A stretch of 35,792 nt of DNA from an uncultured Clostridia bacterium. Lineage in GTDB: Bacteria > Bacillota > Clostridia > Christensenellales > UBA1242. The DNA is taken from the NCBI GenBank assembly GCA_904397185.1, contig CAJFOL010000111.1, forward strand, positions 1 to 35,792. Direction: 5' to 3'. The position numbers and the translations under genes were made by a program. This document shows, one piece after another, positions 1 to 35,792 of this stretch. Position 1 is the first letter of the stretch; the number at the start of each line of letters is the position of its first letter. The notes beneath the pieces are model-generated. The model worked only from the letters and a program-made list of their open reading frames with translations. It did no database searches and had not been told where the DNA came from.

Positions 1-71
1 CACTCATTTTCCTCTTTATTATACGCCTTCACAATATCCCGCAGGATAAAATTCACGGACGCAGGCATCAT
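1..71 (-). CDS. 5' end of a CDS running off the left window edge (hypothetical; begins MMPASVNFILRDIVKAYNKEENE)
   Basis: ATG-ATG at 66-71 (minus strand) sits about 10 nt downstream of GGAAGGAG. The frame stays open to the window edge. It is absent from the ORF track because it is truncated. Confidence 0.3.
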   Translation of the reverse strand, partial: MMPASVNFILRDIVKAYNKEENE

Positions 72-327
72 GGGGCGTCCGCTCCTTCCATGATTAATTA
101 TTGTTAAACCAAAGGAATCTCCCTCTTATTTCTGTCAGTATTCATTATCTAAAAAATTTTATTATTTATCCTTATGCTTTATAAAAAAGATTCCTTCTTC
201 TTAAATTCAAATCTAATTTAGTTACGTCTCATTTTTTAGCATTTGCTTTTTTAGAATTCTCACTATGAAGTGGAAAACATCGATTTTCAGTATTCTAAAA
301 CATACAACCTAAAATTCAAAACATACT

Positions 328-495
328 TTAATATTCGGTGCCATAATAACTAATAATTCCATCATTACATGCAGTTTTTATCTCTTCAATATCTTCTGAA
401 TTCAATCTCTTAACAATTTGCTTTTCAAGTTGCAGGGTTCCTATATACTTCGAATGATTCATGGCTCCCATTTCTTCATATACTTTGAAAGGCAT
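328..495 (-). CDS. small hypothetical ORF (55 aa, MPFKVYEEMGAMNHSKYIGTLQLEKQIVKRLNSEDIEEIKTACNDGIISYYGTEY)
   Basis: The ATG at 493-495 lies 12 nt downstream of the helicase stop codon, and the ORF ends in TAA at 328-330. There is no clear SD and it is below the ORF-track size cutoff. Confidence 0.2.
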   Translation of the reverse strand: MPFKVYEEMGAMNHSKYIGTLQLEKQIVKRLNSEDIEEIKTACNDGIISYYGTEY

Positions 496-507
496 TGAAA
501 GCAACAA

Positions 508-2580
508 TTACTCTGCTTGTTTTCGAGAATACTTATTTGATAAGAATATACTTTGCCCCTTTTCTACAATCAGACCTTGTCTCCTACGCTCTTCATAAAA
601 ATCCGTAAAGTCATCAACAACATCTTCAATTCTTGCAGTTCCATCTACATCCATATGGTTGAAAAAGGCTAATAAAAACACCGGTTTATATGAATGATCC
701 ATATGCATTTTGCGTATATTCTCGATAAATATATCTTTGCGATTAGTATTTGTAATCTCTGTCCATCCAAATTTCTGGCATATACTTTTCACCTGAGATG
801 GCTCAAAATATTCAAATGATCTCGTCTCACTAATTGGAACAACCATATCAGGAATAATGCTCCCTTCTCGTATACATTTACGAATCTGTTTACCGCGTAC
901 ATTGATCCGTCTAATCAATTCTAAGGTAGACAGCATTCCCTCTGTCTTTTCTTGCCAATTAAATAAGTCAATTTGTTCATAATCTGTCATGTGTATCGGG
1001 TAATCAATCAAAACCTCTGGCTTTTCTCCTTTGACAAACAATTCATTATCCCAACGAATATCATGCTTAGAACCAAGAACTAATCCCCCCGGATGATACT
1101 GGGACAAATGAAACAATCGATGCAACGAATACGGACAATTAAACAGTCCAGCATTATCAACAAAGTCAAATACCATTAAAAAATCTTTCTCTGGGTGAGT
1201 TCGCATTCCTCGACCTAATTGTTGTAAATAAATAGTTTTGGACATAGTAGGTCTTGCCATGAACAATACTTGAGTATGCGGACTATCCCATCCTTCATTT
1301 AACAAATCACATGCACAGAGTACGCTAATCAAACCATCTTCATACTCCCTTAATATACGCTTTCGCTCTTTAGTATTTGTACTTCCTGATATACTCTTTG
1401 CACTAACGCCTTTTAATTGAAATGCAGAAGCAACATCATCAGCGTGAGTTACTGAAGTACAGAACACTACCGTTGGTTTATTCTTAACATATTCAAGCCA
1501 TGTATCAATAATCAGTTGATTTCTACTGGGAATAGACACCTTTGACTCTAAGTCTAAAGTATTATATCGAAATCCATTAATTCTTACATCCTGGAGTGAA
1601 ATATTCGTTTTAATTCTAATACAACGCACCGGAGATAATATTCCTTCTTCAACGGCTTCCTTTATTCCTAACTTATGAGCCATTGTCTTAAAAATAGCCA
1701 GCAAATCTTCTCCGTCTGCACGTTCTGGTGTTGCTGTTAATCCTAGTGTAAAATCCGGACGAAAATACGAAAATACTCTTTTATAAATATCGGCCGTTGC
1801 ATGATGACACTCATCAATTATCAAATACCCAAAGTCATCTGGTCGAAAAAGCTCTAACTTATTTACAATGCTCTGAATAGATGCACATATAACAAACTGA
1901 TCTGTTTCATGATATTTACCTACCATCATTCCAACAGATACCTCTGGCCAAAGTTTCCGGAAATTACTATAAGCTTGTTCAACTAATTCATTTGTATGTG
2001 CCAGAAAAAGCGTTCTTTTTCCTAATGATTTAGCATCCAGTACACCTATAGCAGACTTTCCTGATCCTGTAGCTCCCTGGACTAAAGCTATTGTTTGATG
2101 TTCATTACGCATTTGACATAAATTGCGCAACGCCTCTTCTTGGTGTTCTCTAAGAATGAAAACTTTTCCATTTTGAGCCGGCATGTCATCATCAATATAA
2201 AAGAGCGCAGGAGACTCTCCTAAAAAAGTCACCAATTCATCTTTTACCCTTTCAGGTGTTGTTTCAATTTGACGATCTGTCCATCGGTATACTTTCCAAC
2301 CATCATAAACCAAACTATTTTGCTTAAGTAAATCATCTATGTATTTCCCTTCAGACACCTTCTCTGGATTATGCCAAGTTGTCCCATCTATTTCAAAAGC
2401 AACCTTTCCAAATGCACTTTTAATCGCAAAATCAATAGTTCTATGTCGCCCATAGATGTCAACAACTGGATATTGAAGATATACGTATTGACCTTTGCCC
2501 GGGCCAAATACATCACAAAATAATTGTATAAATTTTTCTTCAGCTCCACTTCCCATAAAATGCTTTTGTTTTTTGGCCAT
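508..2580 (-). CDS. DUF559/Vsr-like endonuclease domain fused to an SF2 (ResIII/DEAD-DEAH type) helicase, with an uncharacterised C-terminal domain
   Basis: 690-aa ORF. The N-terminus carries RTIDFAI...VAFEIDGTTWH...GWKVYRWTDRQI. Helicase motifs are GATGSGKS (I), DECHH (II), LTATPER (III) and QQLGRGMR (VI). The C-terminal ~170 aa contains SYKPVFLLAFF. An AGGTGG SD lies about 9 nt upstream of the ATG. Confidence 0.85.
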   Translation of the reverse strand: MAKKQKHFMGSGAEEKFIQLFCDVFGPGKGQYVYLQYPVVDIYGRHRTIDFAIKSAFGKVAFEIDGTTWHNPEKVSEGKYIDDLLKQNSLVYDGWKVYRWTDRQIETTPERVKDELVTFLGESPALFYIDDDMPAQNGKVFILREHQEEALRNLCQMRNEHQTIALVQGATGSGKSAIGVLDAKSLGKRTLFLAHTNELVEQAYSNFRKLWPEVSVGMMVGKYHETDQFVICASIQSIVNKLELFRPDDFGYLIIDECHHATADIYKRVFSYFRPDFTLGLTATPERADGEDLLAIFKTMAHKLGIKEAVEEGILSPVRCIRIKTNISLQDVRINGFRYNTLDLESKVSIPSRNQLIIDTWLEYVKNKPTVVFCTSVTHADDVASAFQLKGVSAKSISGSTNTKERKRILREYEDGLISVLCACDLLNEGWDSPHTQVLFMARPTMSKTIYLQQLGRGMRTHPEKDFLMVFDFVDNAGLFNCPYSLHRLFHLSQYHPGGLVLGSKHDIRWDNELFVKGEKPEVLIDYPIHMTDYEQIDLFNWQEKTEGMLSTLELIRRINVRGKQIRKCIREGSIIPDMVVPISETRSFEYFEPSQVKSICQKFGWTEITNTNRKDIFIENIRKMHMDHSYKPVFLLAFFNHMDVDGTARIEDVVDDFTDFYEERRRQGLIVEKGQSIFLSNKYSRKQAE

Positions 2581-2722
2581 TTATTTTTCCACCTAACATC
2601 ATTGTATCTTTTGAATGTTTTTGACATCTCTATCCGTAATAATGCATATTACATTTTGTGCCCTCAGATATCTGTTAAATTTACTTACATTTCCACATTT
2701 AATAAAGAAACAGAAAGCAATT

Positions 2723-5014
2723 TTATTCTTTTATCATTACCTTTTTGTCATCAAAATCTCTAGCAATTATTTTCTCGAAGTATGTTCTTAATCTAGAACC
2801 TCGTTCATTAAAAAATTGTTCTGTTGGGACTTTAAATTCTACCCCATCAATAGAAACATCTTTATGATAATCATTCAGCATGGTAGTAGTAAATCCATTA
2901 AGCCAATGGCCTTTACACATATCTTCATAATACCCCATTGCTTCGGCTAGTGGTTTATTATTCTTTTCATTATTATTATCACTGTCAAGAATCATCATAT
3001 TTCCCAAAGAATCAATATATTTCTCACGCAATTCATGTAAATCTACAGGAGCAAAATGTTTAGCCTTGTTACTAAAATCAGGATTACGTGCTTCCATATG
3101 ATCCAACTGCAATTTATCTGTCACAAAAGAATACACTGTTTTATCGAAAGTTAATTCTGTTTTTTCATCGTTAATCTTTGTCTTAAAAAGATTGATAAAT
3201 AAGACTTTGACTTTTAGATCGGCAACTCCAGATTTATTATACTGCCAAGTTTGAATCCACTCACGAAATTGCTGTATCATCTTTGATTGTGTTTCAACAT
3301 CTATCATGACGCCAGATGGATTCCATTTTTTCATATAAATATTTTGTAACCCCTTTTTTGCAATTTCTCTTGGTATTTCATAATCTTTGCATAGAAGTGC
3401 GGCTTTCCAAAGTTTAAATGCCAACTCATGAATTTCCCGGTATGCACGGTTGTTCGAATTGTGCTGATAGTCATCTTTTATTGCTGTAATGTATTTTTTA
3501 AACTCTGAAATGTTAACCTCTTTAATTCCTGATGTTTCCATTTGGTTCATAAACTGCCGAATTATGATATTAGTGAGTGCTGGTAATACTCCATCCAATT
3601 TTAATGCATTCAATAAATGAAACGCTTTGTATGTTATAGATACTTGCGGATTATTTTCTGCTCGAATACATGCAACCGCGGCATTTCGTACAGGAATCTT
3701 ATACTCTTCTATAATAATTCTCAGCATCTGATAAACTCTAATATCATTCAATGCTTTTGAAAACTCATATTTAACCGTATTCGATGAATAAATTTTTAAA
3801 TATTTATTTTCTATGATTTCACGATAACGCTGAATTTTATTTGTAAATGTAGATTCATCAGCTGTAAAGTACAAGGTACCAAGATAAGAAATCAATTTTT
3901 TATGGGCATCAGAAAGATCTCTTGTAAACACTTCATCTCCCCAAATCTGATCAAGAATACCAATATTTTTATCAATTATTACATCCAAATCTCCTGATGT
4001 ATTACAATACGCCTTTAAGAATAAATTCTTAATTAACTCCAGGTCATCAATTTCCATTGCTCTATCGTTCAAAACCTCAAACAAAGTATATGCATCTCTC
4101 TCATTTCCGGTCATGATTACACAAAAGCGTACATTTTCCAGAAATTCTTTCATAAAACGCAGAATTTGTCGAGTATTATGAAGTGGTTTTTCTTTCAATT
4201 GCAGCAATTTGTTAATTGCATTAAATTCATATTTTATAGCATTAGTATACTGTAAAATATTTATATCCGTTTTCTCTGTTTCTCCAATAATTTTTAGTTT
4301 CGGGTTGTCATCCTTCGACACAATTACGCATACTTTTGATAATGCTTTACTCAGCGTAATATCAAACGTTTTTCTGGAATATGATAACGCAAGAGTATCA
4401 GATTCTATGAACTTCATTTGCAAATTCTCGTACTCATCAAAATATCTATCAAGATTAGAAAAATCTCTTTCTGGAAGAAAAACTGTTTTTCTATACAATT
4501 CAGCAATATCTGTATAAACCTGATCCCTCTCAGTCTCTTCCAAATCAGATAAATTCTCCATTTTTTCGATAATATCATTACGCATTTTTGAAAAGGCATC
4601 TAAATGTTTACTACCTAATAGACTACCATATATCTCTTCTAAATCCTTTAAAGGTCCATCCAGATTAGATCCTTTTGTGCTAATCATTTCTTCAACATAA
4701 GATCTCTGAAGAAGAAAGAGCAAATAATTGAACAGAAATACCGTAGTAACACGCTGTTGACCATCAATAATATCATAACGATTGTGTATATTAGTATCTT
4801 CTACAAGAACAACAGAACCAACAAAATATTCAGCATTAGCATTTTCCGTTTTATTCTTATAAAAATCGGCTATCAGATTGTTAATTCTCTTTTCATCCCA
4901 ACGATATGGCCGTTGATAATACGGAATATTCACTTTTAGCGGAACTCTACTTTTTGTTCCTATGCTCATACACATCTCCAAAATGTTACGAATCTCTGCA
5001 CCTTTTAAATCCAT
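2723..5014 (-). CDS. GmrSD-like type IV (modification-dependent) restriction enzyme, DUF262 N-terminal plus DUF1524 His-Me-finger C-terminal
   Basis: 763-aa ORF. DUF262 motifs are IPYYQRPYRWD and DGQQRVTT. The C-terminal region carries LQLDHMEARNP ... LGNMMILDSDNNNEKNNKP. An AAAGGGGA SD precedes the ATG. Confidence 0.8.
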   Translation of the reverse strand: MDLKGAEIRNILEMCMSIGTKSRVPLKVNIPYYQRPYRWDEKRINNLIADFYKNKTENANAEYFVGSVVLVEDTNIHNRYDIIDGQQRVTTVFLFNYLLFLLQRSYVEEMISTKGSNLDGPLKDLEEIYGSLLGSKHLDAFSKMRNDIIEKMENLSDLEETERDQVYTDIAELYRKTVFLPERDFSNLDRYFDEYENLQMKFIESDTLALSYSRKTFDITLSKALSKVCVIVSKDDNPKLKIIGETEKTDINILQYTNAIKYEFNAINKLLQLKEKPLHNTRQILRFMKEFLENVRFCVIMTGNERDAYTLFEVLNDRAMEIDDLELIKNLFLKAYCNTSGDLDVIIDKNIGILDQIWGDEVFTRDLSDAHKKLISYLGTLYFTADESTFTNKIQRYREIIENKYLKIYSSNTVKYEFSKALNDIRVYQMLRIIIEEYKIPVRNAAVACIRAENNPQVSITYKAFHLLNALKLDGVLPALTNIIIRQFMNQMETSGIKEVNISEFKKYITAIKDDYQHNSNNRAYREIHELAFKLWKAALLCKDYEIPREIAKKGLQNIYMKKWNPSGVMIDVETQSKMIQQFREWIQTWQYNKSGVADLKVKVLFINLFKTKINDEKTELTFDKTVYSFVTDKLQLDHMEARNPDFSNKAKHFAPVDLHELREKYIDSLGNMMILDSDNNNEKNNKPLAEAMGYYEDMCKGHWLNGFTTTMLNDYHKDVSIDGVEFKVPTEQFFNERGSRLRTYFEKIIARDFDDKKVMIKE

Positions 5015-5352
5015 GAAAATTGTTCCCCTTTCTACTCTTATCTTCTTGTTTTTCCATTATTTCTTCCATCTACATCTGTTAACGTTTTAATTACTCAGTT
5101 TCGAATGTTATGACACATTTCTACTGTTATTATAAAAATACCATCCGACGCAATTTGAAACAAATCTGTATATTCCTAAAATATCATCAATTCATTTTTT
5201 ATCATCCCCGCGTGATTCCCAACCACAACAATAAGACGTAAAACCGGTACATACTTTTGTATTGTAAATAAAATAATCCTTCCGACAAATATTTATAGAT
5301 TAATTTTATAATAATATATTCTTAGATACGTAGCAAATAAAATATATCTCTT

Positions 5353-5419
5353 ATCAAAAATAAAAAGTGGTAGAAAAAAACAGCTAGAACATTTTTACCG
5401 TTTTCTTCACCACCACTTT
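5353..5419 (-). terminator. putative intrinsic terminator downstream of the sigma-factor gene
   Basis: The minus-strand RNA AAAGUGGUGGUGAAGAAAA...UUUUUUUCUACCACUUU forms an 8-bp perfect stem (AAAGUGGU/ACCACUUU) with imperfect extension, followed by UUUUUAUUUUUG. It lies 40 nt after the stop at 5459. Confidence 0.45.
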
Positions 5420-5458
5420 ATTTTACTATCTTTTTAACCGTGAATTTTAATCTACTAA

Positions 5459-6625
5459 TTACAAAAAATCCTGAAGTATCTTGATTTTTTTAGATTGCTG
5501 TAATTTTTTTATTGCCTTTGATTCTATCTGACGAACTCTTTCTCGAGTAACACCCAGCATTTTACCTACTTCCTCAAGCGTTTTTTCTACACCACCATCA
5601 AGCCCATATCTTGCTCTGATAACTTCCTTCTCTCTAGGTCTTAGTTCTTTCATCACGTCTTCAAGAGCCTTTCTTAACGATACCTGTTCTATATTTATAT
5701 AGCCATCTTCATACCAATAAAAAACATCTTCATACCCGTTGTAAAATCGACTTCTTTGTTTATCACTCTTTTCATAATTTACCAAAGACTTTTCATAAAG
5801 ATCCTCAAGAGACTCTATTGGCATCACTTGCGTTATAATATCCTCTGCCTGAGCGGCCTTACAGCCAAGCTTATTTTGTATTAATCCTCGTATCGCCTTA
5901 TCTGTCCATATTTCTTCAGTATCTAGATCTAAGTATCCCTCTTCTTTCATAATAGGATATATTGTAAAATATCCTTCTTTCTTGTGAACCGGATAGTAAA
6001 TCAAGGGTCTCTGTGTACCTTGTGTACGGCTTATATTTTGCAATATCCACAACGAAGCATATGAACCAAAAGGACCACTTGAATCAGGATCATATTTATC
6101 AACAGCAGTAATTAACCCTATACAGGCTTCCTGCAAGATATCCGCTATTTCTGCATTATAAACTTCTGCTCTCTGTAAAGCAATACGAACAGCAAATCTC
6201 AAATGCATTTGTACTGCCCTCTCTCGAGCATATACGTTTCCTTCCTGAATCTGATGCTTTAGCTGATCCATCTCTTTTGTCTGAGGGGGAACAACATTTC
6301 GTATAGCAGTAATAAAATCTTCTAACCCCGGATCAAGTTCTATTACTTTATCAAATATTGCATCATAGTCTCTATGTGCATAGTCATCATAATCGTCAAA
6401 AGATGTATCCGCCGTATCTATAACCGGTGCCTCATCATATACAAGAATTCCTCGAGTTGCAATGGAGCTTGAAAGGTAGTCAATATCTTTAATAGAAAGA
6501 TTCCATTTATCAGCCACATCATAAATATCGTCAAATACAAGAAATCCTTTTTTAGATGACAGTTCTATTAAATTTGTAAGAGCACTCTCTATATTATTAT
6601 TACTATCCATTATCCCACTACTCAT
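5459..6625 (-). CDS. sigma-70 family RNA polymerase sigma factor (RpoD-like architecture, divergent region 3)
   Basis: 388-aa ORF. It has a region 1.1-like N-terminus (LIELSSKKGFLVFDDIYDV). Region 2 reads IADILQEACIGLITAVDKYDP...FGSYASLWILQNISR. The region 4.2 HTH reads TLEEVGKMLGVTRERVRQIESKAIKKLQ. Confidence 0.85.
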   Translation of the reverse strand: MSSGIMDSNNNIESALTNLIELSSKKGFLVFDDIYDVADKWNLSIKDIDYLSSSIATRGILVYDEAPVIDTADTSFDDYDDYAHRDYDAIFDKVIELDPGLEDFITAIRNVVPPQTKEMDQLKHQIQEGNVYARERAVQMHLRFAVRIALQRAEVYNAEIADILQEACIGLITAVDKYDPDSSGPFGSYASLWILQNISRTQGTQRPLIYYPVHKKEGYFTIYPIMKEEGYLDLDTEEIWTDKAIRGLIQNKLGCKAAQAEDIITQVMPIESLEDLYEKSLVNYEKSDKQRSRFYNGYEDVFYWYEDGYINIEQVSLRKALEDVMKELRPREKEVIRARYGLDGGVEKTLEEVGKMLGVTRERVRQIESKAIKKLQQSKKIKILQDFL

Positions 6626-7045
6626 TTCCTACCCTTTTTTATTGTAATTGAAAGACTGCTATCTGTACATCTTTAGCTCAAAACTTTTATTCATCTCAAT
6701 TACATTAACTGCCTGGACTTATTATCAACATCCAGATAATTATCAGCGGGAATTTTATTCTATATCTAATGGAAGCATTTAATGGGTTTTATTCTAAAAA
6801 ACATAATGTTAAAGTATTTTTGTTATTAAAGTTGCTTCAACATTAAAACATTTCGGATTATCCTATATATATTGGCAAATTATTTGCTCATATTAACAGA
6901 CGATCTAGTAACCAATCTACTTCCTTAATCAAAGGTTTTCACGATATCCTCGAAATAAGAAAATTTATCTCCTGCATTGGAATTTCTTATTTCTTAAAAG
7001 CCCTGTTAATGTTTCCATTACGCATTTAACGCATGTCACTGGTAC

Positions 7046-7585
7046 TTATGCGTTTTTCATACATAACCGTAGGATATCGTCACTGCTAATTCCGCTGTTG
7101 AATCTATCATTAAATTCATCAACAAACTCATAAAGCCTGTTCACAAACGCCTCCGGAGTTTTTTCACCTTCAACCAATTTTTCATACAAGACATCAATAC
7201 CGCCTCTTACATAACTATCAAAACGCTCTTCATCGTCAGAGTTCTGACCATAGTGCCTAAAAGCCTTGTCAATTCTCTTTTCTTCATCTGGCTCATAATT
7301 AGAATCGAGTAACATAATCAGCCAAAAATTATACTGTAATTCCTCACTAGAATAAATTACACGATCACCCATGACGCTCTGACTATACACCTGACCTGTT
7401 TCTGGATTCTTAGTATTATCAAGCTCAGCAGTTCTTCCATACAAAAATCCAATCAATGGAGCATTTGTATAAATATCCACATTACGTTCTATCAGCTTTG
7501 CTTTACTTAATTCGTCGAATACTCCTGTGAGCTGATCCACACGAAGAGCGTGTCTCCCCTTGAACCTATATTGTTTATCAAACAT
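7046..7585 (-). CDS. 179-aa protein, last gene of the putative phosphorothioation-associated restriction module (function unknown)
   Basis: The ORF has an AAGGAGGAG SD 5 nt upstream of the ATG and starts 11 nt after the stop of the DndD-like ATPase gene. I recognise no catalytic motif. The assignment is by operon context only. Confidence 0.6.
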   Translation of the reverse strand: MFDKQYRFKGRHALRVDQLTGVFDELSKAKLIERNVDIYTNAPLIGFLYGRTAELDNTKNPETGQVYSQSVMGDRVIYSSEELQYNFWLIMLLDSNYEPDEEKRIDKAFRHYGQNSDDEERFDSYVRGGIDVLYEKLVEGEKTPEAFVNRLYEFVDEFNDRFNSGISSDDILRLCMKNA

Positions 7586-7596
7586 AGCGCTCCTCC

Positions 7597-9591
7597 TTAT
7601 ACCAAAATGGTCTCAAACTCATTCTTCTTGTCAAACTGATGCCTGCTACCGATTCTATCTCCCATATAATCCTCAGCTAGCTCACCATCTGTATCCTTGA
7701 TAAAAATAATAACCTGTTCAGCTGTTTCTGGCAGAGCCTCACATACAGTTTTAATTCTTCTTTTATCAAATGCAGACAACGGCGCATCCATTACCAAAGG
7801 ATATGGTTCAGATGAAAGTAACTTGGCATCGTCATCATCAGCATTACGATTTTCCCTCGCCATTTTGATGATGCCAGTAATAAATGCAAAAATAACCGAA
7901 ATACTCTGAGCTGTAGAAGTTTCTACGTCACCCTCATAGTCATTAGCCTGGACTGTAATATGATATTTGGGATCTATTGTTAATGACAGACCACCTTCAT
8001 AAATTTGCTTAAAGATATCGTTGATTGTATCCTGCAGTCGATTACGAATTTCCTCCTCACTTGTACGATATACATTCTCTAACTCTTCATAAATCTTTTT
8101 AGCATAGGTTAGATACATCTGTGTCTTTCTATTCTTTTCATCAAGCAGGGTAAGATTCCGTCTCTCGGTATCTGCACGGTCACGATCTTTTTCCAGACCA
8201 CCACGCTCTATATTCAGCTCATCTCTATCCTTATCGCACTTATTGATTGCATTAACGCAAATTTGAATTTCGTTATTTATAATGCGAACTTTCTCTCTGA
8301 CATCTCCACCACTAAGCTTAGCCTCAATTTTATGAAGATCATCAGTCTTGTCCATAATGTCATCGCTCTGTACACTAGCTGTAGCAAGGTTGTCCCGCAG
8401 CTGTTCAACCAAATTCTGAAGCATTCCAGCCCTACGCTTTGATTCCTTCTTAAAGTCCGCTACATATGTACTGAGCGACTTAGGCGGAATAACATCCAGT
8501 AACGCCTTCACGTTATTATAAGGTACAGATCCCTCATCCAAGTGAGTACCACAAATACATATCTTCTGCCTGAGCAAATACTCAATAGTTTTGTCACGTA
8601 TAAAAGGAATATCCTTACCTGAAAAATCGTGTCTTGACAGCACCTCCAAAGCTCTCTTAGTCAGAGAAAGCGAGAAGAATGAACTCATAGAAGCATTAAA
8701 ATCCTTACACATATTCTTATAAACTGTGGCACGCATACGAATAGTATTATTAATCTGCTTCTGTAAATCTTCCTTTTCCTTCTGCAGCTTTTCTCCTTCA
8801 GAATACTGCTTCAGCTCTATGATCTTCTCAGATTTTCTGGTCTCTGCAGCTGCCTTCTGTGCATCTAGCTCTTCCAGAGCAATATCAATTTCTGCCAGTC
8901 TAGCATTGCACTTATCTATTATGGATGTATATTCCTGAATCTTCTTGTTACTTTTTGAGTCAAAGCTCTTTTCATAGCTACCAATAACACCAAGGCTGCT
9001 TCTCGGATTGAAATGGCCAATGGCGCTAATCATGGCATTGAGACCAAGAAGTCCTTTTACAGCCTCAGCAAAGTCCGTTGCCTTTTTACCTGTAGAAATA
9101 TCCTTACTCATCTTCTCGATACGTTCACCATCAAAGAAGAAGTATCTGGACAGTTCCTTCGGCAGAATACTCTTCACCTCTGCCTCGCACTGGGACTTTT
9201 TAACGTAGGATGTATTACCGCTTGCATCTTTTACTGCAATATCAAATACAGTATTATCGCCCTTTACATTGTTTGAATAATCCTTATGATAGGCCTGCTC
9301 CCTTATGAGAGCATAATCCACCTCACCATGTCGAAGAGATAATATTACACGAACCTTCTCCTCTGAACCAGGTGTCATTTCTCTGGCTACCACCTTATTC
9401 AGAATAATCTTGTCAGAGAACTCTGTTTCTCCATACAAGCACCAAAAAAATGCCTGGGCAAAAGTAGTTTTACCTGTTCCATTCTCGCCAATAATTATGG
9501 TTACGTTTTTGCCACCTTCTCCTTGGGCAAAATCAATGGATTCATCACGAAATTGGCGGAAGTTCTCAAGTTTTATTGATTTAAGTAACAT
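7597..9591 (-). CDS. DndD/SMC-like ABC-type ATPase (paralog class found in PT-associated restriction modules)
   Basis: 664-aa ORF. The N-terminus reads MLLKSIKLENFRQFRDESIDF...IIGENGTGKTTFAQAFFWCLYGE (Walker A). A long coiled-coil middle follows. The C-terminal Walker B/D-loop region reads PLVMDAPLSAFDKRR. A GAGGAGGAAG SD is present. Confidence 0.85.
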   Translation of the reverse strand: MLLKSIKLENFRQFRDESIDFAQGEGGKNVTIIIGENGTGKTTFAQAFFWCLYGETEFSDKIILNKVVAREMTPGSEEKVRVILSLRHGEVDYALIREQAYHKDYSNNVKGDNTVFDIAVKDASGNTSYVKKSQCEAEVKSILPKELSRYFFFDGERIEKMSKDISTGKKATDFAEAVKGLLGLNAMISAIGHFNPRSSLGVIGSYEKSFDSKSNKKIQEYTSIIDKCNARLAEIDIALEELDAQKAAAETRKSEKIIELKQYSEGEKLQKEKEDLQKQINNTIRMRATVYKNMCKDFNASMSSFFSLSLTKRALEVLSRHDFSGKDIPFIRDKTIEYLLRQKICICGTHLDEGSVPYNNVKALLDVIPPKSLSTYVADFKKESKRRAGMLQNLVEQLRDNLATASVQSDDIMDKTDDLHKIEAKLSGGDVREKVRIINNEIQICVNAINKCDKDRDELNIERGGLEKDRDRADTERRNLTLLDEKNRKTQMYLTYAKKIYEELENVYRTSEEEIRNRLQDTINDIFKQIYEGGLSLTIDPKYHITVQANDYEGDVETSTAQSISVIFAFITGIIKMARENRNADDDDAKLLSSEPYPLVMDAPLSAFDKRRIKTVCEALPETAEQVIIFIKDTDGELAEDYMGDRIGSRHQFDKKNEFETILV

Positions 9592-9746
9592 TGCACTTCC
9601 TCCTCAATCTTTTTCTTAATCCATGAAACCATCTGAGAATCATTCATTGTTCTCGTCTTCAGATTCATGTTTTCCTTAATGATGATTGCTCGCTTCAGGC
9701 GTTCTATGACTTTACTGTCAACCTGGATCTCATCGCTAACACTCAA
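9573..9746 (-). CDS. small coupled ORF (about 57 aa from TTG 9746; the track version starts at TTG 9767)
   Basis: It overlaps the helicase stop (TAG 9736-9738) and the ATPase start (9591). An AAGGAGG SD lies 8 nt upstream of TTG at 9744-9746. I recognise no motif. Confidence 0.4.
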   Translation of the reverse strand: MSVSDEIQVDSKVIERLKRAIIIKENMNLKTRTMNDSQMVSWIKKKIEEEVQCYLNQ

Positions 9747-11949
9747 AGTTTTCACCCTCCTTCTCAAGCTCTAAATCGTTAAGATGATACGCTTCCTCAA
9801 TGTCCCAGATCAGATTATTTGCCAGCATCGAATTTAATGCTAATCTACCAAATTCCTTAATCCGGGCAAGCTCATTTTTAACCAATGTCTTATCCCTGTT
9901 CGCCTGTTCAATCGTTAGACCTGATACTGAATCAAGAGGTCTGGGAAGAGTAACAAAATCATATATTTCTGCAAAAGGTTTATTATCTGATTTACGAAGA
10001 ACTCTACCTCTACGCTGTATATACTCCTTAGGATTTGTAGTACTTGCAAGTATAAAAGCAGTTCGTATGCCAGGAATATTAACACCCTCATCCAGACACT
10101 TTATTGCTACAATAGCCTGTAACTTACCACCATCCTGGAAATGTTCCTTGATCATAGCTCGCTCCTCCATATTTTCCTCTGAAGTAAAGCGTGCCACACT
10201 CATATCAAGCTCATTGGCAAGGATCTTGGTTACAGCCTCTATCTGTCTAATATCGTTTTCATCATCTGATGATGTATCACTATCATCTAAAACCCTTGTA
10301 GCTCCACAATACACCAAAATATTATTATCATCTTTGTATGGAGTGATTTCTCTTTTCAGAGCTTCGAGCTTTTGCATTGCTCCTGCAATCACTCTGGCTC
10401 TCTTGAGCGCAAGGATTTCCCCACGCTTATTCAATTTATACTTTCCGTGCTTGTCTTTTATCATACATTTGGACATTTCATAAGAAAGTTGTTCATATGA
10501 TTCCAGCTCTAGTTCACTAAGATATACAAGAACCGGATAGTACTTATAAGGAGTCAGCTTATCTTCATCAATTGCCCTTTCCAGTGAATATTCAATACAC
10601 TTCTTTCCAAAGAAACTATACAAAAGAGCTGTTCCCTCTTCATCTCTATGTCTTTCGAGTGTTGCTGATAATGCCAGCCTATATGTAAATCTGTCATCCA
10701 ACCGCTTTGCATAACTTCTAGCTCCAAAATTGTGGGCCTCATCAACAACCAGTAAAATTGGACTTTTAATCTTATCTATTCTCTCTTGAAAATCAGGACT
10801 GGCAAAGGTTACATTAGTTGTCACCACACAGAAAAATCTTTTATCTCTTCTGATTTTCTGGTCTATTATCGCCTTAGAGAATTTCTTTCTCCAATCCTTG
10901 TGGACTAAATCTCCATAGGCAACAATAGGCTTCATGTTAAACTTAACAATGTCCTCAACCCACTGCTCTACCAGATGCTTATAAGGCGCTACGATAATAA
11001 CAGCGAGATCGTCATCAAGGTCTTCCGAAAGCTTTGAAATAGCGCCAAGACCAGTATAAGTTTTACCTGTCCCAGTTGCCATATCAAAGATTCCTCTATA
11101 ATTTTCACCTACCCAAACAGAAATAGCTTCCTTCTGATATTCATGTAGCCTCACATCATTTGGAATTCTTGCCCCTACCGCATCTCCACAAAGGGCTTCG
11201 CTCTCATGCAACATACTACTATATGCAAGCATTCTCTTTTGGAACTGCTCACGGTCAATATCAAAATTAGGTGCTTTTTTCCGATATTTCTCAATAAGTA
11301 CATCAGAAATCTTCGGAAATTCCAAGACCTTAAGGCTCGGCTCAATGTTATTCCACATAGAGTAAAAGGCGTTTTCCTTCAGCTTAACTCTATCTGCCTC
11401 TGCCTCATTCCAGTCACAAAATACATCTATGGTTTCATAATTAATGGACATCGCTGTCATAGACTCATTCATGGATCCCGAAAAGGCTACATGATTACCG
11501 TCTCTATCTTCCAAAATACCCATTTTCTCATGATACATTCCAATCTCATTACCCTGGTCGGTATAAGCAATACGAATGTCCAAGATTCCTTCTGATATAA
11601 GATGTGCCAAAAGGTTCAGACGCTCCATAGAGTAGTAATCCTCATGCTCATCAGACAACTGACGCACAAGTGCACCCTCTATAATTTTTTGTCTATTTTC
11701 ATACCCTTCCTTGATAGCCTGGATATCTTCATCTGACAGATACGGAGAGGCAACTATCTCTATCTTTCCTCCATCTTTTGCCATATCCGCTATTCCCTTT
11801 GATATTTCAACAAGGGCCGATGATGAAAAAAAACCCACAGCACGCTTATAAGATGTTGACTCATGAAGCAATGGTATATAAAAATCCTGCACCACATTGT
11901 CGATCAAGGACCGGTATTCGCTTCTTATTTTCTTGTCCTTTAAGCTCAT
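9736..11949 (-). CDS. PLD (HKD) nuclease domain fused to an SF2 DEAH helicase; candidate PT-dependent restriction enzyme
   Basis: 737-aa ORF. The HKD motif is YHEKMGILEDRDGNHVAFSGSMNES. Helicase motifs are MATGTGKT, VVDEAHN, LALSATLER and QRRGRVLR. An AGGGGGA SD lies 5 nt upstream. The ORF starts 10 nt after the cysteine desulfurase stop. Confidence 0.85.
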   Translation of the reverse strand: MSLKDKKIRSEYRSLIDNVVQDFYIPLLHESTSYKRAVGFFSSSALVEISKGIADMAKDGGKIEIVASPYLSDEDIQAIKEGYENRQKIIEGALVRQLSDEHEDYYSMERLNLLAHLISEGILDIRIAYTDQGNEIGMYHEKMGILEDRDGNHVAFSGSMNESMTAMSINYETIDVFCDWNEAEADRVKLKENAFYSMWNNIEPSLKVLEFPKISDVLIEKYRKKAPNFDIDREQFQKRMLAYSSMLHESEALCGDAVGARIPNDVRLHEYQKEAISVWVGENYRGIFDMATGTGKTYTGLGAISKLSEDLDDDLAVIIVAPYKHLVEQWVEDIVKFNMKPIVAYGDLVHKDWRKKFSKAIIDQKIRRDKRFFCVVTTNVTFASPDFQERIDKIKSPILLVVDEAHNFGARSYAKRLDDRFTYRLALSATLERHRDEEGTALLYSFFGKKCIEYSLERAIDEDKLTPYKYYPVLVYLSELELESYEQLSYEMSKCMIKDKHGKYKLNKRGEILALKRARVIAGAMQKLEALKREITPYKDDNNILVYCGATRVLDDSDTSSDDENDIRQIEAVTKILANELDMSVARFTSEENMEERAMIKEHFQDGGKLQAIVAIKCLDEGVNIPGIRTAFILASTTNPKEYIQRRGRVLRKSDNKPFAEIYDFVTLPRPLDSVSGLTIEQANRDKTLVKNELARIKEFGRLALNSMLANNLIWDIEEAYHLNDLELEKEGENFEC

Positions 11950-11959
11950 AACAATCCCC

Positions 11960-13105
11960 CTATAGCTCTGAATCTATGTAATCCAAAGCCTCTTCCAGCT
12001 CAGCAAAATCATCATCTGTAGTAAAATAGTTCACACTGAATCTGATAGTACCTGCCGGGAATGTTCCCATAAACTTATGTGCCAACGGCGCACATTGCAG
12101 TCCTGTCCTGACGGCAATTCCACATCTATCAAATACAGGTCCGGCACTGTCGCTGCTTATTCCCTCTATAATACAAGAAACAATTCCCACATAACTACAA
12201 GAGTCATAGTTTCCAATTATCTTTATGTAAGAATACCTACCTAAAAGGTCTATCAGCCTCTTTCGATTTTCAGCTTCTTTCTCTCTGATGACATTGACAG
12301 TAATCTGTGCTGACCACTCAAGGGCTGCATTTAATCCAGCTATACCTGCTATATTCAGAGTTCCCATCTCATATTTTTGAGGCAAATCTTCTGGCATGTT
12401 TTGATCTGCAGATTCATATCCGGTACCTCCAAATATCACTGCCGGGAACTTCACCGCCGAATTCATTACAAAGCCAGAAATACCTGTTGGTCCATACATC
12501 GTCTTATGCCCGGCAAATACTGCAAAATCTATAGTAGAAAGACCTACATTCAGATCCACCAACCCTGCAGTCTGTGCCATATCCACCAAAGTTATGGCAT
12601 CATACTTCTTTGCCAGTGCAAAAATATCCTCTACCGGAGCAATCAAACCAAACGCATTGCTCGCATGACTGACTATCACAAAATCCGGTTTTACTGTATC
12701 AAATTGATACCGAATTCGTTCCAAGTCATATACCATTTCCTTTGATACTGTCAGCTGGTTTACCTTGATCTTCCCCTTCTCCTCAAAATGATGAAGAGTC
12801 CTGGTAACCGCATTGTGCTCAAATGGGCTGATATAAATATTAACAGCACCTTTCTCAATAATGCCCTGAATAATAATATTCAAAGCTATTGTTGCCGTTG
12901 GTTCAAAGACAACCTGCTTTGCCTGGCAGTGCAGGAGCGCCTGAATCTTCTTCCTAGTATCTCCTATTATGGCACCTGCGCTCTGTGCAAGCTTGTAGTT
13001 TCCACGTCCAACATTTACACCGTTGGTACGATAAAAGCTGTCCATAAAGTCATAAACGCAATCCGGCTTTGGGTATGTAGTTGCAGCATTATCAAAATAT
13101 GCCAC
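11960..13105 (-). CDS. sspA: class V aminotransferase-fold cysteine desulfurase (SspA/DndA-like)
   Basis: 381-aa ORF with a GTG start preceded by GAGGGGAGG. Motifs are HASNAFG, the PLP-lysine motif FAGHKTMYGPTGISG, and the catalytic-Cys loop VRTGLQCAPLAH. Confidence 0.8.
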   Translation of the reverse strand: MAYFDNAATTYPKPDCVYDFMDSFYRTNGVNVGRGNYKLAQSAGAIIGDTRKKIQALLHCQAKQVVFEPTATIALNIIIQGIIEKGAVNIYISPFEHNAVTRTLHHFEEKGKIKVNQLTVSKEMVYDLERIRYQFDTVKPDFVIVSHASNAFGLIAPVEDIFALAKKYDAITLVDMAQTAGLVDLNVGLSTIDFAVFAGHKTMYGPTGISGFVMNSAVKFPAVIFGGTGYESADQNMPEDLPQKYEMGTLNIAGIAGLNAALEWSAQITVNVIREKEAENRKRLIDLLGRYSYIKIIGNYDSCSYVGIVSCIIEGISSDSAGPVFDRCGIAVRTGLQCAPLAHKFMGTFPAGTIRFSVNYFTTDDDFAELEEALDYIDSEL

Positions 13106-13120
13106 TTGTCATGCCTCCCC

Positions 13121-16100
13121 TCAGCACATCTTCTTTAATATATCCATGAGGATCTGTCTCTTCTCCTGCTCTGAAATAGAGTATCCCATTGAATCTATCT
13201 CAGATAAAATCGAGTTATACAGAAGCTTTCCTCTTTTACTTGTTTCAACTCTGTCAAACCTCTTTATCTCTGATGAACCGTCGTCTGTACGGAATCTGAT
13301 TTCATAAGTACTTGCGGCACTGTCATCACTTTCAGACTCACCACTTTGAAACTCCTCAGCCGTTTTCTTATACATTACAAGATTCTCTGCGAAACGCTCT
13401 ATGGTATCATCATCCCAGTCTTCAACTCTTAGATCTGTTGTAGCCTTTGCTAGTCTGGCAATAAAGGTCTCTTCATCATTTGTAACTTCTTTGAAAAGTC
13501 CCAGGCATTTGTCAGTTCCATTCTCAAAGAGCTGCTCAAACACATGTGGATCCAGTGTTTCACACCAATCTTTAATTACCGATGATAATGAAACTCTTTT
13601 TAGCTTAGATCTATTTGTCGCAATTGAAAATATCTGCTTTGTCCGTTTTATCAATTCCGCTTTAAGTATTGATATCTCTGAGTCATAATAAAGCTTTGCC
13701 TGCTCTATGTTTTCTGCAAGCCCCTCATTAAAATCTCTATATCCAAAAGCCTCAGGAAGCTTCTCAAACAATAACTCATGTCCATTGAGGTTCTGCTTTA
13801 GCAACTTGACCATCTTGCGGTATCTTTTACTTGACTCTTTGTCTCCTATTCCTTTGGACTCCTTAGCATACCTTGGCAATGACAGATACCAGCGCTTCAT
13901 TGCTGAAGCTGCAAAATCATAAGCACTAAGATTCTTCTCAGCCTCAATAACATATCTGCTAAAAATCTCCGAAAGCTTAGTAATGAATTCCTGCTTTTCT
14001 GGATTCCATTCAAGATATACCAGTGTATAATCTTTTGGGCTTGCATTAATCATCTGCAAAGTGTCTGCCGATAACGGTAGCTGCCCCTGTTCATTCTGCA
14101 GAATAATATCCTCGCTATACTCATGAAAAACTGCAGCAATATAAATGGGAATCATTCCACTCCTGATACCAATATGATACTCAGGAGCCTTCAACTCATG
14201 ATACAAATGATCAAAGGACGCAGTTCCTTTCTTTTTGGCATCCATAATGAAGGAGACAATTATATCTAGTACGCCCTTCATTCGCTCATCGGGCGGAGAA
14301 AGATTAATTCTAGTGCCTTCTTCATCATCGAGTAAAACCCCCTTCCTCAGAAGGGTGCTTCTCATAATAGATACTTCCTGACCAGTTCCTGTAAGTCCTA
14401 GATTTGGTTCCAGAACATTTCTAAGGAGACCTGACAGTATCTTACTTCTGCTGTTATTAGCGATTGAAGTTATCTCATCCTTATTGATGGCCTCATTATT
14501 AATAACCGGTGTTTGGAAGAAAATACTAAAGCAAATATCTGAGGCAAGTCCTGTCAAAGCTGCCTTACGCCCTATGCTTCTTTCTTCCCCATTGTAAATA
14601 TACGTAGACTTATAGTCTTCAGGATGAGTATACCCACTGATAAACTCGCTAATTACATCTCGCAAATCCTCATATATTACTTCATACTCCTCAAAAAGAA
14701 CTGTGTCCTCTTTTGCTTTATCTCTGAGTGCACTTACAGCTTCAAACTCCTGCAAGACTTTTCTAATTTCAGTAGCCTTCTTTGGCAGTATGAAAATAAA
14801 TCTATCACAACCCTTACTTGTCTCCAATACTTTCTTCTTTATGTCTTTAATAGCTTCAGCATCTTCACAGACAATAGCATATACTATACCGTCTGCACGA
14901 ATATCCTCAGCTTTTTTTACCCAGTCGATATCACCTTCAAGCTCCTGTTCTTCAATGAACTCAAACTCAAAGTAACGAATCATCTCTTTTTCATCATTAT
15001 ATTTGGATGGATAGAGATAATTATCAATATTGGAAGCATTTAATGCGCTTTTCAAAGAAATTGCTGGTGCTAAAGCTGCAATGGTGTCTGATATCTTCTG
15101 TTCTACATCAACACCAGATGCCTGCTTCAGCTTCAGATAATCATTGCTACGTTTCAAGTATATTACGTACTCGTCCTTGATAAGATGGTCGATAGCTGCT
15201 TCAATCTCAACAGGTTTGTATTCCATGCTGTAGAGTCCAACAATTTCTTCTTTAATTGGTTTCAACTTATCAAACTGCCCCAGCAAATAAATCAAAGAAA
15301 TAGTCTTTACGATTTTGCTCTCAAGGAGTTGCTCCTCAATCTGATCAAGGATAGTCTTTGTCAGAACATAATTCTTATGAATTTCTCCAGCAAAAGGCTC
15401 CTTCTGCAGTACCGGATCAAAGTAATCGAAAATAAGATCCGGAGTAATGACTCTAAAGGTCTTGTCCTTTAATCCTCTCAGGAACGCTGGTAGAGTCGAT
15501 GTTCCATCAGCAGACAGGAAAGTAAACAAGGTACGCTCATTCTGTGCCACTCGTTCAGATAGTCTTGGAAGAATGAATGTAGAAACGGGATGCAATGGAT
15601 AGCATTCATATATAGTTGTCTCTAATTCTTTCTGATCTGTATCGTTGAATATTGGATGATTAGCATACCTTGTCATCAACTGATCAAACTTAGCCTTGTT
15701 ATCATTTCGGAAATCTTCCCACTTGTCTCTATCCTTGATAATAACTGTTGATATAATCTCATAGGTCTGTGCAAAATTATTATTTAAGTGAATATGACGG
15801 AATCTCTCTGAAACACCGCGCCAACCATCAACCTTTGCCTTTGGTAACTGATCAATGTAATTAGATATCTCTTTATGAGAAATCAGCAAAAGATGCAACT
15901 CATTTTCTCCGCTACGATTGCATTTTTCAGCAAAATCCTGCAGCATCTTAGTATCGCTTACAGAAGCTGCAGTTATATTAGATTCCAGGAACTTACTGAA
16001 CTCATCGTAAACAACATATATTCCTAGATATCCACGTTCCTTTAAGCTTTTTACAACGCTCTCATATAACTCCACAACATCAAATCCTACAAACGGATTG

Positions 16101-16729
16101 AAGATACTTCCTGATGTAAGCTTAGGATAAACCTCTTCAAACTCGTTATAGATTGCAGCATTGTAATCATTTAATTCAGAAATAAAAACATCTACCGGAA
16201 GGCTAATTTCTTTCTTAAACTTATCATATGTTTTCGGGTAGTCAGCCTTCCACTTTTTTATGGCATTAATCGCAGCTCTATAATTGGTCTCCGGCATAAT
16301 GTCCAGATCATTCTCTGCAAGCGTCCTCTGCAGGGCAAGAAGGAAAGCCTGTTGTATGCTGCTGCTAGTTCCACTTATAATAACCGGCAGGATCCTATTC
16401 TTGTCATTTGAGTAATAATTATCAACCAGCTGACTTAGTTCTGGATCCTCTTCAATTTTCGGCATCAAATGTGTAAAAAGAGAACGATCTCTCTGCATAA
16501 GCATAGACAATATTGTAAGTATGATATGAGACTTACCTTTTCCATATGCTCCTACAAGGACTCGCGCTCTTTCCGTCGCATCAGGAGCTGTACTGCAAAG
16601 TATGTCCTTCAGCAACGTCAATGCCGATTTGGTCGGTATGAAATTCTTTAATTTGTCATCATTGTTCAGGTCGTATCCTATATTTACTGAATATTGAAAA
16701 CCTGACGCAACAGAAATCATTTTGCTCAT
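13121..16729 (-). CDS. sspC: large P-loop ATPase (BrxC/PglY-DUF499-like), SspC-like
   Basis: 1202-aa ORF. The N-terminal Walker A context is VLVGAYGKGKSHIILTIL. An ATGA overlap with the upstream DUF4007 gene (16726-16729) indicates translational coupling. Confidence 0.7.
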   Translation of the reverse strand: MSKMISVASGFQYSVNIGYDLNNDDKLKNFIPTKSALTLLKDILCSTAPDATERARVLVGAYGKGKSHIILTILSMLMQRDRSLFTHLMPKIEEDPELSQLVDNYYSNDKNRILPVIISGTSSSIQQAFLLALQRTLAENDLDIMPETNYRAAINAIKKWKADYPKTYDKFKKEISLPVDVFISELNDYNAAIYNEFEEVYPKLTSGSIFNPFVGFDVVELYESVVKSLKERGYLGIYVVYDEFSKFLESNITAASVSDTKMLQDFAEKCNRSGENELHLLLISHKEISNYIDQLPKAKVDGWRGVSERFRHIHLNNNFAQTYEIISTVIIKDRDKWEDFRNDNKAKFDQLMTRYANHPIFNDTDQKELETTIYECYPLHPVSTFILPRLSERVAQNERTLFTFLSADGTSTLPAFLRGLKDKTFRVITPDLIFDYFDPVLQKEPFAGEIHKNYVLTKTILDQIEEQLLESKIVKTISLIYLLGQFDKLKPIKEEIVGLYSMEYKPVEIEAAIDHLIKDEYVIYLKRSNDYLKLKQASGVDVEQKISDTIAALAPAISLKSALNASNIDNYLYPSKYNDEKEMIRYFEFEFIEEQELEGDIDWVKKAEDIRADGIVYAIVCEDAEAIKDIKKKVLETSKGCDRFIFILPKKATEIRKVLQEFEAVSALRDKAKEDTVLFEEYEVIYEDLRDVISEFISGYTHPEDYKSTYIYNGEERSIGRKAALTGLASDICFSIFFQTPVINNEAINKDEITSIANNSRSKILSGLLRNVLEPNLGLTGTGQEVSIMRSTLLRKGVLLDDEEGTRINLSPPDERMKGVLDIIVSFIMDAKKKGTASFDHLYHELKAPEYHIGIRSGMIPIYIAAVFHEYSEDIILQNEQGQLPLSADTLQMINASPKDYTLVYLEWNPEKQEFITKLSEIFSRYVIEAEKNLSAYDFAASAMKRWYLSLPRYAKESKGIGDKESSKRYRKMVKLLKQNLNGHELLFEKLPEAFGYRDFNEGLAENIEQAKLYYDSEISILKAELIKRTKQIFSIATNRSKLKRVSLSSVIKDWCETLDPHVFEQLFENGTDKCLGLFKEVTNDEETFIARLAKATTDLRVEDWDDDTIERFAENLVMYKKTAEEFQSGESESDDSAASTYEIRFRTDDGSSEIKRFDRVETSKRGKLLYNSILSEIDSMGYSISEQEKRQILMDILKKMC

Positions 16730-17625
16730 GAATTTGTTTCCTCTATATCGGCATAATATTTTTCTACGCAGTTTATAAAGCTGCGCTTATGGAGTATTCG
16801 TACAACATCTAGTCCTGCTGTACGAATTATCTTAATCTCTCCCAGCTTCTCTACTTCATGAAGCACAGAAAGCATACAGATTGAATCAAGATTAAACACC
16901 TTTCCAATATTCTTTTCTGCAGAAAGAAGTTCGTTTAATCCAATCTCTTCTCTATCTCCTGCCTGGTCTACAATAACAGCCATAACAACCCAAGGATTAA
17001 AGCTTCTGACCATAGGTATAGATTTTTTGTATATATAGTTGCCACGTTCTTTGCTAAGAATATCAATGAATCCAAGCTCTCCAAAAGGACAGCTAATGTT
17101 ATTCTCTGGAGAAACCTTATTCGGATCAGACTTATACCTTGGCAAGTATGTATTCACAATACATGCAAAATCATCGGTCAGGGATCTGATAGCAACTGCT
17201 GTCCCTTCCATCTTCAATTCGTTTTGTATCTGCGCCACGAAATCATCTTTGCTAAATTCTTTCATGGTAAATTTATTGAAGAAGTAATACCAAGATGGAG
17301 CCATCTCATCATCTGTCACAAGCTTATAGTGAAGAAGATATAGTGTACCCAACTCCTCGGTATATGGATCATACTCATGTACCAGTTCTCCAAACTGTGT
17401 CAAAGACTGATCCTTTCTTCCTGTCTTCGGTTCTTTCGTCAGACCCACTGCCTGAAGCCAATATCTAAGGGATTTGACCATATTGGCACCGATTCCAAGA
17501 ACATCCATTGGATTCTCATTTTTGTCAGTAAAAACATTTGGCTTTTGCGATACGTAGCGCATTCCTTTACTGAGCCATCCCTTTCTTATAAAGAATGTTT
17601 CATGGGCCCGAAACTTCGTAGCCAT
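16726..17625 (-). CDS. sspB: DUF4007 family protein (SspB-like)
   Basis: 299-aa ORF. The N-terminal signature is FRAHETFFIRKGWLSKG. An AGGAGG SD is present. The gene sits between the PAPS-reductase-like gene and the ATPase gene. Confidence 0.75.
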   Translation of the reverse strand: MATKFRAHETFFIRKGWLSKGMRYVSQKPNVFTDKNENPMDVLGIGANMVKSLRYWLQAVGLTKEPKTGRKDQSLTQFGELVHEYDPYTEELGTLYLLHYKLVTDDEMAPSWYYFFNKFTMKEFSKDDFVAQIQNELKMEGTAVAIRSLTDDFACIVNTYLPRYKSDPNKVSPENNISCPFGELGFIDILSKERGNYIYKKSIPMVRSFNPWVVMAVIVDQAGDREEIGLNELLSAEKNIGKVFNLDSICMLSVLHEVEKLGEIKIIRTAGLDVVRILHKRSFINCVEKYYADIEETNS

Positions 17626-17638
17626 CCCTATTTTCCTC

Positions 17639-19357
17639 CTAATCTTTTGTCCGTAAGTACTTGTCCATCATACAGCCACCTCTTAGGTATTTGGCAGTTA
17701 CACACATTTTACAATGGACGCATTTACTCGGATCAATATAATATCTGTCTGCTGAAATGGAAATTGCCCCAGCTTTACAAAGAGATTCACATTTCAAACA
17801 TTTTCTACAAGCATTAAATTTTCTGACCTGGTATCCGACCATGTGCTGCAAGTTGTCATGATCTTTCACATTCATAGTTCTGACTTTTACAGCGAACTCA
17901 TATCCCCCCTGTTCAAATGGTTGAACTGACAAAATCGGAACATTTGTCCTATTATCTAATACCAACACTTCATGCAACAGCCTCTGTCCAAGTTCAGGAG
18001 CCACTCTTCCAAATGGTGTGAGCATATTCAAAAACTCATCATCCATCGGACGTACCAAACGATAGATTTTAGCATGATTCTCCGTAGTACAGTTAGTAAA
18101 ACGAATTTTTACATCTCCTGCTGCCGCAAGACCATTCCCTCCCTGTCTGGCTTTCCATGCACCAGAGTCCACATATTCCTCTGCATCCGGCTTGCCTATC
18201 TTCTTTGCAAACTCCACAAGAAATGACCTCCAGGTCTTGGACTGTTCTGGCATGTATATTCTCGATAAGAACTGCGCTCTCTGATTATTATTGGGACAGC
18301 ACCAGCAGCCTACTCTATCATATCCTAAACGATAAGCATTATTAAAATCAATCTTCTCAGCCAGAATATACAGCCAAATATCCATATCTTTCCAGAAAAA
18401 AATTGGAGAAGCAACAGTCTGTTGTTGGATCTTTACAGACTCTGCATCATCTTCTACTCTATTGTATTTACTCCTGCTTACGGACTCTGACTTTCTAATT
18501 CCATAGAAAGTCAAGATTCTTTGATTTCTGTACAGTGAATTAATAACTCTGGTAATAGGTCCTGTTTTAAACATTGAGCAGCACCATCTCATCATTCTAG
18601 CCGGCGGTCCTATATCCTCGCAGACCTCTTGAAAAATTTGTTCCCGATTCTCCGCTATCTTAAAGATTGCCTGTGGATGCTCCTTTCTATAGCGCTTCGC
18701 ATACTCGATCGTTAGCGGAAACTCCAACGTTGTATTTCCAAATATATGTACAAGAGATGGATCGCTTAAAGCCTTAATTGCCAAATCTGCAGTTACCGTT
18801 GAATCCTTTCCTCCCGAGAATGACAAAACTATATTCTCTTCTGGAAATTTTGCAGATGTTCTTTTAATAAAGGTATGTGATTCATCAATCAGATAGTCTA
18901 ACCTTGTCTTGTTTGCTTCAATGAAAGCCTCTATATATTGGTTAAAGCCGCCATAGGAATTGCCATTCTTATATCTATCCAGCTGATCAATATACTCATC
19001 AGCGTCAGCTTCCTTAAACAGTTTATTTGGCAAAGCAATTGACTTTCCATTCACATAATATCTGTTATTAGACGCCCAAACTGATTCATTTATCCACTGG
19101 TGTGGTTTCTTCTTCAGCAATATTTCAATCAGTAGTCTCTCTTCTGGAAAGACTGGTCTAATATCCGCTGCAAGATATTTTATTGGCTTACCACATCTTG
19201 GGCAGATTCCTTTGTCTGCTTGAATCACATCTTGCATAACTGGTACCTTACATTCCTCACACCAGTATACCTCAGTAGGATAATCTTCAACAGTTCCGCT
19301 ACCGCAGATGGGGCACTTTTCTTCATTTGTTTCTATATTACAGTTTTTACACCACAC
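17639..19357 (-). CDS. sspD: PAPS reductase/PP-loop ATP pyrophosphatase family protein (SspD/DndC-like) with N-terminal zinc ribbons and a C-terminal ferredoxin-type Cys clusters
   Basis: 572-aa ORF with a GTG start 8 nt after AAGGAG. The PP-loop is LSFSGGKDSTV. N-terminal zinc-ribbon Cys pairs are CKNC..CPICG and CEEC...CPRCG. C-terminal Cys clusters are CRKCLKCESLC and CVHCKMC. Confidence 0.8.
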   Translation of the reverse strand: MWCKNCNIETNEEKCPICGSGTVEDYPTEVYWCEECKVPVMQDVIQADKGICPRCGKPIKYLAADIRPVFPEERLLIEILLKKKPHQWINESVWASNNRYYVNGKSIALPNKLFKEADADEYIDQLDRYKNGNSYGGFNQYIEAFIEANKTRLDYLIDESHTFIKRTSAKFPEENIVLSFSGGKDSTVTADLAIKALSDPSLVHIFGNTTLEFPLTIEYAKRYRKEHPQAIFKIAENREQIFQEVCEDIGPPARMMRWCCSMFKTGPITRVINSLYRNQRILTFYGIRKSESVSRSKYNRVEDDAESVKIQQQTVASPIFFWKDMDIWLYILAEKIDFNNAYRLGYDRVGCWCCPNNNQRAQFLSRIYMPEQSKTWRSFLVEFAKKIGKPDAEEYVDSGAWKARQGGNGLAAAGDVKIRFTNCTTENHAKIYRLVRPMDDEFLNMLTPFGRVAPELGQRLLHEVLVLDNRTNVPILSVQPFEQGGYEFAVKVRTMNVKDHDNLQHMVGYQVRKFNACRKCLKCESLCKAGAISISADRYYIDPSKCVHCKMCVTAKYLRGGCMMDKYLRTKD

Positions 19358-19375
19358 AAATAATGCTCCTTGCAG

Positions 19376-19600
19376 TTAATTTTTATACACATTATCTTCG
19401 TCAGGTATATAATCAACAATGTCATAAATTTGACAATTAAGCGTCTTACAAATCTTATCAAGAACTTTCGTCGATACATCGCCACCTTTACCCATAGTAG
19501 CTATGGCATTTGTAGACACATGCGCTTGTTCATGCAGATCTGTTCTGTTCATCTTTTTATCAATAAGCAGCTTCCATAATTTATTGTAATTCATTGCCAT
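19376..19600 (-). CDS. XRE (Cro/CI) family helix-turn-helix transcriptional regulator
   Basis: 74-aa ORF containing KMNRTDLHEQAHVSTNAIATMGKGGDVSTKVLDKICKTLNCQIYDI. It is the first gene of the PT operon, 18 nt upstream of sspD-like. Confidence 0.75.
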   Translation of the reverse strand: MAMNYNKLWKLLIDKKMNRTDLHEQAHVSTNAIATMGKGGDVSTKVLDKICKTLNCQIYDIVDYIPDEDNVYKN

Positions 19601-19773
19601 AATTAATGTCTGTTAACCTCTCCTGACAAATTTAATGTTTTATCTTATACAACGTTTAAATCATACCACAGTAATCTATTCCACTCAAGATTTCCTTGAA
19701 ATCTTCAAGAAATCTCATCAACTATTGCTCCAAATCATTTTCTTGTGATCCTTCCTAAACAATATTAAAATAT

Positions 19774-19804
19774 AAAAAAGGCTGTTCAAAAAACAGTCTT
19801 TTTC
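19774..19804 (-). terminator. weak hairpin plus U-tract between the GC-richer operon and the PT operon
   Basis: Plus strand: AAAAAA GGCTGTT CAAAA AACAGTC TTTTT. On the minus-strand RNA the stem is only CUGUU/AACAG plus a closing G-C, followed by UUUUUUAUAUUUU. Confidence 0.3.
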
Positions 19805-19940
19805 TCCAAATCATCTGCTTCAACCGGGTCTTTACGTGAAACATCATTTCTCATATATTCTTTTAACTTCATTTATAAACTTACAGACAACTTCCATATA
19901 ATCCAAATCTGTAACCACAAATTCCTACCAAAGTACCGTA

Positions 19941-20024
19941 CCATTTTCGCAAAAATGACGATTTGGGACGCTCCCAGATAAAAAGTCAGAACCCGCAAAA
20001 GCCGTGTAAAATGCAGGTCTACGT
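19941..20024. repeat. copy A of a mosaic intergenic repeat (left arm plus central part)
   Basis: It aligns with 35673-35757 at roughly 80 percent identity by eye. The match includes ACCATTTTCGCAAAAA, TGACGATTT and AGAACCCGCAAAA. Confidence 0.8.
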
Positions 20025-20138
20025 ATTTGTCACTTTTTAGGACCTTGACCTAATGAACCTCGAACTGCTCGGCCATTTCCGCCAGATAATAATTAAAAAA
20101 CAGACACTCCTGAATATTTAGCTAACCTCTTCTGTGGA

Positions 20139-20282
20139 TCAGAATTTTCCTAAACTTCCATATTCTTTAAGCCAACCTGCAGCAAAAAGATTAAAAACGA
20201 GATGACTGAAATCATGAAGTTCCGAATTTCTGTCATCATGACTATTCCAGGTATCATTTATATCAACAACAGAATCATTCAT
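20139..20282 (-). CDS. small ORF (47 aa, MNDSVVDINDTWNSHDDRNSELHDFSHLVFNLFAAGWLKEYGSLGKF) directly after the last operon gene
   Basis: The ATG at 20280-20282 lies 3 nt after the stop of the 20286 gene, and the ORF ends in TGA at 20139-20141. There is no convincing SD and it is below the track size cutoff. Confidence 0.2.
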   Translation of the reverse strand: MNDSVVDINDTWNSHDDRNSELHDFSHLVFNLFAAGWLKEYGSLGKF

Positions 20283-20285
20283 TTC

Positions 20286-21212
20286 TTAACTTATGCGCCA
20301 TACTTCCGCCAGCCTTCTCTCCATTTCTGCTAACTCTTCAAAACTTTCTTTTTCAATACCAAGTCCTTTTCGCAATCTTCCATATAATTTCCCCAGCAGA
20401 TCATTCTGTATAGTTACAATCCGTCTTATCTCTCCTGTCTGATTGCTGTAACGTCTCCTATTTTCTTCCAGCAAATCTGTTAAAAACAGCAGCAACAACT
20501 TCCTCTGCTTCAGATATTGAATATCGTACATGAGCGGGAGCCGCCATTTATATTCCTTATACTGCTCCAGATATTGGAAGCAGTTCTTTATTCCCCGGGA
20601 TCCCTCTCCGTCTTCTTCTGCCGTGCAGAGATTATCCGCCGCATATCGGAACGACTGTTCCAGAACTTCTTCCATTTTGTATTCCCTTTTTTTCTTTATC
20701 TGCCGAACTGTTATGCATCCGTTCGCCTCCGGCACAGAGTCAGCAGACAAATATGTGCGAAGCTCTTCATATGTAAGGCGATAATGATAGAACCCTTCTG
20801 AATCCGTACAGTATACCTCGGTATCTGAGCAATATTCCAGCGAGATGTAATGATCCATTCTTTTCAACAGAGTCGGCATAATTTGATAGCTGAGTTTCCC
20901 CATATCGATCGGCCCGACAACGACAGGAAAATTCTGACGGATCCTATACCTAATCTCCCATACAGCCTCTTCCGCAGTTTTTGTCTGGACTGTCTCTGGG
21001 GCATATCCCCACAAGCGAAGCCCGCGATCCATCCCCTGGTTCGGATCACAGTATGTTGTAAGCAACCTGTCGAAATGCTCGTTTTCAAAATGCCGGATTC
21101 CAAAAGGCGTTGATGTCGAAATCTCGAATATCTGCAAATCTATGGACGGATCCTGTATCGCATTCAGGCATGCATAACTCCCACAGCAGATCTCATTTCC
21201 GTAAAACCTCAA
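20286..21212 (-). CDS. BtrH_N-like papain-fold protein (putative carrier-protein-dependent acyl/aminoacyl transferase or peptidase)
   Basis: The track ORF is 317 aa from ATG 21239. A TTG at 21210-21212 has an AAAGGAGG SD 7 nt upstream and forms a TTGA overlap with the upstream stop. The N-terminal Cys motif is EICCGSYACLNAI, followed by PFGIRH. The protein is paralogous to the 26239-27072 product. Confidence 0.55.
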   Translation of the reverse strand: MRFYGNEICCGSYACLNAIQDPSIDLQIFEISTSTPFGIRHFENEHFDRLLTTYCDPNQGMDRGLRLWGYAPETVQTKTAEEAVWEIRYRIRQNFPVVVGPIDMGKLSYQIMPTLLKRMDHYISLEYCSDTEVYCTDSEGFYHYRLTYEELRTYLSADSVPEANGCITVRQIKKKREYKMEEVLEQSFRYAADNLCTAEEDGEGSRGIKNCFQYLEQYKEYKWRLPLMYDIQYLKQRKLLLLFLTDLLEENRRRYSNQTGEIRRIVTIQNDLLGKLYGRLRKGLGIEKESFEELAEMERRLAEVWRIS

Positions 21213-22645
21213 ATCAACGCCTCCTTTGCCAATACACATAATTTCTTTATATCTGTTTTGCCGTTCCTGTTTCTCGGAAACGGTGTATGAAGCAGAAAAA
21301 CTTCTGAATTCTGAAGATAAAATGGCATCTGGCGTACCGTCTCTTCCACTGCATGCCTGACAGAAGCGTCCTCTGCATAAACGAAGACCACGGCGTGCTC
21401 TCCAGTAACCGGATCCGGTAGCCCCGTCACCGCCACCTCCTTCACTCCGTTCACCTTTCGTATCATTTCCTCCATCCCAAAACCATTCACTCTATAACCG
21501 CGGATTTTGATAATGCCGTTTCTGCGTCCACAGAAGTAAAGGAATCCTTCGCTATCAATACGGAAAAGATCTCCAGTGTACACTCTCCTTCTCCCGGTCT
21601 CTCTGTCTGACTCAAAAACACCAGAATCCTCATCCCTGATTCCCCAATATCCCTCCATTACGTTAGGACCTTCAACTACCAGTTCTCCAATACCGGTATC
21701 TTTTTCTTTGTTGATAAGGCAGACCTTGACACCATCTAAAGGAAGCCCGCATGATCCTGCCAGCAGCTTGTCCGTTCTTTCTGCCGGCATCACTGCCACA
21801 CGCTTGCATTCTGTCAACCCATACATGGGTATAACAGATGTCCGGGGCATCGCTTCTGTCAGAGTCCGTATCAAAGGAAGGGGCAGTACTTCACCCGTAA
21901 AGGAAATATATCGCAGATAGAAATCATCTGCATGATTGAGAAAACCTGTTTTTACCAGAAGCGCCGCCACCGTAGGCAGCGTAGGGAACCCTGTTATTTT
22001 CCACTTTTTGAGTAAATAGGGAATACGCTGAAGCATTTCCCTTGAACTCAAATACAGCTGTGCTCCGCTCATAAATGCCAGAAACACTTGGTAAAGTCCA
22101 TAATCAAATGTTAACGGAAGACTGCACAATATCCTGTCTCCGGGGTTATTTCCAAGTCTTCTATTTATCACATCGCTGCAGAATAAGATTTGCTTCTGAC
22201 TGCCACAGACTCCTTTTGCCGTTCCCTCAGTTCCTGATGTATATATGATATACACCAGCGTGTCCTCCGGGTATTGCTTTCTGTCTTTTATACAAGCTTC
22301 TTCATCCCATACCTCTTCGGTCGTAGGATCCTCCTCACCGTCAAGAATAAGAGCAGGGGAACAGCTTTCTACAATTTCATCCCTTTCTTTCGTTCCCATG
22401 TGCCTGCTAACGGGGACAAACACCAAGCCTTCCGAAATACACGCAAGAAGAAGAACCACTGTTTCCAGCGGTTCACGATCTACTATAAGCACGCGGTCTC
22501 CTGCCTTAAGTCCTCTGCTCCGGAAGAATACGCTGTACGACCTGACTCTTGCATGAAGCTGTCTGAAAGTATATTCCCTGCTTTCATTTGAAATAATGAT
22601 ACGCGGATCCGACAAGTGTGATTCAATTAATTTCCAATACAGCAT
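21209..22645 (-). CDS. stand-alone NRPS-type adenylation (AMP-binding) enzyme
   Basis: Motifs are YIIYTSGTEGTAKGV, MYGLTEC, GELVVEGPNVMEGYW, YTGDLFRID, GRRNGIIKIRGYRV and NGKTDIKKL. The preferred start is ATG 22645, with a GGAGGG SD 5 nt upstream and a TAATG overlap with the NadE-like stop. The track start is an upstream GTG at 22705. Confidence 0.85.
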   Translation of the reverse strand: MLYWKLIESHLSDPRIIISNESREYTFRQLHARVRSYSVFFRSRGLKAGDRVLIVDREPLETVVLLLACISEGLVFVPVSRHMGTKERDEIVESCSPALILDGEEDPTTEEVWDEEACIKDRKQYPEDTLVYIIYTSGTEGTAKGVCGSQKQILFCSDVINRRLGNNPGDRILCSLPLTFDYGLYQVFLAFMSGAQLYLSSREMLQRIPYLLKKWKITGFPTLPTVAALLVKTGFLNHADDFYLRYISFTGEVLPLPLIRTLTEAMPRTSVIPMYGLTECKRVAVMPAERTDKLLAGSCGLPLDGVKVCLINKEKDTGIGELVVEGPNVMEGYWGIRDEDSGVFESDRETGRRRVYTGDLFRIDSEGFLYFCGRRNGIIKIRGYRVNGFGMEEMIRKVNGVKEVAVTGLPDPVTGEHAVVFVYAEDASVRHAVEETVRQMPFYLQNSEVFLLHTPFPRNRNGKTDIKKLCVLAKEALI

Positions 22646-23553
22646 TAAATCCCTCCGACAGCATGAACCGGCAACTCTGCCATAATCTCTCTGCTTTTCA
22701 GCCACTTTGCTTTCTCAACAATATGATACAGACCTAGTATGATTTCCTCTGAAACATCCGTTTTTTCCCGTATTTTTCCAATGGACTCTGCGGAAGAAAT
22801 TAGTTCAAGAATCCTGTCAATCTTTTTGTAATCCAGAGCACTCCTAATGTTCTCTGCTTTTGCGATCTCTTGTTCGGAAAACTCTCTTGGAATGATAATC
22901 GGTCCGTCATTCACGATCCAGTATGCAATATCTTCCAAATCCGTCTGCCCGGACCAAAAACCGGCGGACGGTTCCTGTTCAATGACTTCTTTTTCTGTTC
23001 CCAAAGCAACAGCCAACTCTTCTAGTTCTGATTTATAAAGATGGGCAATCGGTTTAAAATGTGCCAGGTTATCTCCAAAGGTAAGAAAAAATCCCAGCTC
23101 TTTTTCTGTCCTGTTCGTCGTTCCGGCTATCAAAAATCCCTTGTCCTGATAACATGAAATCACAGCGGACCTGACAGAACACTTCGCTTTTGCTGGATCC
23201 AGCATCATATCTGTATTAAATATCATCTTAGACTCAGCCTCTTCCAGCGCTCTCATAAGATCCTGGTTCATATTCTCCAAATGAATCTCCGCCATCGGTA
23301 TTCCCAGTTCGTCGCACAGATTTTTCGCATTTTTTAGGAACTTTGGTTCCATATCGCTCTGAATAACAATAAAAGCCTTTACCCTGTTTCTGCCAAGGCT
23401 CCGGCAGCAGAGACGAACCACAACATCTGAATCAAGCCCTCCCGAAACAGGTACGACAACCTTCTCCTGATCAAGGACAAAATTACATATGAAAGCCTGG
23501 ATTCTCTCAATTTCCCTATTTATATCATTTTCCAGCCAATTATTCATTTTCAT
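22645..23553 (-). CDS. NAD+ synthetase (NadE)-family PP-loop ATP pyrophosphatase/amidoligase-like enzyme
   Basis: 302-aa ORF. The PP-loop is VVPVSGGLDSDVV. NadE-like segments are GTTNRTEKELGFFLTFGDNLAHFKPIAHLYKSEL and EPSAGFWSGQTDLEDI. It overlaps the rSAM-like gene end by 14 nt. Confidence 0.75.
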   Translation of the reverse strand: MKMNNWLENDINREIERIQAFICNFVLDQEKVVVPVSGGLDSDVVVRLCCRSLGRNRVKAFIVIQSDMEPKFLKNAKNLCDELGIPMAEIHLENMNQDLMRALEEAESKMIFNTDMMLDPAKAKCSVRSAVISCYQDKGFLIAGTTNRTEKELGFFLTFGDNLAHFKPIAHLYKSELEELAVALGTEKEVIEQEPSAGFWSGQTDLEDIAYWIVNDGPIIIPREFSEQEIAKAENIRSALDYKKIDRILELISSAESIGKIREKTDVSEEIILGLYHIVEKAKWLKSREIMAELPVHAVGGI

Positions 23554-24697
23554 ATCTCCTCATAAATTCATCCTTCATTATACCGATTTCCTGTTCCAAT
23601 AACTGCAAGTCTATATTGTAAATCTTTGCCAGCTTCCGATATTCTTCCTCTGTCCTTTCTATGTCAACCCGTCCGTTTTCCCTCTCCATCCGTTTCTTCC
23701 ACTCCGCATGGCAGAGACACGGATACTTTCTTAGTTTCCTGATAATTTCCGGATTCTGAGTCTCCCGGTACTCATCCAGCTCTTTCAGCACTTCTCTTTC
23801 ACAGTTCAGACAGGTGCCCGGAGAACCGCAGATATATGATTTTTCTTCACCGAAATAATCCTTATACCAGGATATCTGTATCTTACTTAATTCTGTTTCT
23901 GAAAAATGTCCCAGCACTTCCGCCAGAGACCAAAACGACACACAGCTGTACATCCCATTTTCGGAAAGCACATTAAGTAGCGTGCCCTTTTTTATATGAT
24001 ACGGAAACAAAACAACACTGTCCGCCCCATCATTCAGTACATCCTTAATAGAGCGGACAGTATTACTAATCGCCGCTTTCTCGCTCATAAACGGATAACC
24101 CAGTCCGATATTGGCAGTCACATACATGCCGGCATGATGTATTTTCTCAACCGCATCCCGAAATATTCCATAAGTTGTATTCTTATTTATGCAGTGCTTA
24201 AGTATCCAGTTATCACTGCTCTCTACACCAATCTCAATATATTTATCAGCATCAGGAACCGCCTTCTTTACGAAATTGAGTCCTTCCGTTGATATCGTAT
24301 CTGCTCTTGATTCTATAATGAAACGTTTTGTCTTTATCCCTTTTAAAATCCCGCACAGATCCTCCCGCATGGATTTTGATACTTCTCTCTCGTCTAGCAT
24401 GCTTCCACTCGGCGTCAGCAGGAAATCTTCAAATTCCCATGGCAGACACTCCACGATTTTCTTTAACTCATTAAGAATCTTATCCCAGTGTACGGCTCCG
24501 CTTCCTTTTCCATAATTGCACATCACGCAGCCGCCCCGAGCGTCATGAATACAGCCTATAGTCAGGAACCACAAATCGCACAGCAGTCCCCCATTAGCTC
24601 TTTCAATTCTGTAATTTGTCCGCATCCTTTCTGGCATAACCGGCCGCTGTTTATATATCTCATATGTAATCTGCCTTAATACGTTATTAGTATTCAT
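23540..24697 (-). CDS. radical-SAM-like enzyme with non-canonical Cx7Cx2C cluster motif (TIGR01210/TIGR01212-like class)
   Basis: 385-aa ORF. The N-terminal motif is IGCIHDARGGCVMCNYG. A TIM-barrel-like middle follows (IEIGVESSD). C-terminal Cys groups are CGSPGTCLNC and CLCH. A GGGAG SD lies 8 nt upstream. Confidence 0.55.
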   Translation of the reverse strand: MNTNNVLRQITYEIYKQRPVMPERMRTNYRIERANGGLLCDLWFLTIGCIHDARGGCVMCNYGKGSGAVHWDKILNELKKIVECLPWEFEDFLLTPSGSMLDEREVSKSMREDLCGILKGIKTKRFIIESRADTISTEGLNFVKKAVPDADKYIEIGVESSDNWILKHCINKNTTYGIFRDAVEKIHHAGMYVTANIGLGYPFMSEKAAISNTVRSIKDVLNDGADSVVLFPYHIKKGTLLNVLSENGMYSCVSFWSLAEVLGHFSETELSKIQISWYKDYFGEEKSYICGSPGTCLNCEREVLKELDEYRETQNPEIIRKLRKYPCLCHAEWKKRMERENGRVDIERTEEEYRKLAKIYNIDLQLLEQEIGIMKDEFMRRYENE

Positions 24698-24700
24698 ATA

Positions 24701-24979
24701 TCACACTCCCATATGACTCTGAACAGAGTCTGTCAATGTCCGTGCGGACAGAAAAACCTGCTGGAGATCTTCCTCTACAGGATCAAACCTGATATGAAAC
24801 GCATCCTCTATATCGATCTGAAGCACAACAAGCATAACCGAATCAAATCCTAATTCATCCTGGATTTTAGTCTCAGCATTTATAGTTATACCCTTATTAT
24901 ATTCGGCAGAATTACGGAACATTTCAGTCACTATCCCTATGATCCTGTGCTCTGTCTCGTTTCTCCCAAGTCTATTCAT
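24701..24979 (-). CDS. acyl/peptidyl carrier protein
   Basis: The phosphopantetheine attachment motif is ELGFDSVMLV. The preferred start is ATG 24979, 7 nt after the decarboxylase stop, giving 92 aa. The track version starts at an upstream GTG (25060) that overlaps the decarboxylase gene. Confidence 0.75.
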   Translation of the reverse strand: MNRLGRNETEHRIIGIVTEMFRNSAEYNKGITINAETKIQDELGFDSVMLVVLQIDIEDAFHIRFDPVEEDLQQVFLSARTLTDSVQSHMGV

Positions 24980-24986
24980 TATCTGC

Positions 24987-26249
24987 TCACATCCTATCGT
25001 CAAGAAATCTATATGTTGATGAATGTCCCCGTACACATCGTATATCTTGTAAATGAACACTATCCATTTTATTATACACTAATACCGATGGCATTTCCAT
25101 AGTCAAAAACAAATTCGGAGCCTCTGTCGCGTTGTAGGCTCCCGCACCGTAAAAGATCAGCAGATCGCCTCTCTGCACACCTTCATCCACTACTACTCTA
25201 CATGCGAGCACATCCGCTTCACTGCATAGTGCGCCGCAAATCATGCAGTCTGCCGTTCTTCCCGAAGGCGCCCTACAGATATCTTTTATGTACGGCGTCC
25301 GTATACCCAGCATTCCTCCTGAATACTGGAGATGATTTGTCCCACCCAGACAAAACAGTATCTTCTTACCCTTCCGCTCTTTTATCTGAAAAACCTTCGT
25401 CACATAGATACCTGCCGAAGCCGCAACGCATCGCCCAGCTTCATAGATCACTTTAAATCTTTTGCGAAGTCCCTTTACAAACCATGCAGCTTCATCCACA
25501 GCAGCCACATATTCTTCTTTCTTTGCTCCCACAAAATACGGGAATCCGATCCCGCACCCAATCTGTATTTCAGATATACCAGATCCCGACAGTTCACACA
25601 GGACTTCCAGGGACTGCTGAAAATATTCCAGGTCCCTCTTCAGCTTACCTGCTTCGTTCCGCTGCGTCCCCGGATAATAGTGAAGCCCCACAATCCTGAC
25701 CGAACTGCTTTTATCACAAATATGAAAGCACTGCTCCGCTTCCTCCTGATCCATACCGAACCTGCCACCGTTGCCAAGCCGTAGGAGTAACTTCACAGAA
25801 TCCTCTCCCAATTTTCCAACACCGCGCAGTTCATCACATTGTTCTATGATCTGCCTCGCCTGTTCCGAAGAATCAACGCCGAATCTCCTCACCCCCATAT
25901 CAAAGGCGTCCCGGAGCATATCCTCTGTCCTAAGCACACCGTCCAGAACAATCCTGCTACCCGGTATTCCATACGCCCGGCACATCTGGAGTTCTCCGTC
26001 TGTACTCACCTCAATATAATCCGCCACCTCAGACGCTGCCGGTGCCAACCAAGGATTTGCTTTCATGGCGTATGCGATACTCACATCTCTACCGAGGCAT
26101 TCCCGAAGAAGAGCCAGATTACGTACAAACAAATTTTCATGGAAAATATAGAAGGGCACACCCCATTCTTGTTCCGTTTTTCTCATCCTGTCCGCGGCAT
26201 CTTTCCACTCTTTATCCATCGGATCCAAAAATGCATATTTATCTTCCAT
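24987..26249 (-). CDS. fold-type III PLP-dependent decarboxylase (Orn/DAP/Arg decarboxylase family; BtrK-like by context)
   Basis: 420-aa ORF. Motifs are AYAMKANPW (PLP lysine), HYYPGTQ, GCGIGFPY, EAGRCVAASAG and CGALCSEADVL. It overlaps the upstream gene by 11 nt. Confidence 0.85.
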   Translation of the reverse strand: MEDKYAFLDPMDKEWKDAADRMRKTEQEWGVPFYIFHENLFVRNLALLRECLGRDVSIAYAMKANPWLAPAASEVADYIEVSTDGELQMCRAYGIPGSRIVLDGVLRTEDMLRDAFDMGVRRFGVDSSEQARQIIEQCDELRGVGKLGEDSVKLLLRLGNGGRFGMDQEEAEQCFHICDKSSSVRIVGLHYYPGTQRNEAGKLKRDLEYFQQSLEVLCELSGSGISEIQIGCGIGFPYFVGAKKEEYVAAVDEAAWFVKGLRKRFKVIYEAGRCVAASAGIYVTKVFQIKERKGKKILFCLGGTNHLQYSGGMLGIRTPYIKDICRAPSGRTADCMICGALCSEADVLACRVVVDEGVQRGDLLIFYGAGAYNATEAPNLFLTMEMPSVLVYNKMDSVHLQDIRCVRGHSSTYRFLDDRM

Positions 26250-27072
26250 CGTTCTCCAGACTCCTCCATATACTGGTCAATATCCCAGGAAGCTCCACGA
26301 TGTCTCCCGATTCCGCCATGCGGAACATCCGTTGTTTCTTTTCGTCATACTTCGTCTTAATATCTTGACATCCACATTTCACAGCAAGTAAAAACACCTT
26401 ATCCAGCATCTGAATCATATTCAGGATTCCGTACCTGAGTGCAGTCCTTTCGCTCTGTGTGCCTGCATAACGCCTTACAGCCCCTGATATACTCTGCTCC
26501 TCAAGATCTCTTATTTTCTTATGATACTCGATACCCTCTTTTAATATCATTTCACAGGAAGGTTCCCGAGATAAACGGTTTCTATGCCTGTTCTCTTCCC
26601 GCAGATATATAATACAGCAGCCCGGCTGACAATCATTCAAAGACAGCAGATTTTCCTGTGTCATCCATAGCCCCGGAAATCCCCATGGATCAAATACCTG
26701 ATATTCCTTTTCCCGTCTCTGTATAAACAAATACCTTCCTCCGCCTATGTAATAACGGTCGCTTACCGACGGCGCTGCGATCCCGTTTTTCACCGGACCA
26801 AAGACAAAAGCTTCCGGTAGTTCCATCATCCGGGATACCTTACACAGACGAACGGCAGAAAATGAAATCCCTACCGCATCGCCAAGCTTCCTGACCGCAC
26901 TTTCCGTATCGATCAAAGGCCGGAACCACTTCTCCTCCCTGCCGTCCGCACAGAACCCGAACGCCCGCAGACTGACGCAGTCCGGACTGCTTATCTTTGG
27001 CAGTCTTTCGTATTCCATCAACTGATCCAAAGCCGGACAAAATGTATCTATCGTCTTTCCGATGTAAAACAA
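26239..27072 (-). CDS. BtrH_N-like paralog (second copy; start uncertain)
   Basis: 277-aa ORF from TTG 27072. It aligns with the 20286 product: VFGPVK/VVGPID, YQVFDPWGF/VYCTDSEGF and MTQENL/LTYEEL. The N-terminal Cys (DTFCPALDQL) is present only if the TTG start is used. Confidence 0.5.
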   Translation of the reverse strand: MFYIGKTIDTFCPALDQLMEYERLPKISSPDCVSLRAFGFCADGREEKWFRPLIDTESAVRKLGDAVGISFSAVRLCKVSRMMELPEAFVFGPVKNGIAAPSVSDRYYIGGGRYLFIQRREKEYQVFDPWGFPGLWMTQENLLSLNDCQPGCCIIYLREENRHRNRLSREPSCEMILKEGIEYHKKIRDLEEQSISGAVRRYAGTQSERTALRYGILNMIQMLDKVFLLAVKCGCQDIKTKYDEKKQRMFRMAESGDIVELPGILTSIWRSLENDGR

Positions 27073-27090
27073 TTCTCTATCTCTCTTTCT

Positions 27091-29634
27091 TTATAATTTC
27101 CCTGTATCTGGTTCATCCGTTCTCCTGACTTCAATTTTATTCTTGATCAGAATTCTATCAAAAAATTTATCCGTGCCCTCGAAAACAGGATTGATAAATT
27201 TAGCTCCTTTAAACGAATCCACATTCAAATTCTTACTGTCTTTGAATATCACTCCGATAAAGCACGTATTATTAAAGTTCGTTTCTGTAAAGTCGCAGCC
27301 GTCAAACTCGGCACCGGACACTGTGCCGTCTGCGAAACTGGCAAAAGCAAAATTACATTTGCGAAATACAGAATAATTAAAACTGGACTGCCCGAGAAAC
27401 GCATTTTTAAATATACAGTCCTCAAAAGTCGAGTAAGATGACAGCATCCCGCTCGCTATGCAGTTTATAAAGGAAACTTTACTGAAAATTGCTCTTGTCA
27501 ATTCGGCTTCTTTCAGTATAACATCCTGAAATGAACTTTCATTCACTCGAGCCATTGTCAGATCAATCCGGCTGCAATCGCTACGCTCAAAGGAGCAAAG
27601 ACTGAATTTTGCCACAGATGCATGAAGCTTATTCATATCCGAATCCTCAAAATTAACCAGACAGCATCTGCTTTTATAGAATATTGCATCTGACAAGACT
27701 GTGCTTCGGAAATCTGACGCACCGATTCTTCCCTGGCGCAGATTTGCCTGTTCCATAATACATCCATGCATGTCACAGGCATATATTTTACTTGAATCCA
27801 TCTGTGTTTTTACAAACACACTCTGTTCCATGCATGTTCTGTAAAATACAATGTCCGTCAGCTCTGCGTCTGTAAAATCGCACTGATTCATCTTAAAAAC
27901 TGCCTCTTCCGCTATTATCCCCCATGTCTTTTTCATCATACGGCTATTATCCCTGTAAAGACAGTTCCGCTCTTTCAGCATATCCGCCTTTTCCCCTTTC
28001 GCTTCTGTCCAGATCAGGCGAAGCGCCTCAAAGCTATCCTTTTCAGGGAAAAGGTCCAGTCTGATCCGCTCCAAAACAGATGATACAAACCCGCATTCTT
28101 TCATATCTCTGTCTTCACCTTGTTTCAGAGTGATCTCTATATCTATAAGCCGTGAAGAAGAAAATTGATTCTTCCCAAGCTCCCCTTTTTCCAAATTGAC
28201 ATTCGCCAGGACAACGCCCTCAAACTGTGCCCGTTTAAGGTCACAATTTCTCAGCTCTGCGCCTGTAAAGTCAACATTTTCAAATGCTGCGTTCTGAAAA
28301 AAGCAGTCCTCGAAAAATGTATTCGCAAACGAGCAATCCTCACTGCTGGTATAATAAAACTCACAGTTCTTGAAGGAAGCCATACCAAAATTGCAGTCTT
28401 TTATACGGTTTCTTACAAAAAGACTGGAATCAAATAATGAAGTTCGAAAAGACGAAGACTCAAAACGGATACCGTAAAAATCAATAAAACTGAATTTTCC
28501 CGACGGGAAAAAGACCTCTAGCTTTGGAAGCATACAAAAAACATAAAGAGAAAGCTGCATCAAGAAAAACAAAAAAAGTGTTCCAATTTCATTTTCTTTA
28601 AGAGGCTCTCTTTCTTTTCTTGGATCCGTCTCTATCTGTACCTGGAGCAGATTCCGTATTTCCGACAAAAGATAATACGCATCACAAAATCCTCCCCCGT
28701 CTATTTTGATCGCCTGCTTTATTCCTAAAACATTCTCATATGGATAATTCTTGCCCCAAGCATGGGCTTTAGCATCATTTTGTTCTACATCAGTATCTCC
28801 ATATACACTTTCTCCATGTTCTACCGCAAATCTTACTCTTTCCGCCATTGATTGCCTGTGCAAAAATCCCTCGCCGTTTTCTGCAAGACAAAACAATATC
28901 TTTTCCCATTCTGAGAATCTGTTAATAAATTTCTTTTTATTGATTCTGTTTACTTTTGTCTCATCCTCGATTTGGAGCCATGCCTCCAGACTTTCAGCCC
29001 CGTTTGTTATTCGATCAATCAATTCATCAAAAGTTTCATTATCAGATCTATCCCAAAGCATACGCTCTCGCTTCTGCTTTAATGTATCAAGCAATTTTCT
29101 CGCTTCTGCGCTCTGTAATTTGAAAAGTTTATCCGCCGTCTTATGAAGCCCTCTGTCTATATCAATACATTTATTCAAAAACCAGGCGGACCCGATCAGG
29201 CATACTCCATATAACACAATAAGAATGATACGTACTTCATCTCTTGAGCGAATATGTCTAAAATAGAACATGCTGTAAAGGCAGATTACAATTCCCATCA
29301 GAGCAAGAGAAGTAAGCATATAGATCCAAAGACTTCTCATTGTTTTATCCCGGTATTCGCGGATCACCACACTGTAATATGTCTTTTCGTCAGACGTTCT
29401 GTCCAGAGCTTCTTTCAAAAACACATATGATGTGATCAGACTTCCCAGCATTGTTGCTATCAATGTAATAAGCATCGGCCACAATGTGCTTCTTTGATCA
29501 TCATAGACTTTGTTTATCTCATCGAACTTTTCTTCACTGATCAGAAAAATCACTGCTACCGCCACTGCAAATATAATAACAATAGAAACCGTAACCTTTA
29601 ATTTGCTACGCTTTTTATCCGTATGCCTACTCAT
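27091..29634 (-). CDS. membrane-anchored pentapeptide-repeat protein (N-terminal 4-5 TM helices, helical linker domain, two pentapeptide-repeat blocks)
   Basis: The track ORF is 854 aa from GTG 29655. The ATG at 29632-29634 (MSRHTDKK) has an AAGAGGA SD 5 nt upstream. Hydrophobic segments include VTVSIVIIFAVAVAVIFLI, LWPMLITLIATMLGSLITSYVF, LWIYMLTSLALMGIVICLY and ILIVLYGVCLIGSAWFL. Pentapeptide-like runs include CNFGMASFKNCEFYYTSSEDCSFANTFFEDCFFQNAAFENVDFTGAELRNCDL and CDFTDAELTDIVFYRT...ANLRQGRIGASDFRSTVLSDAIF. Confidence 0.8.
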   Translation of the reverse strand: MSRHTDKKRSKLKVTVSIVIIFAVAVAVIFLISEEKFDEINKVYDDQRSTLWPMLITLIATMLGSLITSYVFLKEALDRTSDEKTYYSVVIREYRDKTMRSLWIYMLTSLALMGIVICLYSMFYFRHIRSRDEVRIILIVLYGVCLIGSAWFLNKCIDIDRGLHKTADKLFKLQSAEARKLLDTLKQKRERMLWDRSDNETFDELIDRITNGAESLEAWLQIEDETKVNRINKKKFINRFSEWEKILFCLAENGEGFLHRQSMAERVRFAVEHGESVYGDTDVEQNDAKAHAWGKNYPYENVLGIKQAIKIDGGGFCDAYYLLSEIRNLLQVQIETDPRKEREPLKENEIGTLFLFFLMQLSLYVFCMLPKLEVFFPSGKFSFIDFYGIRFESSSFRTSLFDSSLFVRNRIKDCNFGMASFKNCEFYYTSSEDCSFANTFFEDCFFQNAAFENVDFTGAELRNCDLKRAQFEGVVLANVNLEKGELGKNQFSSSRLIDIEITLKQGEDRDMKECGFVSSVLERIRLDLFPEKDSFEALRLIWTEAKGEKADMLKERNCLYRDNSRMMKKTWGIIAEEAVFKMNQCDFTDAELTDIVFYRTCMEQSVFVKTQMDSSKIYACDMHGCIMEQANLRQGRIGASDFRSTVLSDAIFYKSRCCLVNFEDSDMNKLHASVAKFSLCSFERSDCSRIDLTMARVNESSFQDVILKEAELTRAIFSKVSFINCIASGMLSSYSTFEDCIFKNAFLGQSSFNYSVFRKCNFAFASFADGTVSGAEFDGCDFTETNFNNTCFIGVIFKDSKNLNVDSFKGAKFINPVFEGTDKFFDRILIKNKIEVRRTDEPDTGKL

Positions 29635-29669
29635 CTCAATCCTCTTTCCCATCACACTTTATCTCTGGT

Positions 29670-30071
29670 TTACTGATGTCTGAAACAACTCATCCTTGCC
29701 TTGATAACATATATACGCATCTTATCTTTGTCTTCACGCTTCTCTATTTCTCCCACAGTTTGTTCACAAAATGAAAAAATTTCTGTTTCTTTCTCATATT
29801 CCACATATTCCTTTTGCTTTCTCATGTGAAAAATATACAGAAAAACAGCCGTCCCTGCAATCCCAAGCATGACCAGAGCAAGCAAAATAAACAAACACAC
29901 CTGCAAAAGGGATACATTCCTGAAAAATAATATAACTATTAAACCTATAATCACCAACATACCAGCTATGGCGCTTATAGCCGCTATTACTAATGCCCCA
30001 ATAGCCGCTCTTTCGCACCACTTGTAGTAATCTTTTATCGCATCTGTTTTATTTGTGTTTTCCTGCTCCAT
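29670..30071 (-). CDS. small integral membrane protein (2 predicted TM helices)
   Basis: 133-aa ORF. Hydrophobic stretches are AAIGALVIAAISAIAGMLVIIGLIVILFF and LLQVCLFILLALVMLGIAGTAVFLYIF. An AGAGGGAG SD is present. The gene lies 14 nt upstream of the pentapeptide-repeat gene. Confidence 0.7.
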   Translation of the reverse strand: MEQENTNKTDAIKDYYKWCERAAIGALVIAAISAIAGMLVIIGLIVILFFRNVSLLQVCLFILLALVMLGIAGTAVFLYIFHMRKQKEYVEYEKETEIFSFCEQTVGEIEKREDKDKMRIYVIKARMSCFRHQ

Positions 30072-30448
30072 AGGCTCCCTCTTTCTTCGTCAGCAACTTC
30101 TCTTTGAACGATTCTGATATCTTGTCGCCCCTGCCCGCAAAGGGCTGAGGTGATTTTATCCCTAATCGCCTAATCATTTTATAGGCACTTTAATTCGCGC
30201 ATAGCGGAAAGTACAAACTTATACGTTTTTGTTGGATTTCCAAATCAATACCATCATTAAGATGGAGATTTAAAATATAACCGTCAGCTTTTTCTTTCAT
30301 GCTTCTTCCCTATAATCTATAATTTCTCCATTAGCCATGAATTCCTTTCCTTGAACACCACAATATAAGATTTTTTTATTTTATCATGCTTCTTTTTCGA
30401 AGTCACTTGATTTCTTCTTAACAATTACAGCTAATGTGAATTTTTTCC

Positions 30449-30510
30449 ACTACACCATTTTCTTTCAAAATGACGATTTTTAACGCCACAGAACAAAACG
30501 ATCCCAAACG
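30449..30510. repeat. copy B of the mosaic intergenic repeat (left arm joined directly to right arm)
   Basis: 30449-30481 matches 35668-35700, and 30482-30510 matches 35764-35792. The 63-nt centre of copy C is absent. Confidence 0.8.
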
Positions 30511-30673
30511 AGCCAAGAGGTGAATGCTAATTTTAAAGATTATCATTAAGCTACGAGCCATGCAGGGAAAAAACATTTTTGATCTTTACAACGACAATCG
30601 CGACAAAACAACCTTCACAAGATGTACGGTAGAAAAAATTTGTTCGCATATCATATTCTACCTATTAACCATA

Positions 30674-32026
30674 TTAAATCCCAAGATCATCAATAGTAAT
30701 TTCACTCAATTCTCGGTCAGAAATTCCTGCAAGTAATGCCAATCTATTTGCCTGATTGGATAGCGCTGACTCAAACAAATTTCTCATATCTCGTCCATTG
30801 GCAAAGTTCTCTGGTCTATAATTACACAGTTGCTCCAGATAATTTCGTAAATGCTTTTCAGTGTCTGTCGCCAATACCATATCATTGGATTTACAAAATA
30901 CTTCAAATATTTCAAAAAGTTCATCTTTCGAATAATCTTCAAAAAAAATACTCTTATTAAATCTTGACTTTAGTCCTGGATTAGATTCTAAAAAATCTTC
31001 CATTGGGCCGGGATAACCAGCAACAATCACAACAAAATTCTCACGATTATCTTCCATCGCCTTGAGAATCGTATCAATAGCCTCTTGACCAAAATCGCCT
31101 CCGCCTTTTGCCAATGTATACGCTTCATCAATAAACAAAATTCCACCCATAGCTTCATTGATTTTTTCTTTCGTTTTCAATGCGGTCTGCCCCACATATC
31201 CAGCAACTAAGCCCGCCCGGTCAACTTCCACCAATTGCCCCTTTTCCAGAACACCTAACTGCTTATATATCTTTGAGATCAGACGTGCCACAGTTGTTTT
31301 TCCGGTTCCAGGATTACCCAAAAAAACTAAATGCCTTGATACATTCGGCACTTTATGCCCTCTATTTTTGCGAATCTTATTGATTTTTAGCAGATTAATG
31401 AGACTGTTGACCTCTTGCTTTACTCTGGCAAGCCCAATTAAGCTATTAAGTTTGTCCAAAAGCTCTTCAATCGTTTCTTCTGGCTCGTTTAACTCTTCCA
31501 ACTTATTATCCTTATCGCACCGCTCTTTAAGCCGCTTATCCTCAGCTTGCACAGTACTTTCTTCCATGACGCTAGTATCGTTTTCTAAAATACTTTCAGA
31601 ATATTCCTTCATCGTCTTCAACTGTTCTGTAAATCTTTTGGAGTCGATATCTTTCTTGTCATATCGACTTAATGTATAAAATCTTCCTATTTCAACAGCA
31701 CAAGCCAAATACAAAGACGATAATCTCACACCTTTCCCATTCGTCAGCTTCTGATCAAGATTACACAGGATTTCAAATGCTTCCGGTATTGCTCCCACTT
31801 CAGAAGTCGGCTCTATAAAACGCAAAGCCGGGGCTATATATGTCTCCTTGAAAAGCGCAATTCTGTCTTCGGTCCCTGCTATCGAAATGTATTTGATAAA
31901 ATTCAGGATCTCACGGACAGTCATCCCTTCTATATCCCGTTTTTCTCCAATAGCCAAAAGTATGGGCTGTACTGATCTGCAGGCCGACAGGAGATTATCT
32001 AAAGCATTTTTTACATCTACGACCAT
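30674..32026 (-). CDS. AAA+ ATPase of the SpoVK/CbbX/EccA type with an uncharacterised ~190-aa N-terminal domain
   Basis: 450-aa ORF. Motifs are Walker A FLGNPGTGKTTVARLI, Walker B GGILFIDEAY, VIVAGYP and a sensor region LKSRF. An AGGAGGAGG SD is present. The ORF starts 14 nt after the upstream gene. Confidence 0.85.
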   Translation of the reverse strand: MVVDVKNALDNLLSACRSVQPILLAIGEKRDIEGMTVREILNFIKYISIAGTEDRIALFKETYIAPALRFIEPTSEVGAIPEAFEILCNLDQKLTNGKGVRLSSLYLACAVEIGRFYTLSRYDKKDIDSKRFTEQLKTMKEYSESILENDTSVMEESTVQAEDKRLKERCDKDNKLEELNEPEETIEELLDKLNSLIGLARVKQEVNSLINLLKINKIRKNRGHKVPNVSRHLVFLGNPGTGKTTVARLISKIYKQLGVLEKGQLVEVDRAGLVAGYVGQTALKTKEKINEAMGGILFIDEAYTLAKGGGDFGQEAIDTILKAMEDNRENFVVIVAGYPGPMEDFLESNPGLKSRFNKSIFFEDYSKDELFEIFEVFCKSNDMVLATDTEKHLRNYLEQLCNYRPENFANGRDMRNLFESALSNQANRLALLAGISDRELSEITIDDLGI

Positions 32027-32040
32027 AACCTCCTCCTATC

Positions 32041-33075
32041 TTACATCATTGCCACTTGTTTCATTGCCACATCAAATACTTCTCTATATTCTGAAGTGTC
32101 ATATTCTGCAAACGCTTCTTTCAAAGCAGACTCTATACTTTCTTTAACCTCACGAAAGCTTGTCTCCCGAATGTCGTTCAATATCGTTGCGTCTCCAATT
32201 GCAACAATCAATTTCTGATTATCTTCTACTTCCTGACGCAACCCACTAACCTGATCAAGCAATTCAGTATAATAAATATCAACACCTGTTGTTGTAAGTC
32301 TAGTTTCAAACATTCCATGATCCTGCAGCTTTTCAATAAACCATTGCGACAGCAACGTAGAATATACTGTCATCCATTTGTTGTGGGAGGAATGCCATAC
32401 ATTCTGATCTCCAACCACTTCATGGTGATTGAAATAATATTGCTCATCAAAATAACACAACGACACCGTCAACATTGCAAGCAGAGAAAAAATAGAAACA
32501 ATAATGGTATCCCCATCTGTTGCAATATCTTTTTGAAACACATTAATGAGCATTTCCAGTACATTATATTCTGCATCAACCAACTTTCTCATCTTTTCTT
32601 CAGAATAAGGCTGCTGGATTTTTCTTGCATCAAGCATATCTGTATGTTCTGACAGAACCTTTTTAAACTCATATTCCGTTTGTATGTCCGTACCTTGCTT
32701 TATCAAATGTTGAAGCTGAATAAATTGCTGGTTAATCTCTGCGCTCATTTTGTCCAGTTTTTCATATATAATTGCAAAACCGGCACAGGTTCCACAAAGG
32801 TTTAATCCGTTCAGAACAATACTCAGATTCTGCATTCTTGCAACCTGCTGAATTATATTTAGGTTCTTATTTTCAAAAAGATTATTTATACCCAACGCCT
32901 GCAAAGCTTTATCTGCTACTTCCTTCGCCTCATTCTGCGGTAATTCATTTAAAGCAACCTTCTGAAAGTTTTGGATTCTTTTATTTTTTCCTCTCATAAC
33001 AATTTCAAGGACTTTTTTATCATTCAAAAAAGGGGTTAATTGTTCCAACGCATCTACGATCAATGTATCACTCAT
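32041..33075 (-). CDS. hypothetical protein with two hydrophobic segments (unknown function)
   Basis: 344-aa ORF with an AAGGAG SD 9 nt upstream. It has an ATGAGTGA overlap with the upstream gene. Hydrophobic segments are LSIVLNGLNLCGTCAGFAIIY and TIIVSIFSLLAMLTVSLCYF. Confidence 0.65.
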   Translation of the reverse strand: MSDTLIVDALEQLTPFLNDKKVLEIVMRGKNKRIQNFQKVALNELPQNEAKEVADKALQALGINNLFENKNLNIIQQVARMQNLSIVLNGLNLCGTCAGFAIIYEKLDKMSAEINQQFIQLQHLIKQGTDIQTEYEFKKVLSEHTDMLDARKIQQPYSEEKMRKLVDAEYNVLEMLINVFQKDIATDGDTIIVSIFSLLAMLTVSLCYFDEQYYFNHHEVVGDQNVWHSSHNKWMTVYSTLLSQWFIEKLQDHGMFETRLTTTGVDIYYTELLDQVSGLRQEVEDNQKLIVAIGDATILNDIRETSFREVKESIESALKEAFAEYDTSEYREVFDVAMKQVAMM

Positions 33076-33718
33076 GATAATATTCTCCTTGTATCTTATC
33101 TCCTACAATTTTATAAAGTATGATAATGGCAACAATAAAGGTGCAGGTATCCGAACAGTAGAGATCCCTTATATCAAATCTCTTTTTTCTTATCTTTAAA
33201 ATTGTACTCTCCTCATCTTTCAAAGAAGCGATAATAATATCAGGATCAATACATGCAGCAGAAAAATCAAAGTTACTAATTTCTTTATGATTATTTGAAA
33301 TTACTGCCGTATAAAGGCACATTGTTATTCTTGTGAAGTCAATTAAATTGCAAACGGACAATGATCGTACTTTTCTGATTGACTGTGCCTTTTCAAGATA
33401 CTTTCGTGCTCTTGGAACAATAACGGGTTCTGCATCTTTCTTCTTAGACTGCGGTGTTTTAACTACATACTGATCAACAAGCACTTCGATATTATCCATG
33501 TAGGAATTGATAAATTTCTCAAAGTTTTTCCCCGTTTTCAATTCAAGTTTCTCAAAATAGTCACAGATTTTTTCTGCCAGTATATCCTGTGTGATCTCCG
33601 AATCTGAAATTATAGAAAAAGATAAGTACTCTCCAACTAGTGTTTTCTGGAGCAATTGATAAATATCCGGTTCCAATGTGCAAACTGTTGATTTTACAAA
33701 TTCACTGTAATTCACCAC
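33068..33718 (-). CDS. hypothetical protein with C-terminal hydrophobic tail (unknown function)
   Basis: 216-aa ORF with a GTG start preceded by AAGGGGGA. The C-terminal segment is CTFIVAIIILYKIV. I recognise no motif. Confidence 0.6.
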   Translation of the reverse strand: MVNYSEFVKSTVCTLEPDIYQLLQKTLVGEYLSFSIISDSEITQDILAEKICDYFEKLELKTGKNFEKFINSYMDNIEVLVDQYVVKTPQSKKKDAEPVIVPRARKYLEKAQSIRKVRSLSVCNLIDFTRITMCLYTAVISNNHKEISNFDFSAACIDPDIIIASLKDEESTILKIRKKRFDIRDLYCSDTCTFIVAIIILYKIVGDKIQGEYYHE

Positions 33719-33809
33719 TGATCCCCCTTAATGTTTCGTATATTTACATGTAGCAACTCACTTTAATATTCTTCTTCAATTTGAAATGCATTTTTCATCC
33801 CCAAAATAG

Positions 33810-34799
33810 TTACTCCTCTTTCGGAACTGGAATGTAAACCTGTTTGAGCGGAATCATCTTCCTATATTTTTCACTTAAATCTTCATAGTATTTCAAAATA
33901 AGCTCAACAAGTTCGGTGCCATTGATGCCACGAATAATTGGCGTATTATCAAGATACTTCTGTGCATTCTTCGTATAATTTGAAAGAGTTACAAACAGAC
34001 CATAATCGCCTTCTCTCATTGCGCCCTTCACTGACTGAATTGTCGTTTCTTTAATATCTCCATCCTGACTCTTTACCTGAACAAGAATACGAGGCGGAAG
34101 TTCATCCTTATATGCAGTAATATCTATACCGCTGTCGCCACCATGCGGTGATACGGTTGTTCTGTATCCCATAGCTCTAAGAAGATCTGCGACAAAGCTT
34201 TCCAAGTCATAACCTTTAAGCTGACGGCTTAACTCCTTTAAAATAAAATCTTTTGTACTTTCGATAATGTCATCTGCTGTTGCACCAACACTCTCATCCT
34301 CCGAATCAGAAGAATAGTTCTTCTTGAAATCCTTGTCAAGTGCGCCAAGATACTCATCTGCATAATTTTTTACAGAAAACAAAGACATTGCTGATTCAAT
34401 CTCATAAAGCGCCCCCTGAGAAAACACCATCCTCGGAAGGTGTTTCAACCACTTTACTTTTCTTGTCTGTACATATTCAACTTGTGTTGAATCATATACA
34501 TATCCACCTTCAACAACTCCGATATTTACTTCCCGGTTACTCTTTGAAGGGAATACAACATAATCGCCAATCTGCATTTCATAGCAGAATCGATAAAGCA
34601 TTCCTGCACCGGTTGCAATATTTCCTTTCTTCGCATCTGGATAAACCTGTGTATATTTTTCTTTAAAGGCATCTCTGTTTGCATTAATGCAGCTAAGGTC
34701 TCCCATAGCACTCCAGCCGATTGCAATTACATTATTCCTGAGAAACAGATTATCATCCTGCGTATGTATTCCCTAGATTCTTATTTCATCATTTGTCAT
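33810..34799 (-). pseudogene. Mrr-family (Mrr_cat PD-(D/E)XK) restriction endonuclease gene interrupted by an in-frame TAG at codon 9; the longest intact ORF is 33810-34706
   Basis: ATG 34797-34799 has an AAAGGAG SD 7 nt upstream and reads MTNDEIRI, then TAG (34773-34775), then GIHTQDDNLFLRNNVIAIGWSAMGDLS in the same frame as the 298-aa track ORF. The C-terminal catalytic region is GGDSGIDITAY...ILVQVKS. Confidence 0.7.
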
Positions 34800-34882
34800 C
34801 TTCAAACTCCTTTGCCCTTCGTTATTAAATATGTAATACATCTGCCTCTTAACTGTATTAAAAAACCTATCCTTTTATCAAT

Positions 34883-35560
34883 CTAATCTATGTTTCCTTT
34901 TTCAAATAATTCATTAAATGATATCAGATTCTCCTCAAAATCATTTGCTTTAATTTTATTATTCCAACTTAAAATTTCTTCAGCCAGATCGATCTGGAAA
35001 TCATTTCTGTTTTCTATGAATTTTTCATAGATTTCATCAAATATATTTTTATAATACATCTGCTGACAGGAGCAAATCATGTATTCCTTAAAGCTCAATA
35101 ATTCCTGAACTTTAGTAGGCCATTCACACCAATTATCAGCCATATATTTCAAAAACCATGGCCATAGTTCATTTAAATTTCTATGTATCATTTGCAAGTT
35201 TGGTCCATAATTCTTAGAAACAATAGTTCTTGGAACAGGTGCAAAATTTCCAATTGTATGATATATTGCTTTAAATTTCAAAGCACCATTATTATAATTA
35301 TAAACTTCAGCTTGGTACTTAGGCTGACACTTATTAGGATTATTCATAATATCGAACAAAAAATCTTTTTCAATATTATTCTTTTTAACACTAATTGCAA
35401 TTCTATCATTAGGCTTAATCATTGCTTGAAAGCCATTTTGACCAAACATTTCCACAAAAACGCTCTTTGACAATTCTGTTTGCTCATATCCAATTGTTTC
35501 ATCATTTCTCGCATAACTGTCATCCTCGAAATTATAATCCCATGGTATAGCATCCTTCAT
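34883..35560 (-). CDS. hypothetical protein (unknown function), first gene downstream of repeat copy C
   Basis: The track ORF is 251 aa from TTG 35638. ATG 35558-35560 (MKDAIPWDY) has a GAGGA SD 5 nt upstream, giving 225 aa. I recognise no motif. Confidence 0.55.
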   Translation of the reverse strand: MKDAIPWDYNFEDDSYARNDETIGYEQTELSKSVFVEMFGQNGFQAMIKPNDRIAISVKKNNIEKDFLFDIMNNPNKCQPKYQAEVYNYNNGALKFKAIYHTIGNFAPVPRTIVSKNYGPNLQMIHRNLNELWPWFLKYMADNWCEWPTKVQELLSFKEYMICSCQQMYYKNIFDEIYEKFIENRNDFQIDLAEEILSWNNKIKANDFEENLISFNELFEKGNID

Positions 35561-35655
35561 ACTTTTCCTCGATCTAGTTTGATTATATTTATTCAATATT
35601 GTAATCTTCGATAACACTTTAGTTTCTGGCTGTTCCAAGATAATTATAGTATTTT

Positions 35656-35792
35656 ACTACACCATTTACTACACCATTTTCGCAAAAAATGACGATTTTT
35701 GACATCTCCAGACAAAAAGTAAGAACCCGCAAAAACCTTGTAAAATAAGGCTTTACGGGCTCTGACGCCACAGGACAAAACCACCCCAAACG
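35656..35792. repeat. copy C (fullest) of the mosaic intergenic repeat, with an internal 12-bp tandem duplication; runs to the window edge
   Basis: ACTACACCATTT occurs twice in tandem (35656-35667 and 35668-35679). The copy has a left arm (35668-35700), a centre (35701-35763) and a right arm (35764-35792). Confidence 0.8.

Follow-up and report, generated by a model that had tools for sequence, protein, structure and literature searches.

What an operon of biosynthetic genes does between two defence modules is the question raised by a 35,792-nt stretch of DNA (the window) from an uncultured Clostridia bacterium. The operon consists of nine co-directional, tightly packed genes (g1 to g9) on the minus strand at 20286-30071, and all nine open reading frames (ORFs) are present where they had been placed. 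Genes g7 and g8 have a TAATG at 22645 in common, and g8 and g9 a TTGA at 21209-21212, g9 starting with a TTG codon that is also used by its homologues. Furthermore, g3 and g4 overlap by 11 nt (26239-26249) and g6 and g7 by 14 nt (23540-23553), so that each junction given in the original prediction was verified; the remaining intergenic gaps measure 3-35 nt. The G+C content of the operon (0.42-0.48) is higher than that of its flanks (0.33-0.41). A unit of nine or ten genes had been proposed, of which nine stand. The tenth, a 47-aa minus-strand ORF after g9 (20139-20282), is not conserved and probably not part of the unit: it is present only in near-identical contigs, and the 75-90% relatives have no such ORF after g9. 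As claimed, the operon holds no condensation domain, polyketide synthase or glycosyltransferase and neither a dedicated exporter nor a regulator; a phosphopantetheinyl transferase is likewise missing within it.

The entry point of the predicted pathway is the stand-alone adenylation (A) enzyme g8 (21209-22645), which matches the AMP-binding family (Pfam HMM, E 4e-61) and has VinN as its best single-domain match in the PDB (177 bits). In the pocket region VinN scores 78 bits versus 45 for the next match. The VinN residues D230, F231, S299, K330 and R331, whose roles are taken from the literature (PMC11253843), become D, Y, T, K and R in g8 with no gap in the loop, and the motifs FDYG and TECKR are invariant in 35 loci, except for H replacing G in L039. 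By these residues g8 is a VinN-like A enzyme of the beta-amino-acid type, and because all substrate-binding residues of VinN are kept it probably loads aspartate, or a 3-substituted aspartate, via the side-chain carboxylate; A-domain substrate prediction accordingly gave an Asp type from the D/Y/T/K/R pocket, invariant in the 35 loci. The likely acceptor is g5 (24701-24979), a stand-alone carrier protein of 92 aa with a PP-binding domain (PF00550, 22.2 bits versus a cut-off of 20.8), in which the (L/F)DS phosphopantetheine-attachment motif is found in 30 of 32 loci, the other two being one ES and one incomplete alignment row. The gene g4 (24987-26249) encodes a fold-type III PLP decarboxylase of the DAP-decarboxylase, BtrK and CtaF type (Pfam Orn_Arg_deC_N and Orn_DAP_Arg_deC; PDB matches to DAP decarboxylases and, at 76 bits, BtrK), and its PLP-Lys (KAN), E-GR and C..D motifs are kept in 31 loci.

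Two further enzymes are candidates for tailoring. The first is g6 (23540-24697), a RaSEA-like radical SAM enzyme of the ELP3 clade with a weak Radical_SAM match and 150 bits to the RaSEA model TIGR01210 (E 7.5e-44, cut-off 212). It has a C-x7-C-x2-C motif plus four conserved C-terminal cysteines (C49, C57, C60, C296, C299, C327 and C329 are invariant); its sequence matches in the PDB are ELP3 and queuine lyase only, and its family has few members (138 representatives at E<=1e-30). The other, g7 (22645-23553), is a NadE-like PP-loop ATP pyrophosphatase of the amidoligase type (NAD_synthase PF02540, HMM E 1.3e-37; PDB match to NH3-dependent NadE, 89 bits). Its SGGxDS motif is invariant in 34 loci, and across phyla the gene keeps its synteny with the cluster. 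With a score above the TIGR00552 NadE domain cut-off, g7 could by its sequence also have a plain NAD-related role.

No Pfam match was obtained by HMM for g9 (20286-21212). Its AlphaFold2 (AF2) model (pLDDT 92.7) matches AziU3/U2, CtaG and CcbD in the PDB (Foldseek E 4e-6 to 7e-4, probability 1.00), and all 33 homologues keep C10, H121 and D137, which correspond to the residues changed in the CtaG variants C11A, H128A and D144N; one homologue, in L008, shows a weak match to PF14399 (BtrH_N). Model and sequence together allow g9 to be assigned confidently as a papain-like Cys-His-Asp (Cys10-His121-Asp137) thiotemplated transacylase of the CtaG/BtrH/CcbD type, a family described previously (PMC12865890). 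For g3 (26239-27072, 277 aa, family unknown) there was no match in Pfam, NCBIfam or PADLOC. An hhalign comparison with the g9 family gave E 0.0046 (probability 7.6%), the AF2 model has a pLDDT of 66, and its top PDB match is CcbD with E 0.055. The gene always lies directly upstream of the decarboxylase. A role as second BtrH-like transacylase is ruled out by the lack of conserved Cys and His positions across 29 homologues; at best, g3 is a relative that has lost catalysis, probably with a degenerate BtrH/papain-like fold. Thus, the earlier domain assignments were borne out by HMM for g2 and g4 to g8 and by structure for g9, and that of g3 as a BtrH-like paralog only weakly.

The operon begins with g1 (29670-30071), a membrane protein of 133 aa as judged from its hydrophobic segments, with no family above cut-off in the Pfam/NCBIfam HMM search. 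Homologues (~59% identical) occur only in L013 and L014; small ORFs take a similar position in L054, L055, L057 and L058. It is followed by g2 (27091-29634), a membrane pentapeptide-repeat protein of 847 aa (Pfam Pentapeptide_4, Pentapeptide and Pentapeptide_3, E 1e-28 to 1e-16) with four N-terminal TM helices, a helical linker of ~200 aa and ~450 aa of mildly acidic repeats (60 K+R versus 71 D+E). Against the NCBIfam models HetL, HalA, Qnr and MfpA it stays below cut-off, for the last three far below. Known gyrase-protecting pentapeptide proteins are soluble and have ~200 aa, whereas g2 is much larger and carries TM helices. Pentapeptide proteins and UvrA-like ATPases are both classic self-resistance types against compounds that target DNA or gyrase. 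The TM pentapeptide-repeat protein was found in every type A locus with the upstream flank covered and in none of type B; it is confined to the close clade, and distant clusters have in its stead a UvrA-like ATPase of ~745 aa, embedded in 12 type B loci at 17-60 nt from its neighbours. No locus has both. This mutually exclusive replacement lends indirect support to the idea that g2 serves self-protection, and the UvrA-like ATPase of the distant clusters makes DNA or a type II topoisomerase the probable target of the product. The swap tracks phylogeny: it took place once or a few times in evolution and did not arise many times independently.

That the gene set is kept as a unit across genomes was confirmed. 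A colinear core (g3, PLP decarboxylase, carrier protein, RaSEA-like radical SAM enzyme, NadE-like enzyme, A enzyme and g9) extends from Lachnospiraceae to Nocardia, Azospirillum, Chthoniobacter and Bacteroidota. More than 30 independent loci in at least six phyla share this order at 25-90% protein identity, an arrangement far beyond chance, and the core is a widespread family of biosynthetic clusters. Gene fusions inside bona fide clusters, of the carrier protein to the radical SAM enzyme (P0099) and of the latter to the NadE-like enzyme (P0041), tie these three proteins together. Several close relatives adjoin sugar, quorum-sensing or housekeeping genes. Contexts of the kind usual in secondary metabolism are agr-type quorum sensing next to the operon in another locus and, in type B clusters, KASIII, a methyltransferase, extra radical SAM enzymes and an MFS transporter.

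In the window, the operon lies between a phosphorothioation module (SspA/B/C/D with PbeA/PbeC and GmrSD) and an AAA+/Mrr module, as had been described. The flanking repeat is real (0 copies expected by chance) and belongs to a ~167-nt element, all copies in the window being on the minus strand. An internally deleted copy (30455-30534; blastn, consensus 3-51 plus core) lies ~385 nt upstream of g1 with the core TCGTCATTTT-N-AAAATGG at 30455-30476. A copy of the 3' half (19940-20012; consensus 73-146, 90.5% identity, core 19941-19961) is found downstream of the operon and upstream of HTH_26 and the Ssp module. A third, near-full copy (35652-35792; consensus 27-167, 96.5% identity) is cut off by the window edge, upstream of the 251-aa/Mrr/216/344/AAA+ module; in the same contig it is present in its full length of 162 nt (L062, 4214-4375). 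In gut metagenomes this element stands in front of dozens of different defence genes: the first gene after it is almost always a defence gene in 96 stretches (SIR2/Dsr2, QatA, AbiLi, AriA, ThsB, HEPN, KAP, SLFN, GmrSD and others). The reading of the operon as a cassette inside a defence island is supported by this element; the repeats outside both operon ends are present but are not the private ends of this cassette.

Such a setting would suit a chemical defence, in which the same chemistry yields a DNA- or gyrase-targeting molecule that blocks phage replication, intracellularly or after local release, and g2 shields the host. In addition to the operon being one of three modules in the window with an element copy before each, operons of two other lineages are found among TIR, RT, HD-CE, DUF4062 and DUF2971 (L057/L058) or AAA_15/21 and DCD-Nuc_deoxyrib_tr genes (L060/L061), and L009 has an integrase and an SLFN/AbiEi gene 3.5-6 kb off. 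However, the gene set is not specific to defence islands. In nine further type A loci the flanks hold mainly housekeeping, sugar, chemotaxis and quorum-sensing genes and the element is missing beside the operon, type B relatives resemble ordinary secondary-metabolite clusters, PADLOC found no match among the nine proteins, and neither empty-site polymorphism nor phage data were found. Defence islands gather non-defence cargo too, and an anti-phage function is rather unlikely. Clearly less probable is transfer by g9 of a carrier-bound aminoacyl or beta-alanyl unit to an envelope polymer, a lipid or a nucleic acid instead of a diffusible small molecule, with g1 and g2 at the membrane. The membrane proteins without an exporter, the resemblance of g8 to DltA (142 bits) and the action of the RaSEA, ELP3 and MnmL relatives on tRNA would be consistent with it, as would the exosortase-A-associated ligase and decarboxylase pair TIGR03098 and TIGR03099, the NCBIfam models that g8 and g4 match best; their scores, however, are far under the cut-offs (251 versus 592 and 159 versus 478). 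No glycosyltransferase, polymer-export, MBOAT/DltB-like, TGT/DpdA-like or DNA-binding enzyme was detected by HMM in the unit, and the UvrA-like ATPase, KASIII, methyltransferases and MFS transporter of type B suggest a diffusible natural product. The distant clusters bear also on the least probable reading, a Hailong-like abortive infection in which a ligand made by the enzymes keeps g2 closed or opens it, and infection perturbs the ligand so that g2 depolarises the membrane: their UvrA-like ATPase or MFS transporter in the g2 slot fits resistance or export, not an effector. The TM channel HalA is gated by the product of its partner enzyme (PMC13434031), g2 joins TM helices to a large, probably cytoplasmic, repeat domain, and the defence-island context would agree. 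However, the HalA match of g2 (55 bits, cut-off 250) reflects generic pentapeptide repeats only, seven biosynthetic genes would be an implausibly long path to a signal, and there is no evident sensor component.

The preferred reading, held with fair though not high confidence for all proposed steps taken together, is an orphan, NRPS-independent thiotemplated cluster; most likely an unknown small molecule is built from aspartate on the carrier protein in the manner of closthioamide. From residue-level homology, g8 would adenylate the (3-substituted) aspartate at the side-chain carboxylate and load it onto the phosphopantetheine arm of g5. By analogy with CtaF, BtrK and VinO, and given the conserved catalytic residues, g4 would then strip the free alpha-carboxylate from the tethered substrate and leave a beta-alanyl-type thioester. 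The tethered intermediate would be tailored by g6 and g7, speculatively by ATP-dependent activation of a carbonyl or carboxyl group and formation of an amide, amidine or thioamide with radical chemistry. The acyl group would be accepted on Cys10 of g9 and passed to an amine acceptor to give an amide, g3 may act as partner or scaffold, and g2, possibly with g1, may protect the producer or export the product. In this genome, an array of defence genes has taken up the operon as one of its cassettes. A finding that the model does not account for is the trio of carrier protein, radical SAM and NadE-like enzyme found by itself on phage/MGE-like contigs.

This gene set has no counterpart among described pathways or defence systems, in agreement with the original prediction. 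The butirosin-type logic of loading, decarboxylation while tethered and transfer is supported for the carrier-protein unit, and VinN-type loading recalls vicenistatin. In closthioamide formation, aspartate is loaded via its side-chain carboxylate and decarboxylated on the PCP, where a PP-loop enzyme tailors it, the ligase is CtaG, and the product targets gyrase (PMC7183216); the product of the present operon probably acts likewise on DNA or a type II topoisomerase. Because a VinN-like A enzyme is joined here by a ligase of the CtaG kind, a PP-loop enzyme and a predicted conversion of aspartate to beta-alanine, the nearest precedent is closthioamide plus vicenistatin and not butirosin alone.

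The operon consists of nine co-directional open reading frames (g1 to g9) on the minus strand between positions 20286 and 30071, and its tight packing had already been read correctly from the sequence. The stop codon of g7 and the start codon of g8 meet in a TAATG at 22645, and the stop codon of g8 meets the TTG start of g9 in a TTGA at 21209-21212, the same TTG being used by the homologues. Overlaps of 11 and 14 nt are located at 26239-26249 and 23540-23553, respectively, and the other intergenic gaps measure 3-35 nt. The G+C content of the operon (0.42-0.48) is above that of its surroundings. Behind the small membrane protein g1, the domain calls of the original prediction for g2 and for g4 to g8 were upheld by HMM searches: g2 carries pentapeptide repeats after four hydrophobic N-terminal segments (HMM and transmembrane (TM) analysis), g4 is a fold-III PLP decarboxylase, g5 a PP-binding carrier protein, g6 a radical SAM (rSAM) protein with TIGR01210 RaSEA as best model (E 7.5e-44, below its cut-off), g7 an NAD_synthase PP-loop enzyme and g8 an AMP-binding adenylation (A) enzyme. 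For g3 and g9 not a single Pfam, NCBIfam or PADLOC model matched. Rfam and tRNA scans of the window revealed no RNA genes. An ORF of 47 aa following g9 (20139-20282) is restricted to near-identical contigs and was therefore not counted as an operon gene; as it is missing from the 75-90% relatives, a reading of the cluster as a RiPP system with this ORF as precursor peptide was rejected.

Defence genes had been expected on both sides of the operon, and they are present on both. On one flank SspA/B/C/D and PbeA/PbeC are accompanied by a type IV restriction helicase and a GmrSD protein; on the other are an AAA+ ATPase, an Mrr nuclease and two uncharacterised genes. The latter module (30674-35638) comprises five genes, namely a 251-aa ORF, an Mrr_cat nuclease with DUF8426, uncharacterised genes of 216 and 344 aa and the AAA+ ATPase, which gives weak IetA-like PADLOC matches only. 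No named defence system fits this module, which is a constant companion of the operon in the lineage of the window. The defence island also includes, at 5459-6625 between the GmrSD and PbeC-like genes, a gene of the sigma-70 family with regions 1.1, 2 and 4.

The distribution of the gene set was followed by a profile scan with g6 over one genome per species and subsequently by tblastn with all nine proteins. More than 20 contigs from gut metagenomes encode the exact g6 protein among neighbours identical in kind; of the named genomes, chicken-gut Mediterraneibacter MAGs are closest. Across genomes the core is colinear, as expected of a conserved unit, and occurs in two architectures. Type A, which is found in the window, in other Lachnospiraceae and in one member of the Oscillospiraceae, has the order TM pentapeptide-repeat protein, g3, decarboxylase, carrier protein, rSAM, NadE-like enzyme, A enzyme and g9. 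Type B keeps the core order and adds a gene of about 290 aa that separates the rSAM gene from the NadE-like gene, a KASIII-like gene following g9, and one or two more RaSEA-like rSAM paralogues; a methyltransferase, an MFS transporter, an ATP-grasp enzyme and a PALP enzyme are often present as well. It ranges over Anaerocolumna, Vallitalea, Dorea and other Lachnospiraceae, Marichromatium, Methylococcaceae, Azospirillum, Chthoniobacter, Nocardia, Bacteroides and Melioribacter. The catalytic motifs of carrier protein, decarboxylase and PP-loop enzyme are kept throughout. Two natural gene fusions, one of carrier protein and rSAM (protein P0099) and one of rSAM and NadE-like enzyme (P0041), both inside bona fide clusters, show that these three proteins are functionally linked. 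The g6 family is small: among 1.84 billion clusters, E<=1e-30 was reached by 138 representatives, some of them tandem double rSAMs.

A phage origin of the operon finds no basis in the databases searched: tblastn with g6 against 50,697 phage records gave no match, the single IMG/VR match is a chromosomal region of Chthoniobacter, and plasmid matches to g6 were limited to distant rSAMs (<27%). A lone trio of carrier protein, RaSEA-like rSAM and NadE-like enzyme, the latter two 59% identical to g6 and g7, was observed on three phage/MGE-like metagenome contigs of 61-114 kb (L050-L052, about positions 9709-12039). It lies directly 3' of a DUF5906 primase gene and before an SSB gene, surrounded by an HNH gene, a sigma-like gene and numerous small ORFs, and the A enzyme, the decarboxylase, the transacylase and the pentapeptide protein are all absent. 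This trio on gut contigs falls outside the model proposed here. Further associations were seen in single lineages. In one type A lineage (L053-L055 and L022, about 14480-19320) the operon is followed by an agr-like set consisting of a LytTR response regulator, a histidine kinase, AgrB and a 50-aa AgrD-like ORF; since the upstream flanks vary among these contigs, the data suggest that operon and regulator move together. In 89%-identical Mediterraneibacter relatives (L057/L058, about 12120-14033) a RiPP-like trio of a PqqD-like gene, a small ORF and another radical SAM follows the operon, and then a CAP12/PCTIR TIR protein, an HD-CE protein and a reverse transcriptase. In a 69%-identical relative (L009, 14450-17810) a LarB-type AIRC gene starts 15 nt after the operon and LarC (Ni_insertion) lies 2 kb further on, and g7 matches LarE weakly; a link to the nickel-pincer cofactor was considered and, being confined to this one locus, is probably a coincidence.

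Loading of the carrier protein is predicted to be the task of g8. Among single-domain PDB entries g8 is closest to VinN, which over the specificity pocket scores 78 bits compared with 45 for the next enzyme. VinN holds 3-methylaspartate or aspartate as a beta-amino acid, with D230 binding the amino group, F231 and S299 forming a bulky wall, and K330/R331, on a beta13-beta14 loop shortened by one residue, binding the alpha-carboxylate (PMC11253843). In an ungapped alignment of g8 with 3WV4/3WVN the five VinN positions D230/F231/S299/K330/R331 are occupied by D/Y/T/K/R, and the FDYG and TECKR motifs of g8 are invariant in 35 loci of both architectures except for one G-to-H exchange in L039. On the strength of its sequence g8 can be assigned to the VinN-type adenylation enzymes, and from these invariant pocket residues we infer that it attaches an aspartate-type acid to g5 via the side-chain carboxylate. 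The free alpha-amino-acid end would then be left for g4, which is related to DAP decarboxylases and BtrK and keeps the PLP lysine and the catalytic residues, so that a beta-alanyl-type thioester would arise on g5. Such a route, in which an Asp-type acid is loaded and then decarboxylated, has been shown experimentally for vicenistatin. The route is likewise established for closthioamide: CtaD attaches Asp through the side-chain carboxylate, only the tethered form is a substrate of the decarboxylase CtaF, and CtaG then serves as transacylase (PMC7183216).

A candidate for this last activity is g9. Its AlphaFold model (AF2, alignment-based) is confident (pLDDT 92.7), and the only significant PDB neighbours found by Foldseek are AziU3/U2, CtaG and CcbD (probability 1.00, TM-score 0.5-0.6), which belong, together with BtrH and AsbE, to a recently defined class of papain-like carrier-protein-dependent ligases (PMC12865890). 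The residues C10, H121 and D137 of g9 are invariant across 33 homologues and parallel C11, H128 and D144 of CtaG (numbered after the PDB variant names; PMC12865890). In addition, a distant homologue has a weak PF14399 BtrH_N match, and g9 and g5 are genomically linked in more than 30 loci. Fold model and sequence thus place g9 as a putative papain-like transacylase of the CtaG/BtrH class, and the structural neighbours, the conserved triad and the BtrH_N match in the homologue bear out the original prediction of a BtrH-like protein at this position.

The same prediction had named g3 as a further BtrH-like paralogue, of which a faint resemblance survives. BLASTP revealed no similarity between g3 and g9, and with weak profile and fold evidence a recent duplication was rejected. 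A comparison of the family profiles (hhalign) aligned the central strands weakly (E 0.0046, probability 7.6%), a g3-type query cross-matches the g9 region in Nocardia, and the poor model of g3 (pLDDT 66) has CcbD as best PDB match (E 0.055), followed by Josephin and papain-like folds. The catalytic residues are not kept among 29 homologues, the position of the nucleophilic Cys being E or A in most of them and that of the His R, N, Q, G or P. Given this variability and the weak likeness in profile and fold, g3 would at most be a catalytically dead relative of CtaG/BtrH-type transacylases. By analogy to the AziU2/U3 heterocomplex, g3 and g9 may work jointly.

Between loading and transfer, two tailoring enzymes probably act. 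The score of g6 (150.2 bits) is below the TIGR01210 equivalog cut-off of 212.15, no ArcS, TGT or PUA protein was found in the window or in related loci, and the neighbours of g6 are biosynthetic; judged by these features, g6 is not RaSEA. Its PDB matches by sequence are ELP3 and queuine lyase only, the PDB copy searched containing no RaSEA structure, and four conserved C-terminal cysteines possibly hold an auxiliary cluster. For g7 the NadE-type assignment is based on PF02540 (E 1.3e-37), TIGR00552 (116.9 bits, cut-off 63.65) and an invariant PP-loop SGGxDS. The full-length equivalog cut-offs are missed (PRK13980 139 vs 255; PRK00876 117 vs 313), and the gene is always inside the cluster, sometimes fused to the rSAM gene, so that g7 is most plausibly a NadE-type enzyme other than the housekeeping equivalog. 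No precedent for a RaSEA-like rSAM together with a NadE-like enzyme in a biosynthetic cluster was found in the literature. RaSEA cleaves a C-N bond and leaves an amidine, in NadE/QueC-type PP-loop enzymes the attack by nitrogen follows adenylation of a carboxyl or carbonyl oxygen, and the PP-loop enzyme CtaC thioamidates PCP-bound beta-alanine chains. On these precedents g6 and g7 may activate a carbonyl and subsequently form an amide, amidine or thioamide on the tethered intermediate.

A hint at the target of the product comes from the head of the operon. The repeats of g2 match the Pfam Pentapeptide families (E 1e-28), consistent with a pentapeptide-repeat beta-helix. With 847 aa, four TM segments and scores of 42 bits for Qnr (cut-off 240) and 38 for MfpA (cut-off 360), g2 is not a Qnr-family member. 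Nor does it qualify as Hailong effector HalA: its NCBIfam NF051894 score of 55 bits misses the cut-off of 250, and the operon contains no HalB-type partner nucleotidyltransferase. A fifth hydrophobic segment is not kept in homologues, and the repeat domain is therefore probably cytoplasmic. The g2 gene is present in every type A locus with the upstream flank covered and in no type B locus. Inside 12 type B operons (L026, L028-L031, L033, L036, L039, L042, L043, L048 and L068) a UvrA paralogue of about 745 aa lies 17-60 nt from its neighbours, and the two genes never occur together in one locus; the Anaerocolumna cluster has an MFS transporter. The paralogue (747 aa) is class-II-like, shorter than canonical UvrA, and matches UvrA and Ecm16, the echinomycin resistance protein, with 588 bits to the latter (PDB 7SH1). 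Pentapeptide-repeat proteins (McbG, AlbG and Qnr, also CysO) and UvrA-like proteins (DrrC, Ecm16) are two classical types of self-resistance to gyrase- or DNA-targeting products. The swap between both is the best available clue to the target, gyrase or DNA, and it is a weak one because it follows phylogeny, because g2, being large and membrane-bound, differs from the protectors known so far and because its repeat domain is no more than mildly acidic. Closthioamide is a gyrase inhibitor (PMC7183216).

The repeats predicted just outside the ends of the operon are real and represent copies of an element of about 167 nt, of which the window has three, one near-full and two partial. All are on the minus strand, upstream of the Mrr/AAA+ module (35652-35792), of the operon (30455-30534) and of the HTH+Ssp module (19940-20012); the first of these is cut by the window end, and its full 162-nt form is located at 4214-4375 in L062, from the same contig. 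A metagenome scan with the core motif yielded 96 stretches (L070-L165). The element is a conserved intergenic sequence with sharp ends, present in at least 96 gut-metagenome stretches and with 80-99% column identity over 80 distinct sites. Among its features are tandem GGTGTAGTAAA repeats, a CATTTT-N-AAAATG palindrome and a terminator-like hairpin of 17 bp; alifold gave no consensus structure, support being confined to the central hairpin, and Rfam gave no match. The first gene 3' of the element varies at nearly every site (57 families among 81) and is overwhelmingly a defence gene, e.g. Dsr2/SIR2, QatA, AbiLi, AriA, ThsB, HEPN/Toprim, KAP, SLFN, GmrSD, ApeA or DUF4238. In eight loci two co-oriented copies bracket a cassette. 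The element resembles a junction sequence, or else a common terminator-promoter, in an array of defence cassettes in Lachnospiraceae. Since a copy precedes the operon and both neighbouring modules, and elsewhere the element precedes defence genes, the operon is here one cassette of such an array, in agreement with the original prediction.

Whether the operon is itself a defence is a different matter. Defence-type flanks recur in two other type A lineages; others have genes for sporulation, sugar use, housekeeping or agr-type quorum sensing as neighbours, and the element is absent there. No empty-site polymorphism of the operon was found, and the flanking AAA+ protein always adjoins it. In line with the earlier statement that no described defence system could be named for this gene set, PADLOC-DB 2.0 gave no defence model match for the nine operon proteins apart from two marginal ones, PycTM (E 0.0034) and QueC (E 0.0012). 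Because of the mixed context and the PADLOC result, an anti-phage function is rated as possible and rather improbable. Spelled out, the operon would be a chemical anti-phage cassette making an intracellular DNA- or gyrase-targeting compound, with g2 as host immunity, mobilised between defence islands and bounded by the junction element, which in gut Lachnospiraceae would carry dozens of further defence systems too; we consider this unlikely.

If the thiotemplated model outlined here is right, the operon belongs to an uncharacterised, phylogenetically broad family of NRPS-independent thiotemplated clusters which genome mining anchored on ATP-grasp enzymes would miss. A carrier-protein-bound substrate served by both a RaSEA-like radical SAM enzyme and a NadE-like PP-loop enzyme would be a pairing without described chemistry. 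The mutually exclusive pentapeptide-repeat and UvrA-like genes lead to a testable prediction, DNA or type II topoisomerase, for the target of a product of common gut Lachnospiraceae, and the position of the cassette behind a defence-preceding element makes it directly testable, with one nine-gene construct, whether small-molecule defences are present in defence islands.

Among known systems, NRPS-independent thiotemplated assembly on a stand-alone PCP is shared with the closthioamide (cta) cluster of Ruminiclostridium cellulolyticum (PMC7183216, PMC12865890, PMC6772006). As in cta, one locus holds a stand-alone PCP, a fold-III PLP decarboxylase, a papain-like ligase and a PP-loop enzyme. In cta, L-Asp on the PCP is decarboxylated by the Orn/DAP/Arg-family PLP enzyme CtaF to beta-alanyl-S-PCP, and the same logic is proposed here; CtaG, its papain-like Cys-His-Asp ligase, is among the top structural matches of g9, and cta likewise has a PP-loop (adenine nucleotide alpha-hydrolase) enzyme acting on the PCP-bound chain. 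The producer is likewise an anaerobic member of the Clostridia, and a gyrase-targeting product fits the resistance-type pentapeptide-repeat gene. In contrast to cta, the loader is a VinN-type A enzyme instead of the ATP-grasp enzyme CtaD, no ATP-grasp domain being found in the window operon, and the PP-loop enzyme is NadE-type, whereas CtaC is Fe-S TtuA-like, a contrast by description. The RaSEA-like radical SAM, g3 (at most a dead relative of g9) and the membrane pentapeptide-repeat protein are extra, while the PHBA branch (CtaA, CtaH, CtaI), the second PCP, CtaJ, CtaK and CtaB are missing. The stand-alone A enzyme, stand-alone ACP and PLP decarboxylase are shared with the vicenistatin/macrolactam starter module VinN/VinP/VinO (PDB 3WV4, 3WV5, 3WVN; PMC11253843), and g8 keeps D230, an aromatic residue at 231, Ser/Thr at 299, K330, R331 and the shortened beta13-beta14 loop that bind 3-MeAsp/Asp in VinN. 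Unlike vicenistatin, the operon is without VinM, VinK and VinJ (protecting-group A enzyme, acyltransferase and peptidase) or a PKS, transfer would be by a BtrH/CtaG-like enzyme, and the host is a gut Firmicute instead of an actinomycete. The butirosin AHBA pathway (BtrI/BtrJ/BtrK/BtrH) shares an amino acid on a carrier protein, tethered decarboxylation, with BtrK matching g4 at 76 bits, and BtrH-family transfer to an amine. Here the A enzyme replaces the ATP-grasp BtrJ, the g8 pocket predicts an Asp-type substrate in place of Glu, the aminoglycoside genes, the BtrO/BtrV hydroxylase and BtrG are lacking, and the rSAM and NadE-like steps are added. With archaeosine ArcS-RaSEA, g6 shares the RaSEA/ELP3-clade radical SAM core with non-canonical Cys spacing (TIGR01210; PMC11298593) and a tightly coupled partner enzyme, the coupling of g6 being by gene fusion to the NadE-like enzyme and to the carrier protein; it differs in being bacterial, in having no ArcS, TGT or tRNA-related gene nearby, in its PP-loop partner and in a substrate that is presumably protein-tethered. 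The pentapeptide-repeat protein at the head of the operon and the UvrA paralogue of distant versions resemble self-resistance genes; McbG/AlbG/CysO/Qnr-type protectors are soluble dimers of about 200 aa, in contrast to the 847-aa g2 with its four TM helices. As a whole, the operon matches no described pathway or defence system, and the literature on RaSEA/TIGR01210 in biosynthetic clusters, on BtrH with radical SAM and on thiotemplated assembly with pentapeptide repeats yielded no account of the gene set. Apart from its two tailoring enzymes, the mechanism of the operon can, by analogy, be regarded as that of the closthioamide, butirosin and vicenistatin thiotemplated modules.

Follow-up and report, generated by a model that had tools for sequence, protein, structure and literature searches.

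A mobile three-gene cassette with a partly JukB-like protein and a CbbX-clade AAA+ ATPase: a candidate bacterial defence system

Juk, CoCoNuT and other points of comparison

The jumbo-phage killer system Juk is composed of the sensor JukA and the pore-forming effector JukB (bioRxiv 10.1101/2022.09.17.508391; PMC13434031, PMC13282480). JukB is reported to form a tetrameric pore and to permeabilise liposomes (PMC13434031, PMC13282480). JukA pairs with varied effectors (bioRxiv 10.1101/2022.09.17.508391; PMC13434031, PMC13282480), and the re-pairing of Juk parts thus has a precedent. [quoted passage not shown] Several PADLOC systems, IetAS among them, also contain AAA+ components, namely IetA, DolB, and PDC-M37B. 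The AAA+ ATPases CbbX, SpoVK, and EccA all work in non-defence processes.

The cassette compared with them here lies in a window of 35,792 nucleotides, which is the whole stretch of DNA that was analysed, from an uncultured Clostridia bacterium. It consists of three minus-strand ORFs of the ORF list of the window, A (216 aa, 33718..33068), B (344 aa, 33075..32041), and C (450 aa, 32026..30674), and measures 3.0 kb; cultured strains carry intact copies. The coordinates are as the initial annotation had given them, and the 8-nt overlap of A and B and the 14-nt gap before C that it described are both read directly in the sequence. The features are as follows.

33068..33718, minus strand: gene A, 216 aa (215 aa if, as is probable, the GTG at 33715 is the start), an ORF; helical with a small beta-hairpin
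33548-33577, minus strand: motif AEKxCDYFEK, conserved in the A family
33386-33415, minus strand: motif PRARKYxxKA, conserved in the A family
33311-33340, minus strand: motif DYSRIMMCLY, conserved in the A family
33068..33075, minus strand: 8-nt overlap ATGAGTGA of the A stop and the B start, from the sequence; translational coupling
32041..33075, minus strand: gene B, 344 aa, an ORF; helical with an N-terminal beta-hairpin and a C-terminal helical bundle
32764..32826, minus strand: B residues 84-104, conserved hydrophobic helix LxxxLNGLNLCxTCAGFAIxY, with many Asn, Gly, and small residues; the JukB-like match centres on it
32449..32505, minus strand: B residues 191-209, second conserved hydrophobic helix (Kyte-Doolittle)
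32374-32451, minus strand: B invariant cluster F209-D210-E211-x-Y213 ... W227-H228-x-x-H231-x-x-W234, from the alignment
32027..32040, minus strand: 14-nt spacer GATAGGAGGAGGTT with a ribosome-binding site for C, from the sequence
31607..32026, minus strand: C residues 1-140, N-terminal domain private to the C family (conservation profile)
31469-31606, minus strand: C residues 141-186, variable acidic linker (conservation profile)
30674..31468, minus strand: C residues 187-450, single AAA+ module of the CbbX/SpoVK/EccA clade (PF00004, PF17866, structure matches)
31295-31318, minus strand: Walker A GNPGTGKT of C, residues 237-244, from the sequence
31184-31204, minus strand: pore loop AGYVGQT of C, from the sequence
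31118-31141, minus strand: Walker B ILFIDEAY of C, residues 296-303, from the sequence

Similar to Juk, the cassette has its candidate effector gene tightly coupled to a small partner gene, and B is close to JukB in size (344 aa against a model of 323 positions). In contrast to Juk, JukA is missing, as A has neither a Cbp3/PF03981 or DUF3944 signal nor a fold match, and the third gene, which codes for a CbbX-clade AAA+ ATPase, has no counterpart in Juk. PF03981 (Cbp3/Ubiq_cyt_C_chap, JukA-type) was absent from 8 carrier genomes, whereas it was detected in control genomes. The hosts also differ, with mainly Gram-positive gut and oral anaerobes for the cassette and proteobacteria, cyanobacteria, and chloroflexi for Juk. 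To our knowledge, no nucleus-forming jumbo phages, the target of Juk, are known for the cassette hosts.

The likeness to CoCoNuT lies in an AAA+ ATPase next to a protein with a bacteriocin-like small-xxx-small hydrophobic motif, in the setting of a conflict system, and the first hydrophobic helix of B has a comparable pattern of small residues. However, the CoCoNuT ATPases are in tandem, CDC48-like, and flanked by VWA genes (PMC11090510), and judged from the published description the resemblance appears to be one of design only. C matches the models IetA, DolB, and PDC-M37B weakly and partially (E 1e-9 to 4e-6), but these matches cover only the generic P-loop region; the trio has no IetS protease or other partner of these systems, and none of their components is related to A or B. 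No named defence system had been assigned to the trio at the outset, and it is not among the systems of PADLOC-DB 2.0 (2023), where its components never all match one system. Searches of the literature on SpoVK, CbbX, or EccA in defence found no description of it either.

Because the trio is a genuine, tightly linked unit that has spread among distantly related gut and oral bacteria, usually beside anti-phage genes, it is best read as a self-contained, horizontally mobile cassette that most likely serves defence against phages or mobile elements through a JukB-like membrane effector, with a probability of about 0.5.

The three proteins

Neither A nor B has a Pfam, NCBIfam, or PHROG family, in agreement with the absence of any recognisable domain in the initial annotation. 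For B this holds in part only: relatives exist, and all members of its family that were compared with the PADLOC JukB model match it. The same annotation had placed both proteins at the membrane, A by a C-terminal hydrophobic tail and B by two hydrophobic segments. The tail of A comprises only about 13-15 residues with a family 19-residue Kyte-Doolittle mean of 1.36, and as a short segment inside a compact and confident AlphaFold2 model (pLDDT 93, pTM 0.89) it probably forms a core helix and not a membrane anchor. A is probably soluble, and the description of two membrane-associated proteins was thus too strong. The length of A is fixed at 213-217 aa in its family. Its start codon is probably the second GTG (33715), giving 215 aa, in agreement with the homologues and with the spacing of the ribosome-binding site. 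A profile search against PDB sequences gave no match, and Foldseek gave no fold match for the model, with a best E of 0.57 against the PDB and 1.2 against BFVD. Across 41 members, A has no consistent match among the PADLOC models; a weak match to 'Unk_02' occurs in only 1/41 and was rejected as chance. A relation of A to the N-terminal domain of C was also rejected (hhalign probability 0.5%).

C has the single AAA+ module with GNPGTGKT and ILFIDEAY that was first described, and matches PF00004 at 2.9e-16 and PF17866 (AAA_lid_6) at 2.6e-14. The whole module (residues 187-448) aligns with the CbbX structures 3zuh/3syl at E 6e-56 and with EccA1 (9lur) at 7.5e-51. Walker A, Walker B, the pore loop, and AAA_lid_6, the features of CbbX/EccA-type AAA+ proteins, are all present, and across 50 homologues the Walker motifs and the pore-loop Tyr hardly vary. 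In contrast, C falls below all three NCBIfam equivalog cut-offs (TIGR02881, 291 vs 423; TIGR03922, 240 vs 467; TIGR02880, 232 vs 459 bits). It was therefore rejected as SpoVK, CbbX, or EccA proper, the cassette being found in non-sporulating genera as well. C is also operon-linked to A and B and has no Rubisco, sporulation, or ESX context. Where EccA has a TPR domain, C has a private N-terminal domain; this had been put at ~190 aa, and the AAA+ module does begin near residue 187, but the domain itself is about 140 aa, followed by the acidic linker. It has no Pfam match in 10 homologues and no PDB sequence match, and a word-indexed search returned five proteins only, too few for co-occurrence. 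Three species have A and B with C absent from the whole genome, and C therefore appears to be an accessory regulator and not an obligatory core part.

The B family numbers 441 clusters when grouped at 90% identity, and at 50% it has 339 representatives; its N-terminal beta-hairpin bears E24 and R28, both invariant in the family alignment. The PADLOC model JukB PDLC04114 matches B at 5e-10, with B residues 71-144 (32650-32865 in DNA coordinates) on model positions 87-157 of 323. The match is found in 40/40 members, only around the first hydrophobic helix and the helix after it, and distant members match as well. Comparison of B with JukB-like proteins by hhalign gave 66% probability and E 5.5e-5 over 110 columns with one alignment (A2) and 10% with another (A8). 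The similarity spans only about 75-110 residues around the hydrophobic helix, under a third of the JukB model, so the relation rests on a partial alignment and could reflect shared composition instead of common descent. Among 400 Chloroflexota genomes only partial JukB-like proteins were found, and these have the layout of B in common: an N-terminal hairpin bearing a conserved Arg is followed by a linker, then by a hydrophobic helix and finally by a helical domain. They matched no PDB chain, profile searches with them and with B found no JukB chain in the PDB, and the control genomes contained no JukB sequences.

The AlphaFold2 model of B has a pLDDT of 63 overall and is better for residues 130-340. 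Residues 43-132, which include the first hydrophobic helix, are poorly modelled (pLDDT <50), and the model is weakest exactly where the JukB match falls. B has no sequence match in the PDB by profile search and no fold match, as Foldseek gave nothing below E 0.02 and its top matches were designed helical repeat proteins. The two hydrophobic segments of B are indeed conserved family-wide, but only at a borderline transmembrane level, with family 19-residue Kyte-Doolittle means of 1.60 for the first and 1.64 for the second (2.34 in the window protein). The second is modelled within the long helix 188-221, with a block-mean pLDDT of about 78-90.

This borderline hydrophobicity and the placement of the second hydrophobic helix inside the helical domain also suit a defence cassette that acts away from the membrane, in which B would be a soluble all-helical enzyme or ligand-binder, or in which C would be the effector and unfold a phage protein that A and B offer to it. 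Many invariant acidic, His, and aromatic residues are found in the better-modelled helical domain of B, and an invariant polar cluster is made up of D149, Y157, E159, R163, D210, E211, Y213, W227, H228, H231, D252, and D266. However, distant members lose the WHxxH portion and keep the hydrophobic helix and the N-terminal Arg, B matches no known enzyme fold, and its sole consistent match to a known family is the pore-former JukB. As for C, motors of the CbbX clade thread specific protein substrates (CbbX; structures 3syl/3zuh), but C cannot be the sole effector, since A and B persist without it in the three species. Taken jointly, these two alternatives are unlikely.

Distribution, transfer and genomic surroundings

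The order A-B-C is kept in ~50/60 loci that span Bacillota, Actinomycetota, and Chloroflexota, so that the genes stay together in other genomes, and the order and tight coupling seen in the window recur in ~50 loci of several phyla, far beyond chance. Among 42 intact trios elsewhere, 28 have an A/B overlap of the identical 8-nt type, and the gap from B to C is 8-22 nt in 42/42. The ribosome-binding site ahead of C in the window is strong. Carriers are Streptococcus, Enterococcus, Lachnospiraceae, Oscillospiraceae, Erysipelotrichaceae, Bifidobacterium, and Anaerolineaceae. The cassette is rare, with about 0-2% of species per clade: 5/301 Streptococcus species, 1/301 genomes in the window's own family, and 1/401 in a Bacillota sample.

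The tree of B conflicts with taxonomy. Bifidobacterium merycicum is nested in Clostridia, Enterococcus columbae pairs with a Lachnospiraceae member, and an Anaerolineaceae member pairs with an Oscillospiraceae member at 100% support; many of the cassette loci derive from metagenome bins, where mis-binning can occur. Frameshifts or truncations affect B or C at six loci (L001, L010, L054, L056, L060, and L089), a turnover that is expected for costly accessory genes. No relative of B was found in isolated phages and plasmids (tblastn), an IMG/VR scan, or PHROGs, and the vehicle of mobility is thus visible only in metagenome contigs. These observations support the trio as a conserved, co-inherited unit that is sporadic and horizontally moved.

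In the window, the trio lies beside an Mrr gene that is broken, as first described: compared with an intact copy of 329 aa, its codon 9 reads TAG instead of TGG. The repeat copies B and C flank the trio block on both sides, also in line with the first description. In near-identical relatives of the window, the block sits between shuffled modules of type I restriction, Abi_alpha, and a helicase. A five-gene block with U251 and Mrr was considered as the unit and rejected, as both join the trio only in the window's lineage and two other loci.

By flank inspection and tallies, the trio is located mostly in defence islands or mobile elements. The flanks are mostly defence or mobile genes, including type I/III/IV restriction, BREX-like genes, phosphorothioation, Schlafen helicases, Abi_alpha, and integrases. 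The tallies, which are plain counts, include GmrSD, BrxL/PglZ, type I/III/IV restriction, reverse transcriptases, PDC-S41, and AbiLi. One lineage adjoins a Schlafen-type helicase and PAPS-reductase/DUF4007 genes, and two distant relatives of B are on contigs too short to reveal the context. Many Pfam matches in the flanks are housekeeping, and several flanks consist of metabolic or transport genes. With defence-island cargo defined operationally as sporadic, transferred, and with recurrent defence or mobile neighbours, the trio is such cargo on the plain flank counts.

Some of these sites would equally suit a selfish module in the service of a mobile element, either addictive and toxin-antitoxin-like, with B toxic and A or C the antidote, or acting in superinfection exclusion for a prophage or island. 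One lineage is at a prophage end next to two serine recombinases, and two are inside BrxL/DUF7862-4/WYL islands, of which the first also carries an integrase and PemK and the second RepA_N and ParB; the tight translational coupling of A and B resembles that of toxin-antitoxin pairs, and B or C is frequently disrupted. On the contrary, at one locus (L069) the cassette stands alone among housekeeping genes without mobile-element genes, it is on no sequenced plasmid or isolated phage that was searched, and in the window's lineage it is just one cassette in a row of restriction and Abi modules. Such a module is improbable, and it overlaps with the defence reading, as one module can serve both addiction and defence.

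An accessory housekeeping or stress module, for example in membrane stress or protein quality control with the AAA+ protein remodelling a membrane-associated helical protein, would fit the non-defence work of CbbX, SpoVK, and EccA, the metabolic or transport flanks, and the lack of a known phenotype, but is very improbable given the low prevalence with identical architecture across phyla, the conflict of the B tree with taxonomy, the recurrent defence and mobile-element neighbours, the frequent pseudogenisation, and the carriers Streptococcus, Enterococcus, and Bifidobacterium, which do not sporulate and thereby rule out a SpoVK-type role and the place in sporulation or secretion that had been considered for the homologues.

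Proposed working model and its implications

From this anatomy of a defence cassette with a JukB-like membrane effector we infer the following steps. B would be the effector, resembling the pore-forming JukB. Behind the N-terminal hairpin with its invariant Arg and a linker comes the first hydrophobic helix, which with its Asn, Gly, and small residues could promote oligomerisation and entry into the membrane; the helical bundle, which contains the second hydrophobic helix, follows it. A would be a soluble sensor or adaptor, produced in constant proportion to B owing to the overlap of its stop codon with the B start, and would either keep B inactive or recruit it upon an invader cue; it may thus stand in for the JukA sensor that is missing from the carrier genomes. 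For C, we propose the role of a remodelling AAA+ hexamer of the CbbX type, which would bind A or B through its private N-terminal domain. By threading a terminal tail with its conserved pore-loop tyrosine, C may set B free or activate it, although taking apart and resetting oligomers of A-B or of B is the likelier task. C is accessory in the model, as three species hold A and B without it. The outcome for an infected cell would be abortive infection by membrane damage.

More specifically, the trio would represent a novel kind of immunity, with a JukB-like pore-former that has taken a new-fold sensor, A, as its partner and with the CbbX-type unfoldase C arming or disarming the pore by tail threading. 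This is a tentative reading, on the doubtful side. If true, Juk-type membrane attack would extend to Gram-positive bacteria, and JukB-type effectors would work without JukA and beyond Gram-negative bacteria. The CbbX/SpoVK clade would gain its first defined role in immunity. AAA+ ATPases of this clade are recurrent in unexplained conflict-like cassettes, and the trio offers a testable role in immunity for them. A, which is compact, confidently modelled, and without a detectable structural relative, may represent a new fold with a sensing role. The defence repertoire of gut and oral Firmicutes has received far less study than those of E. coli and Pseudomonas, and if the cassette protects against phages, it would add an unnamed system to this repertoire.

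Gene layout and predicted products of the cassette

Genes A, B, and C form a same-strand trio whose A/B overlap and AAA+ motifs, proposed in the initial annotation, are borne out by the ORFs and the sequence. The trio and its surroundings in the window are as follows.

33718..33068, minus strand: gene A, ORF of 216 aa
33075..32041, minus strand: gene B, ORF of 344 aa
32026..30674, minus strand: gene C, ORF of 450 aa
33810-34799, minus strand: Mrr-type nuclease gene adjoining the trio (PADLOC PDC-S02, 1e-126)
34883-35638, minus strand: U251, gene for a 251-aa protein, head of the five-gene block U251-Mrr-A-B-C
30449-30510 and 35656-35792: repeat copies B and C, bracketing this block
27091-30071, minus strand: region downstream of the trio, encoding 133-aa and 854-aa proteins

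ATGAGTGA is common to the end of A and the beginning of B, and GATAGGAGGAGGTT separates B from the ATG of C. From the sequence, the start of A is probably one codon downstream (GTG at 33715), since the resulting MNYSEF... agrees with homologues and with the spacing to the AAGGGGGA ribosome-binding site.

Residues 187-448 of protein C cover the entire CbbX (PDB 3zuh/3syl) with an E-value of 6e-56, and also align with EccA1 (9lur). C contains the Pfam domains AAA and AAA_lid_6, and is under the cut-off for all three NCBIfam models (SpoVK, EccA, and CbbX). GNPGTGKT and ILFIDEAY occupy residues 237-244 and 296-303. The Walker motifs and the pore-loop tyrosine (AGYVGQT) are near-invariant among 50 homologues, and AGYVGQT is aligned to the pore-loop region of CbbX. 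As judged from these features, C qualifies as a bona fide CbbX-clade motor. Its residues 1-140 comprise a moderately conserved domain, for which no relation was found in Pfam, in the PDB, or to protein A, and a variable acidic linker spans residues 141-186.

Protein B consists of an N-terminal hairpin in which E24 and R28 are invariant, a poorly modelled stretch (residues 43-132), and a C-terminal helical domain with pLDDT mostly ~70-95. Two conserved hydrophobic helices, one at 84-104 with many Asn, Gly, and small residues and one at 191-209, are borderline for transmembrane hydrophobicity. They are followed by an invariant polar cluster, FDExY ... WHxxHxxW, QD, and D266, the histidines of which are missing in distant relatives. 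The sole family signal for B is the PADLOC JukB model, which is matched by 40 of 40 members (best 1.8e-12) and also by a majority of the distant members, always around the first hydrophobic helix. A profile-profile comparison with three JukB-like Chloroflexota proteins gave a probability of 66% (E 5.5e-5, 110 columns), and a second alignment gave 10%. A JukB-like segment is predicted in B family-wide. JukB is reportedly a pore-forming tetramer that permeabilises liposomes (PMC13434031, PMC13282480) and is recruited by the sensor JukA. The JukA-type domain PF03981 was absent in all eight carrier genomes examined. The trio is not to be filed as a Juk system because this defining sensor was looked for and is absent; compared with Juk, the cassette has a putative Juk-like effector but a different three-part design.

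The model of protein A is very confident (pLDDT 93, pTM 0.89) and shows a helical protein with one small hairpin. A has no match in PDB or BFVD and no consistent match in PADLOC, and no fused variants were found; it is a partner without detectable relatives. The hydrophobic C-terminal tail described earlier exists as a run of only ~13-15 residues, hydrophobic on every face, and is read as a core helix, with a short membrane anchor as the alternative.

Conservation, neighbourhoods, and transfer

Among 90%-identity clusters, B has 441 relatives, nearly all of 341-349 aa, and an exhaustive profile search gave 339 representatives at 50% identity. With one genome taken per GTDB species, a pattern scan gave 60 loci, from Streptococcus, Enterococcus, Lachnospiraceae, Oscillospiraceae, Acutalibacteraceae, Erysipelotrichaceae, Mogibacterium, Bifidobacterium merycicum, Anaerolineaceae, and one Prevotellaceae bin. 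At ~50 of them, A, B, and full-length C homologues, including the N-terminal domain of C, keep the window order, and co-conservation of the trio in other genomes is thus confirmed. The 42 intact trios have B and C separated by 8-22 nt without exception, and A and B overlap by exactly 8 nt in 28 of them; median identities to the window proteins are 43% (A), 54% (B), and 54% (C). B or C is frameshifted or truncated in L001, L010, L054, L056, L060, and L089.

Gene neighbourhoods with Pfam labels place the trio in eight distinct settings.

Setting 1: prophage end (holin, CHAP lysin), trio directly after two serine recombinases
Setting 2: island with DUF7862-4, BrxL, cysteine desulfurase, and WYL upstream, and HTH genes, PemK, and integrase downstream
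Setting 3: the island type of setting 2 plus a Macro/NADAR gene, in an element with RepA_N and ParB
Setting 4: large proteins without annotation on one side; Schlafen-type helicase, NUDIX, and PAPS-reductase/DUF4007 phosphorothioation genes on the other
Setting 5: plain insertion between transporter and NAD-kinase/RecN genes
Settings 6-8: near-identical relatives of the window, in three arrangements, with block U251-Mrr-A-B-C constant and varying flanks (helicases, Abi_alpha, D12 methylase, ORC/Cdc6-like protein, type I restriction genes)

The flanks at 47 other loci (231 proteins; a qualitative enrichment) include GmrSD (3), BrxL/PglZ, type I, III, and IV restriction, Schlafen helicases (2), reverse transcriptases (2), PbeA, AbiLi, PDC-S01/S02/S07/S41/S72, HEC-05/06, seven XRE-type regulators, and two S24 peptidases, along with ordinary metabolic genes. 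In one lineage (L072-L074, 1-7279), four genes without Pfam match (~1300, 795, 152, and 220 aa) lie directly upstream of the trio, and downstream of it come a Schlafen-type helicase and Ssp-like phosphorothioation genes; the four-gene set may be another unnamed system.

The placement of the trio between repeat copies B and C holds in the window, and the same element brackets the five-gene block in five of five close relatives (L088-L092, at ~6326-6452 and 11603-11644) despite differing flank modules, with additional copies farther upstream in L091 and L092. These repeats resemble boundaries between modules, or recombination joints, within a defence island that has been shuffled. The neighbouring Mrr gene had been called broken. 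Its codon 9 is indeed TAG in place of Trp, as compared with an intact 329-aa copy (DUF8426 and Mrr_cat) in near-identical contigs, and the gene is either a pseudogene or restarts at Met32 to give a 298-aa ORF. U251 is always upstream of the Mrr gene in close relatives, and the trio of a Streptococcus locus (L015) has a relative with 31% identity upstream of it. U251 itself belongs to no Pfam, NCBIfam, or PHROG family, and its JetD match is weak (E 1.8e-4). Downstream of the trio, the 133-aa protein has two transmembrane helices, and the 854-aa protein has a membrane anchor, pentapeptide repeats, and a sub-threshold match to the Hailong effector HalA (NF051894; 6.6e-15, cut-off 250 bits).

In the window's own family and among sampled Bacillota genomes, the query genome is the only carrier of B (1 of 301 and 1 of 401, respectively). 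In Streptococcus, 5 of 301 species genomes have it. Taxa are intermixed in the B tree: Bifidobacterium merycicum DSM 6492 falls within a Lachnospiraceae/Oscillospiraceae clade (branch 0.05), a Lachnospiraceae is the partner of Enterococcus columbae (support 95), and an Anaerolineaceae bin groups with one from Oscillospiraceae (support 100). Bins among such incongruent carriers can be wrong, but two of the carriers are cultured isolates. The window's assembly is itself a 1.19-Mb bin of 128 contigs, which makes its taxonomic placement uncertain; genomes of its family are 0.8-1.2 Mb. B is absent from all 300 family relatives, and the window contig may be mis-binned.

A candidate defence cassette

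The trio is named in none of Pfam 2025, NCBIfam 2026, PADLOC 2.0, and PHROGs, in agreement with the initial annotation, which matched it to no named defence system, and literature searches found no description of it. At a probability of about 0.5, A-B-C would be a defence cassette in which B is the effector and acts on membranes, A detects the invader or keeps B in check, and C remodels A and B through tail threading. C may have a regulatory part and lie outside the core, since A and B persist without it in three species (L029, L049, and L053), where its N-terminal domain is absent genome-wide while positive controls were detected. A distant variant in an Erysipelotrichaceae bin (L059, 6271-9581) encodes an A-like protein (224 aa), a B-like protein (348 aa), and, replacing the AAA+ ATPase, a 524-aa protein with a C-terminal HNH nuclease domain. 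A defence system with an enzymatic effector, or with the motor in that role, is a distinctly less probable reading, and a selfish addiction or exclusion module is somewhat less probable still. An accessory function outside conflict is improbable. The A-B-C cassette is conserved, translationally coupled, rare, and transferred, and is found mostly among defence and mobile-element genes; a role in defence or conflict is more likely than the specific mechanism.
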